From positions 59,768,001 to 59,832,000 of the forward strand of contig OZ038378.1 in the NCBI GenBank assembly GCA_964036045.1: 64,000 nt of DNA. The letters are read 5' to 3'. The notes beneath the pieces are model-generated. The model worked only from the letters and a program-made list of their open reading frames with translations. It ran no database searches and was not told where the DNA came from. Source of the stretch: Eutreptiella sp. 'Long Island Sound 2002'. Lineage: Eukaryota > Protista > Euglenida. This document shows positions 1 through 64,000 of this stretch, in pieces (position 1 is the stretch's first letter; every line of letters begins with the position of its first letter). The position numbers were made by a program, and so were the translations under genes.

Positions 1-503
1 GTCAAATATTTGGTGGGTCTACAGCCCCCAAATATTTGACGGAAGGGGTTCCGTCAAATATTTGGTGGGTCTACAGCCCCCAAATATTTGACGGATGGCG
101 TTCCGTCAAATATTTGGGGGGTGTACAGCCCCAAAATATTTGACGGAAGGGGTTCCGTCAAATATTTGGTGGGTCTACAGCCCCCAAATATTTGACGGAT
201 GGCGTTCCGTCAAATATTTGGGGGGTGTACAGCCCCAAAATATTTCACGGAAGGGGTTCCGTCAAATATTTGCGGGGTGTACAGCCCCCAAATATTTGAC
301 GGAAGGGGTTCCGTCAAATATTTGGGGGGTGTAGAGCCCCAAAATATTTCACGGAAGGGGTTCCGTCAAATTTTTGGGGGGTGTACAGCCCCAAAATATT
401 TCACGGAAGGCGTTCCGTCAAATATTTGGGGGCTCTACACCCCCAAAATATTTGCGTCAAATATTTGGGGGCTCTACACCGCCAAAATATTTCACGGAAG
501 GGG
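1..503. repeat. 52-bp tandem array (~9 copies, truncated by window start); each unit contains a 15-17-bp inverted repeat
   Basis: gtcaaatatt recurs at 1, 53, 105, 157, 209. Within a unit ttccgtcaaatatttgg is the reverse complement of ccaaatatttgacggaa, separated by a ~13-nt spacer. A variant (ggatggcgttcc) recurs at a 104-bp distance. Confidence 0.95.
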
Positions 504-646
504 TCCAATATCTCACCTCCAAAACATCTCGGGGGTATGCCGCGTCCAGGTTCTGTGGTCTCATCTGTACTTTTTCTCCTTGTAGTTTGTTTTTGCCTCA
601 TTACACCTTTCCCTGTGCGAGTTCGCGTTCTGCAAGTTCGCCTACT

Positions 647-862
647 GTGCGCCTTTGAGCCGCAGCTACCTGGCTCGGTCCGAGCCATTGCGCTTCGCGA
701 CTGAACCTTGATTGCCTACTGTGCGTCTTTGAGCCACAACTTTCGGTTTCAGTCTGAGCCACTGCGCTTCGCGACTGAACTCTGGTTGTCTATTGTGCGC
801 CTTTGAGCCTCAGCTTTCGGTTTCAGTCCAAGCCACTGCGCTTCGCGACTAAGCCTTGACGT
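647..862. repeat. 74-bp tandem repeat, ~3 copies
   Basis: gtgcg(c/t)ctttgagcc...gagcca(c/t)tgcgcttcgcgact recurs at ~647, 721 and 795. Confidence 0.9.
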
Positions 863-871
863 AGCCACTGC

Positions 872-2114
872 GTGCCTGTGAGCACCAGCACTTCGTTTGT
901 TGTCATAGCCCTAGCGCTCTCGACAACAAACCCACCAGCAACGGCGTCTCCTGGACCAGCCGGTGAGCCTGAGGACCAGCCCGGCTGGCACTTTGAGTAC
1001 CAAGGACCTGCCCTTGATTGCCCCCCCGAGTTGTGGGACCCCCATAGTGGTCACAGTGGTGGACCCTGCAAGCCTCGAAGGTCACCCAAACCACTAACAG
1101 TCGTGGTGCGCGAGCCAAGCAATGGACCAGCCTGCTGAATGGCCACCGGAGCACTTGCTGGAGCCAGCAAGAATGAAGTATGGCCTAATGCTGGCCACAG
1201 GACAATTGGGGTGGGAGGCCACACCGGAGGTGGCCGGGCGCCTATGGCGACGGTTGAGGGACCGCATGGCCTCACGTGACCTTGACGTGGTGAATCTGCA
1301 TGGTTGCAGGGCATTGTGCCGGTTCATGTACACCGAGCATGGGTTTGCCAAGCCCACCATGCATGATGGGGGGAGCCGCGTGCACTACCGGGATGTTGCC
1401 ACAGACCTGTGGGAACGACTTGCAAACCGGAACCGTGGCCGGCCAGGCAGTCGTCAGGCCGGTGCTATTTCCGGGTTGCCGTCAAGTGTGAAGACAGCAG
1501 AGCAAAGGGACGCTTGGTGTGAACTGGTGCGTGCCCTACCTCTGGTCGACGAGTGGCCGTTCTGGACTGGGGACGTGGCGTATCCCACCCCTACCATGGG
1601 TTACTTCTATGACAAGGCTATTCGCCATGTGACGCCTGGCCCATTTCTGTGGCCCCAAGCGACAAGTGGGCCCAAACCACTGGTGAGCGACCTGTTGCCA
1701 AGCCCCAAGGCGCGCGCTAGCGGTCGGCGCAACTCGTTGCTGCCTGAGGCTGCGGTCCCACGTGCGTGTGTCACTGTCACCCAGACACGGCAAGAGCGCT
1801 TTGACCAAGCGTTGCTGCAAGGCGCCCATGGGGCAGCCCGCTGCCTCACGATTGCATGCCAAGGGCTGCAAGAGCAGCGCCGAGAACCATTGACTGAGGA
1901 CAGCCTGGTGGCAGCATACACGCTGGGCCGCCACTTCGCGAACAGCATGCGGGTGCCTATGCAAGACTGCAACGAGCTCTTGCTGCGTTGCAGCCCCTTT
2001 AGCCCAGAGGTGCCAGACAGTCATCCCGGTCGTCTGAATGCGGCCGTACGGGTTATGGACAACGAATGGAGGGATGATTGAGGGCTTGAGATGCTGCAGG
2101 TACTAGTGGAGGGG
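872..2114 (+). pseudogene. N-terminal region of the polyprotein, no recognisable family (includes the 319-aa ORF 1122-2081)
   Basis: Protein-like, non-repetitive sequence (WRRLRDRMASRDLDVVNLHGCRALCRFMY...). It continues in frame past TGA 2079 into GLEMLQVLVEG and the 44-aa repeats. An upstream extension to 872 needs reading through TAA 1095 and a shift in the C7 run and is less certain. Confidence 0.55.
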
Positions 2115-2505
2115 ATGGAGGCGGCCGGTGTACAGCCAGCATACACCCAACGATTAAGTCCAGGAGGGCACCCCCGAGGTGACCCAAGTGACTCCACGTC
2201 CTTTGCCGTAGCGCAGGGGGTTGGAGCGGCGGTGCGCATGCAGGAGATGGAGGCGGCCGGTGTACAGCGACCGTGCACCCAACCTTTAAGTCAAGAAGGG
2301 CACCCCCGAGGTGACCCAAGTGACTCCACGTCCTCTGCCGTAGCGCAGGAGGTTGGAGCGGCGGTGCCCATGGAGGAGATGGAGGCGGCCGGTGTACAGC
2401 GACCATGCACCCAACGATTAAGTCCAGAAGGGCACCCCCGAGTTGACCCAAGTGACTCCACGTCCTCTGCTGTAGCGCAGGAGGGTGGAGCGGCAGTGCT
2501 CATGG
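2115..2505 (+). repeat. Coding tandem repeat, 3 x 132 bp (44 aa, MEAAGVQ...GHPRGDPSDSTS.AVAQ..GAAV)
   Basis: atggaggcggccgg at 2115, 2247 and 2379; the period is a multiple of 3 and the frame stays open. Confidence 0.95.
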
Positions 2506-3207
2506 CAAGAGACCCCTCAGGCGATGAGTCTGTGACTCCCACTTCGTCCTCCCTGGCACAAGGGCGTGGTCCCCCGGCAGGTGCACATAGGGTGAATAGC
2601 CCTGGTGAGGTGTTACGTCCACCTGCCCCCCCCCCCAGGTGGTGCGAGAGACTCCGCGGCATGTGTTGGACGTGGAACACCGGACCCCTGGTCCCAGGTC
2701 TGCCCCGCCGATGAGTCACACTCCCCGGCCCCCCACCCTGTGTGTCTGACACCGGCAGCTAGTGATGGAGGGGTGGCGAGTTCCTTGGAGGAGTCTCCTG
2801 TACCACTTGCGCAGAAACCCAAGGAGCCAGCTGCTGTGGACTGCAGTCCTTCTAGCACAGGCACTGTGGCGACAGTGAAGGCCTGCAGTCAGTCTAGTGC
2901 GGATTCAGGGTACACCCCGGTTGAACACCCTAGTTCATTGGCGACAGTGAGGGCTTGCCGTCAGTCCAGTGCAGAGTCAGCGACCACCCCGGTTGCACAC
3001 CCCAGTTCTGTGGGACAGAGCCCACGGAGCAAGCCGCGCCCAGGGGTTCCCCCACCAAGTAATGGGGCTGCCGTGAAACGTGGCAAGAAAGAGCAAGGCA
3101 CAAAGACAGCGCCGATAGATCCAGATGCTATGGCATTGGACGACGTGGACAGACAGCGAAGCAAGGCCGAGGTTGGCAGAGTCCTACCAACGGCAAGGTC
3201 CTTGAAG

Positions 3208-3705
3208 CTTCGCATTCTTCCCGACCAATACGTTGCCGGGGCATGTTTCTGCTGTGCCGTGGCCCAAAGCCTGCATGCTATCACCAGCAACACCCCGTTG
3301 GACGGCGCATCGCTGCGGGCAAGGGCCATCGCCGTGTTTCGCGACATGTGTGGGCTTTCAATTCAAGAGTCTACACTATCTGTGAACCGGGATCTTGAGA
3401 AGGACACATGGCGTGGCCGGCCCCAAGGGGGAATGCCTGACCACTTTGCTGCCTTGGCGAAGCATGTGGACGGTAGTGTGGTGTTGCTGCGATCAGACAG
3501 GTACAGCATTGTGACGTCAGGTTTTGGGATCGACAGCGTGTTGACATCCGCTACTGTTTGGGTGCCTGGACGGGAGCATCCGCCGCACTACCGTGACTGT
3601 GGGGATATGGAGGAGCAGTGCCACCGGGCGACGGTGGTGGTTATTGCCGAGGCGGAACGAGATGGTGTCAAAGGAGGTGGTCATTTCCGGGGTGCAGTCT
3701 TTGAC
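3208..3705 (+). pseudogene. OTU-like cysteine protease (deubiquitinase-type) domain
   Basis: YVAGACFCCAVAQSL resembles the OTU motif vpgDGnCLFrAva..l (Cys codon 3244). It is followed by LRARAI (OTU lR..a), QGGMPDHFAALAKHVDGSVVLL (OTU WGG..El.Als......vv) and GGHFRGAV (OTU His motif, codon 3682). The Asp of DGxC is replaced by Ala. Confidence 0.6.
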
Positions 3706-3879
3706 CATTCGCTGCAGGTAGCCCCCTTTTGCACGTTGCACGGGATGATGGGCATCTTGGCATACAAGCGCGGGCCGGTTGGGGGGGTTAGAGCGTTGCA
3801 TTTGCAATTAGGGGTTGGTGGTATGAAGGGCCACACCAATGCAACAGACTGCCGCCGCACTCGTCTAGTGCAACGGACA

Positions 3880-4310
3880 CGCAACTACAAGCCACTGGTG
3901 ACCCTGGTGAACAAGATGGCAAGGGAGATGTTGCCTGATTGGTTCACATGGACCACCATGCAATTGTCTTGCAATGTGCTCACAAAACCGCATCAGCATG
4001 TGCATGACGCGTCCCCTTGGTCGGCAGTGTTTTCCACCGGCCAGCACACACGGGGACACATATGGGTGGAGGTAGGTGGTGTATGTAATGGTCGGGGTGG
4101 ACGGAGATGTAGTATGGAATGCTTGGATGGTATTACACGGGTTGGCGCCACGTACGATGTATGCCAGCAACCGGTTCTCGTACGTACGGGTGCATGGCAT
4201 GGCACTTGTTCTTGGCACGGGGAGAGGAGGTTCGTGGTGTTGTACTTCCGTGGTGACTGGTGGACACTCCCGCCGCGGGACCGTGCATTCCTCAATGAGA
4301 CCGCTTTCCG
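3880..4310 (+). pseudogene. 2OG-Fe(II) dioxygenase-like domain (TET/JBP- or AlkB-related double-stranded beta-helix)
   Basis: FTWTTMQLSCNVLTKPHQHVHDASPWSAVFSTGQHTRGHIWVE ... PVLVRTGAWHGTCSWHGERRFVVLY matches the pattern FT.iqvn.n..t.pH.D..n.g.S.i...G.ftGG.LwvE ... f....wH.t..w.G.R..vv.y. Proximal His at 3991, distal His at 4198, Arg at ~4225; HxD reads HxH. Confidence 0.68.
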
Positions 4311-4363
4311 CTTACATGCAGGTGCATAGTGGGCCACTTGGTGGAGCACCGCGGCGACCATGG

Positions 4364-5229
4364 GGAATGGAGAATCCACATGGGTACAACTGGTGTTGGT
4401 TGGGTACCACGCTGCAGTGTCTGTTGGTGGCGTCGGGTGGACATGAAGGACAGCACGCAGGATGCCTGGACGAGGAGGGTGTCTGGGGACCATTGTGGCA
4501 GGGTGTTGTGGCGCATGGAGGAGGTGGTGCATACAATCCACAGGACATTGCTGAGAGGCTGGCAATGGAGGATGCCATGTGTGAGACGGTGTGCCGATGC
4601 AGCGGGCGATGCAAATGCAAAGCCCCTGCACCAAAATTCCAATCAATGCGGCAGGCGGAGATGCCCGAGTGTTGGAAGTACATGGTGCCCAAGCTCACGG
4701 CCGCTGGGGTGGTTGCTCTGTCATGTTGTTTGTCGTACGAGCAGTTCTGACAATACTGTGGTGCCTGTGGGGTGAAGGTTCTGCGGGAGGGGGGGGAGAC
4801 AGCCATGCCAGCGCAGATATTGCATGTGACGAACCAGGGACAGAGTGTGCGACAGCGTTTGAAGGAGGGAATGAAGGGGAGACCGGTTGGGTTACTTGAC
4901 GACCCCCCCCCCCCCCGTGTCCGTGTGGGGGTGACGTGAGGGAGGCACCAATGTATACATCGGTGGTGTACAACGAGGTCGTGGGGTTACATGTCCACAA
5001 CCAGCAGGAGTACAAGTTGGTTGTGGACCATGAGTTTCTCGATTGCCTGGGGTGGCAATGGTCCTTGCATGCCATGGTGTTGCACATTGGAGCGACGAGG
5101 GAGGAGGGTCACTTTGTGGTGCATGTCGTTTTCAACGACAGGTGGTGGTCGTGTAACGACACCAGGGTGAAGGCCATGAATCCCCCCCCCGACCCGCGAA
5201 AGGCGACGTTTCTGCTATACAAGCGGAAA
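4364..5229 (+). pseudogene. USP / peptidase C19 deubiquitinase catalytic domain
   Basis: Cys box GMENPHGYNWCWLGTTLQCLL (Cys codon 4394); finger cysteines YCGACG and CPCG; His box WSLHAMVLHIGATREEGHFVVHVVFNDRWWSCNDTRV (His 5110, Asn-Asp 5155-5160); terminal ATFLLYKRK (AYxLFYxR-like). Interrupted by TGA 4748 and a shift in the C14 run at 4903-4916. Confidence 0.88.
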
Positions 5230-5304
5230 CATACACATTTGGTTGTACCAGACATGTCGCAGCGTGCCTCCCAACGGACAGGACCGCCGGCCCCTGGTCA
5301 GACA

Positions 5305-5590
5305 CGGGATGCCCGGAGCTTACCTACTGACACCTCGGTGCCACCCATGGCGCTGGCACCAGGTGCGTCCCCCCCCACCCCTCCTTCAACACAGGGTGCA
5401 TCGAGGGTGGGGTACATCAGGAACAGGCCTATGCATGCCCAGAGCGTGCCTATGGACGCCTCTGTGCCAGCCATGGCGCTGGCACAAGGCGCACCCCCCC
5501 CTTCCCCAACTGCAACACAGAGTGCTTCAAGGGCAGGGGACATGAGTACGCATGCCCAGAGCATGCCTAATGAGATGTGTGTGGCTGCCT
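5305..5590 (+). repeat. Coding linker repeat, ~2.3 copies of 117-126 bp (SVP.MALA.GA.PP.P...Q.ASR.G....HAQS.P)
   Basis: ccatggcgctggcac at 5345 and 5471; catgcccagagc at 5434 and 5551. Confidence 0.8.
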
Positions 5591-5616
5591 CGGCGCCGCT
5601 ACAGACGTCCTCATAA

Positions 5617-8050
5617 TTTGTTGAGGCAGTGGCACAGTTGCTGCAGAAGCGCAAGGTGCGGGTGGCAAGGCATCTGAGAGTGCGTGTTGAAGCACACCAG
5701 ATGCAACTGAGAGCACGGCATGCAAAAGAGTGGGATGCGCGGCATGCAGAGCATGGCATGTCACAATCCTTAGTGGCACGATCAGTCGAGCAAGACAGGT
5801 TGAGGTTTGTTGCATCGGCCGCATCGGGGAAGGACGCATTGTGCGTGTTGATGCAGGCCACTCCCATGCAACTGGACAGTGGTCCAAAGACACTACAAAT
5901 GTTTGTAGCCGCTCATTGGCAGTATGAGTTCACGACAAGTGGGGGTGTTGAGTGTGTGTGTTGTGCGTGGGCAAGCGTGTGTGGCATTCCTGGGGTGCCG
6001 CGTCCCCCTAAGAAAAGTGAAGCACTGGTATTGGGAACATATGCTGTAGGGATGCGCATGAAGACCTCCGGCCCAAAAACGTGGCGAGAGGAGGTGTTGG
6101 AAAGCCACTTGGGGTTATCACGTGGCACAACATAAAACCGAAAGAATCTGCATAGGCCAGGGCACCACCACCGATTGGCTGAGGACAGTTTCAAGCTGCA
6201 TTGTGCAGAGCGGTATCGCGCATTTTGCCCCACTGCTGGTGCCACAGCTGTGGTGGTGGGAGCGACCGTTGTGTTCGTCAGGGGGGAAGCCATGGACATT
6301 GGTGTGGCAGTGTCGGATGCTGAGGCAGCCATTCTGTCACGGTTGGTTGAGGTGTATATAGGGTTACGCATGTGCACTTCCATCCGTGCTATAAGTGAGC
6401 GCATCCTTCTGCACTGTTCTCTGACATCCGCCCCTGGGCACCATGCATCACGGCAGTGGATAGTTGAGAAGGCTATTGCCGCAATGCATGATGCCATGCA
6501 GGATGAGGTAACGCATGCCCTATTCCTGGCAACGTTCATTGCAGTGTTGCTTGACGGCTCGGATAGGCAGAGGCATCGCCTCAATGAGTACGCCATTCTG
6601 CTTATTTTCCCGGGGACTGGCCCTGGGGGCATGTGTGAGGTGTTCCTTGGTGTGGTGGATGTGGCCTGTGGTGATGCGCATGAGGTTGCAACGCAGCTAG
6701 AATGCGTCCTGATGTCCTGGATTCCTGACCGTGATTGGTGGGCAAAGAGGGTAGTGACCTTTGCAGTGGACGGGGCTTCTAACCTTGGTGTGCGGGGTGC
6801 CAGTGCGCGGCAGGTTGTTGATGTCTCACACATTGAGAGCAATGTGTTCGCCTTGATTGGGAAGTGGTTAGTGTTGATGACACCCTTGGGTGAGCCGTGC
6901 CATGTGTTGCAGCGCAAGTTGGGTCTTGCATTGGAGGCTGCTGGCCCAACCCATGTTGATTACTTGGCGGCCGTCAATCGGCAACGAGGCTTGTACAATG
7001 GGGCACGGCAGTGGAAGGAGTTGCAAAAGTGTGTGCAAAGGCATGTGCAGGATAAACGTAGTGGCTTGCAGCTCATCCCCACAAGTCATCGCATCAGGTG
7101 GTCACAGGCGCATGCACGGCGCAACACTGCTTTTTTGGCCAATGTCCCTTGGGTGGCACGACACTTGGATTCCAAGGTGCAGCATTCTACCAAGGAGGAG
7201 GATGTGTGGGAGGACTGCCATGATGCCGGTTTGCTTGCATGGGGGGTGGTCTACGGGGACATCCTGCATGGCATGCGGTGTTTTAACAGTGTGGCACAAC
7301 TACGTGCGCCCACTGGTGCACACTTAGCCACTGCAACAGGTATGCTAGAAGCCCGGTTGCAGAGGGTGGCTCGCGAGGAGGGTCCAGGGTGGTTGCAATT
7401 AAAGGAGCAGACTGTAACTGGTGCGTGGCGTGGTGTTGAGTTGGTCCAGTTTGATTCAGGTGGGCAGAAGTGTGCACCAACCCCTCCTTTTCCAGGCGTT
7501 CAGGCGCGTGTAGTGACCGATGTGTTGCTTGCAGGCATCAAGGAGGGGCAGGCAACCATTGACCCCAGGGGGGTGTTGGAGTGCGCAGTCTTGTTGGACC
7601 ATGGCCGTTTCGTTGCCCTCCCGGTCAATGAGCGTGCTGCATATGGGGTGGAGTAGTTGCGTCAGTTCATGACTTCACACCAAGAAGAGTTGGGTGCAGC
7701 CAATGTGAACTGTGACCGTGCCTTGGTAGAGTGGGAAGGCCTTAAGGAGCACATGGTGCAGCACTTTGCAACTGTGCAAATGTCCAAGATGTGGGAGGCA
7801 CTGGCACCTGAAAGGGCACATGCACAGTGGGGGAATGTGTGGCGCGTTCTCGCATTATTGCGAACGTATTGCCCCGCTGAAGCTGCAGTAGAGCGTGCCA
7901 TCTCTTTGCGTGGGAGGTTCTGCAGTAGTATGCATGACACTGTGGAGACACATGTCCTGAGCATGTGCATGGCATTGCATTCCAACTTGCCCCCTTTACA
8001 GCAATGGGCAAAGGGACAAGGCGTTGCAGTGGCACGCCACCTGGCTGCCC
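5617..8050 (+). pseudogene. hAT DDE transposase (ZNF862/ZMYM-like branch by motif appearance) with C-terminal dimerisation domain; in-frame stops at 6133 and 7654
   Basis: FIAVLLDGSD (D codon 6553), VVTFAVDGASNLGVRG (D 6769), PCHVLQRKL (degenerate CxxH region), HRIRWSQ (RW 7096-7101), WGNVWRVLALLRTYCPAEAAVERAISL...HSNLPPLQQW (E 7891; hAT dimerisation motif). Upstream CVCC..W...VLESHLG...HHH may be the N-terminal Zn finger. Confidence 0.9.
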
Positions 8051-8340
8051 ATGCACGCTTCGATCTGCGCCCAAGACAGAGGGTTTCAAAGAAGGTAGGG
8101 GACAGAGAATCTGTGGAGGCTGCAATGCTTCAATGTCTGCAAGGTAATGAAGCAGTGGCTGATGATGGTAACAGCCTGCCCTTCTTTGGAGGGCCGGGTA
8201 CACCACTGAGCTCAACGGCACCCTCATAAAAGGGTACAGAACGGCACCAGGCAGATGTGGTCAGCATTGTTGCACCTGATGGGACCCCTGACTCGCATGC
8301 TGGCAACCATGACTTCATCACTTTTCGCAGAGGTATGGAG

Positions 8341-8700
8341 TGTGCCACATGCAAGAAGGAGGTTCGCATCTGGTGCAATACATGTCTGGTGTGCCATGCA
8401 TGCTTTTGCGCAAGTCCACGTCCTTGTGGGAACGTGGTGGTGAACGTTGTAGATGATGTCTGTGATGAGGGGGAGAACAATAGTGCAGACGAATTGGCCA
8501 CACCACGGAAGCCAAATAAGAGGCGTGGTGTGGCCAGGATGCAGGCGAAATTGGTGATGGCCACGCATAATGGCAGGCTGCGTGATTGGTCAAAGGGGGC
8601 GCTGTTGAACTGTCTGGATGTGCTTGGTGTGAAGGTGGCAGGTAACAGCGATCGCCAGGAACTGCGGGACCTTGCTACGCAGCATGGGTTGCCATTATTG
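8341..8700 (+). pseudogene. C-terminal Cys-rich Zn finger followed by a HeH/SAP-like helix pair
   Basis: CATCKKEVRIWCNTCLVCHACFCASPRPC (C-x2-C-x7-C-x2-C-x2-C-x2-C), then DWSKGALLNCLDVLGVKVAGNSDRQELRDL, which resembles HeH/SAP (l....L...L...gv......K.eL..l). Same frame as the transposase across TAA 8227. Confidence 0.45.
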
Positions 8701-9068
8701 GAAGAATGGGATGCCTTTGTGCCGGACACGGACCGTGTCACCCGTTCTGCGGCACCACCAAGCAGCTCCCAGCCCAGTTGCTCGCAGCCAGTGGATGACA
8801 TTGATGGACTCATCGATGAATGAGAGGATGCCCACGTATTTGCATGTGCCCTTTCGTTGTTGTGTGCTATCTTCGAAGATTTTTCCCATTTTCCCTGTTT
8901 GTACATTTGATTGGATGTTCTGTGGCATTACCACGACCATTTTATTTGTGGAATCTGAATTTAACTGATGCTGATTGCAATGGTCATGATGCAACCCCTT
9001 GAGATGTTTCCCATTTGGCTTTTTTGTGTGGTGGTTGTTCAATTTTCCCACTTTTCCCGGTCCCACAT

Positions 9069-9137
9069 TTTCCCCTTTCCCCTTTCCCCTTTCCCCTTTC
9101 CCCTTTCCCCTTTCCCCTTTCCCGTTTCCCCTTTCCC
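9069..9137. repeat. (TTTCCCC)n microsatellite, ~10 copies
   Basis: Directly visible 7-mer run. Confidence 0.97.
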
Positions 9138-10244
9138 AAAGTACACAAACAAATTGTCTGCTCAAACAACCAAAATTAGAATCAAATTGAAGTTGTCACA
9201 TACACCACTGTCAACAACAGGTGTGCAATTGCTTTCCAAACAGGGGGGTCTGTGTTTTCTGTGGCGCCTTTTCTCCTTGGCGGGGGGGGGGGGGGGGGGG
9301 AGGCTGGAAAGCACCCGATAGGGGGGGGGGGATGGGTGGGGGCGGGGATTGGTGGGGGGCGGGTTTCCTGTGAAGAATTTGGTGTGGACAATGGCGGGGG
9401 GGGGGGGGGGCATTGGACCCCTGGACCCACCTCCAGTACATAAGAATATCAGACATCGTCGTGGACAGACCGCACACACAACATCCCTTATTAGACATCA
9501 GACATCAGACCTTATACACATAGCTGTCCCTTGGTAAACGCTAGAACACCCCATCTTGTTCTAGCCTAGAACATCTAGACTAGATTTTCTAGCTCAGAAT
9601 GGTGCTCGCCTGGAACACAAAGCGTTCCAGCCTGGAATGGTAGAATAGGTAGAACATAAAAAAACAAATTACCACAGTGGCTTGGGGGGTGCATGACACA
9701 CACACTCATAGCAACCAACACACTTGACACATGCGTACACATATGCCCCCCCCCCCCAGCATACACACAGTTTTGCAAAGGGATATGCACAACACAACAC
9801 ACAACATACAATCTCAAGGGTGGGAAGGGTGGGTAAGAGGCCAAACACAAGCACCGCAAAAACACCCCCTCAGTATCGAGCTATCAGCCCCCCCTCCTTT
9901 CCATGTTGTGGTCTGGGTTATGGGGCCCCTGCTTGTTGCGCTTAAGTTTAGGGAGGGTATCCATTGCCTCTTTGCAGGTGTGCTCGTTTTTTTGATTGGG
10001 GTGAAGAAGTGGGTGCACACCGACACCAAGAGGTAGGTGTGTTACTCCTTCCCTCCCCCCTGCCATGTGTGTCGGTGGTATGGGGTTGCTCAGTGTACAG
10101 GTTCCCCCTTCCCAGCATCCCTCCCCCCTTGCCCCTCCCCCTCCCCGCTTGGTTACGCAGTGTGCTGTACGGGTCAATGGTATGGTTTGTCCCCCCTCCT
10201 CCTAGGTTATGCAATCCCCCCCCCTGTGTGCACCGGTACCTGGC

Positions 10245-10420
10245 TTGTTGGTTGGTTGGCTGTTAGTTTTCGGTTTGCTTGGTTGGTTGTTGCGTTGGTT
10301 GGTTGGTTGTTGGTTCATTGGTTCTGGCAGAGCTGAGTTTGGCTGGTTCGTTGGTTGGTTGGTTGGTTGGTTGGTTGGTTGGTTGGTTGGTTGGTTCGTT
10401 CGTTGTTTGGTTGGTTGTTG
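10245..10420. repeat. (TTGG)n microsatellite, pure core at 10351-10396
   Basis: Directly visible. Confidence 0.97.
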
Positions 10421-10556
10421 GCTAGTTGGTGGGGTGTATGTGTGTGTATTGTCTGGACACGTGCTGTCTGGTGTTGTTGCACAGTGCGTCTGTGTGTAAG
10501 CATGCTTGTGCAGCCATTGCAAGCGTCTTTTGGGGGGGTTTGTGCACATTTCATTT

Positions 10557-10675
10557 CGGCGTTCTAGCGGCGTTCTAGCTAGGTATTCTAGCGGCGTTCT
10601 AGGGAGCGAAGCGGCGCCGCTAGTACGCCGCTAGAACGCTGCTAAAACACCTCGCTAGAACGCCGTCAGAACGGC
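10557..10675. repeat. Imperfect inverted repeat built from iterated GTTCTAGC / GCTAGAAC motifs
   Basis: Left arm cggcgttctagcggcgttctagctaggtattctagcggcgttctag; right arm ctagtacgccgctagaacgctgctaaaacacctcgctagaacgcc; spacer of about 15 nt. Confidence 0.85.
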
Positions 10676-10689
10676 AAAATTAAATGTGT

Positions 10690-11470
10690 ACAACCGCGCT
10701 GCATTAGTGCATTAGTCACCGGGGCAAAAACAACATTTTTTTCCAAAGTTGTTCTTGGACCATTCGGGATGCTCGAACAAGTGTTTTTCGGCATTTCGAG
10801 ATTGTTGTGTCCTGTTTTGGTCCACAAATAATTCCCAAAGGTCCCTCAAATGCGCCGCTTTATGATGCACTTTGGGTCAAGATGGGTACACAAAACAAAG
10901 TAGTGTGTATTGAAAACTAATGTGAATTTCGGCCATTACTCCGTTGCTCTACTCTATTCTACTCTAGCCATCTCATACCGGAGGTGGTGCCCCTTGTTCT
11001 ATCCAATTTTGGAGCCAAAAACTCACCGCTGGTGCGCCGCGGCGGGGGTACCAAGTCGAGAGGTGCCCTCGCAGAACTACTCCTTTTGTTCCCGAAATTG
11101 GCGTTTTTGGCCCAAAACGGCCCCGAAATCCATTCAAATTGGCGAAAGGAATGGAAACGTTTTGTGCAATGACTTGCGCCTTGAGTTCCTCATGATGAAG
11201 AGCCCTTTGTTGCCGTCCAACTCCGAGGTACTTGCGAGAAATGGCCCCAAAAATGGCTAAAATGTGTGTAGTTTGTGTCAAACAGCCCCAAAACCAAGAA
11301 TGGGCCGTATCTTCGGCTATGTGGCTCAAATCCGACTTCACAGGGCACCCAGTGCACCCGCAACGCCGCACGGTTTGTGGTTTCCGAGCCTCACAATTAC
11401 CCAATGAGATGCCTAGACCCGGGTACCATTGGTGACGTGGTGGAGCGGGAGGGCACCCCGACCCGCGCAT
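10690..11470 (+). repeat. Dispersed copy of 'module A' of the 3.3-kb composite repeat
   Basis: Shares aaaactcaccgctggtgc, aagagccctttgttgcc and gtttgtgtcaaacagccccaaaaccaagaa with 22950-23750, 24220-25260, 30000-31200 and 33450-34440. Confidence 0.9.
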
Positions 11471-11502
11471 GGCTGGGGCGAATGCACCTCATGGCACCAT
11501 AA

Positions 11503-11632
11503 CATGCCTAACCATAACACACCATACTATATCATATTCGAGACTGAATTAGAAATGTCAAAAAGAATGGTAGCATGGTCGCACCATGCTATGTAGAGGA
11601 CTTGGAATATCCCGATGTCACCGGGTGAGACT
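11503..11632 (-). repeat. Inverted fragment of 'module B' of the composite repeat
   Basis: Reverse complement of ~28705-28845 (atggtgcgaccatgc...gacatttctattagagtctcgaatatcat...gtgttatggttaggcatgtt). Confidence 0.85.
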
Positions 11633-12039
11633 AAGGGGAGGGCGGAAGAAAAATTCCCCCATGAAGTGAAAACTTCTGTCAACCGCGACACTTGTCCCCA
11701 CCCCGAGCCCGTATATAAAAGATTTTACCCGCAGAAGACTTCCTCTACCCTAACCCCCCATGGCCCCCGCTTGGCCCAGGGACCCCCCTGCAAGCCTCCC
11801 CACCCCTTTGGCCGCCCTCCCCACCTCCCACACCACCCTAGCCCCCTTGCTCCGCCGCCTCCACACAATTTCTATGGAGGCTGTTCCGGCTACCATGGCG
11901 AGGCGTGGCCAATCGCATGCCCCCAATCCCAGGGCGAACTCACAGAGCGCGGCTTCGGTTTTTCGCATACGTATGAACATGATCACAGTGACGTTTTGAC
12001 ACCATCGCTCTCTCAAAAAGAAGAGACTACGGCCCCGGC

Positions 12040-12860
12040 TCAATGTACAAAAGCGTAGAAGTGAATGGCACCCTTAGGCACTGCGTGGCTCTCGGTACTT
12101 GCATGCACAACGCTTTTAACTGACATCCTGCATGCACTGTGCCAGGGCGCCAACACACATTCGTTTTTTTTTTGAATGCCCATGTTCAGCGCTATGCGAA
12201 GATGCGGTCTGTTGGTCGCAGCAGCCCTGGTTGTTGGCACAGGTGCTAGAGTGCCTTTTGCGAGCACAGAATCTGTTGCCAGAACCGAGGCATTCGGCGC
12301 AAGGAATGGTGTAGCCTTCGTTAATGAGCTTTTTGGACTAGATTGAAGCTTTTCAAGGTCATTCACATCTGCACAATACCAAGCGGCCTGCAGAAAAATC
12401 GCATACAACACACACCTTTTTTGAACCAACTTGAGTGCCATCAAGAGATGCGCCATTCACAGTGGTCGTTGATGTGGCCATGCTGAACTGGAGGGTTAGG
12501 ATCTTCGTGTTGCTCCACAACATCTTGATGCCCGGAGAAACAATTGGTACTCGCATGCACAACACACATGTTGTTTGCCTCTCTTCAGTGCCATCCTAAG
12601 GTGCACTGCCCACATGATCCGATTCAGTGTCAGGGTGTACGTGACGGTCCAGATATTGATACCCGCAGAAAAACCGCATGCAACACACACCTTTTTTTTG
12701 CTTATCTTCAGCGCAATCTTGAGATGCGGTGCCCACTGTGGTCTTTGATGCGGCCATGCTCCACTTGAACGTCTTGAGGCTCCACAAAACCTTGATACCT
12801 TGAGAAATATCACATGCAAAACGCACCTATCTGTAAGCGCACTTTGCCCGTCGGCTCCTA
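12040..12860. repeat. Degenerate internally repeated segment (~280-bp period)
   Basis: gcatacaacacacacctttttt...gagatgcgccattcacagtggtcgttgatgtggccatgct...ccacaacatcttgatgcc (12400-12535) matches gcatgcaacacacacctttttt...gagatgcggtgcccactgtggtctttgatgcggccatgct...ccacaaaaccttgatacc (12676-12800). Confidence 0.6.
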
Positions 12861-13559
12861 CAAAAATGAACATGAATAACATGCACGACAAGCACCCCTC
12901 CCCCTTGCTCCGCCACCTCCACAGAAATTTACTGAATGCAGTGAATATTTGTGAAGGCTACTACGAATAGCATGGCCACGCCTTGCGAACCACATGCCCC
13001 CAATTGCGGGGGAGACTCGAGGAGCGCCGGGTTCCCAACCCCAAGCTCGCCACCATTTCGCTTTCCACTTTCCCTCTAGTCCCTAGGTCCACCATTGTCT
13101 CCACCCTCTGTTGTTTGAACCCCTGTACTACCTCTCTTGGTCCCGGCGCCCCAACACTGGAACCACCCCATGGCGCATTTCGCTTCCCCAATATTGGCCG
13201 TGGTCCCACCACCACATACTGGCGGGCTTGCCACCTCCACCAGAGTGTGCGCGCATTGGAGGGGGATGTCGATGTGGGGCTCCACGCGGTCTAGCCCCCC
13301 GAACCAGACAGTGGCGGGTTGCACGAACCAACGCCAAATTCACGGCGCACCACACATAGCAGTCACCAGTGCCGTGGTGCGCTAACCATTGCCCATGTCC
13401 TCCATCTGGTTCCCTTTTTCTCATGTGTGTGCTCTCCTCTTATCTGTTTCCTCATCATCCTTTCTTGTGGTATGCGATGGTTCCTGTTCCTCTTCTTCTT
13501 CTTCTTCGGCTCTTTCCTGCTTTCTATTGTGTGCCTTGCTCGCTTGCTTGGTCTCTACC

Positions 13560-15330
13560 TTTCGTGCTTTCTTGCTGTGTTCGGGGTGCACGGTCAAGGT
13601 CAGCGGGTCAACTTCGCGATCACGGCAACAAGGGTTGGAGCGACACATGGCGAAACATCAAAGGTGTATTTTAACGTTCCTCCAACCATGAAGGTGATGT
13701 GGGATGCCTGCGAGTGTATAATAGCAAAGCAATGGCTAGAGCAGGAGAGGTTTGCAGAAGAGGCACAGGCAGGGGTAGAGCCACCGGAGAAGGGAAATGC
13801 TGCGGATGAGCCGTCAGCATAGGAACAGCAACCAGAGAAGGTACAAGCCACATATGAGCCAGAAGGAGAGAGGGCAATGCAAGCATTCGGAAGATCGACA
13901 CAAAAGCTTTGGATTGCACCCCTGTCCCCACGAAACCGGCCCCCGGAGAGGCCCATGCGCCAAGAGCGCAAGGGCAAGGACAAGGGCGAGCCCCCCTTGA
14001 AGAAGGCGCGCCGCTGATCCATTGGTGCACCACTGGTGTCGGAGTCAGACACGGAGGAGTCGGACACCGAGGAGTCGGACACCAAGGTGGGCGGTATTGC
14101 CAGCCGAGTACGCCATAGTAGGCCATACTATTAGCACATTTCGCATCGACAAGAGACAGCACAAAGGGAGAGAGAGAAGGAGCAGTCGGAGAGACGCATT
14201 CAAGAAAGGCGTGGCCAGGACTTTAAGCGTTTTGCTGACCTCATGCGCAGCTACAAGGGGACAACTGCGCACGCAAATGACCACGCTTGGACGACGAGGA
14301 TCTGGGACTGCTGCATCCGCGGACCGAGACCCTTGGGACACGGTGGGTGGAACGGGTGTCCCTTGTGCGCGTCCCCTCCGGCGCGCAGCGGAAGAGGCAA
14401 CTGCCCACTGTCAACAATGCCCTGCAAGCCTGGACCGAGCAGAGGAAGTCGCTGCACACACCGCAAGGGGCGATGAAGCCCGTAGCTTGGCCGCCTGCAG
14501 AGCGCACAAGCCGCATGCCTGATTTTCCAGCAGCGTACCACAATCCGCGAGATGAAGGGACGCTCCGCCCTTTCCAGTCCAGCCGCCCCTCGTTCGTGGT
14601 CGTTGTGGACTGGGAGGGCCACGAGAGGTGGATCGTCGATCGGCTGCAGCTGCTGTCAGCGCACCACCTGGAAGACACTTTTCGGCGCCAAGGCTTCATC
14701 ATGCATTCCGCGGAGAAGGCGCGGACGGACAAGGTGACGCAGTAGCAAACATGCTCCTACCTATCGGTCAAAACCTCAAGCTCCGTCATGTATAGCCCCG
14801 CGAACCATTGGAAGATTCCCGAACCCGGCGACCTCTTCGACAAGAGCAAGTCCATGACGGAGCACCACAGGGAAGAAGAGCATTGCACGGTGCAATGACT
14901 GCAGGGATGGGGCCAAATCAAGGTGAAGCCCAAGTTGAGGGCATTTGGGCAGTACGTCTCGAAGCGCCCCCATATTGTGAGCACTGCTGAGGCCACCCTG
15001 CAAGAGGGACTACGGCCGAGCGGGTACATAGTGTTGAGCAAGGAGGCAAAGATGGCAACCGTGGCGAGGTGCAGTTGACGGGCCCATGACGTGATGAGGA
15101 GTGCGGCCCCCGGCTCTGAACCCGTGCTGAGGCCCACCAAGGCAGTCCTAGAGTCGAGGTACTACAGTACCTCCCGCGTGCAAGAGCTCCCTGGCTTGGT
15201 CAACACAAGTCGCCAGTGGAGCAAGAGTAGGAGCCGCAAGCAGCTGCCGGTGGTGAAGAGCCGGTGGGTTGTGATTATCGTCACGCAGACAAACAGTGAC
15301 GCGGCTCTGTACATGCCGGCACGTGGGTGA
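13560..15330 (+). pseudogene. Decayed ORF of unknown identity (possibly a retroelement ORF1/gag-like relic)
   Basis: Frame 2 from 13319 and frame 1 from 14287 to 15330 can be read through isolated stops with one shift near 14280. It contains charged coiled-coil-like stretches and an SESDTEESDTEESDT repeat, and is preceded by a pyrimidine-rich leader. No diagnostic motif. Confidence 0.35.
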
Positions 15331-15358
15331 CCATGGAAAAGCGCCGTGCTCGGGGTGA

Positions 15359-18300
15359 AGGTGCACTGTATGGGCAAAAAAGCCTATGAGCCCCAAAATG
15401 GTGCAACTTGTGTCTTCAACTTCTCCGAGTGCCCGTCCCCGATGGACCCGATTCTTTTTCTAGTCGTTGCGGGTTCCCATAAGTTACGTATATTGTCGAC
15501 AACCGTGCATTCAGTGCTCATCAACAGGGCACACCACCTCAAATGCCATTAGTCACCAGTGCAGGGGTTTTCATTCCATCAACTAGGCGCAGTATGGACA
15601 AAAAAGCCAATAACCCCCCCAATGGTGCAACTTGTGACTTCGACTTCTCCAAGTGACCGTGCCCAAGGACCCAATTCTTTTTCCGGTCGCTGCGACGTCC
15701 CCTAGTGTACGTATACTGACCACAACAGTACATTAGCTCCCCGTGGGCAGGGCAAAACACCTCAAATGCCATCACTTTGCAATGTAGGGGTTTTCATTGT
15801 ATCAGCTAGGCGCAATATGGGCAAAAAAGCCGGTAACCCCCCAAAGGGTCCAACTTGTGCCTTTGTGTTCTCCAAGCGCCCGTCCCTGATGAGTCGCCGC
15901 AGCCTCCACATAGCGCACGCATACTAAGCATGACTGTTCATTAGCTCCCCCTGGGCAAGGCACAACACCTCAAATGCAATTAGTAATCGGGGTGTGTGTG
16001 TGCATTCTATCAACTAGGCGCAGTGTAGACAAAAAAGCCAATAACCCCCCCAAAGGGTCCAAGTTGTGCCTTCGAGTTCTCCGAGTACCCGTCTTGAATG
16101 GACCCAGTTCTTTTTCTAGTGGCTGCGGCGTCCCCTAGCATACGTATGCTGACCACAACTGTGCATTAGCTCCCCGTGGGCAGGGAATAACACCTCAAAT
16201 GCCATTAGTCAGTAGTGTAGGGGTTTTCATTCTATCAGCTAGGCGCAGCACGGGCAAAAAAGCCAATCACCCCGAAATGGTGCAACTTGTGTCTTCGAGT
16301 TATCCAAGTGCCTGTCCCCGTTGGACCAAGCTGTTTTTCCAGTCGCTACTACGCCCCCTAGCGTACACATGCTAACCATCACCGTGCATTAGCTCCCCGT
16401 GGGGAGGACACAACACCTCAAATGCCCTCAGTTAGCAGTGCCGGGGTTTTGTTTCTATCAGCTAGGCGCAGTATCCGCAAAAAAGGCAACAACCCCCCAA
16501 AGGGTCCAACTTGTGCCTTTGAGTTCTCGGAGTCCCCGTCCCCGATGGACCCAATTCTGTTTTCAGTGGCTGCGGCGTCCTGTGGCGTACGTATACTGAC
16601 CACATCTGTGCATTAGCTCCCCATGGGCAGCGCACAAAACCCGAAATGCCATCAGTGAGCAGTGCAAGGGTTTTCATTCCATTAGTTAGGCACAGTATGC
16701 GCACAAAAGCCAATAACCCCGGAAATGGTGCAACTTGTGCCTTCGAGTTCTCCAAGCGCCATTCCCCGATGGACCCCATTGTTTTTCAAGTTGCTGCGGG
16801 GTGTCCTAGCGTACACATACGAACCATAACTGTGCATTAGCTCCCCGTGGGCAGGGCACAACACCTCAAATGCCATGAGTTAGCGGTGCATGGGTTTCCA
16901 TTCTATTAGGTAGGCGCATTAGGGGCAAAAAAGCCAGTAACCCCCCAAAGGGTCCAACTTGTGCCGTCCATTTCTCCAAGTGACCATCCCCGATGGACCT
17001 AATTCTTTTTCGAGTGTAGGCTGGCATCCCCTAGCGTACGCATACTAACCAAATTTGTGCATTATCTCCCCGTGGCCGGGGCACAACACCTTAACCGCCA
17101 TCGGTTAGCAATGCAAGGGTTTTTATTTTATTAGTTAGCCGCATTATGGGCAAAAAGGCCAAAACCCCCCCGAAGCGTCCAACTTGACCCTTCCAATTCT
17201 CCAAGTGCCCATTCCCTATGGACCCAATTCTTTTCTGAGGCGCGGCGATGCGCCCTAGCGTACCTATACTAACCACAAGTGTGCATTAGCTCCCCGTGGG
17301 CAAGGCGCAAAACGTCAAATAGCCATCAGTGAACAGTGTCGGAGCTTTTATTCTATCAGCTAGGCGGAGTATGGGCAAACAAGCGAAAAATGCACCAAAG
17401 CCTCCAACTTGTGCCTTCGAGTTCTCCAAGTGCCCATCCCCTGTGGACCCAATTGTGTTAATAGTCGCTGCAACGTCCCCTAGCATGCACATACGAACCA
17501 TAAGTGCGCATTAGCTCCCCGTGGGCAGGGCACAACACCTGAAATGCAATCACTTAGCAGTGCACGGGTTTTCATTCTATGAGCTAGGCGGAGTACGCAT
17601 AAAAAAGGCCAATAACCCCACAAAGGTTCCAACTTGTGTCTTCCAGTTCTCCGAGTCCCCGTTGCCGATGGACCCAAATATTTTTTCATAGCTGAGCGTC
17701 CCCTAGCGCACGTATACTAACCATACCTGTGCATTAGCTCCCCGTGGGCAGGGCACAACACCTCAAATGCCATTAGTTAGCAAGGCACGGGTTTTCATTC
17801 TATCAGCTAGGCGTAGTATGGGCAAAAAGCCCAATAATCCCCCAAAGGGTCCAACTGGTGCCTTCGTGTTCTCCAAGTGCTTGTCCCCGATGGCCCCAAT
17901 TGTTTTTTCGACCGCTGCGGCGTCCCCTAGCGTACGCATACTAACCATAACTGTGCATTGGCGCCCCGTGGGCGGGGGACAACACCTCAAATGCCATCAA
18001 TCGGCAGTGCAGGGGTTTTCATTCTATCAACTAGGCGCAGTAAGGGCAAAAAAGCCAATAACCCCCCCAATGGTTCAACTTGTGCCTTTGACTTCTCCAA
18101 GTGACCGTGCCCAATGGACCCAATTCTTTTTCCGGTCGCTGCGACGTCCCCTAGCATACGTATACTGACCACAACGGTGCATCAGCTCCCCGTGGGCAGG
18201 GCCGAACACCTCAAATGCCATCACTTAGCAGTGTGGGGTTTTTCATTGTACCAGCTAGGCGCAATATGGGCAAAAACGCCAATAACCCCCCAAAGGGTCC

Positions 18301-21300
18301 AACTTGTGCCTTTGTGTTCTCCAAGCGCCCGTCCCTCATGGACCCCATTCTTTTTCAATCGATGTTGCCTCCCCGTAGCGTACGCATACTAAGCATAACT
18401 TTGCATTAGCTCCCCGTGGGCATGGCACAACAAACGTGTGCCGAATGTAGAAGTGTTTCAAGCATTCATGTAGCCTACAAGCCTGTCCTGCACCCGTGGT
18501 CTCTCCCTGAATAAGGGATCAGCTGTGGTGTGGGAACCCATTCCAACGGGTCAGGTTTCGTAGATCGCTTGAAGAGCGTTGAAATGCAAACGTGTGCGGA
18601 AGGTAGAAGTGTTTCAACCATTCATGAAAATGCAATCAGTCATCGGGGCCGGGGTGTGCATTCTATCAACTAGGCGCAGTATAGGCAAAAAAGCCAAAAA
18701 AAACTCCCAAAGGGTCCAAGTTGTGCCTTCGACTTCTCCGAGCACCCGTCCTGAATGGACCCGGTTTTTTTTCTAGTGGCTGCAGCGTCCCCTAGCATAC
18801 GTATGCTGACCACAACTGTGCATTAGCTCCCCGTGGGCAGGGAACAACACCTCCAATGCCATTAGTCAGTAGTGTAGGGGTTTTCATTCTATCAGCTAGA
18901 CGCAGCACGGGCAAAAAAGCCAATCACCCCGAAATGGTGCAACTTGTGTCTTCGAGTTATCCAAGTGCCTGTCTCCGATGGACCAAGCTGTTTTTCCAGT
19001 CGCTACTACGTCCCCTAGCGTACACATACTAACCATAACTGTACATTAGCTCCCCGTGGGGAGGACACAACACCTCAAATGCCCTCATTTAGCAGTGCCA
19101 TGGTTTTCTTTCTATCAACTAGGCGCAGTATCGGCTAAAAAGCCAACAACCCCCCCAAGGGTCCAACTTGTGCCTTCGAGTTCTCGGAGTCCTCGTCCCC
19201 GATGGACCCAATTCTGTTTCTAGTTGCTGCGGCGTCCCGTGGCGTACGTATACTGACCTTAGTTGTTCGTTAGCTCCCCATGGGCAGCGCACAAAATCTG
19301 AGATTCCATCAGTGAGCAGTGCAAGGGTTTTCATTCCATTAGTTAGGCACAGTATGCGCACAAAAGCCAATAACCCCCGAAACGGTGCAACTTGTGCCTT
19401 CGAGTTCTCCTAGCGCCATTCCCCGATGGACCCCATTGTTTTTCAAGTTGCTGCGGCGTCTCCTAGTGTACGCATACGAACCATAACTGTTCATTAGCTC
19501 CCCGTGGGCAGGGCACAACACCTCAAATGCCATGGGTCAGCGGTGCCTGGGTTTCCCTTCTATCTGGTAGGCCCATTAGGGGCGGGGGGGCCAGTGGCCC
19601 CCCAAAGGGTCCAACTTGTGCCGTCCATTTCTCCAAGTGCCCATCCCCGATGGACCCAATTCTTTTTCGAGTGGAGGCGGTGTCCCCTAGCGTATGCAGA
19701 ATGACCAAAAGTGTGCATCAACTCGCCGTGGTCAGGGCACAACACCTTAAACGCCATCAATTGGCAATGCAAGGGTTTTTCTTCTATCATTTAGCTCCAT
19801 TATGGGCAAAAAGGCCAAAACCCCCCCGAAGCGTCCAACGTGAGCCTTTGAATTCTCCAAGTGCCCATTCCCTATAGACCCAATTCTTTTTTAAGGCGCG
19901 GCGATGCGCCGTAGCGTACCTATACCAACCAGAATTGTGCATTAGCTCCCCGTGGGCAAGGCACAACACCTCAAATGCCATCAATCAGCAGTGTGGGGGT
20001 TTTCATTCTATCAGCTAGGCGAAATATGGGCAAAAAAGCCAAAAAAACCCCAGAGCGTTGAACTTGTGCCTTCGAGTTCTCCAAGTGCCCGTCCTCTTTG
20101 GACCCAATTCTGTTTATAGTCGCTGCAACGTCCCCTAGCATGCACATACGAACCATAAGTGCGCATTAGCTCCCCGTGGGCAGGGCACAACACCCGAAAT
20201 GCAACCACTTAGCAGTGCACGGGTTTTCATTCTATCAGTTGGGCGGAGGACGCATGGAAAAAGCCAATAACCCCACAAAGGGTCCAACTTGTGTCTCCGA
20301 GTTCTCCGAGTCCCCGTCCCCGATGGACCCAAATATTTTTCCATAGCTGAGCGTCCCCTAGCGTACGTATACTAACCATACCCGTGCATTAGCTGCCCGT
20401 GGGTAGGACCAACACCTCAAATGCCATCGGTTGGCAATGCACCGGTTTTCATTCTATCAGCTAGGCGTAGTATGGGCAAAAAGGCCAATAATGCCCCAAA
20501 GGGTCCAAATGGTGCCTTCGTGTTTCCCAAGTGCTTGTCCCCGATGGACCCAATTGTTTTTCCTACCGCTGTAGCGTCCCCTAGCGTATACATACTAACC
20601 ATAACTGTGCATTTGCTCCCCGTGGGCAGGGGAAAGCACCTCAAATGCCCTCCTTCGGCAGTGCAGGGGTTTTCATTCTATCAACTAGGCGCAGTAAGGG
20701 CAAAAAAGCCAATAACCCCCCCAATGGTGCAACTTGTGCCTTCGACTTCTCCAAGTGACCGTGCCGAATGGACCCAATTCTTTTTCCGGTCGCTGCGACG
20801 TCCTCTAGCGTACGTATACTGACCACAAGAGTGCATTAGCTCCCCGTGGGCAGGGCCGAACACCTCAAATACCATCACTTAGCAGTGTAGGGGTTTTCAT
20901 TGTATCAGCTAGGCGCAATAGGGGCAAAAAAGCCGATAACCCCCCAAAGGGTCCAACTTGTGCCTTTGTGTTCTCCAAGCGACGGTCCCTCATGGACCCC
21001 ATTCTTTTTCCCGTCGCCGTTGCCTCCCCATAGCGTACGCATACTAAGCATAACTATGCATTAGCTCCCCGTGGGCAAGGCACAACACCTCAAATGCAAT
21101 CAGTCATCGGGGCAGGGGTGTGCATTCTATCAACTAGGCGGAGTATAGGCAAAAAAGCCAATAACCCCCCCAAAGTGTCCAAGTTGTGCCGTCGAGTTCT
21201 CCGAGTACCCCTCCCGAATGGACCCAGTTCCTTTTCTAGTGGCTGCGGCGTCCCCTAGCATACATATGCTGACCACAACTGTGCATTAGCTCCCCGTGGG

Positions 21301-21936
21301 CAGGGAACAACACCTCATATGCCATTAGTCAGTAGTTTAGGGGTTTTCATTCTATCACCGAGGCGCAGCACGGGCAAAAAAGCCAATAACCCCCGAAATG
21401 GTGCAAGTTGTGTCTTACAGTTATCCAAGTGCCTGTCCCCCATGGACCAAGCTGTTTTTCTAGTCGCTACTACGTCCCCTAGCATGCACATGTTAACCAT
21501 AACTGTGCATTAGCTCCCCGTGGGGAGGACACAACACCTCAAATGCCCTCATTTAGCAGTGCCGGGGTTTTCTTTCTATCAGCTAGGCGCAGTATCGGCA
21601 AAAAAGCCAACAACCCCCCAAAGGGTCCAACTTGTGCCTTCGAGTTCTCGGAGTCCCCGTCCCCAATGGACCCAATTCTGTTTCCAGTTGCTGCGGCGTC
21701 CCGTGGCGTACGTATACTGACCACAACTGTGCATTAGCTCCTTGTGGGCAAGGCACAACACCTCAAATGCCATCAGTCAGCAGTGTAGGGGTTTTCATTC
21801 TATCAGCTGGGCGGAGTATGCTCAGAAAAGCCCAAAACCCACCAAAGCGTCCAACTTGTGCCTTCGAGTTCTCCAAGTGCCCGTCTCCTGTGGACCCAAT
21901 TCTTTTTATAGTCGCTGCAACGTCCCCTAGCATGCA
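15359..21936. repeat. 224-bp satellite, ~28 monomers, diverged 11-mer higher-order structure
   Basis: aaatgc at 15541, 15764, 15972, 16197, 16420, 16644, 16868. The monomer variant ccaagtgaccgtgcc...ttccggtcgctgcgacgtcc recurs in monomers starting 15541, 17991 and 20643 (11 monomers apart). Confidence 0.95.
18431..18628. other. ~196-bp foreign insert in the 224-bp satellite, bounded by 40-bp direct repeats
   Basis: caaacgtgtgccgaatgtagaagtgtttcaagcattcatg (18431-18470) vs caaacgtgtgcggaaggtagaagtgtttcaaccattcatg (18587-18626). Confidence 0.9.
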
Positions 21937-22517
21937 TTTGTCGCAAACACAGACATTTCAATTACTTGCCACTAATGCAAGTCAAGCAATTGGTATTTCC
22001 AAATTATAATTGGTTGCAACCCACTTGGCATACTCAAAAAATACGGATCTTCATCTCCTTTGTGCCCATTGTCACTTTGAGTCATGTCACCTCTTGGGCG
22101 AGGGGGGGGGGGTCTAGCAATGGGGCTCCTGTGACAAAACCCTTGGTAGAGTACCAATCACCTCGAAGAGGAGTCGTTAGATCTAGCGCCGGCGTGGGCG
22201 TCGTATACCCCCCCTTTTTTGGGGTCATTCGCGCAGCACACCCCAAGGCATGATATAATGATTTGTAGTCAGAAGGCTCCAAGTAGTGGGGATGCATGTA
22301 CCTGTCGTAACAACTCACGGTCGAATGGTACCACATTCAGCTGCAATTTTTGCGGCCGGCGGTGCTAATCCCTGACAGTCGCGTGCCATCGGCGGCGGCG
22401 CCGGCATGTGCGCCCGATCAGGGTTCGAACCGTCGACCCAAAAGTATGCGGCCGGCAGCACTACCATTCGCTCAGTATTTGCGACCGGTACCCTTTCCCT
22501 CTCCACTGCCCGCAGCC

Positions 22518-25024
22518 AAGTTTGCCACTGACGAAAACCCAAGCTGTGTGTTTTCGTCTGAGCGGACATAAATGCCACCACGGCTGCCGCCCCCCTCCTT
22601 GGAAGTTCCACTTTATTTGCCACCATCTATGACCTTTTTGAACGCCCCAACACGGGAGGGGGGGGGTCCGGGAAAGGGACTGCCACTTTGCAAACCAATT
22701 TTCCCCCACCGTTGTGCTATTGGTTCTATACACGTTGATCGTTGTTGTGCGATGCAAAGAACTAACTAACTAGCACTCAAGTAGCTAATGTGATTGCATT
22801 CGTGTAAGTGAATCCTCGTTTGGACCTGCATCGTCACTCCTCCTTCATGGGCCATATTTGGCGTTAATCAGTTTCATTTGCCTTCGCGAACTCAGTATGT
22901 TGGTTATGTATTCGTGCCGGGCCTGTCCACCAGGGTTCTTTGTGGGGTGAGTGATATACAAAACAAAGCAGTGTGCATTGAAAAGTAATGTGCGTTTCGG
23001 CCCATATATGTTACTTCACTCCACTCTACTCAACTCTAGCCATCTCATACCGGAGGTGGTGCCCATGTCAAATCCAGTTTTGCAGCCAAAAACTCACCGC
23101 TGGTGCCCCTGGGCGGGGGCGCCAAGTCCGGAGGTGCCCTCCGAAAACTCCTCTTTTTGTGCCCCAAATTAGCCTTTTTGGCCCAAAATGGCCCCGAAAG
23201 TCATGTAAAAAGGCAAAAGGGAGGGAAAAGGTTTGTACACTTCACGTGCGCTTTCACTTCGTCATCATAAAGAGCCCTTTGTTGCCCTCCAACTCCAAGG
23301 TATGTTGGAGAAACGCCCCGAAAATGGCTAAACATGGCCCAAATTTGTGTAGTTTGTGTCAAACAGCCCCAAAACCAAGAACGGGCCGTATCTTGGGATA
23401 CGTGGCTCCATTCCGAATTCCCAGGGCACCTAGTCGGCCAGCAACCCCCCACGGTTTCCAAGCCTCAAAATTACCCAACGAGACGCCCAGACCCCCGTAC
23501 CATCGGTCACGAGGTCGAGCCGGAGGGCAGTCCGGCCCGCGCACGGCGGGGGCCAACTGTGTGAGCACCAGGGTCCCCGGGGCAAAAAAACATTTTTTCC
23601 AACGTTGCTCCCAGGCCACTCGAGATGCTCAAACAAATGATTTTAGCCCTTTTTGAGCCTATAGTGACCGCGCTTTGGCCCATTGAAAATGCCAAAATAC
23701 CCTGAAAATGCGCCATTTTGGGACGTCAAATGGTTCCAAAATGGCTCAAAAACGCAAAGTTTGCCACTGACGAAAACACAAATTGTGTGTTTTTGTCCGA
23801 GCGAACATAAATACGACGATGGCTGCCGCCCCCCTCCTTGGAAGTTTAACTTTATATGCCACAATCGAAGACCTTTTTGAACGCCCTGTCACGGGAGGGG
23901 GGGGGTCCGGGAAAGGGGCTTCAACGGCATCCCCCCCCCCCCCCCCCCGCCACTGTGCAAACCAATTGTCCCCCACCCTTATGCTATTGGTTCTATATAT
24001 GCAGATCGTTGTTGTGCGATGCAAAGAACTAACTAACTAGCACTCAAGTAGCTAATGCAATTGCATTCGTGTAAGTGAATCCTGGTGTGGAGCTGCATTG
24101 TCACTCCTCCTTCATGGGCCATATTTGGCGTTAATCGGTTTCATTTGCCTTCGCGAGCTCAGTATATTCGATATGTATTCGTGCCGGGCCTGTGCACAAG
24201 GGTTCTTTGTGGGGTGAGTGATATACAAAACAAAGCAGTGCGCATTGAAAAGTAATGTGTGTTTCGGCCGATGTATGTTACTTCACTCTACTCTACTTCA
24301 CTCTAGCCATCTCATACCGGAGGTCCTGCCCATGTCAAATCCAGTTCTGGAGCCAAAATCTCACCGCTGGTGGCCCGGTGCAGGGGCGCCAAGTCCGGAG
24401 GTGCCCTCCGAAAACTCCTCTTTTTGTGTCCCAAATTAGCCTTTTTGGCCCAAAATGGCCCCGAAATCCATTCAAAATGGCAAAAGGGGGGGAAAAGGTT
24501 TGTACACTCCACGTGCGCTTTGATTTCGTCATCACAAAGAGCCCTTTGTTGCCCTCCAACTCCAAGATATGTCGGAGAAACGCCCCGAAAATGGCTAAAC
24601 ATGGCCCAAATTTGTGTAGTTTGTGTCAAACAGCCCCAAAACCAAGAACGGGCCGTATCTTGGGATACGTGGCTCAAATCCGAATTCCCACGGCACCTAA
24701 TCAGCCAGCAACCTCCCACGGTTTCCAAGCCTCAAAATTACCCAACGAGAGGCCCAGACCCCGGTACCGTCGGGCACGAGGTGGAGCCGGCGGGCAGTCC
24801 GGCCCTGCGCACGGCGGGGGCCAACTGTGTGTGCACCAGGGTCCCCGGGGCAAAAAAACCATTTTTTCCAACGTTGCTCCCAGACCACTCGGGATGCTCA
24901 AACAAATGATTTTAGCCCTTTTTGAGCCTATAGTGACGCGTTTTGGCCCATTGAAAATGCCAAAATACCCTGAAAATGCGCCATTTTGGGACGAAAAATG
25001 GTTCCAAAATGGCTCAAAAACGCA
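22518..25024 (+). repeat. ~1.25-kb direct tandem duplication inside unit 1
   Basis: aagtttgccactgacgaaaac at 22518 and ~23758; ORF-track homologues at 22951 and 24218. Confidence 0.9.
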
Positions 25025-25869
25025 TTTTCCCACAATTGTTCGTAGACCATTCGGGATGCTTGAACAATTGTTTTTCACCCTTTGAGATTGTTGTGCCGGA
25101 TTCCCAAACGCCCTCAAAATGCACCACTTTACGGTGAAATCTCGGTGAAAATGGGTCAAAAGTGATCCTCAAGCATTAGGGGCGCACAAACAACTTGAAA
25201 TGAGCCTATTTTGAGCCCCTTCTCGAGCCATTTTGGCCCCCTTAAGATCCCAAAAAGTCTTTAATGTGCGCCGTTTTGTGACCGAAAATGTAGGCAAAGT
25301 GGGTCAACGATGTGTTCTTCCAAGAACAATCCTAGCGCACCTGGGGTGCTCAAACGGGACAATATCCCACATTGGGGGCCCATTTTGACCCAATTTAGCA
25401 CATTTTGCCATATGCAGGCACCAAGTTGTGCACCTCTTGCCCATTGAAACCGAACTTGCTCATAGATTCCTGTATAGGAAACTTGGATTTGTTTAATCTC
25501 AACGGGTGACAGTAGGATTATTTGGGGCATTGCACATTTGGAATTGTGATTTGGATCAATGCACCCTGTGATAGTGGGATATTTCATGACTATCTATGTA
25601 GGACAAAGGGATTTGGCCAGTCAAACCAGGTGAGAATTTTATTGTTCATGTCTCCTTGTATTGCGAATTGGCATTTCTCTAATCTCACCCGCTTCGAGTG
25701 CCATTTGCTATGGATCCCCGCATAGGGAACTCAAATTTGGCCAGTCTCACGTGGTCACATTAGGATTTTTCGGTGGTCCAAATATAGGCAATTGTGAAGT
25801 TGCTAGTCTCACCCGGAGAGTTATAAGTTTCCATGGCTCTGTACCTAGGGACCTGGTTTTCAGGAAATG

Positions 25870-28334
25870 CTTGGGGGTGCAAAGTTACCGCGGAAATGAT
25901 AACTTGCTCACGGATCCAACATGTTGTTTTGGCGAAATAGTCTTTTCACCAGTGTGCACGGAAAACAACTAGTTCTAAGGTCAGCGGTGCAAAGGCACAC
26001 TAACGGCGAAAGGGCCTGCCGGGCCATTAGAAAATGGGCATCACTGTTTTCTCTCGGATGGTAACCATCAAGGGGGTGTACAATGTACCACAAGCCGGAG
26101 GGATGTACCACAAGCCGGTGGGATGGAAAGATAGAAGTACTCTGAATAGGTACCGGTTTTCAACCCCCCAAGGCGCAAGGTTACCTTCTGTAATGGGCTT
26201 ACAACAGGTGTGCAACGCCGTTTTACAGTACATGCACCCGTGTGCCTATAGGTAACCATATGGAGAATAAACCCACCTTAAACCCCCTTGTGAACACACC
26301 TTTGACAGAGTTAGATAGGGTGGTTGACTCACCCCGCGTTCTACTGCCATCATTAGAACAAAATGGCATGGGTGCCAAGGAACCCATTTTGTTTAGTGTA
26401 TTTCATATTCCACTACGACACATCATAGTCAATGCATGAACTAGGATCGTAAACTATGGGCCTAGCCCCAGTCTACCCCGCACTAATAGGGTGAGTGCCC
26501 CTTTAGTGGGGGACCATATGGTTGTGCCGTAGGAATCCGATGTGTCTGGCATGACGTCTGCTGTTGCGAACAGTGATAGCTCGCATTATGTTCACAATGA
26601 GATGGTAATTGAACAGGCGCCATCGTTTTACTACTCGCTGTAAAAGTCCATGGCTGTGGTCATCAACGCCCATGGTAATTGAATGTATGCATGCACGGTG
26701 TTGTTGCAATTTCTAGTTATGCCTGTTGGTTTTTTATTGCTATTTTACTGCCAACGGTAAAAGGAATTTGGGGCTCTGGTAATTACGGATGGCGTGTGTT
26801 GCAGTGCGCCATGCAATATCCCGGAACCACGCACTTTGTCTTCATAGTAGAGGTACAACCACCTGCACTGAAAAAGGGCACTGGCCTGGGTTGTGCTGTT
26901 AGTAGTAAAAGAACACGGAAGTCCCCGACCACAAAACTTTGCTATGCGCTGATGGTTCACATTTGTGTTTGTGCAAACAGCATTGTCAATTACGTACCAG
27001 CCAAATACATTAGATATGGTTTGTGAAACAAGGTGTATGCACCTTGACATTTCATTTGCTACAATGAGCCTCTCTTGCTGCACTGTGCCCCTACATCCGT
27101 CCGAATGAAACCTAAACCTGCAAGGTCCATCCCAACACGGCCGATGCAAGCTGGATGCGTGATGCAATGCGAAGAAACATCGTTTGTGCGGTGCCCAAAT
27201 TCCCCATAACATAGGCCATTTGCGTCTATTTCTCCGATTTCCTGCACAAGTATTCTCAGTACCATTCATTGCAAAAAAAGATTTTGATGATAGCAGTGCC
27301 CCCGGGGGTGCACATGATCATTGGCAACATGCATAAGCAGCGCTTATCAGAGGCTGCCCCCGATCCAAACGGTCTGTTACCGGATTCTGTGGGGGACCTT
27401 CTTGACAACGGTGTTCTACGGTTGGCAGTACCCCACCCCCGGAGGATACCGGTTGCTGCTTGTGACTACAATGGGGTTGTGCCCTGGGTGTGTGGCGAAC
27501 TGCTATTGTACTCCCGTTCATGATGAGGTTTGTATTCTGATTTACATTCACACCTGTGTTCTACTATTGGCAGTAAAAGAGCTTGTGTGTGTGTCCATAC
27601 CATGTGTGTCACCCTGTGTGCAGTATCCCTGCACACCCACTGTCCACCATGATCCACACGTGTTTGGCTCATTTGTGACACTATGCACATGTTGTGCCGG
27701 TCACTTCTATCATTGGCAGTCGTACTGTTCTTCTTGTTTGCTTCAGCATATGGGGTGCACTAATGAGTATTCAATCGCCCTCACTATAGAGCCATCTTGC
27801 ACACTGTTGCGAATACATTGTATGTTTCTGTGGGTTTCGGCCTTGGTACAGTCAATTTTTCAACCCATTCAGAACCTTCGGCGGTTTGTTTTGAACAGAC
27901 TATACGTCACAGCTTACTCTTGCGTAGGTTCTGCTGCTGACGGTAAACATTGCAGCATGTTAGCACAATAATTTACACCTTGCGGTGTTGTTCTATTTTT
28001 GGTGGGAAACACGTTTTTTACCTGCGTGTCGTCCACTGTTTCCGTACATGTCAACGTGCTGGGTTGTGTGCCTCTGCCTTGGAACAATACCTCTTTATCC
28101 TACCATTTGGTTACACACTCTTGTTTTTCACCGTCTATAGATATGTCTCGCTGCGAGCAGTAAAAATGGTACACGGGGGGGGGGGGGTTTAGAAGGGATG
28201 CTCTGAAGCATAAAATCGAATTTTGGGTCTGGGCACACTCGTGAGATTTTGTTACAAAAAAGGGGGGTGTCCGTGGTTCCCGCAAACCACCTTATAGTAA
28301 GTTACCCGAAAAAGGCTAACTTTGCACCCCCAAG
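25870..28334. mobile_element. 2,465-bp TIR DNA element with perfect 18-bp TIRs and a 5-bp TSD (AAATG); no recognisable transposase
   Basis: Left end cttgggggtgcaaagtta (25870-25887); right end taactttgcacccccaag (28317-28334). aaatg at 25865-25869 and 28335-28339. The empty site cagcaaatgtcgacc is seen in the sister unit at ~31666. Confidence 0.93.
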
Positions 28335-31300
28335 AAATGTCACCCCTTGAAACAGTGCTTTTCATCGCTCCCTACATGGGAAATTGCAATTCCGCCCCTC
28401 TGACACGCTGAGATGGAAAATTTTCGGGGCTCCTTGTATAGGATATGGGGATTTGGCTACTCTTACCGTGTGAGAATGGGACCTTTAATGGCTCCCTACA
28501 CAAGGAAGTGGGACTAGGCCACTGCTACCTAGTGAGACTGGGATGTTGCGGCGCTCGATTTCTTAGCAATGGGGATTTGGAAAGTTTCACCCGGTGATTT
28601 TGGACTTTTCATGGTCCCTAATATAGGTAATAGGGATTTGGCCAGTCACCCGGTGAGGATGGGATTTTTGGGGGTTGCTTATACAGGGAAATCGAATTGG
28701 GCCGGTATCACCCGGTGGCACCGGGATATTTCAAGTCCTGTAAATAAGATGGTGCGACCATGCAACCGTTTGTTTTGACATTTCTATTAGAGTCTCGAAT
28801 ATCATGTAGTATCGTGTGTTATGGTTAGGCATGTTGTGGTGCAATATCGTGTAGTAATGCACAGTTCCGTTGAGGCATGGGAAAGCTTGCATTTGTTGCA
28901 AGCACAAACCCTTCAATTATTTGGCACAAATGCATGTCATCCAATCGGTACTTCCAAATTATGATTTGTTGCAACCCACTTGGCATATTCAAGAAATGTG
29001 GATCTTCGTATCCTTTGTGCCCATTGTCACTTTGAGTCATGTCACCCTTTGTGCGAGGGGAAATTTGGCTTGTGTGTGGGGGGGCGGGGGTCATGGGAGC
29101 CCCCCCAAGGAGGGGGGGGGGTCTAGCTATGGGGCTCCTGTGACAGAACCCTTGGTAAAGTACCAATCACCTCGACGAGAGGTTGTTAGATCAAGAGGCG
29201 GCGTGTTCGTTATATACCTCCTTTTTTGGGTGTCCTTCGCGGAGCACACCCCAAGGCATGATACAATGATTTGTAGTCAGTAGGCTCCAAGCAGTGGGGA
29301 TGCATGTACCTGTCGTAACAACTCACGGTGGAATGGTAGCGCAGTCAGGTGCAGTTTTTTTCGGTTGGCGGTGCGAATCCTTGCCAATCGAGTGCCATCG
29401 GCGGCGCCGCCGGCATGTGCGCCCGATCAGGGTTCGAACCGTCAACCAAAAAGGCCGTGGCCGGCTGCACTACCCTTCGGGCACTACTTGCTACTAGTAC
29501 CCTTTTCCTCCCCACTGCGCAGCCAACTGTTCCACTGATGAAAACCCAAGCTGTGTGTTTCTGTGTGACCGCGCATGAGTACCACCATTGCCCCCACCCC
29601 TCCTTGTAATTTCAACTTTATTTGCCACCATCTATTACCTTGTTCAACACCCCGTCACAGGAGCCAAGGAACAGGCCGGATGTCCGGGAGAGGGGCTCCA
29701 ACAACCCCCCCCCCCCCCCACCCGCGTAAGCCAATTTCCCCCCATCTTTGTGCTATTGCTTATGTACATGCTGATCGTTGGTGGATGATGCAAAGAACTA
29801 ACTAACTAGCACCCAAGTAGCTAATGCAATTGCATCGGTGTAAGTGAATCCCTGTCTGGACCTGCATCACCACTCCTCCTTCATGGGCCACATTGCTCGT
29901 TAATTGTATTTCATTTGCATTCGCAAGCTCAATATATTGCTTATGTATTCGTCCCCGGCCTATGCACTAGGGTTCTTTCTGAGGTGAGTGATATACAAAA
30001 CAAAGTAGTGTACATTCAAAACTAACGTGTGTTTCGGCCCATAAATGTTGCTCTACTCTACTCTACCGTACTCTAGCCATCTCATACACCAGGAGGCATT
30101 CCTGTCGAATCCCATTTTGGGCCCAAAAACTCACGGGTGGTGCCCTGGTGCGGGGGCGCCAAGTCCGGAGGTGCCATCCCAAAATTGCTTTTTTTGTGTG
30201 CTCCAAATTAGCCTTTTTGGCCCAAAGCGGCCTCAAAATCCATTCAAAATGGCAAAAGGAAGGGAAAAGGTGTGTACACTTCACTTGCGCCTTGACTTCC
30301 TCATGACAAGGGGCCCTACGTTGCCCTCCAACTCCGAGATATGTTGGAGAAACGGCACAAAAATGGCTAAATATGGCCCAAATGTGTGGTAATTTGTGTC
30401 AAACAACCCCAAAACGAAGAACGGGCCGTATCTTGGACTACGTGGCTCAATTCTGAATTCCGAGGGCACCTAGTCCACTGCAACGCCGCAAGGTTTTTGG
30501 TTTTCAAGCCTCAAAATTACCCAACGAGACACCCACACCCCCGGTACCATCGGTCACGAGGTGGAGCAGGAGGGCGATCCGGCCTGCGCACGGCGGGGCC
30601 AACGGTGGGTCCACCGTGGTCCCCGATGCAAAAAAAAAAACCCATTTGTTCCAAAGTTGCTCCTACGACACTTGGGATGCTCAAACAAGTGTTTTTCGCC
30701 CACTTTGAACCTGTCTTGACGCGTTTTGGCCCATGGGGAATGCCAAAATACCCTGAAAATGCGCCATTTTGGCACGGACAATGGTTCAAAAATGTCTCAA
30801 AAATGCCTTTTTCCAAAAGTGATTTTGGACCATTCAGGATTGTTGAGCAAGTGTTTTTCGTTGTTTTGCGACTGTTGTGTCGCGTTTGACTCCATGGATA
30901 ATCCCCAAACACCCTGAAGATGCGCCAATTTATGATCATATTTGGGTCAAAAATGGCTCAAAAGTGACCGTGGAGTATCATGGGTGCACAAACGAGTGAA
31001 ATGAGCCTATTTTCAGCCCCGTTTGAGCCATTATCCCCCCCCCCCCCAAAGATCCCAAAAAGTCTTGAATATGCCCCAACTTGTGTGCAAAAATGTATCC
31101 AAAACGGGTCCACGATGTGTTCTTCAAAAAACAAACCTAGACCGTTTGGGGTGCTCAAATGGGACAATGCCGCTCAATTGGGACGCGTTTTGATCCAGTT
31201 TAGTGCATTTCCCCACATCTAGGCACCGAGTTGTACACCTCTCACCCATTGAAACCGGACTTGCGCACGGCTTCCGATATAGGAACGTTGGATTTGTTTC

Positions 31301-32203
31301 ATCTCACCCGGTAAGACTGGGATTTTTTAGGGTTTTCCACATTGGGAACTCCGATTTGGATCAATGCACCTTGTGACAGTGTGATATTTCATCACTATTC
31401 ATGTAGGGAATAGGGATTTCGCTGGTCTAACTAGGTGACCATTTTATTTTTGATGGCTCCTTGTATTGCGAATTGGCATTTGCTAGTTCTCACCCGCTTA
31501 TGATGCCATTTTTCAATGTTCCCCAAATAGGGAACTCGAATTCCGCCATTCTCACGTAGTCAAACTACGATTTTTGGGTGGTCCAAGTATAGGGAATTGT
31601 GAAGTTGCCAGTACCACGCGGAGAGTTGTAATTTTTCTTCGCTCTCTACCTAGTGACTTGGTGTTCAGCAAATGTCGACCGTTGAGATTGTGCTTTTCAT
31701 GGCTCCCTATATGGGAAATTGTAATTCGGCCCCTCTACGGTGAGATTGAGAATTTTCCAGGCTCCTTGTATAGGGAATTGGGATTTGACTACTCTTACCT
31801 GGTGAGAATGGGGTCTTTCATGGCTCCCTACACAAGGAAGTGGGTTTAGGCCACCGGTACCTAATGAGACTGGGATGTTGCGGCGCTGGATATCTAAGCA
31901 ATTGGGATTTGGAAAGTCTCACCCGGTGAGGTTTGGATTTTTCATGGCCCCTGATATAGGGAATAGGGATTCGGCCAGTCTCACCCGGTGAGGATGGGAA
32001 TTTTCGGGGCCGCGTATTCAGGCAACTAGATTGGGCCGGTGTCACCCAGTGACATTGAGATAGTTCAAATCCTCTAAATATGATGGTGTGACCATGCTAC
32101 CGTTTGTTTTGACATTTCTATTAGAGTCTCGAATATCATATAGTATGGTGTGTTACGGTTAGGTATGTTGTGGTGCCATATGATGTAGTAATGCACGGCA
32201 CTA

Positions 32204-33031
32204 ACAGACATAACCCACATGTGTCAAGGGAACGCACGCTGGGGAAAGACGCCCGACCATGGGAACGGGCGTCAGGAAGTTGCCGGGGGGGGGGGGGGGG
32301 CACCGCACAACGCTGGGGGGTTTCACAATGTTGTGCTTACTGCAACGGTACTTGCATGTCCTGAACCCATGCCATTCCAAACCCTACCCCTTGCTTGCTA
32401 TGCTCAGTGCCGAGCCCGTACCCCAAGGCACCCAACACGGCCACAAACCAGAACTAGGCCTGGCAGAAAGGTGATGCCGGGACCCAACGCACAAACACCG
32501 GACACACCTGAAGCAGGGCGTAACGTGGAAGCTGGAGGCTGGAGAGGGTGGGGTGGAGACTGACCTCAAGAGAGGGGGCGAAGAAGGGAGGGGGCGGCAA
32601 AGACGGGCACTGTAGGCGTGAGGACAACACCGCGCAAGAAACCCGGGCGCCCACAGGGGGGCGCCGGCCCAGAACCTGACTTGAGGGTTTAAGGGACCCC
32701 CACCCCCCGGTGGCCGCATCGGCCCCGCCTAAGCAGACTCAAAAAGGCGGGATACGCTTGGGACAGTAGGCCCGCGGCCCATGGTGGCAACGGCCCGGGG
32801 GGGGGGGGGGGGGGGGTGGCGAATGGGCTTGATACAGAGCGCCCCCCACGGGACATACCGCGGTTCGTGCCCAGAGAGGGGCTGCGAGTAGGGCACACCG
32901 TCCATCGCGGACGGCAAGAGTCTCGTCGGCACCGCAAGGGCTCGTCCGGTGACCCACAGTATACTGGACTCCGGTGTGGGGAACGGCTGTCGTGACTGAT
33001 TACGACACGAGTCCATTTGTACCAAGCGGGC
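32204..33031. other. ~830-bp GC-rich insertion at the B/C junction of the composite repeat
   Basis: Unit sequence stops at gtaatgcacggcacta and resumes at gtcccgttgagacatg; in unit 1 to 2 the same junction is contiguous (28855-28880). No TIR or poly-A seen. Confidence 0.75.
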
Positions 33032-34905
33032 CTAGTCCCGTTGAGACATGCATTTGTTGCAAACACAAACCCCTCAATTAGTTGCCACAAATGCATGTCA
33101 TCCAATCGGTACTTCCAAATTATAATTGGTTGCAACCCACTTGGCATATTCAAAAAATACGGATCTTCATATCCTTTGTGCCCATTGCCACTTTGAGTCA
33201 TGTCACCCTTTCGTGCTATTGGTTATGTACACGTTGATCATTATTGGACGACGCAAAGAACTAACTAGCTAGCACTCAAGTAGCCGATGCAATTGCATTC
33301 GTGTAAGTGAATCCCTGAAGGGGACCCTCACCACCACTCCTCCTTCATGTGGCTCATTCGCCGTTGATTGCGTTTCATTTGCATTAGCGAGCTCAGTATA
33401 TTGGTTATGTATTCCTGCCGCGCCTATGCACCACGGTTCTTTGTGAGGTGAGTGATGTACAAAACAAAGTAGTCTGCATTGAAAACTAATGTGTGTTTCG
33501 GCCAGTATTAGGTTACTCTACTCTACTCCACAAAAAAAATCTCATACAGAATGTGGCGCTCCTGTCAAATGCAATTAGGGAGCCAAAAACTCACCGGTGG
33601 TGCCCCGGGGCTGGGGCGCTGAGTCCGTAGGTGCCCACCCAAAATTGCTCTTTTTGTGCCCCAAATTAGCCTTTTTGGCCCAAAACGGCCTCAAAATCCA
33701 TTCAAAATGGCAAAAGGAAGGGAAAAGGTTCGTACACTGCACGTGCGCGTTGACTTCCTCATCACAAAGAGCCCTTTGTTGCCCTCCAACTCCAAGATAC
33801 GTCGGACCCATATGTGTGTAGTTTGTGTCAAACGGCCCCAAAACCAAGAATGGGCTGTACTTTGGGCTCCGTGGCTCATATCTGATTTCCGAGGGCACTT
33901 AGACCACCTGGAAGCCCACACGTTTTGCGGTTTCCAAGCGTCAGAATCACCCAACAAGGCGCTCAGACCCCGTACCATTGGCCGCGAGGTGGAGCCGGAG
34001 GCCAGCCCGGCCAGCACATGGCGGTGGCCAACGGTGGGTCCGCCAGGGTCCCCAGGGCAAAAGAATCATTTTTTCCACAGTTGCTCCTACACCACTTGGG
34101 ATGTTGCAACAAGTGTTTTTTGCCCATTTTGAGTCTGTGGTGACGCGTTTGGGCCCACGGAAAATGCCAAAATGCCTTAAAAATGGGCCATTTTCTGACC
34201 AAACATGGGTCAAAAGTGGCTCAAAAACACATTTTTTCAAAAGTGAACCTAGACCATGGTATGCTGGAACTCGTGTTTTTCGCCGTTTTGAGATTTTTGC
34301 GTCGCGTTTTGCCCCGTGCATAATTCCCAAACGCCCTGAAAATACGCCGCTTTATGACGTAATTTGGGTAAAAATTGGGTCAAAAGATATCGTGGAGCAT
34401 TAGGGGTGCAAAAACATGTGAGAGCAACCTATTTTGAGCACCGTTTCGAGCCATTATGCCCCCACCCCCCCCAACAACCCAAAAAGTCTTGCCTCTGCGC
34501 CATTTTGTTGCCAAAAATGTAGCCAAAATGGGTCAACGATGTGTTCTTCCCAAAACAATCCGAGACCACTTGGGGTGGTTAAACAGGACAATACCCCACA
34601 CTTCGGGCCCGTTTTAACCCAATTTAGCGCATGTCGGCACTCATATGCACCAAGTTGTACACCTCTCACCCATTGAAACCAGACTTGCTCATGGATTGCT
34701 GTATAGTAAAATCATTTTTATCTATTCTCACCCGGTGAGACTAGGCTTTTTCAAGGCTTTCGACATAGGGAAATGTGATTTGCATCAATGCTCCCCGCAA
34801 CAATGGGATATTTCATGGGTATCTGTGTAGGATAAAGGGATTTGGCTAGTCAAACAGGGTGAGAATTTCATTGTTCATGGCTCCTTGTATAGCGAATTGG
34901 CATTT

Positions 34906-37740
34906 GGACAATGCCCGGAGGCGTATCCTTCCCAGAAAGGGGGCAAGTTTGCGCCACTTTTAGCAGCTCGTGATTGGCGGGGCTGCAAATGTATAGCGGT
35001 CAACTTGCACGAGGGGGTACGTTGGCAGATGGAAGCCAAGTAGGGAGAGCCAGGAGGGTTCTTCCCGCACCAGGGGGCGGGCCGCTTCGGGGCTGGACTA
35101 CACCGTGGGAGAATTGTAGCAAGTGGTGTCGGGCAGTAAGCCGTCGGTCTCGCGTAAATCCGGCGTGCTGGCGGGACCCATGACTTACGTTTATGGTGCA
35201 CAATCCTCTACGCAAGCGGCTCAAGATGCACACAAAGGAGGACACACGACCTATAGCGGTGGAGGCACATGTGGCCAAGATCATCGTGGCGCTCATCTTG
35301 CTCGAAATGGATTCCTGGGTCATGTCGTTGGAGCAGGCGTACATGGCGGGACGCTAAGCAGGTTAGGCGGCTCTCCTCATTGCGATGATCGTGGACGAGG
35401 CCGGGGAGACCACCGGCCCGGCCACATTGTATAATTGGGACAAATCGAATGCCTATGGCATGGTGGACCTATCCGGGGTGGCGTACCCTCTTAGATGCCA
35501 AGGGGTGCAACCGAAGGCGGCGAGGTGCGCAGCACTTGCGGGTGATCTCCATCACGGTAGCAATGGTGTCACGGGTGTGGAGGTTCAAAATCGGCGTGTT
35601 CCAGGGCTCGCCGCTAAGTCCGCAAGTGGACTTGTATCAGCAGAAGATCGGCATGGAAGCGGTCCGGCCGGAGAATACCGGGTTTCCCGCCGTTCTTGAC
35701 GAGAACGGCAAGTTCCGGGCTGCCACGGAGCGTCACTCCGACGAAGCGGTCATGTTGGCCGCGGCGGCGGAGTTCGTGGTGCGGCAGCTACACCGACAAG
35801 ACGGTGTCGCTCTGCGATACAAACTGCGCATTGTACGAGAGAAGGAACAATACTTGTGCATCCATTGAGATGCTTAGGGAAGGCGAGTTCTAGGTTCTCA
35901 TGAGACCGGCAAAGCGGCCCGGAGGACAGTGCGCGTGCCCTCCGCGTGCTGGGTTTCCAAATTTACCGGGAATGCTGGCACCTCGAGCAGTTTCGAGGCG
36001 CGATGGAGTTATGGAGTGTGGCGCTGGGGCTGGGGTCCACCGTGAAGGACATGGCCTCAAATGTGGCGGTGCAAGTGCAGGTGGTTCGCTTGTCGGAAAG
36101 GGACGTGTTCAAGATGGCGGCCCCGCCGCGCAGAATGTGGCGGAAACATTTGCACTTGCATGTGCGGACGGACTCCTCCACACTATGGCATTTGTTGGAC
36201 GCGGCGCTGCAAGTCACGCACGCACGCACTGTGGCACATAGAACGACGATGCGTATGCAATTGAGACGCATGGAAGGGCTGCCCACGCAACTCCATAGGG
36301 TAGGCAGGTGCTTCCGACGGGCGGCATGCTAGGTTGAGGCTCGGCTTGCGCAGATTCTCGACGAGATCTATAAGGACGGGCTGGATTTGAGGGCAGACCT
36401 CAGGCGCCACAGTCACAGGGAGGCCTTGTTGCTACCATGGGCAAAGGGGACCCACCATGTGCCTAGAGTGCAGGTGGTGGTGTACACGGATGCAAGCCAC
36501 CAAGAGACGGTACGAGGTAGATGAACAGGAGCTGGTCTGATTGTGCAGTTGGATGACACGTGGTGGGGCGTGGTGGTACACCCGCCACCAGAGGTGGACA
36601 AAACTACGGCGGCATTGCTAGCCCTTGCTCTGCGGCGCTGGATTCCGTTAGGTGCCTGAGTGACCCCGGGTCACGGACCGGGGAAGTGGTCTGCGATGCC
36701 CAGACGGCGGAGTCCCTGGTTGCAGTGTGCCCGTATCGGCAACGGGATCCACGGGCTGCGGAAAGCAATACAGTGGAGTGTGACTCTCTCGGAGGGATCT
36801 CACCGGTGGGTAAGGGGCCACGTGGAGGCCCCAAAAGGCGATGAAGATTATGAAGGTCGGCGGCAACGGAATGCTTGGGGCGATGAGTATGTGGACGTCG
36901 AGGCGCGGCAGAGCGCGCACGGACACCGAGTGGCCCTCCCTCTGTCATTGGGAGCGGTATACGGGTCGAGGCGAGCGGACGGCGCGGGAGGGATGGGATG
37001 GCACGTCCACTAGCCGGGGTACCGACCCCGCGAGACAGATGGACCCCTTGATTGAGCAGCAGCTGAAAGCCTACCTTGACGATGCGCTTACCTTGACTCC
37101 CCTGCACCTAGGGGAATGGCACCCCCCTCTCCAAGCTTGTGGTCGGTGCCAACATAAGGATGAGACTACGTCGAGTTTTCGGTGCACTTGTCAATGGGAA
37201 CGGTTGTGGACGGCAGCATGGGCGGCAACGGGTCACTGGAGGATCTCGGACGGGGAAGTCCTACTGGTGCTCTCCAATCTGCTAGGTAGTCGGACATGCC
37301 TGGGAGAGCGGGGGCGAGGAACTCACGACTGGGCCGTTGTCTCGTGGGGACAACATGTTGCCCTGCATGTGGTCGCGGTGCTGGAGTTTCAGCGGTTGGC
37401 GCAGGTGGTGCGCCAAGTTGTGGACGACTTGTGAATGAACGAGTGAGGGGATGGAGTGCGACGAGATCCCGGAGTTGGCAGCGCCGCCAGAAAAGGGAGC
37501 GGGGGATGGGAAGCTAGGTACGGTACATGGCACAGTGGATGCGGGTGCGGATCCAAGCGGTCGGAAGTAGGGGGACGAGGGGCACGAGTGGGTGGGCACG
37601 CGGGGCACTTGGGCGGCATGGGCAGATACTGCCACGCCAAGCCCTTGACGGGGCATAGGTCTGTCGTTCGGACTCACTAGGGGGGGGGCCACGGGCCGCC
37701 ATAGCCGTGTTGTACAACCAACCAACCAACCAACCAACCG
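34906..37740 (+). mobile_element. 5'-truncated, decayed non-LTR retrotransposon with RT, RNase H and a C-terminal Cys motif
   Basis: RT motifs: DTRPIAVEAHVAKIIVALIL, EQAYMAGR, LYNWDKSNAYGMVDL, IGVFQGSPLSPQV, HSDEAVML (degenerate YADD). RNase H: VVVYTDASH...GAG (~36470) and WVRGHVE...NAWGDEYVDVEAR (~36805-36905). CGRCQHKDETTSSFRCTC at ~37138. Several stops and frameshifts. Confidence 0.88.
37714..37739 (+). repeat. (CAAC)n tract, candidate 3' tail of the LINE
   Basis: acaaccaaccaaccaaccaaccaacc about 280 bp after the last ORF stop (37434). Confidence 0.6.
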
Positions 37741-38339
37741 CCCACCCCGCTTAAAACCTCAAAAAAGTGGGTTTCAAGTGGCGGGGGGGTTATGAGTGCC
37801 GTCCGGACCAAAAACCCAGTATATGATGCGTTTATTGGACAAAATGATGATTTTACAAGGGGTTCAACTGGCAATTCAACCCCATTGGGGTATGGCACAC
37901 CGATAGGCCCCAAAAAGCCCAAAGTGGGGGGGTATGTGGTGATTTCCCATGTATATGCCCACGTAGCTTTGATGTAACATCTTGTGCGAGGTGATGTTCA
38001 AAATTTAGAGACCAGCTGTTGGCTAATTTTTCAACTGTTAGGTTGCAAAATGATGGAGCTTCCCCCAGCATAGGGAAACATGGGCTGTACACCCCTCGCA
38101 ACTTGCACGGGTAGATTGCCAAAAATCGCTATAGGGTCCAAACGCAACCTCCAATTCTGCAAATATACGGTTTCGGAGCCCACCCCCGGAACCCATACCT
38201 TTCCGAAAAGTCCTTTTCGGGGATTTTTCGAAATTATACAACATACCCCCACCCCCCGAACCCTCTATTCCCGGAAATTGGCTGACACACGAAATTCCAT
38301 GCTAGTTCCATGAATAGTCTCCCGCCCCCTTGTCCAACA

Positions 38340-38397
38340 CCCACACACAGACACACAGGCACACACACACACACACAGAGAGACACACACACACACA
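38340..38397. repeat. Interrupted (AC)n microsatellite
   Basis: Directly visible. Confidence 0.95.
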
Positions 38398-40419
38398 TGC
38401 GATCCTTATACCCACACACCTTATACGATCCTTGGGGCCCCCTACCCCCTCTTTGCCCCCCCCCCGCCAAGGGTCCGGAACCCGGTAATCAATGTCTACA
38501 GGCTATAGACCCCCTAGTCCCAATACACCAGTAAACGATGATATCTGACTGTCTTTGCGGAAGTTGGCCTTCGGCCCCCTTCCCAAATATTGCCTCTTCG
38601 CGACTACATCATGATGGTGGTGTCTATTGTAGCGGACGGCGTCGACTAGATAATGTCGACATGGTGCAGAAAGTGTCTACATACCACAAGGCACAATTCT
38701 TTGATCCACGGCTATCGGGTTAGGGAAACATCATGGGATTAGTTGGACCGTGTAGTTCTTGCAAGATCCCATGGGACACCACCCCTTGCTTGACACAACC
38801 ATTCCTGTCTAGCATATGAGAGGCCCCCTTCATGCGTTGGGGAGGCTCGAAGTAACCACTCATTCATAATTCGTCAATCTCGAAGGGAATGTTGGGAATT
38901 GGCAGCATCCACCAAGACTGCGGATGAGGGGAATGTTTATCATTTTTGTTGTAGTATAGCATGGCCATAGCAGTGGCTCATTCTTGAATAAATGGGGACT
39001 GGGCATGATCGTGACCCAATGCCGCTGCGTAGGATTAAGCAGGGTTCAATAGGTTGCATGATACCAAAGGTTGTTTGACACGGATGGGTTTAGGCTCGAG
39101 CAATAGTTGTGGTATGTGCCCTATTCTCGGGTGAAGGCTCACCATGGGGTTAGAGGCACAAGCAATGCCCCCCCCTCCCCCACAAAGACCGGACATTTTT
39201 GTGCTTATGCAGTGTTTACGGAGTTCATGGGCTATCATTGTGTTATTGGTGTAGGTTTGGGCTAAAGGCCCCATCTCTAGGGTTCTGGAGCAATTGTGTT
39301 TCTATGGTCTTAGCCACTTGAAATGTTGGCCTTGGATGAGGTAGCACAATGCCACATGCACTTTAGTCGCTTACTATACACATTGATTGCACAAGCAACC
39401 CGCACATGTAGTCGGAGGCATTTGTGCACAGTCAATAGGGTGTGACACCACTGAGAACCAAGTCTTCGGCCGGAGGCCCTAGCGTCCAAATTGTGGAAGT
39501 TGGTGGGGAGCACTTGCATCTAACCCATAGGATTTCATGTGTTGCAATTACTACCCTTCATATCTACATGTCATAATGCAGGGCGGACTAAGTTGCAATA
39601 TGGGTGAATTTACTTTTGGATGTGCCTCTCCTCAACTTGTCCTTTGGTAGCAGCATTGGAATGGTAGAAAAGTTTTTGTTAAATTGCATTGCAAGAATGC
39701 AACCGCCGAGCCGAAACAAGTTTGGAATTCCAGCGTTGCATCAGCTTTTTTGGCTTCCTCCGTTGTATCTGTGATGGGAAGGACTCATTTGACCCCATTC
39801 AACCATATCTTTCACTTCTTTGGTGCGTACAATGCCTACTAGGTAACATCACAGTACCGTTGTGTATCTGTGGTACCATCTCCCGACAAGAATACATTGG
39901 ATGTATGTGCAAATGGTCATTTTAATGCTTTTGGTGCTGCAAAAGGATTGTTCGATTGCCCAATCTCTCAAGTTGCCACACTTGGTGCATTACTTTGCTC
40001 CCAATGGTTGGATTCTGAACATAGTTTTCGTCCTATTAATTATTACTTAATTAATTAATAATGGATGTACCTTTGTTTCTTCTCCGTGTCCATGCGTTGG
40101 TGGCAAAAGTTGCAATAGGCCTGGAATGCCTCCTGCCTCGTGCATGTCATGCTTTGTACATTGTGCCTTAAACCCCATGATGTGCTGCTTACAACATGGT
40201 GTGCAGTGAACTTAATTATGTGCCATTGATGCCATGAGCTCCTAAAGGACCCACCCACTAAGGATCTCATGACCGCTTGCCTTGATTACCCAAGGCAATA
40301 TTTCCGTTTGGGTTAGGGGTAGTGCGAACCATCCGATCCATACTGAGCCGCACACACAGCCCTTCAAAAATGCCTGCCAAAGCAAAGATTTAGTAAGTTG
40401 CGGAGAGGGGTCATTTTTT

Positions 40420-42130
40420 CGGACCTATGGTGCGTTTGGAGGGCACCAAAGGGCTCCATGACACGCAGAAGTCGAGCCGCACATGCAGTGTTTGGCCGCT
40501 TTCAACGGGTTCTAGGGCATGCGGGGCAAAATATTGCTGCTTTTGGCTCACCACAACGCATATTTGGTACAGCCTGGCCTGAGTTGGCGCCTACCCCGCG
40601 GTTCGCCACGATTGAGTTTTTCGCTCAAAACTTGGATTTGCAGGGCCTCGACCCGCGCTCTAGCATGGCGAAAGTAGAGTACACCCCGAAGTGATGGCAC
40701 AATGGCCCATTTTCAAGGAGTTTTGGCATTTTGGAGGTCCAAATAGGCCACCACGGACTCACAATGCCAAAATCACTTGGCTTGGCATCCCACATCGTCT
40801 ACTAGAGTTTTTGTAAAAGAGCCTTTTTTTTTTCGGCCCTAGTGTACCTTGTTGCCCCATTTTGGCACCCACCTATCATGGCTAGAGGTTGTAGCCGGCC
40901 GCCGCCAAAAACACCCTGGTATGGGCCTCGAGGTGTCTGTTAAGGCATTAATGAGTGGTGGAACCAACAACAGGTGGGGGGTTGCACGTGGACTAGGCCC
41001 CCTTCGCATCACATTACCAACCACACATCCAAGATGGAGCCGGTTTGGGATGGTGTGTGACCGATCTTTGCAAATTTCGAGGCTTTTCGGGACGTTTTGG
41101 AGGTATTTTGTGGACACATGGTGAATTTAGAGGGCTTCGAACGGCTCTTTGACAGGAGGAAGTGAAGCCGCTTGTGCAATGTACCAACCGCTTCCCTTCA
41201 TTTCGTCGTTTTGAACGGGTTCTAGCTGTGTTTGGCAAGAAATAGCTTTTTGGGGCCCACATGTGCGGAGTGGCGTCAAGTCGGAAGGTGCCCTCCCTAA
41301 TCTTGGGCTGCTTTGGGCCCAAAAAGGCCGTGTTTTGCCCGAAAACCCCCTTCAATTTGTTCACAACGGCCCAACAGCAAAAGCGGTTGGTACACTCCAC
41401 GTGCACCTTGACTTTGTCGTGTCAAGCAACCCATTGCTCCCCTCCAGCTGCATAATATGTTTGCAAGAAATACCCCCCAAGGTTACCAAAAAGCCACATA
41501 TTCTGCTCATAGTGGCGGCAGACAACCCCAAAGCAAGAACCACGCCATATCTTGGTGTATGCCGCTCCAAGCCCCACTCCCAAGGCACACAGTCCAACCC
41601 ATCACCCCCCATTTTTAGGGGTTCCTAGCCCCGAAAAATTAAACAAATGGAGGCCTAGACCACTGCATGTTTGGCTGAAGCGCGAGTGCCAACATGGGTG
41701 AACAACGTCCACTGGAGACGAAAGTATAATCATCTAGAGTTGGCAAGAGGGGTGTCGATTAGAGGGTATATTGCAAGAGTCCCGTCCCCTTAAATCTAGC
41801 AGGCAGCAAGCAACAACATGCAACAACAAGCACGGCGGGTTTCAAATTTGGCTAATAGTCTGTCCCAAAGCCTCCATTTGTACTCTACTTCAACTATCTT
41901 TTGCATTGACAAATGCCCTTTCCAAGTCCAAAGTTTGTGGCCCCAATTCATCAGAGGCGACCCGCAACATAGGCGCCTCAGTCGGGGGGTGCCCTCCCAA
42001 AATTGCCCCAAAGAGCCGAACCCCCCCCTTTTTTGCTCAAAACAGCCATAGTACCTGCTCAAAATGGCCAAATGAATGGAAATAGATGATATAGTCTGGC
42101 ACCGCTTCACTTCCTTCTGTGAAGGAGCCA
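40420..42130. repeat. Cluster of highly diverged module-A relatives in both orientations
   Basis: 40420-40640 and 41000-41225 match the reverse complement of A (ttggagggcaccaaagggctc; gagtttttcgctcaaaacttggatttg). 41250-41600 and 41930-42130 match A forward (gtacactccacgtgc; gtgccctcccaaaattg). Confidence 0.7.
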
Positions 42131-42589
42131 GTTGCTAGGTTGCAGCTGCATGATGTGTCCGAGAAACACACCGAAAGGTGCCATAAAGCCCTAGAATCAG
42201 CGCTATTTTTGGCACTTTGGTTAGCATTTTATCTTACCCTAGTTTTAGCCCTTGCCACCCCTTGTAGGCCACCCAAATTGCTCCCCCAACCCGTTTTTTT
42301 ATTGTCCATCTCTCAAATAGGGGGGGGGGGGGTGGCCGTATAGGGTATTGGGGTTGGGAAACAAATGGAAGCAGTGGTGTGATGAAATTATTCCATATAT
42401 TACTACAGTCCTCTCCACTTAAATCTAGCTACCGGGCACCAACAACAAACAACAAGCAATGTGACTCGTTTTTCTTTTGGTCATTGCACCATCCTCACAT
42501 AGCCACTTGGGCTTTTGTTCCCTTCCGTGCGTTGGCGACCCCAGAGAAGGCAAGGTTATGTACCCATCACCTACATGTGCGTCCTTGAG

Positions 42590-43295
42590 GCGGCCGGGGT
42601 TAAGTGGCCACTTTTATTTTGGAGCGCCACATTGAGCGTTCAGGACCCCCAAGAAGGCAAACATTGTGTAGCCATTGCCCACGTTTAGGCCACTTCTGAT
42701 TTTGATGCCTGCTTTTAGCGTTGGGCACATCAAGAAGGTAAGTGTTATGTAGCCATTGCCCACGTTTGGGCCCGTCTAAGGAAGGGGTCAATAACCCATT
42801 TCTGATTTTGATCTCCGCATTGAGTGTTGGGCAGCGACAAGAAGGCAGAGGTTATGCAACCATTGCGCATGTGTTGGGGACCCCCAAGGAAGCAGGGTTT
42901 ATGCAACTTTTGTCTGTTTTTCGGCCCCCGAGACGGAATGGGTTGAGTAGCCACTTCTGATTTTGATCCCCACACTAAGCGTTGGGGTCCCCGAAAAAGT
43001 AGGGGTTATGCAATCATTACCCATGTTGGGCCCCCCGAGATGATAGGGATTAAGTAGCCATTTCTAAATTTAATGCCGCGTTCAGCGCCGGGGACCCCCG
43101 AGAAGGCAAGAGTATTGTAGCCATTGCCCGCGTGCAAACCCCCGAGACGGCACAGATTAGGTAGCCACTTGTGGCTTTGATCCCCGCGTTAGGTATTCAA
43201 GATCTCTGAGATGGCAGTGGTTATGTAGCACTTTGCCCACACATGTGGGCCCCCAAGATAGCAAGGGCCAAGTAGCCACTTCTGATTTTCACCAC
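42590..43295. repeat. Degenerate satellite with alternating ~45/~60-bp subunits (ccccgagaaggca...gtagcca)
   Basis: Recurrent cccc(a/g)agaaggca, gtagccattgccca and gtagccacttctgattttg motifs. Confidence 0.8.
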
Positions 43296-44109
43296 CTTCT
43301 GTGGGAGGTGCGTGGGACGGTACTTGTATTGTAACCATTGTGTGTAGATGACCTAGCTCTTATAACTATGTCCGTAGCGATAGGATGCAGAGTGCACAAC
43401 GTAAAGATCTAGCTTGGACCAATTAGATCACATCCAGGGACTTTTTTGTGCTGCAATGTATACTCTTTGACCACCCATCTTTCACTGATGCAATTTATAC
43501 TCTTTGACGTCCCATTTTTCGTCATGCATGGTGGAGCGAAGTGAAACATTGGTTTGCAATATACTGATGTGTGGATGGTCCCAAACCACAAGACAAAACA
43601 ACTGAAAGCACAAACCTCGTCATAAACCACAGGCAATAAAAAAACAACAAGCGACAATAGCTACTTCATACAATTTATAGCAGCCATACCGTGAGGTACC
43701 GGGCCCATTTAAGATGATCAACACCATGGGGGAATCATTTTGTATTTGCTATGTTGAAGCACCCTACCCCACAACCACCCACCCTTGCAAGCTCACACTA
43801 AGCATGCACTACACGTTGTTCACCATGTTGTAGGTAACATCGGCCATGCTTCATGAGCTGTCCACTATAGAATGTTTTTGCATGGTCCATTGTACGTTCC
43901 TCAACAGGCCCTTTTTGTCATTGTCCGCTTCACTCTTAGCGGTTGGATTCGGTATATATGTGCACTCGTGATCGGGTTATGTTCATAGTATCCACTTCCA
44001 ATCACCGGGATCAAGAGTTGCAACAGTGTTTGGAGGCCGATCTTGACTTCCCTGTTGGGGACTTCATCGTGCAGCGACCATTTGCCGCTCCCATGCTACG
44101 CTATATTGC

Positions 44110-45150
44110 TCATGAACCGGCCCTGTGCAGTACGGTGGGCACAACCAGCCCCGTGTGGCGTGCACAGGGCCTCCAATGGGTACATCCGGCCTTGTGTGTC
44201 CGGCGTGCATAGGGCCTACGATGAGCACAATCTACCTTGTGTGGTGTGCACGTAGCTTCTGGTGAGCATAATGGGCCTTGTGTAGCATGCAGCAGGGCTT
44301 GCAATCGCACAGTTAGCTATATGCGGCATGACGCATTGTGAATATAGCCATATAGCCTCCACAGGGCCCACAGTGGGCACAACCGACCGCGTGCGGCATG
44401 CACTGGACCACCTATGGGCACAACTGCACGTGTGCGGTGTGCAGCGGGTACCACAGGCTCCATGCATTGTGCATGGGGCTAGAGTGGACACAACTAGTTC
44501 TATGCGGCGTGCATAGGGCCTGCAAACGGGAACAACCAACCTTGCACAATGTGCACATGGCATGCCGTGGGCACAACCGGCCATGTTTGGCGTGCACAAG
44601 GCCTGGATTGGGTACCACCGGCCCGTTGTGACATACACAGGGCTTGTAGTGGGTACAACCAGTCCTGTGCAACCTACGAAGGGGCTGCAATTCGGCACAC
44701 CAGGTGCTCTAGGGCCTGCACAGGGCTTGTAGTGGGTACCGCTCGCCTTTGGCGATGTTCACAGGGCCTATGGTTAGCACCATTGGCCTTCTACGGTGTG
44801 CATAGGGCCTATGGTTGGGCGCAGCCGGCCCTTTGCAGCATGCATAGGGCCTACAATGGGCACAAACTGCCCTGTGTGGCGTGCGCAGAGCTTGTCATGG
44901 GCACAACCGGCCCTATACGGCAGGCATAGGGCCGAGGGTGGCCATGTGTAGCATGCTCAGGGCTTGCAGTGCGTACAGCCGTGAGGAGTGCACGGGGCAA
45001 GGGCCCCGTGTAGTGTGCACCGGGCCTGCACTGGGCACAATTGGCCCCGTGCGGTGTGCATAGGGCGTGCAGTTGACACAACCGGCCCTGTGCGTCCCTC
45101 ACAGGGCCTGCAGTGGGTACCACCAGCCCTGTGTGGTGTGCACGGCTGGA
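44110..45150. repeat. Degenerate 41-bp minisatellite (gcatagggcct...gggcacaaccggccctgtg)
   Basis: gcatagg at 44842 and 44924 with an intermediate unit at 44883; the gggcacaacc motif recurs throughout. Confidence 0.85.
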
Positions 45151-46689
45151 AAGGAATGAAAGGGAGCGAATCCTTCGGGACCGTTGTAAAGTGACAGCCC
45201 GAGGAAAAGAGTAGAAGCAGAAAATCAAAACAATACCGATGGGACAGTTTTGACATGTGTGGTACTATCACTGTACACACATGGATTGAGGGTTTGCATG
45301 GGGGGGGGGCATACCTGGGAGAGCGAAATTTATGGTGAAATTTATGGCCTGGCTCCCTGCTCTCGGCCATGACAAGTGGGGGTCTTGGTCTCATGTGTTG
45401 TAGCCTGACCAGTTGCTTGTTCACTTGATCCTGTTGCCTGCAGGGTATTGGTGTTGGGCGATCTTCGCTTAGGTGGGTGTCTGTCTGGCTGTACAAATAT
45501 CTGTTTATTGTTCTGTGTGTTTCTGCATCCATTTCTGTGTGCCCGCCTGCCTGCCTTATTTGCCTGAGTCTGCGTCTGTGATGGTGTTAGGTTCACCTTG
45601 CTACAGAAGGCGTCTTTTGCACGCCCGGTCTATTGTTTGTGCACAGGTCTGGCAATCATCAGTTCCGACTACGATTGTTTGAATGCCTCTGCCTTGATCT
45701 TGACCTTTGGGAGCCCCTTTGGGGTGCCATTCGATTTGTGCTCGAAAACAATATAGATCAGGTGCAGCACTCCTATGCAGTGCGTTGCACTGCCTTCTGC
45801 TGGGCACAACCCCTGGCTGTCCCATCCCTGCACTTTGGAAATGGGGCAAGGACTGCGGCTGTCTGAGGAGCAGTATTTCAAAAATCTAAAGTTTGTTTCT
45901 GCTGCCTGCTGGCAGTATCTTTTCTGGGGCAGATACTCAGGCGCAGATGCTTTAGTTCCATGCGCAGTCCTGCAGGCCAGTCATCCACAGCAATTTCCCT
46001 CAATTGCAGCGTCGGCCTAAGAGGAAGGGCGCTCAGGGAAATCTCCGCCACAGAAGGGGCTCTCATGGCAGGCCCACTATTAAAAGGGAAGTTCTGAGGA
46101 CTGGTTGTGGCTTGGCTTGGCTTGACTGTGGGCCTGAAAGTGGCTCGTCCGAGTTTTTTTTATTGAAATTAGTTCCACGACATGTGACAAAAATGATCAG
46201 TGTCTCTTGGGGATCATTTTGCAGCAGAGATGCAGAAGGAAGCAAATCTCCTTCTCTCTGCTTCCCTAAGAACAGGGGCAACTGCATGCACACCGGGCAT
46301 CGTCACGGAGGGATTTTCGGGAGGGGCTACATGAGCGGGGGGACGCCGGTGACGGTTGGCCTGCCTGCCGTCTCCGTTGCCGAGCGGCAGGTTCAAGCTC
46401 TCTCTTCTTCCGCTTGACAAAATTGTCGAATGTGTCATACACATTCTGCTTATTTTGTGGTGTGCATACCCACACACTGGTGGGCAAATGGAATGGGGGT
46501 TGTTGGAAGCACTATGGGGGGATGTACACCCTTAAGATAGTAAGTATCCAGTGCAATTATTAGGTGCATACGATGACACCAAGTACCCATAATATTTGTT
46601 TTTTTTTTGAGGAGGCAGGGCTAGGCAAAGTTTCTCCCTCTTTCCCCCCTAGTTCTCCCCCTTTTTCTCATTTTTTGTCCCTGTGTAGG

Positions 46690-46925
46690 GGACCCCCGAG
46701 AAGGCAGGGGTGAAGTAGCCATTGCGCCCACACGTGGGCCCCTGAGACGGCAGGGGTGAGGTAGCCACTGCTGATTTTGTCCCCTTGTTGGGGAACCCCG
46801 AGAAGGCAAGGGTGATGTAGCCATTCCCTGCTTTGTCCCGTTGTTGGGGAACCCCAAGAAGGCAGGGGTGATTTAGCCATTCCGCTCACACATGGCCCCC
46901 CAAGGCGGCAGGGGTTAGGTAGCCT
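46690..46925. repeat. Better-preserved segment of the same family as 42590-43295
   Basis: ccccgagaaggcaggggtga.gtagcca is repeated about 5 times. Confidence 0.85.
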
Positions 46926-47631
46926 GGGCTGGAGGAAGGAGTGATTTTTGGGGGTAAAGCAATAGGATAGATGGCCAGAACATTGATTTGGATGCCGGGC
47001 TCGCCAAGCAAGCATATCCTCCATAAGTTCTCAGATTTGCCCACCTCAGTTTTGGCCAGCTATTCTGGGTCTCAATCCCTTGCCTTCATTGACCCCGGAT
47101 TTCCCTTTCGGTATGCCTTTTGGCATGACAGTCTCCAACGCTATTTGATTCACCCTCTCACTACTGCTCTTGACCCCTTTTCTATCCCCAAATGGCACCT
47201 TTTCAAGACTTTTTGGGATTCCGAGCAGTCCAAAATGGGGCCAAAAGGGCTCACAATGCCTCACACCGCCCGAAAAAACCATTTTTGGAAAGCCCCGACC
47301 ACTAGCTCTCACCAGAAGTTGATTTTAGGCTATTTGCTCACACGAAGCCTGAGATCTAGAGGCTGGAAATGTGCTCAACTATCCGCCCCTGTGCAGGGGC
47401 CCACTATTTCAGTTTCATGCAAACTAGGCATTTTTGGAAAGCCCCAACCAGTAGCGCTTACCAGAAGTTGATTTTAGGCTATTTGCTCACACCAAGCCTG
47501 AGATTTGGAGGCTCGGAATGTGCTCGACCAACAGCCCCTGTCCAAGGGCCCACTATTTTAGTTTCCTGCAAACCAAGCATTTTTGTAAAGCCCCAATCAG
47601 CAGCTCTCACCAGAAGTTTATTTTAGGCTAT

Positions 47632-48591
47632 CACGCTTTGTTGTGTGGCCCCTTGAGTTGAGGTTCGGGACTCTCAATCCACGCTTTGGTGCGTGGCCCC
47701 TTGAGTTGGGGTTAGGGACTCGCAATCCACGCTTTGTTGTGTGGCCCCTTGAGTTGGGGTTAGGGACTCGCAGTCCACGCTTTGTTGCGTTGCCCCTGGA
47801 GTTGGGGTTCGGGACTCTCAATCCACGCCATCCATTGGATCATCTTGACCCTGTAGAGGGCTTGGAAGCCTCGATTGAGGAGGATCCGGAGGCCCTCGAG
47901 TCATGGATGTGGGGCATCAAACAGTGATGACGTGCAGCATTGGATTTCTATGGTGTGTCGTTGTGTCATTCTGATTTGTCCTGACCTGTTGTTCATTGCA
48001 TGTATTGCCTGCTTTTTACCTCCCAATTGTAACCTTTCCTTGTATCCTCTGACCCTCCCACCCACATCGCGAAAGTAATGTAGGTACCCCACCCCAACCA
48101 CAGTGCCTTCCTCTCCCTTGCACCGAATGTGCCTCTCTTTTTTGCAGTGTGTTGTGCAGTTTTTTTCAGTATTTTTCTGTCCGTGTGACAGCACAATTTT
48201 TGGACCACAACTTGGTGCATTTCCCAGCCCACAGTACCCTCTCCACCCCTGGCAGTGCTTGGGCAAACCCACCTAAAAAAACCCACCTAGCCTGCCGCTC
48301 TATATAAGTATGTACACATAAATTTTTTTTAATCCAAACACGAAACCAATCATACAAACGGTGGGAAACGCCACTTGGGGTCACAAGGCCCAAGCAACCA
48401 ATGTTCAATACACAATATTACAGTGTTTTGAGTTTTTCTAATTGGTTGAGTTGTTGAGTGACACCGTCCATTCTTTAAACTTACACTATTTTTACAGAAA
48501 TTTACGCCACTTTTGGCAAAATTTGCAACCATTTACACAATGTGGGGGCCGGGGGCCAAAACCATTCGAAACCCCCGCAAATAATCGGCTT
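47632..48591. other. 960-bp insertion in the 149-bp satellite, beginning with 4 x 48-bp repeats
   Basis: The satellite breaks after ttttaggctat (47631) and resumes at gtagcgctcaccagaag (48592). acgcttt recurs at 47633, 47681, 47729 and 47777 (partial acgc at 47825). Confidence 0.9.
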
Positions 48592-48597
48592 GTAGCG

Positions 48598-49221
48598 CTC
48601 ACCAGAAGTTGATTTTAGGCTATTTGCTCACACCAACACACATATTTGGAGGCTCGAAATGTGCTCGACCAACAGCCCCTGTCCAAGTGCCTACTGCTTC
48701 AGTTTCTTGCAAACCAAGCATTTTTGTAAAGCCCCAACCAGGAGCTCTCACCGAAAGTTGATTTTAGGCTATTTGCTCATAGCAGGCTTGAGACCTAGAG
48801 GCTCGGAATATGCTGGACTATCCGCCCTCGTCCAGGGACCCAACATTTTCAGTTTCTTGCAAACAAGGCATTTTTCGAAAACCCCGACCAGTAGCTCTCA
48901 CCAGAAGTTGATTTTAGGCTATTTGCTCACACCAACACACATATTTGGAGGCTCGAAATGTGCTCGACCAACAGCCCCTGTCCAAGTGCCTACTGCTTCA
49001 GTTTCTTGCAAACCAAGCATTTTTGTAAAGCCCCAACCAGGAGCTCTCACCGAAAGTTGATTTTAGGCTATTTGCTCATAGCAGGCTTGAGACCTAGAGG
49101 CTCGGAATATGCTGGACTATCCGCCCTCGTCCAGGGACCCAACATTTTCAGTTTCTTGCAAACAAGGCATTTTTCGAAAACCCCGACCAGTAGCTCTCAC
49201 CAGAAGTTGATTTTAGGCTAT
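48598..49221. repeat. Exact-looking 299-bp (dimer) tandem duplication within the satellite
   Basis: ctcaccagaag at 48598, 48897 and 49196; near-identical ORF starts at 48659 and 48958. Confidence 0.95.
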
Positions 49222-50516
49222 GTGCCCACACGAACACAGGAATTTGGAGGCTTGAAATGTGCTCGACTATCCGCCCATGTCCAGGGGCCAACTATTTCAT
49301 TTTCCTACAACTAAGGCATTTTGGTAAAGCTCCGACGAGTAGCTCTCCATAGAAGTTGATTTCACGCTATTTGCTCACACCAAGCCTGAGATCTGGAGTC
49401 ACCAAATGTGCTCGACTATCCGCCCTCGTCTAGGGCCCCACTATTTCAGCTTCCCGCAAACAAGGCATTTGTAGAAAGCCCCAAGCAGTAGCTCTCACCA
49501 AACGTTGATTTTAGGCTATTTGCTCACACCAAGCCTGGGATCTGGAGGATCGGAATGTGCTCGACCAACAGCCCCCTGCGAAGGGCCCACTGTTTCAGTT
49601 TCCTGCAAAGCAAGGATTTTTTGAAGCCCCAACTAGTACTTCTTAATGCAACCCTGAGATCTAGAGTCTCGGAATGTGCTCGGCCAGCAGCCCCTGTCCA
49701 AGGGCCCACTGTTTCAGTTTTCCGCAAACCTAGCATTTTCATAAAGCCCCAACCAGTCGCTCTCATTGGAATTTGATTTTAGGCGATTTGCTCACAGCAG
49801 GCTCGAGACCTTGAGGCTCCAAATGTGCTGAACTATCCGCCCCCGCCTAGGGGCCCAGTATTTAGATTTCTTGCAAACTAGGCCTTTTTGGAAAGCCCCG
49901 ACTAGTAGCTCTCACTAGACGTTGATTTTAGGCTATTTGCTCACACCAAGACAGAGATCCGGAGGCTCGAAATTTGCTCGGCTATCCGCCCCTGTCCAGG
50001 GGCCCACTGTTGCAGTTTCAGTTGCAAGTAAGGCATTTTGGTACAACCCCGACCGATAGAACTCACCAAAACTTTATCTTAGAGTTTTTGCTCACACCAG
50101 GCCTCAGATCTGGAGGCCCCAAGTATTGACGACTATCTTCCCGCGTAGAGGGGCCCACCGTTTCCGTTTCTTGCAAACCAGGCATTTTTATAAAGCCACG
50201 ACCAGTAGCGCTCACAAGAACTTGATTTTAGGCCATTTGCTCACAACAGCCACGAGATCCGGAGGCTTCAAATGTGCTCGACTATCCACCCTTGTCCGGG
50301 GGCCCGCTGTTTCAGCTTCACGCAAACCAAGCATTTTTGTAAAGCCCCAGCCAATAGCTCTCACCAGCAGTTGACTTTAGGCGATATGCTCACGCCAAGC
50401 CTGAGATCCGGTGTCTCAAAATGTGCTGGACTATCCGCCTTTGTCCGGGGACCCACTATTTCGGTTTTCTGCAAACTAGGCCTTTTTGTGAAGCCTGAAC
50501 CAGTAGCTCTCACCAA

Positions 50517-53500
50517 AAGTTAATTGTAGGCTATTTGCCCGCACCACCACGGAGATGTGGAGGCTCGAAATGTGCTCGACTATCCGCCCTTGTCCAGGGG
50601 CCCACTCATTTCGTACAAACAAGCCATTTTTTGGAAAGCCCCAACCAGTAGCTCTCACCGGAATTTGATTTTAGGCTATTGGCTCACAGCAGGCCTCAAA
50701 CCTGGAGGCTCTAAATGTGCTCGCCTATTCACCCCCGCCCAGGGGCGCAGTATTTCAGTTTCCTGCATACAAAGCATTTTTGTAAAGCCCCAACCAGTAG
50801 GCCTCACGAGAAGTTGATTTTACGTTATTTGCTCACACCAGCACAGAGATGTCGAGGCTCGAATTGTTCTCGACTATCGGCACTTGTCCAGGGGCCCACT
50901 GTTGCAGTTTCTTACAAGTAAGGCATTTTGGTAAAGCCCCGACCAGTAGCTCTCACCAGAACTTTATCTTAGGTTTTTTGCTGACACCAGCCCAAAGATC
51001 TGAGGCCCCCATCTTGTTGGACCATCCGCCCGTGTACAGGGGCCCACTACTTCCGTTTCTTGCAAACCAGGCATTTTTGTAAAGCCCCGACCAGTAGCGC
51101 TCACCAGAAGTTGATTTCAGGCTATTTGCTCACAGCAGCCACGAGATTTCGAGGCTTCAAATGAGCTCGACTATCCGCCCCTATTTGGCGGTCCAATGTT
51201 TCAGTTTCCTGCAAACTAGGCATTTTTGTAAAGCCCCAACCAGTAGCTGTCACCAGAAGTTGATTTTAGGGTATTTGCTCAAACCAGCAAAGATATTTGG
51301 AGGCCCGAAATGTGCTCCACTATCCGCCCCTGTCCGGGGGCCTCCTATTTCAGTTTGCTGCAAACTAGGCATTTTTGGAAAGCCTTGATGAGTAGCTCTC
51401 ACCAAAAGTTGATTTTAGGCTATTTGCTCTCACCAAGCCTGAGATCTGGAGTCTTGAAATGTGCTCGACTAGCCGCCCTTGTCCGGGTTCCCACTATTTT
51501 AGGTTTTCTGCAAACTAGGCATTTTTGTAAAGCCTCGATCAGTAGCGCTCACCAGAAGTCAATTGTAGGCTATTTGCTCACACCAAGCCTCAAATTAGGA
51601 GGCTCGGAATGTGCTCGACCAACAGCCCCTGTCCCAGGGCCCGCTGTTTCGGTTTCATTCAAACCCAGAATTTTGGTAAAGCCCCAACCAGTAGCTCTCA
51701 CCAAAAGTTGGTTTTCACTATTTGCTCACACCAAGCCTAAGGCCTGGAGCCTCGGAATGTGCTCGACTATCCGCCCCTGTCCAGGGGCCTCGTATTTCAG
51801 TTTCTTGCAAACAAGGCATTTTCAGAAAACCCCGACCAATAGCTCTCACCAGAAGTTGATGTTAGGCTATTTGCCCACCCCAACAAAGACATGTGGAGGT
51901 TGGAAATGTACTCGACTATCCGCCCCTGTCTAGGGGCCAACTATTTCAGTTTTCTGCAAACAAGGCAATTTTGGAAAGGCGCAACCAATAGCTCTCACCA
52001 AAATTTGAATTTAGGCTATTTGCTTACACCAGCACAGAGATCCGGAGGCTTGAAATGTGCGCGACTATCCGCCCCCCTTCAGGGTCCCACTATTTCATTT
52101 TCCTTCAAACTAGGCATTTTTGTAAAGGGCCGACCGGTAGCGCTCACCAGAAGTTGATTTTAGGCCATTTGCTAACGCGAAGCCTGAATTTTGGAGGCTC
52201 AGAAAGTGCTCGACCAACAGCCCCTGTCCAAGGGCCCATTGTTTCAATTTCTTGCAAACCAAGCATTATTGTAAAGCCCCAACCACTAGCTCTCACCGGA
52301 ATCTGATCTTAGGCTATTTGCTCACACCAAGCCTAGAATCTGGAGGCTCGAAATGTGCTCAACTATCCGATCCTGTCGAGGGGCCCACTATTTCAATTTC
52401 CTGCAAACCAAGCATTTTTGTAAAGCCCCAACCATTAGCTTTGACCTGAAGTTTACTTTAGGCTATTTGCTCACACCAAGCCTCAGGTTTGGACGCTCGG
52501 AATGTGCTCGACCAACAGCCCCCGTCCAAGGGCCCACTGTTTCAATTTCATGCAAACCAAGCAGTTTTGTAAATCCCTGACCAATAGCTCTCACCACAAC
52601 TTCATCTTACACTTTTTGCTCACAACAGGGGTGAGATTTGGAGGCCCCCAATATGCTCGACTATCTTCCCGTGTACAGGGGCCCGGTGTTTTTGTTTCTT
52701 GCAAACCAACCCTATTTGTATTGCCGCGACCGGTAGCGCTCACCAGAAGTTAATTGTAGGCTATTTGCCCGCACCACCACGGAGATGTGGAGGCTCGAAA
52801 TGTGCTCGACTATCCGCCCTTGTCCAGGGGCCCACTCATTTCGTACAAACAAGCCATTTTTTGGAAAGCCCCAACCAGTAGCTCTCACCGGAATTTGATT
52901 TTAGGCTATTGGCTCACAGCAGGCCTCAAAACTGGAGGCTCTAAATGTGCTCGCCTATTCACCCCCGCCCAGGGGCGCAGTATTTCAGTTTCCTGCATAC
53001 AAAGCATTTTTGTAAAGCCCCAACCAGTAGGCCTCACGAGAAGTTGATTTTACGTTATTTGCTCACACCAGCACAGAGATGTCGAGGCTCGAATTGTTCT
53101 CGACTATCGGCACTTGTCCAGGGGCCCACTGTTGCAGTTTCTTACAAGTAAGGCATTTTGGTAAAGCCCCGACCAGTAGCTCTCACCAGAACTTTATCTT
53201 AGGTTTTTTGCTGACACCAGCCCAAAGATCTGAGGCCCCCATCTTGTTGGACCATCCGCCCGTGTACAGGGGCCCACTACTTCCGTTTCTTGCAAACCAG
53301 GCATTTTTGTAAAGCCCCGACCAGTAGCGCTCACCAGAAGTTGATTTCAGGCTATTTGCTCACAGCAGCCACGAGATTTCGAGGCTTCAAATGAGCTCGA
53401 CTATCCGCCCCTATTTGGCGGTCCAATGTTTCAGTTTCCTGCAAACTAGGCATTTTTGTAAAGCCCCAACCAGTAGCTGTCACCAGAAGTTGATTTTAGG

Positions 53501-56500
53501 GTATTTGCTCAAACCAGCAAAGATATTTGGAGGCCCGAAATGTGCTCCACTATCCGCCCCTGTCCGGGGGCCTCCTATTTCAGTTTGCTGCAAACTAGGC
53601 ATTTTTGGAAAGCCTTGATGAGTAGCTCTCACCAAAAGTTGATTTTAGGCTATTTGCTCTCACCAAGCCTGAGATCTGGAGTCTTGAAATGTGCTCGACT
53701 AGCCGCCCTTGTCCGGGTTCCCACTATTTTAGGTTTTGTGCAAACTAGGCATTTTTGTAAAGCCTCGATCAGTAGCGCTCACCAGAAGTCAATTGTAGGC
53801 TATTTGCTCACACCAAGCCTCAAATTAGGAGGCTCGGAATGTGCTCGACCAACAGCCCCTGTCCTAGGGCCCGCTGTTTCGGTTTCATTCAAACCCAGAA
53901 TTTTGGTAAAGCCCCAACCAGTAGCTCTCACCAAAAGTTGGTTTTCACTATTTGCTCACACCAGGCCTAAGGCCTGGAGCCTCGGAATGTGCTCGACTAT
54001 CCGCCCCTGTCCAGGGGCCTCGTATTTCAGTTTCTTGCAAACAAGGCATTTTCAGAAAACCCCGACCAATAGCTCTCACCAGAAGTTGATGTTAGGCTAT
54101 TTGCCCACCCCAACAAAGACATGTGGAGGTTGGAAATGTACTCGACTATCCGCCCCTGTCTAGGGGCCAACTATTTCAGTTTTCTGCAAACAAGGCAATT
54201 TTGGAAAGGCGCAACCAATAGCTCTCACCAAAATTTGAATTTAGGCTATTTGCTTACACCAGCACAGAGATCCGGAGGCTTGAAATGTGCGCGACTATCC
54301 GCCCCCCTTCAGGGTCCCACTATTTCATTTTCCTTCAAACTAGGCATTTTTGTAAAGGGCCGACCGGTAGCGCTCACCAGAAGTTGATTTTAGGCCATTT
54401 GCTAACGCGAAGCCTGAATTCTGGAGGCTCAGAAAGTGCTCGACCAACAGCCCCTGTCCAAGGGCCCATTGTTTCAATTTCTTGCAAACCAAGCATTATT
54501 GTAAAGCCCCAACCACTAGCTCTCACCGGAATCTGATCTTAGGCTATTTGCTCACACCAAGCCTAGAATCTGGAGGCTCGAAATGTGCTCAACTATCCGA
54601 TCCTGTCGAGGGGCCCACTATTTCAATTTCCTGCAAACCAAGCATTTTTGTAAAGCCCCAACCATTAGCTTTGACCTGAAGTTTACTTTAGGCTATTTGC
54701 TCACACCAAGCCTCAGGTTTGGACGCTCGGAATGTGCTCGACCAACAGCCCCCGTCCAAGGGCCCACTGCTTCAATTTCCTGCAAACCAAGCAGTTTTGT
54801 AAATCCCTGACCAATAGCTCTCACCACAACTTCATCTTACACTTTTTGCTCACAACAGGGGTGAGATTTGGAGGCCCCCAATATGCTCGACTATCTTCCC
54901 GTGTACAGGGGCCCGGTGTTTTTGTTTCTTGCAAACCAACCCTATTTGTATTGCCGCGACCGGTAGCGCTCACCAGAAGTTAATTGTAGGCTATTTGCCC
55001 GCACCACCACGGAGATGTGGAGGCTCGAAATGTGCTCGACTATCCGCCCTTGTCCAGGGGCCCACTCATTTCGTACAAACAAGCCATTTTTTGGAAAGCC
55101 CCAACCAGTAGCTCTCACCGGAATTTGATTTTAGGCTATTGGCTCACAGCAGGCCTCAAAACTGGAGGCTCTAAATGTGCTCGCCTATTCACCCCCGCCC
55201 AGGGGCGCAGTATTTCAGTTTCCTGCATACAAAGCATTTTTGTAAAGCCCCAACCAGTAGGCCTCACGAGAAGTTGATTTTACGTTATTTGCTCACACCA
55301 GCACAGAGATGTCGAGGCTCGAATTGTTCTCGACTATCGGCACTTGTCCAGGGGCCCACTGTTGCAGTTTCTTACAAGTAAGGCATTTTGGTAAAGCCCC
55401 GACCAGTAGCTCTCACCAGAACTTTATCTTAGGTTTTTTGCTGACACCAGCCCAAAGATCTGAGGCCCCCATCTTGTTGGACCATCCGCCCGTGTACAGG
55501 GGCCCACTACTTCCGTTTCTTGCAAACCAGGCATTTTTGTAAAGCCCCGACCAGTAGCGCTCACCAGAAGTTGATTTCAGGCTATTTGCTCACAGCAGCC
55601 ACGAGATTTCGAGGCTTCAAATGAGCTCGACTATCCGCCCCTATTTGGCGGTCCAATGTTTCAGTTTCCTGCAAACTAGGCATTTTTGTAAAGCCCCAAC
55701 CAGTAGCTGTCACCAGAAGTTGATTTTAGGGTATTTGCTCAAACCAGCAAAGATATTTGGAGGCCCGAAATGTGCTCCACTATCCGCCCCTGTCCGGGGG
55801 CCTCCTATTTCAGTTTGCTGCAAACTAGGCATTTTTGGAAAGCCTTGATGAGTAGCTCTCACCAAAAGTTGATTTTAGGGTATTTGCTCTCACCAAGCCT
55901 GAGATCTGGAGTCTTGAAATGTGCTCGACTAGCCGCCCTTGTCCGGGTTCCCACTATTTTAGGTTTTCTGCAAACTAGGCATTTTTGTAAAGCCTCGATC
56001 AGTAGCGCTCACCAGAAGTCAATTGTAGGCTATTTGCTCACACCAAGCCTCAAATTAGGAGGCTCGGAATGTGCTCGACCAACAGCCCCTGTCCCAGGGC
56101 CCGCTGTTTCGGTTTCATTCAAACCCAGAATTTTGGTAAAGCCCCAACCAGTAGCTCTCACCAAAAGTTGGTTTTCACTATTTGCTCACACCAGGCCTAA
56201 GGCCTGGAGCCTCGGAATGTGCTCGACTATCCGCCCCTGTCCAGGGGCCTCGTATTTCAGTTTCTTGCAAACAAGGCATTTTCAGAAAACCCCGACCAAT
56301 AGCTCTCACCAGAAGTTGATGTTAGGCTATTTGCCCACCCCAACAAAGACATGTGGAGGTTGGAAATGTACTCGACTATCCGCCCCTGTCTAGGGGCCAA
56401 CTATTTCAGTTTTCTGCAAACAAGGCAATTTTGGAAAGGCGCAACCAATAGCTCTCACCAAAATTTGAGTTTAGGCTATTTGCTTACACCAGCACAGAGA

Positions 56501-59500
56501 TCCGGAGGCTTGAAATGTGCGCGACTATCCGCCCCCCTTCAGGGTCCCACTATTTCATTTTCCTTCAAACTAGGCATTTTTGTAAAGGGCCGACCGGTAG
56601 CGCTCACCAGAAGTTGATTTTAGGCCATTTGCTAACGCGAAGCCTGAATTCTGGAGGCTCAGAAAGTGCTCGACCAACAGCCCCTGTCCAAGGGCCCATT
56701 GTTTCAATTTCTTGCAAACCAAGCATTATTGTAAAGCCCCAACCACTAGCTCTCACCGGAATCTGATCTTAGGCTATTTGCTCACACCAAGCCTAGAATC
56801 TGGAGGCTCGAAATGTGCTCAACTATCCGATCCTGTCGAGGGGCCCACTATTTCAATTTCCTGCAAACCAAGCATTTTTGTAAAGCCCCAACCATTAGCT
56901 TTGACCTGAAGTTTACTTTAGGCTATTTGCTCACACCAAGCCTCAGGTTTGGACGCTCGGAATGTGCTCGACCAACAGCCCCCGTCCAAGGGCCCACTGC
57001 TTCAATTTCCTGCAAACCAAGCAGTTTTGTAAATCCCTGACCAATAGCTCTCACCACAACTTCATCTTACACTTTTTGCTCACAACAGGGGTGAGATTTG
57101 GAGGCCCCCAATATGCTCCACTATCTTCCCGTGTACAGGGGCCCGGTGTTTTTGTTTCTTGCAAACCAACCCTATTTGTATTGCCGCGACCGGTAGCGCT
57201 CACCAGAAGTTAATTGTAGGCTATTTGCCCGCACCACCACGGAGATGTGGAGGCTCGAAAGGTGCTCGACTATCCGCCCTTGTCCAGGGGCCCACTCATT
57301 TCGTACAAACAAGCCATTTTTTGGAAAGCCCCAACCAGTAGCTCTCACCGGAATTTGATTTTAGGCTATTGGCTCACAGCAGGCCTCAAACCTGGAGGTT
57401 CTAAATGTGCTCGCCTATTCACCCCCGCCCAGGGGCGCAGTATTTCAGTTTCCTGCATACAAAGCATTTTTGTAAAGCCCCAACCAGTAGGCCTCACGAG
57501 AAGTTGATTTTACGTTATTTGCTCACACCAGCACAGAGATGTCGAGGCTCGAATTGTTCGCGACTATCGGCACTTGTCCAGGGGCCCACTGTTGCAGTTT
57601 CTTACAAGTAAGGCATTTTGGTAAAGCCCCGACCAGTAGCTCTCACCAGAACTTTATCTTAGGTTTTTTGCTGACACCAGCCCAAAGATCTGAGGCCCCC
57701 ATCTTGTTGGACCATCCGCCCGTGTACAGGGGCCCACTACTTCCGTTTCTTGCAAACCAGGCATTTTTGTAAAGCCCCGACCAGTAGCGCTCACCAGAAG
57801 TTGATTTCAGGCTATTTGCTCACAGCAGCCACGAGATTTTGAGGCTTCAAATGAGCTCGACTATCCGCCCCTATTTGGCGGTCCAATGTTTCAGTTTCCT
57901 GCAAACTAGGCATTTTTGTAAAGCCCCAACCAGTAGCTGTCACCAGAAGTTGATTTTAGGGTATTTGCTCAAACCAGCAAAGATATTTGGAGGCCCGAAA
58001 TGTGCTCCACTATCCGCCCCTGTCCGGGGGCCTCCTATTTCAGTTTGCTGCAAACTAGGCATTTTTGGAAAGCCTTGATGAGTAGCTCTCACCAAAAGTT
58101 GATTTTAGGCTATTTGCTCTCACCAAGCCTGAGATCTGGAGTCTTGAAATGTGCTCGACTAGCCGCCCTTGTCCGGGTTCCCACTATTTTAGGTTTTCTG
58201 CAAACTAGGCATTTTTGTAAAGCCTCGATCAGTAGCGCTCACCAGAAGTCAATTGTAGGCTATTTGCTCACACCAAGCCTCAAATTAGGAGGCTCGGAAT
58301 GTGCTCGACCAACAGCCCCTGTCCCAGGGCCCGCTGTTTCGGTTTCATTCAAACCCAGAATTTTGGTAAAGCCCCAACCAGTAGCTCTCACCAAAAGTTG
58401 GTTTTCACTATTTGCTCACACCAGGCCTAAGGCCTGGAGCCTCGGAATGTGCTCGACTATCCGCCCCCGTCCAGGGGCCTCGTATTTCAGTTTCTTGCAA
58501 ACAAGGCATTTTCAGAAAACCCCGACCAATAGCTCTCACCAGAAGTTGATGTTAGGCTATTTGCCCACCCCAACAAAGACATGTGGAGGTTGGAAATGTA
58601 CTCGACTATCCGCCCCTGTCTAGGGGCCAACTATTTCAGTTTTCTGCAAACAAGGCAATTTTGGAAAGGCGCAACCAATAGCTCTCACCAAAATTTGAAT
58701 TTAGGCTATTTGCTTACACCAGCACAGAGATCCGGAGGCTTGAAATGTGCGCGACTATCCGCCCCCCTTCAGGGTCCCACTATTTCATTTTCCTTCAAAC
58801 TAGGCATTTTTGTAAAGGGCCGACCGGTAGCGCTCACCAGAAGTTGATTTTAGGCCATTTGCTAACGCGAAGCCTGAATTCTGGAGGCTCAGAAAGTGCT
58901 CGACCAACAGCCCCTGTCCAAGGGCCCATTGTTTCAATTTCTTGCAAACCAAGCATTATTGTAAAGCCCCAACCACTAGCTCTCACCGGAATCTGATCTT
59001 AGGCTATTTGCTCACACCAAGCCTAGAATCTGGAGGCTCGAAATGTGCTCAACTATCCGATCCTGTCGAGGGGCCCACTATTTCAATTTCCTGCAAACCA
59101 AGCATTTTTGTAAAGCCCCAACCATTAGCTTTGACCTGAAGTTTACTTTAGGCTATTTGCTCACACCAAGCCTCAGGTTTGGACGCTCGGAATGTGCTCG
59201 ACCAACAGCCCCCGTCCAAGGGCCCACTGCTTCAATTTCCTGCAAACCAAGCAGTTTTGTAAATCCCTGACCAATAGCTCTCACCACAACTTCATCTTAC
59301 ACTTTTTGCTCACAACAGGGGTGAGATTTGGAGGCCCCCAATATGCTCGACTATCTTCCCGTGTACAGGGGCCCGGTGTTTTTGTTTCTTGCAAACCAAC
59401 CCTATTTGTATTGCCGCGACCGGTAGCGCTCACCAGAAGTTAATTGTAGGCTATTTGCCCGCACCACCACGGAGATGTGGAGGCTCGAAATGTGCTCGAC

Positions 59501-61671
59501 TATCCGCCCTTGTCCAGGGGCCCACTCATTTCGTACAAACAAGCCATTTTTTGGAAAGCCCCAACCAGTAGCTCTCACCGGAATTTGATTTTAGGCTATT
59601 GGCTCACAGCAGGCCTCAAACCTGGAGGCTCTAAATGTGCTCGCCTATTCACCCCCGCCCAGGGGCGCAGTATTTCAGTTTCCTGCATACAAAGCATTTT
59701 TGTAAAGCCCCAACCAGTAGGCCTCACGAGAAGTTGATTTTACGTTATTTGCTCACACCAGCACAGAGATGTCGAGGCTCGAATTGTTCTCGACTATCGG
59801 CACTTGTCCAGGGGCCCACTGTTGCAGTTTCTTACAAGTAAGGCATTTTGGTAAAGCCCCGACCAGTAGCTCTCACCAGAACTTTATCTTAGGTTTTTTG
59901 CTGACACCAGCCCAAAGATCTGAGGCCCCCATCTTGTTGGACCATCCGCCCGTGTACAGGGGCCCACTACTTCCGTTTCTTGCAAACCAGGCATTTTTGT
60001 AAAGCCCCGACCAGTAGCGCTCACCAGAAGTTGATTTCAGGCTATTTGCTCACAGCAGCCACGAGATTTCGAGGCTTCAAATGAGCTCGACTATCCGCCC
60101 CTATTTGGCGGTCCAATGTTTCAGTTTCCTGCAAACTAGGCATTTTTGTAAAGCCCCAACCAGTAGCTGTCACCAGAAGTTGATTTTAGGGTATTTGCTC
60201 AAACCAGCAAAGATATTTGGAGGCCCTAAATGTGCTCCACTATCCGCCCCTGTCCGGGGGCCTCCTATTTCAGTTTGCTGCAAACTAGGCATTTTTGGAA
60301 AGCCTTGATGAGTAGCTCTCACCAAAAGTTGATTTTAGGCTATTTGCTCTCACCAAGCCTGAGATCTGGAGTCTTGAAATGTGCTCGACTAGCCGCCCTT
60401 GTCCGGGTTCCCACTATTTTAGGTTTTCTGCAAACTAGGTATTTTTGTAAAGCCTCGATCAGTAGCGCTCACCAGAAGTCAATTGTAGGCTATTTGCTCA
60501 CACCAAGCCTCAAATTAGGAGGCTCGGAATGTGCTCGACCAACAGCCCCTGTCCCAGGGCCCGCTGTTTCGGTTTCATTCAAACCCAGAATTTTGGTAAA
60601 GCCCCAACCAGTAGCTCTCACCAAAAGTTGGTTTTCACTATTTGCTCACACCAGGCCTAAGGCCTGGAGCCTCGGAATGTGCTCGACTATCCGCCCCCGT
60701 CCAGGGGCCTCGTATTTCAGTTTCTTGCAAACAAGGCATTTTCAGAAAACCCCGACCAATAGCTCTCACCAGAAGTTGATGTTAGGCTTTTTGCCCACCC
60801 CAACAAAGACATGTGGAGGTTGGAAATGTACTCGACTATCCGCCCCTGTCTAGGGGCCAACTATTTCAGTTTTCTGCAAACCAGGCAATTTTGGAAAGGC
60901 GCAACCAATAGCTCTCACCAAAATTTGAATTTAGGCTATTTGCTTACACCAGCACAGAGATCCGGAGGCTTGAAATGTGCGCGACTATCCGCCCCCCTTC
61001 AGGGTCCCACTATTTCATTTTCCTTCAAACTAGGCATTTTTGTAAAGGGCCGACCGGTAGCGCTCACCAGAAGTTGATTTTAGGCCATTTGCTAACGCGA
61101 AGCCTGAATTCTGGAGGCTCAGAAAGTGCTCGACCAACAGCCCCTGTCCAAGGGCCCATTGTTTCAATTTCTTGCAAACCAAGCATTATTGTAAAGCCCC
61201 AACCACTAGCTCTCACCGGAATCTGATCTTAGGCTATTTGCTCACACCAAGCCTAGAATCTGGAGGCTCGAAATGTGCTCAACTATCCGATCCTGTCGAG
61301 GGGCCCACTATTTCAATTTCCTGCAAACCAAGCATTTTTGTAAAGCCCCAACCATTAGCTTTGACCTGAAGTTTACTTTAGGCTATTTGCTCACACCAAG
61401 CCTCAGGTTTGGACGCTCGGAATGTGCTCGACCAACAGCCCCCGTCCAAGGGCCCACTGCTTCAATTTCCTGCAAACCAAGCAGTTTTGTAAATCCCTGA
61501 CCAATAGCTCTCACCACAACTTCATCTTACACTTTTTGCTCACAACAGGGGTGAGATTTGGAGGCCCCCAATATGCTCGACTATCTTCCCGTGTACAGGG
61601 GCCCGGTGTTTTTGTTTCTTGCAAACCAACCCTATTTGTATTGCCGCGACCGGTAGCGCTCACCAGAAGTT
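50517..61671. repeat. Homogeneous higher-order repeat: 5 x 2,230 bp (15 monomers each)
   Basis: The ORF track repeats at exact 2,230 intervals (50557, 52787, 55017, 57247, 59477). Identity begins at aagttaattgtagg (50517) and ends at caccagaagtt (61671). Confidence 0.98.
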
Positions 61672-64000
61672 GTCTTTAGGCTATTTGCTCCTAGCCTCCA
61701 CCTGATTTGGAGGTCGAAATGTGCTGGACTATCCGCCCCTGTTCAGGGGCCCGCTGTTTCAGTTTCCAGCAAACCAAGCATTTTTGTAAAGCAGCAACTA
61801 GTAGTTCCCACCATAAGTTGATTTTAGGCTATCTGCTCACACCAAGCCTGACATCTGGAGGCCCAAAATTTGCTCCACTATCCGCCCTTGTCCGGGGGCC
61901 CACTTTTTCAGTTTCCTAGGCAGTTTCGTAAAGCCCCGACCAGTAGCTCTCACCAGAAGTTGATTTTAGGCTATTTGCTCACAACAGGCCGGAGACGTGG
62001 AGGCTCGAAATGTGCTCCACTATCCGCCCCCGTCCGGGGGCCCGGTATTTCAATTTCGTGCAAACAAAGCTTTTTTGGAAAGCCTCGACCAGTAGCTCCC
62101 CTCATAAGTTCAGCAATTCGATTGTAGGCCATTTCCTCACACCAACACGGCGATTTGAAGGCGCCAAATGTGCTCTACTAGCCTCCCCCGTCCACGGGCG
62201 CACTGTTGCAATTTCTTGCAAGTAAGGCATTTTGGTAAAGCCCCGACCATTAGCTCTCACCAGAGTTTGATTTTAGGCTATTTGGTCACACCAAGCGTGG
62301 AACCTAGAGGCTCGAAATGTGCTGGACTATCCGCCCTTGTCCAGAGCCCCACTATTTTAGTTTCCTGCAAACTAGGCATTTTTGTAAAGCCGCGGCCACC
62401 AGCGCTCACCACAGGTTGATTTTAGGCTTTTTGCTGACACCAAGCCTCAGGTTTGTAGGACTGTTTCAGTTTCCTACAAACCAAGCATTTTGGTAAAGCT
62501 CCAACCAAGAGCTCCCATCAAAACTAGATTTTACTGTATTTCCTCATAACAGGCTTGAGATCTGAGGGCTCGAAATGTGCTCCACTATCCGCCCACCCCC
62601 CCCCCCCCCCCAAAGGGCGCACTATTTCAAGTGCATGCAAACAAGGCATTTTTGGAAAGCCTGCACCAGTAGCTCCCACCAGAAGTTGATTTTAGGGTAT
62701 TTGCTCACACCAACACAAAGATGTGGAGGCTCGAAACGTCCTCGACTATCCGCCCTTGTCTAGTGGCCCACTGTTGCAGCTTCCTTCAAGAAAGGCATTT
62801 TTGTAAAGCCCCGACCAGTAGCTCCCACCAGAAGTTGATTTTAGGCTATTTGCTCACACCAACGCAGAGTTGTGGAGGCTCAAAATGTGCTCTACTATTC
62901 ACACCCATCCAAGGGCCGACTTCACCAGTTTCCCGCAAACAAGGCATTTTTGTAAAGACTCGTCCATTAGCTCTCACAACAACTTCATTTTAGACTATTT
63001 GCTCACACCAACAGAGAGATCTAGACGCTCGAAATATGCACCACTATGTGCCCTTGTCCACGGGCGCACTGTTAGAGCTTCCTGCTAGTAAGGCATTTGT
63101 GTAAAGCCCCGACCAATAGCACTCCCAAAAACTTGATTTGAGGCTTCTTGCTCACACCGGGCCTGACATCTGGAGGCCCCAAGGATGCTCCACTATCCAC
63201 CCCTGTATAGGGGCCCACCGTTTTACTTTCCTGCAAACCAAGAATTTTTGTAAAGCCCCGACAAGTAGCTCTCACCAAAAGATGATCTTAGGCTATTTGC
63301 TCACACGAGGCTTGAGATCTGGTAGCTCGAAACGTGCTCGACCATCCGCCCCTGTGCACGGGCCCACTATTTCAGCTTCCGGCAAACAAGGCCCCTTTGG
63401 AAAGCCCGGACTAGTAGCCTTCACCAAAAACTTGTTGGGTTTAGGCTATTTGCTCACACCAACACAGTGGTGTGGAGGCTCGAAAGCTGCTCGACTATCT
63501 GCCCCTGTCCAGGGGCCCAGTGTTTCAGTTTCCTACAATTAAAGCATTTTTGTAAAGCCCCCACCAGTCCCTCTCACCAGAAAGTGATTTTGGGCTACTT
63601 ACTCACAACAACATTGAAATCTAGAGGTTCGAAAGGTGCTCGACTATCCGCCCCTATCCAATAGCACACTGTTTGAGTTTCGTGCAAACGAGGCATTTTT
63701 GTAAAGCCCCGACCATTAGCTCTCACTCGACGTTCATTTTAGGCTATTTGCTCACACAAACCCTGAGATCCGGAGGCTCGAAATGTTCTCAACTATCCGC
63801 CCCTATTCGGAGATCCACTTTTTGAGTTTCCTGCAAACAAGGCCTTTTTTGCAAAGCCCCGACTAGTAGCTCTCACCAAAAAAAATTTCTAGGTTGTTTG
63901 CTCACACCAACACAAAGATGTAGAGGCCGGCAATGTGCTCAACTATCCGCCCCTTTCGAGGGGCCCACTGTTTCAATTTCCAACAAACAAGGCGTTTTTG

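Follow-up and report, generated by a model that had tools for sequence, protein, structure and literature searches.

Within the window analysed here, a stretch of 64,000 nucleotides from the euglenid Eutreptiella sp. 'Long Island Sound 2002' (contig OZ038378.1), an initial inspection of the letters (hereafter, the sequence-only reading) had placed OTU-like, dioxygenase-like, USP and hAT transposase motifs in one giant transposon protein. This raises the question of whether these modules belong to a single mobile element, whether they form a single protein, and whether the enzyme assignments hold. With a probability of roughly 80%, we regard positions 1-9526 as the right ~9.5 kb of a copy inactivated by mutation, which belongs to a family of giant, autonomous-type hAT DNA transposons. 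The full element measures ~18-19 kb and, instead of spanning 872-8823 as had been proposed, begins before the window start and ends at 9526, so that the left edge and the left 8-10 kb of this copy fall outside the window.

Two complete copies were found in the same assembly. The first measures 17,860 bp (L002 3977 to L001 13017) and is flanked by TSDs matching at 7/8 positions (GTTGGGAC/GTAGGGAC; L002/L001), and the second, of 19,421 bp (L009 4288 to L008 14712), has a perfect 8-bp TSD (GCGGTGAG; L009/L008). Both carry a 14-bp TIR, CAGCTATGTGTATA, without a mismatch at either end. In the window copy the right TIR, at 9513-9526, equals the left TIR seen in the complete copies when read in reverse complement, and it is retained with one mismatch in L003, a copy of a divergent subfamily (all oriented features given here and below lie on the + strand; the TSD and the 52-bp array are given without strand). 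Similarity of L001 and L008 to the window, at 93-97% and 96.6% identity, respectively, stops exactly at 9526, and the following 8 bp (TCCCTTGG, 9527-9534) are the expected right copy of the TSD, the left copy lying outside the window. The TIR is preceded by a 3' non-coding subterminal region (8824-9526) with a (TTTCCCC)n run at 9069-9137 and GACATCA repeats; ~250 bp of subterminal sequence are inverted between the two element ends at 88% identity.

The full element comprises, in order, the left TIR, an SF1 helicase gene, an array of 52-bp palindromes, ORF-A, ORF-B and the right TIR. The collinear array of motifs and open stretches seen in the window is found, in unchanged order, in all other copies fetched (L001/L002, L008/L009, L004 and L005) as well as in the divergent subfamily copy L003. 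Protease, dioxygenase-like and USP modules are in every case found together with the transposase inside one TIR/TSD-bounded element, contrary to the possibility, raised together with the sequence-only reading, that they never co-occur. TIRs and 8-bp TSDs, for which it had proposed a test, enclose all domains; the single intact ORF was not recovered, and in each of the four copies of the young subfamily that were inspected closely at least one ORF is not intact. Fairly young in this genome, the family is also abundant: the transposase piece is represented by 98 clusters of paralogous ORFs (62-97% identity), and one ORF-A cluster has 173 members.

The helicase gene, located inside the element and upstream of the window, encodes an Upf1-like protein with matches to AAA_11 (E 5.9e-11) and, in L001, AAA_12 (E 5e-6; 26.6 bits against a cut-off of 27); precomputed PF13087 and PF13086 matches (unmarked) are present in the L008/L009 helicase. 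It is separated from ORF-A by the palindrome array, which occupies positions 1-504 of the window, where it is cut by the window start (TRF: period 52, 8.7 copies, 91% matches). Each 52-bp unit is itself a near-perfect ~48-bp palindrome formed by inverted-repeat arms, and the array varies in length from ~2.2 kb in L001 (3003-5161) to >9.4 kb in L005. Three copies of a 74-bp tandem repeat follow at 640-861, upstream of ORF-A, and are kept in L001 (5160-5340) as well as in L007, a metagenome contig; that these repeats act as a promoter or leader would be a guess.

ORF-A (1122-4329; native stop TAG 4327-4329) corresponds to a family protein of 1,048 aa, represented by the intact paralogue P0276 (read from L005 10001-13147), the start ATG of which matches window position 1173. 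It consists of an N-terminal domain, 44-aa repeats (three copies of a 132-bp coding repeat at 2110-2512), two copies of a 72-bp repeat (2867-3008), an OTU-like region and a dioxygenase-like region. ORF-B (4295-8823; stop TGA 8821-8823) has ~1,508 codons in the family and comprises the USP domain and the hAT transposase, followed by a Cys-rich region and a tail at the C-terminus. Stop-free readings of ORF-B are available from P0390 (1,337 aa), P0313 (1,314 aa) and P0405 (1,199 aa), and ORF-B of L008 runs in one frame throughout with a single stop. Because long uninterrupted ORFs occur in three copies from two subfamilies, USP and transposase are fused; that is, they form one ORF.

Both ORFs are disrupted in the window copy, which is a pseudogene with six premature stops (TGA 2079 in ORF-A; TGA 4748, TAA 5614, TAA 6133, TAG 7654 and TAA 8227 in ORF-B) and two frameshifts, located in poly-C runs near 2630 (2626-2641) and at ~4903. 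Intact paralogues lack these lesions and carry sense codons at all of the ORF-B stops and at 2079; contigs from sequencing runs read GGA at 8227-8229 and G at 4750.

As to whether the modules form one protein, the collinear ORFs of the sequence-only reading were borne out as long open stretches on the + strand from 1098 to 8820, and its motif coordinates (D 6553, D 6769, RW 7096, E 7891 and the USP boxes) are all exact. The single ORF of ~2,650 codons, however, has to be abandoned: the family has two overlapping ORFs in different frames, and the ORF-A stop at TAG 4327 was found in every copy examined (common to P0099, P0100, P0102, P0103, P0275 and P0276; one codon earlier in L003). ORF-B starts in the +1 frame at its first conserved ATG (4295), its first 35 nt coinciding with the end of ORF-A, and both this ATG and the ORF-A stop are kept in the divergent subfamily. 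Since the OTU/dioxygenase part is a separate ORF ending at a conserved stop, there is no single giant protein. A collinear overlap kept between subfamilies is also what would be seen if, in line with the sequence-only reading, ORF-A and ORF-B were made as one polyprotein of ~2,550 aa, through a programmed +1 ribosomal frameshift or an unconventional splice at the overlap. Yet we consider this improbable: the ORF-A stop is kept and the ORF-B ATG is found at the same place in both subfamilies, the distance from the ORF-A stop to the USP Cys box leaves space only for a GT-AG intron of <=~50 nt, and contigs (X4 record 18 and X1 record 4), of which one stems from an RNA library, run across the junction without being spliced.

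The USP (peptidase C19) domain at the N-terminus of ORF-B (4364-5229) is supported by a profile. Pfam UCH matches the His-box part in the window piece 4900-5613 with 30.1 bits (cut-off 23.9; E 4.6e-7) and P0094 with 30.2 bits (E 4.3e-7; precomputed PF00443 is likewise present on P0094), the alignment spanning the His-box end of the model only and the Cys box being read by eye. The latter, G-x-x-N-x-G-x-x-C-[WYF]-x-x-x-x-L-Q-C-L, was read directly at 4382-4405 as well as in P0094 and L003; the His box is at 5101-5124. The predicted catalytic residues (C 4394-4396, H 5110-5112 and Asp 5158-5160) are kept in the divergent subfamily (P0094 and P0405).

The transposase core (6400-8100) displays D 6553-6555, D 6769-6771, C-H 6898-6903, R-W 7096-7101 and E 7891-7893, the last of which lies in an ERAIS motif matching the hAT C-terminal dimerisation signature. 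These motifs are kept in the remote homologues P0266, P0169, P0247 and P0258 (19-34% identity). P0258 matches the family profile at E 6.9e-8 (hhalign 95.7%) and itself carries Pfam Dimer_Tnp_hAT (PF05699; E 2.6e-7, above cut-off), which aligns to the ERAIS of the family; another PF05699 carrier, P0286, matches a broader profile at E 2.6e-4. Furthermore, a protein-language-model feature search (Atlas) links the transposase core with a score of 0.93 to FAM200/ZBED5, DUF4371 and Dimer_Tnp_hAT clusters. Outside the core, a CxCC...H...HHH stretch, a candidate for the N-terminal BED-type zinc finger of hAT proteins, occupies 5953-6200, and a weak zf-C17orf113 match (E 0.019) was obtained for the relative P0266 only; a Cys-rich C-terminal motif, a putative zinc finger, is found at 8341-8409, being kept in paralogues and resembling a CxxC-rich motif of P0266, and a putative HeH/SAP-like stretch, called by motif only, lies at 8602-8676. 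Neither of the latter two has a Pfam match (HeH searched up to E 10).

Taken together, the TIR/TSD ends, the motifs and the homologue chain support assignment of the transposon to the hAT type. No sequence match to the family was obtained in the PDB. Target-site duplications of 8 bp are not unique to hAT elements, and no Pfam hAT model matches the family directly, as might be the case if the element belonged to another superfamily with an 8-bp TSD, such as P elements or Zisupton/KDZ. That assignment appears very improbable in the face of a remote homologue in which Dimer_Tnp_hAT aligns exactly at the ERAIS motif, feature-search neighbours that are hAT-derived families, the RW and VDGAS motifs, and a TIR that starts with CAG. 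With the hAT superfamily (Ac, hobo, Hermes and the Buster/ZBED5/FAM200 lineage) the element shares the 8-bp TSD, a short TIR of the CAG.../YARNG type, the D, D, C-H, RW and E motifs, the ER-x-(F/I)-S signature and the occurrence of internal-deletion derivatives (here, L001, L004, P0065 and P0096). In contrast to typical hAT elements of ~3-5 kb with transposases of 600-800 aa, those described here are 18-19 kb long, encode a transposase of ~1,500 aa with an N-terminal USP, carry two more genes and a kilobase-scale palindrome array, and are not picked up directly by Pfam hAT models.

The enzymatic identity of ORF-A is less clear-cut. The putative OTU-like cysteine-protease region (3208-3705) has a candidate Cys at 3244-3246 (AGACF) and a candidate His at 3682-3684 (GGGHF), ~146 aa apart and kept in the divergent P0065, P0111 and L003, and 48 of its 100 nearest Atlas clusters carry PF02338 OTU, although the score is only 0.77, within the range reached by shuffled sequences. 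The putative dioxygenase-like region (double-stranded beta-helix/cupin-like; 3880-4310) contains H-Q-H 3991-3999, D 4006-4008, H 4198-4200 and R-R 4225-4230; this arrangement of H-Q-H-x-x-D, a distal H 65-69 aa on and RR 9-10 aa later is kept across subfamilies, and the Atlas neighbours are Fe2OG and Tet_JBP clusters (scores 0.72-0.77, a level that shuffled sequences also attain). Searches of four profile libraries, namely Pfam (up to E 10 for OTU), PDB, PHROGs and NCBIfam, returned neither an OTU nor a 2OG/TET-JBP match. Both AlphaFold2 models were unusable (pLDDT 31) and yielded no fold support for the transposase, OTU or dioxygenase parts. Thus, among the domains originally called, USP was upheld by Pfam and hAT by ends, motifs and homologue chain, whereas profile searches gave no backing to the OTU, dioxygenase, HeH and zinc-finger calls.

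Accordingly, the OTU and/or dioxygenase labels might be wrong, and the regions might represent another papain-like protease, a non-2OG cupin or non-enzymatic folds. Besides the silent profile libraries, the candidate Cys is not preceded by the Asp typical of OTU, and the canonical HxD motif of 2OG-Fe(II) enzymes is absent, its place being taken by H-x-H, a pattern more usual in cupins than in 2OG oxygenases. Conversely, the named Atlas neighbours agree with each other (all OTU for residues 655-865; all Fe2OG, Tet_JBP or 2OG-FeII for the C-terminal part), the Cys-then-His order and spacing are compatible with OTU proteases, H..H(~65 aa)H(+9-10)RR are spaced in a manner compatible with prolyl-hydroxylase-type 2OG enzymes, and the motif residues are kept across subfamilies. 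Mislabelling is a serious possibility, albeit somewhat less likely than correct labels, and is compatible with the main explanation in all else. On balance, we think that an OTU fold in ORF-A is probable, and lean slightly towards a dioxygenase fold.

All domains are under purifying selection between subfamilies. For in-frame pieces outside the ORF-A/ORF-B overlap, comparison of the window with L003 gave pN of 0.18-0.38 and pS of 0.61-0.83, and off-frame control alignments gave pN/pS ratios near 1; dN/dS values are rough because synonymous sites between the subfamilies are saturated. DNA transposons often capture host fragments, and the copies in hand are decayed, as would be expected if the accessory domains were passively captured pieces of host genes (transduplication), functionless for the element. 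This explanation is nevertheless highly unlikely, given that the order of the parts is identical in subfamilies with saturated synonymous sites, each accessory domain has a pN much lower than its pS, unlike the off-frame controls with ratios near 1, the predicted catalytic residues are retained, and the ORFs are long and intron-free. Convincing evidence of transcription was not found, the only matches being sparse low-depth contigs in two estuary metatranscriptomes, where DNA carry-over is possible. Selection maintains the USP-transposase fusion alongside three other enzyme-like modules.

A role in countering host silencing has been ascribed to transposons that bear ubiquitin-like proteases or TET/JBP oxygenases, the cases so far described being VTD/OTU in Helitrons, TET/JBP in fungal elements and Ulp1 (SUMO-protease) in Kaonashi MULEs, CACTA and Zisupton elements. 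The Ulp1 carriers are, like the present family, cut-and-paste transposons with a protease for ubiquitin-like proteins, but theirs belongs to clan C48, is associated with another transposase superfamily and is usually encoded by a separate gene. With an in-frame hAT-USP fusion, the theme would widen to an enzyme class and a transposase superfamily that are new to it, and to a eukaryotic lineage that has been little studied. Fungal DNA transposons carrying TET/JBP genes include hAT7 of Puccinia (PMC12730594), in which the dioxygenase gene precedes the transposase and is oriented alike, as the putative one does here, and epigenetic counter-silencing has been proposed; by contrast, our elements reside in a euglenid, have TSDs of 8 rather than 7 bp, and encode a putative dioxygenase that is joined to an OTU-like protease and has H-x-H instead of HxD. 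VTD and OTU deubiquitinase domains are encoded by Helitrons/Helentrons (PMC9741609), which likewise combine deubiquitinase domains and a transposition enzyme in one polypeptide, may have two deubiquitinase classes per element, and include a helicase. However, theirs is a rolling-circle RepHel protein with VTD/OTU domains and an integral helicase, whereas here a DDE transposase is joined to USP and the SF1 helicase is encoded separately. A hAT lineage with a TET/JBP dioxygenase (PMC12730594) and deubiquitinases borne by transposons (PMC9741609) have already been published; we found no description of a DDE transposase joined in one reading frame to a USP, nor of such a fusion accompanied by further enzyme-like genes. 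A further relative is a stand-alone transposase of 1,068 aa (P0266 cluster; ENA ERZ28668935), which shares 26% identity over ~560 columns (hhalign 99.6%), the catalytic motifs and the C-terminal Cys-rich motif, but lacks USP and has a weak zf-C17orf113/BED-like finger at the N-terminus instead. This suggests that USP was added specifically in the hAT family of the window.

Mechanistically, ORF-B would excise and reinsert the element by the hairpin cut-and-paste route of hAT transposons, and the tethered USP could remove ubiquitin in cis, either from the transposase itself, which would be shielded from the proteasome, or from chromatin or repair factors that are ubiquitinated at the donor and the target site. 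ORF-A might supply a second deubiquitinase-like protease and possibly an oxygenase acting on nucleic acids or proteins, and the products of ORF-A, ORF-B and the helicase gene might jointly help the element to evade host restriction. The anti-silencing role that had been put forward, for example through base oxidation and deubiquitination, is speculative, and we are equally hesitant about the fuller proposal that an active USP on a DDE transposase, an OTU-type deubiquitinase, a nucleic-acid-modifying oxygenase and a helicase constitute a self-contained toolkit editing ubiquitin marks and DNA bases in the element's surroundings in favour of mobility and sustained expression. Were this toolkit real, base J (hydroxylated, glucosylated thymine) would, in a euglenid host, be a candidate substrate pathway, and the machinery would have a cis-acting site in the kilobase palindrome array. 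A protease covalently joined to a transposase offers a clean experimental handle. Finally, roughly one third of the repeats in Euglena genomes escape classification by automated annotation (PMC11252322), and a curated model of a family as abundant and large as this one would improve repeat annotation.

The window carries a decayed copy, truncated by the window start, of a three-gene giant hAT family in which a USP domain and the transposase are fused in one ORF. A paralogue search with the 506-aa piece of the transposase encoded at 6136-7653 retrieved 98 ORF clusters at 62-97% identity, all from a single ENA assembly of megabase contigs, and a search with the OTU/dioxygenase piece yielded 20 further clusters, one of them comprising 173 members. 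At two loci with other copies, L001 (93-97% identity) and L008 (96.6%), the similarity to the window ends exactly at position 9526 (...TATACACATAGCTG). The reverse complement of this right end was found once upstream in each of these two loci, thereby delimiting two complete elements: one of 17,860 bp (L002 3977 to L001 13017), with flanks GTTGGGAC and GTAGGGAC, and one of 19,421 bp (L009 4288 to L008 14712), flanked by a perfect GCGGTGAG duplication. The complete elements have perfect TIRs of 14 bp (CAGCTATGTGTATA) adjoined at both ends by GACATCA repeats, and the subterminal ~250 bp of the two ends are mutually inverted at 88% identity. An 8-bp TSD and a short TIR starting with CAG are structural hallmarks of hAT elements. 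The assignment to hAT proposed in the sequence-only reading is supported by 8-bp TSDs (one of them perfect), 14-bp TIRs and a remote homologue with the Dimer_Tnp_hAT domain.

The right terminus is kept, with one mismatch, in the divergent subfamily copy L003, the left end of which was not found within the 10 kb fetched. At this locus, the terminus and an identical flank occur twice, at 16228 and 19574 (3,346 bp apart), which suggests a segmental duplication including the element end. At L003 62-2672, ahead of the divergent copy, a pair of ORFs lies between repeated perfect 22-bp palindromes (GCTGGCCGAAATTTCGGCCAGC), probably part of another, nested element. Internal deletions were also observed: L001 has cleanly lost 743 bp corresponding to window 3954-4696 (junction L001 8215/8216), that is, the C-terminal part of the dioxygenase-like region and the USP Cys box, whereas other internal deletions, in P0065, P0096 and L004, fused distant parts of the ORFs. 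Deletions of this kind are characteristic of Ds-like derivatives.

Searches of Pfam and of PDB sequences with the transposase family were blank, and HMMER comparison of the family profile to 1.84 billion representatives recovered mostly fragments of the same family along with a few remote homologues. One of these, P0258 (E 6.9e-8 to the family profile; hhalign 95.7%), contains Pfam Dimer_Tnp_hAT (E 2.6e-7), with its LERAFS motif aligned to VERAIS of the family. Another, P0165/P0266, is 26% identical to the family over ~560 columns (hhalign 99.6%). The homologue alignment keeps the two Asp residues, the H that follows C, HRIRW and the Glu. In a protein-language-model atlas, the neighbours of the family protein P0007 are the FAM200/ZBED5, DUF4371 and Dimer_Tnp_hAT clusters (score 0.93). 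The broadened profile A6, used in a third word-indexed protein search, contributed only one weak match to a hAT domain, and PDB sequence profile searches with A6, the transposase alignment A3 and the OTU plus dioxygenase alignment A5 gave nothing meaningful. AlphaFold2 models built on A3 and on A5 both reached a pLDDT of 31, because these alignments contain paralogues only, and Foldseek searches with either model returned noise. Collectively, the chain of remote homologues, the conserved motifs and the atlas neighbours, together with the TIR and TSD, are taken to establish hAT membership as regards sequence and element architecture, the fold excepted.

On the plus strand, the window copy appears as a chain of long open stretches (~1100-8820, successively in frames 3, 1, 2 and 1) with a GC content of 55-62%; on re-reading of the window, the motif coordinates of the sequence-only reading were all exact. 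Frame 1 is interrupted between 4900 and 8820 solely by TAA or TAG codons, at 5614, 6133, 7654 and 8227, and ends with TGA; an alternative genetic code was considered on account of this pattern, with all four in-frame stops being TAR. Reading of TAA and TAG as sense is excluded by the codons for Glu, Ser, Gln and Gly that paralogues from the same assembly have at the four positions, and by GGA at 8227-8229 in contigs from sequencing runs, which also have TGG at 4748-4750. The two frame changes, near 2630 and 4903, both fall in poly-C runs. Given these sense codons and frame changes, eight mutations disable the window copy, which is a pseudogene.

The paralogues further allowed us to define the gene layout. 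One copy has an intact ORF-A, the gene with the OTU-like and dioxygenase-like regions (P0276, 1,048 aa, L005 10001-13147). In seven sequences (P0099, P0100, P0102, P0103, P0275, P0276 and the window), the stop codon of ORF-A comes directly after ...FRLHAGA or ...FHLHAGA; in the divergent L003 copy, it lies one codon earlier. ORF-B lies in the +1 frame, and its first conserved ATG (window 4295; shared by the window, L005, L003 and P0094) precedes the ORF-A end by 35 nt and the USP Cys box by ~29 codons. Its end is the TGA at 8821. Three paralogues read without stop codons (P0390, 1,337 aa; P0313, 1,314 aa; P0405, 1,199 aa) from the middle of the USP domain, or from a point shortly ahead of its His box, across the transposase and as far as the C-terminus or its vicinity, and in L008 the entire ORF-B of ~1,508 codons occupies one frame with a single stop. 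Because the paralogues and L008 read through both domains, the fusion of USP and transposase in one ORF is solid. For the OTU/dioxygenase part, a fusion to this protein is not solid, and the single protein of 2,650 aa that the sequence-only reading assembled from collinear ORFs does not stand, given the conserved stop of ORF-A and the separate ATG of ORF-B in the +1 frame. An intron joining the two ORFs is rejected: the GT-AG options span only ~50 nt or less, which is implausible, and sequencing-run contigs read straight across the junction without splicing. Either reinitiation or, with low probability, a programmed +1 frameshift may operate here.

The USP domain has profile support: Pfam UCH scores above the gathering threshold on the His-box part, the Cys box can be read directly (...NPHGYNWCWLGTTLQCLL), and the divergent subfamily keeps the catalytic Cys, His and Asp. 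Among the four accessory enzyme calls, those of OTU and dioxygenase are putative and unproven, with no match in Pfam, PHROGs, NCBIfam or PDB; what speaks for them are conserved residues and atlas leads. In the OTU-like region, a Cys (AGACF) and a His (GGGHF) ~146 residues apart are kept across subfamilies. The dioxygenase-like region has a conserved H-Q-H-x-x-D followed by H and then RR, a spacing similar to that of 2OG enzymes of the prolyl-hydroxylase type, although this pattern lacks HxD. In the atlas, residues 655-865 have OTU neighbours throughout, and the C-terminal part of ORF-A has Fe2OG/Tet_JBP neighbours throughout, with a score of only 0.77, in the range that the tool labels as a lead only. 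The HeH/SAP-like stretch proposed near the C-terminus receives no support from profile searches; the Cys-rich motif in this region is common to the family and the remote relative P0266.

Codon alignment of the window copy with the divergent L003 copy gave pN 0.32 and pS 0.73 for the OTU plus dioxygenase part, 0.30 and 0.82 for the Cys half of USP, 0.185 and 0.65 for the transposase core, and 0.29 and 0.65 for the C-terminal region. For all in-frame pieces that lie beyond the ORF-A/ORF-B overlap, among them the N-terminal region of ORF-A, pN was 0.18-0.38 and pS 0.61-0.83, compared with pN/pS ratios of 0.85 and 1.45 in two off-frame control alignments; synonymous sites are saturated, so that all such ratios are rough. 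Every module was clearly kept by selection during the divergence of the two subfamilies, which argues against passively captured host fragments.

To the left of the window start, complete copies carry, in left-to-right order, ~3.5 kb of decayed sequence containing proline-rich repeats and then an SF1 helicase gene (Pfam AAA_11, E 5.9e-11; AAA_12, E 5e-6; precomputed matches in L008/L009 are stronger). The helicase is followed by a tandem array of a 52-bp unit, a near-perfect palindrome of ~48 bp unrelated in sequence to the TIR and the subterminal repeats, and the window starts inside this array (1-504). The array measures ~2.2 kb in L001 (3003-5161), roughly 3.6 kb in L008 (from the helicase ORF to the point where similarity with the window sets in) and over 9.4 kb in L005 (1-9406). 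Its length, together with internal deletions, is probably a major reason why copies differ in size. Just upstream of the array, within the same element, L001 2621-2794 duplicates at 98% identity a 174-bp piece of the ORF-B linker (window 5406-5579; a 126-bp coding repeat region).

The family is present in runs under two organism labels, and a JGI metagenome contig (L007) contains it as well. Among RNA-labelled runs, the sequence occurs solely in two estuary metatranscriptomes, in which, at very low depth, no splice joints were seen; the runs with good coverage have no library type on record and are DNA-like in appearance. In run X4, under a second organism label, depth rises ~20-fold across window 3000-8900 in the 5' to 3' direction of the element, the other runs being flat; with the library type unrecorded, this gradient could reflect many 5'-deleted copies in the strain or 3'-biased RNA.

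P0266, the remote relative, is a transposase of 1,068 aa that stands alone, with a weak BED-like N-terminus and without USP, which suggests that the present lineage acquired the USP domain. No hAT-USP fusion was found in the literature searched; the finding is real and unusual, and differs from the architecture first described. Helitrons carry deubiquitinases (VTD, at times with OTU), proposed to shield transposition proteins from the proteasome (PMC9741609), and several superfamilies of fungal DNA transposons, including one hAT lineage, carry TET/JBP dioxygenase genes upstream of the transposase and co-oriented with it (PMC12730594). The paper on the chromosome-level genome of Euglena gracilis, which reports 58.84% repeats, with 32.73% unclassified, does not describe the present family (PMC11252322).

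The element structure, the gene layout and the selection on each module are observed. As for the mechanism, hAT biology suggests that ORF-B would bind the subterminal GACATCA repeats and TIRs, excise the element via hairpin intermediates and reinsert it with an 8-bp staggered cut. By analogy with the Helitron deubiquitinases, the N-terminal USP may act in cis on ubiquitinated transposase or chromatin. More speculatively, ORF-A might contribute another deubiquitinase along with an oxygenase of bases or proteins, and DNA handling or self-recognition might involve the helicase and the palindrome array.

Self-BLAST detected no further copies of the family inside the window, only unrelated repeats downstream, and Rfam had no match in it. 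A repeat of ~600 bp occurs in five copies at 76-79% identity (10887-11482, 22955-23556, 24222-24824, 29992-30602 and 33459-34031), two of which contain ORFs (222 and 276 aa) without a Pfam match. A (GGTT)n-type microsatellite lies at 10240-10450, ~700 bp downstream of the right end of the element, and 15368-21933 is taken up by a large satellite-like array, its period being roughly 224 bp and its copies ~77-91% alike.
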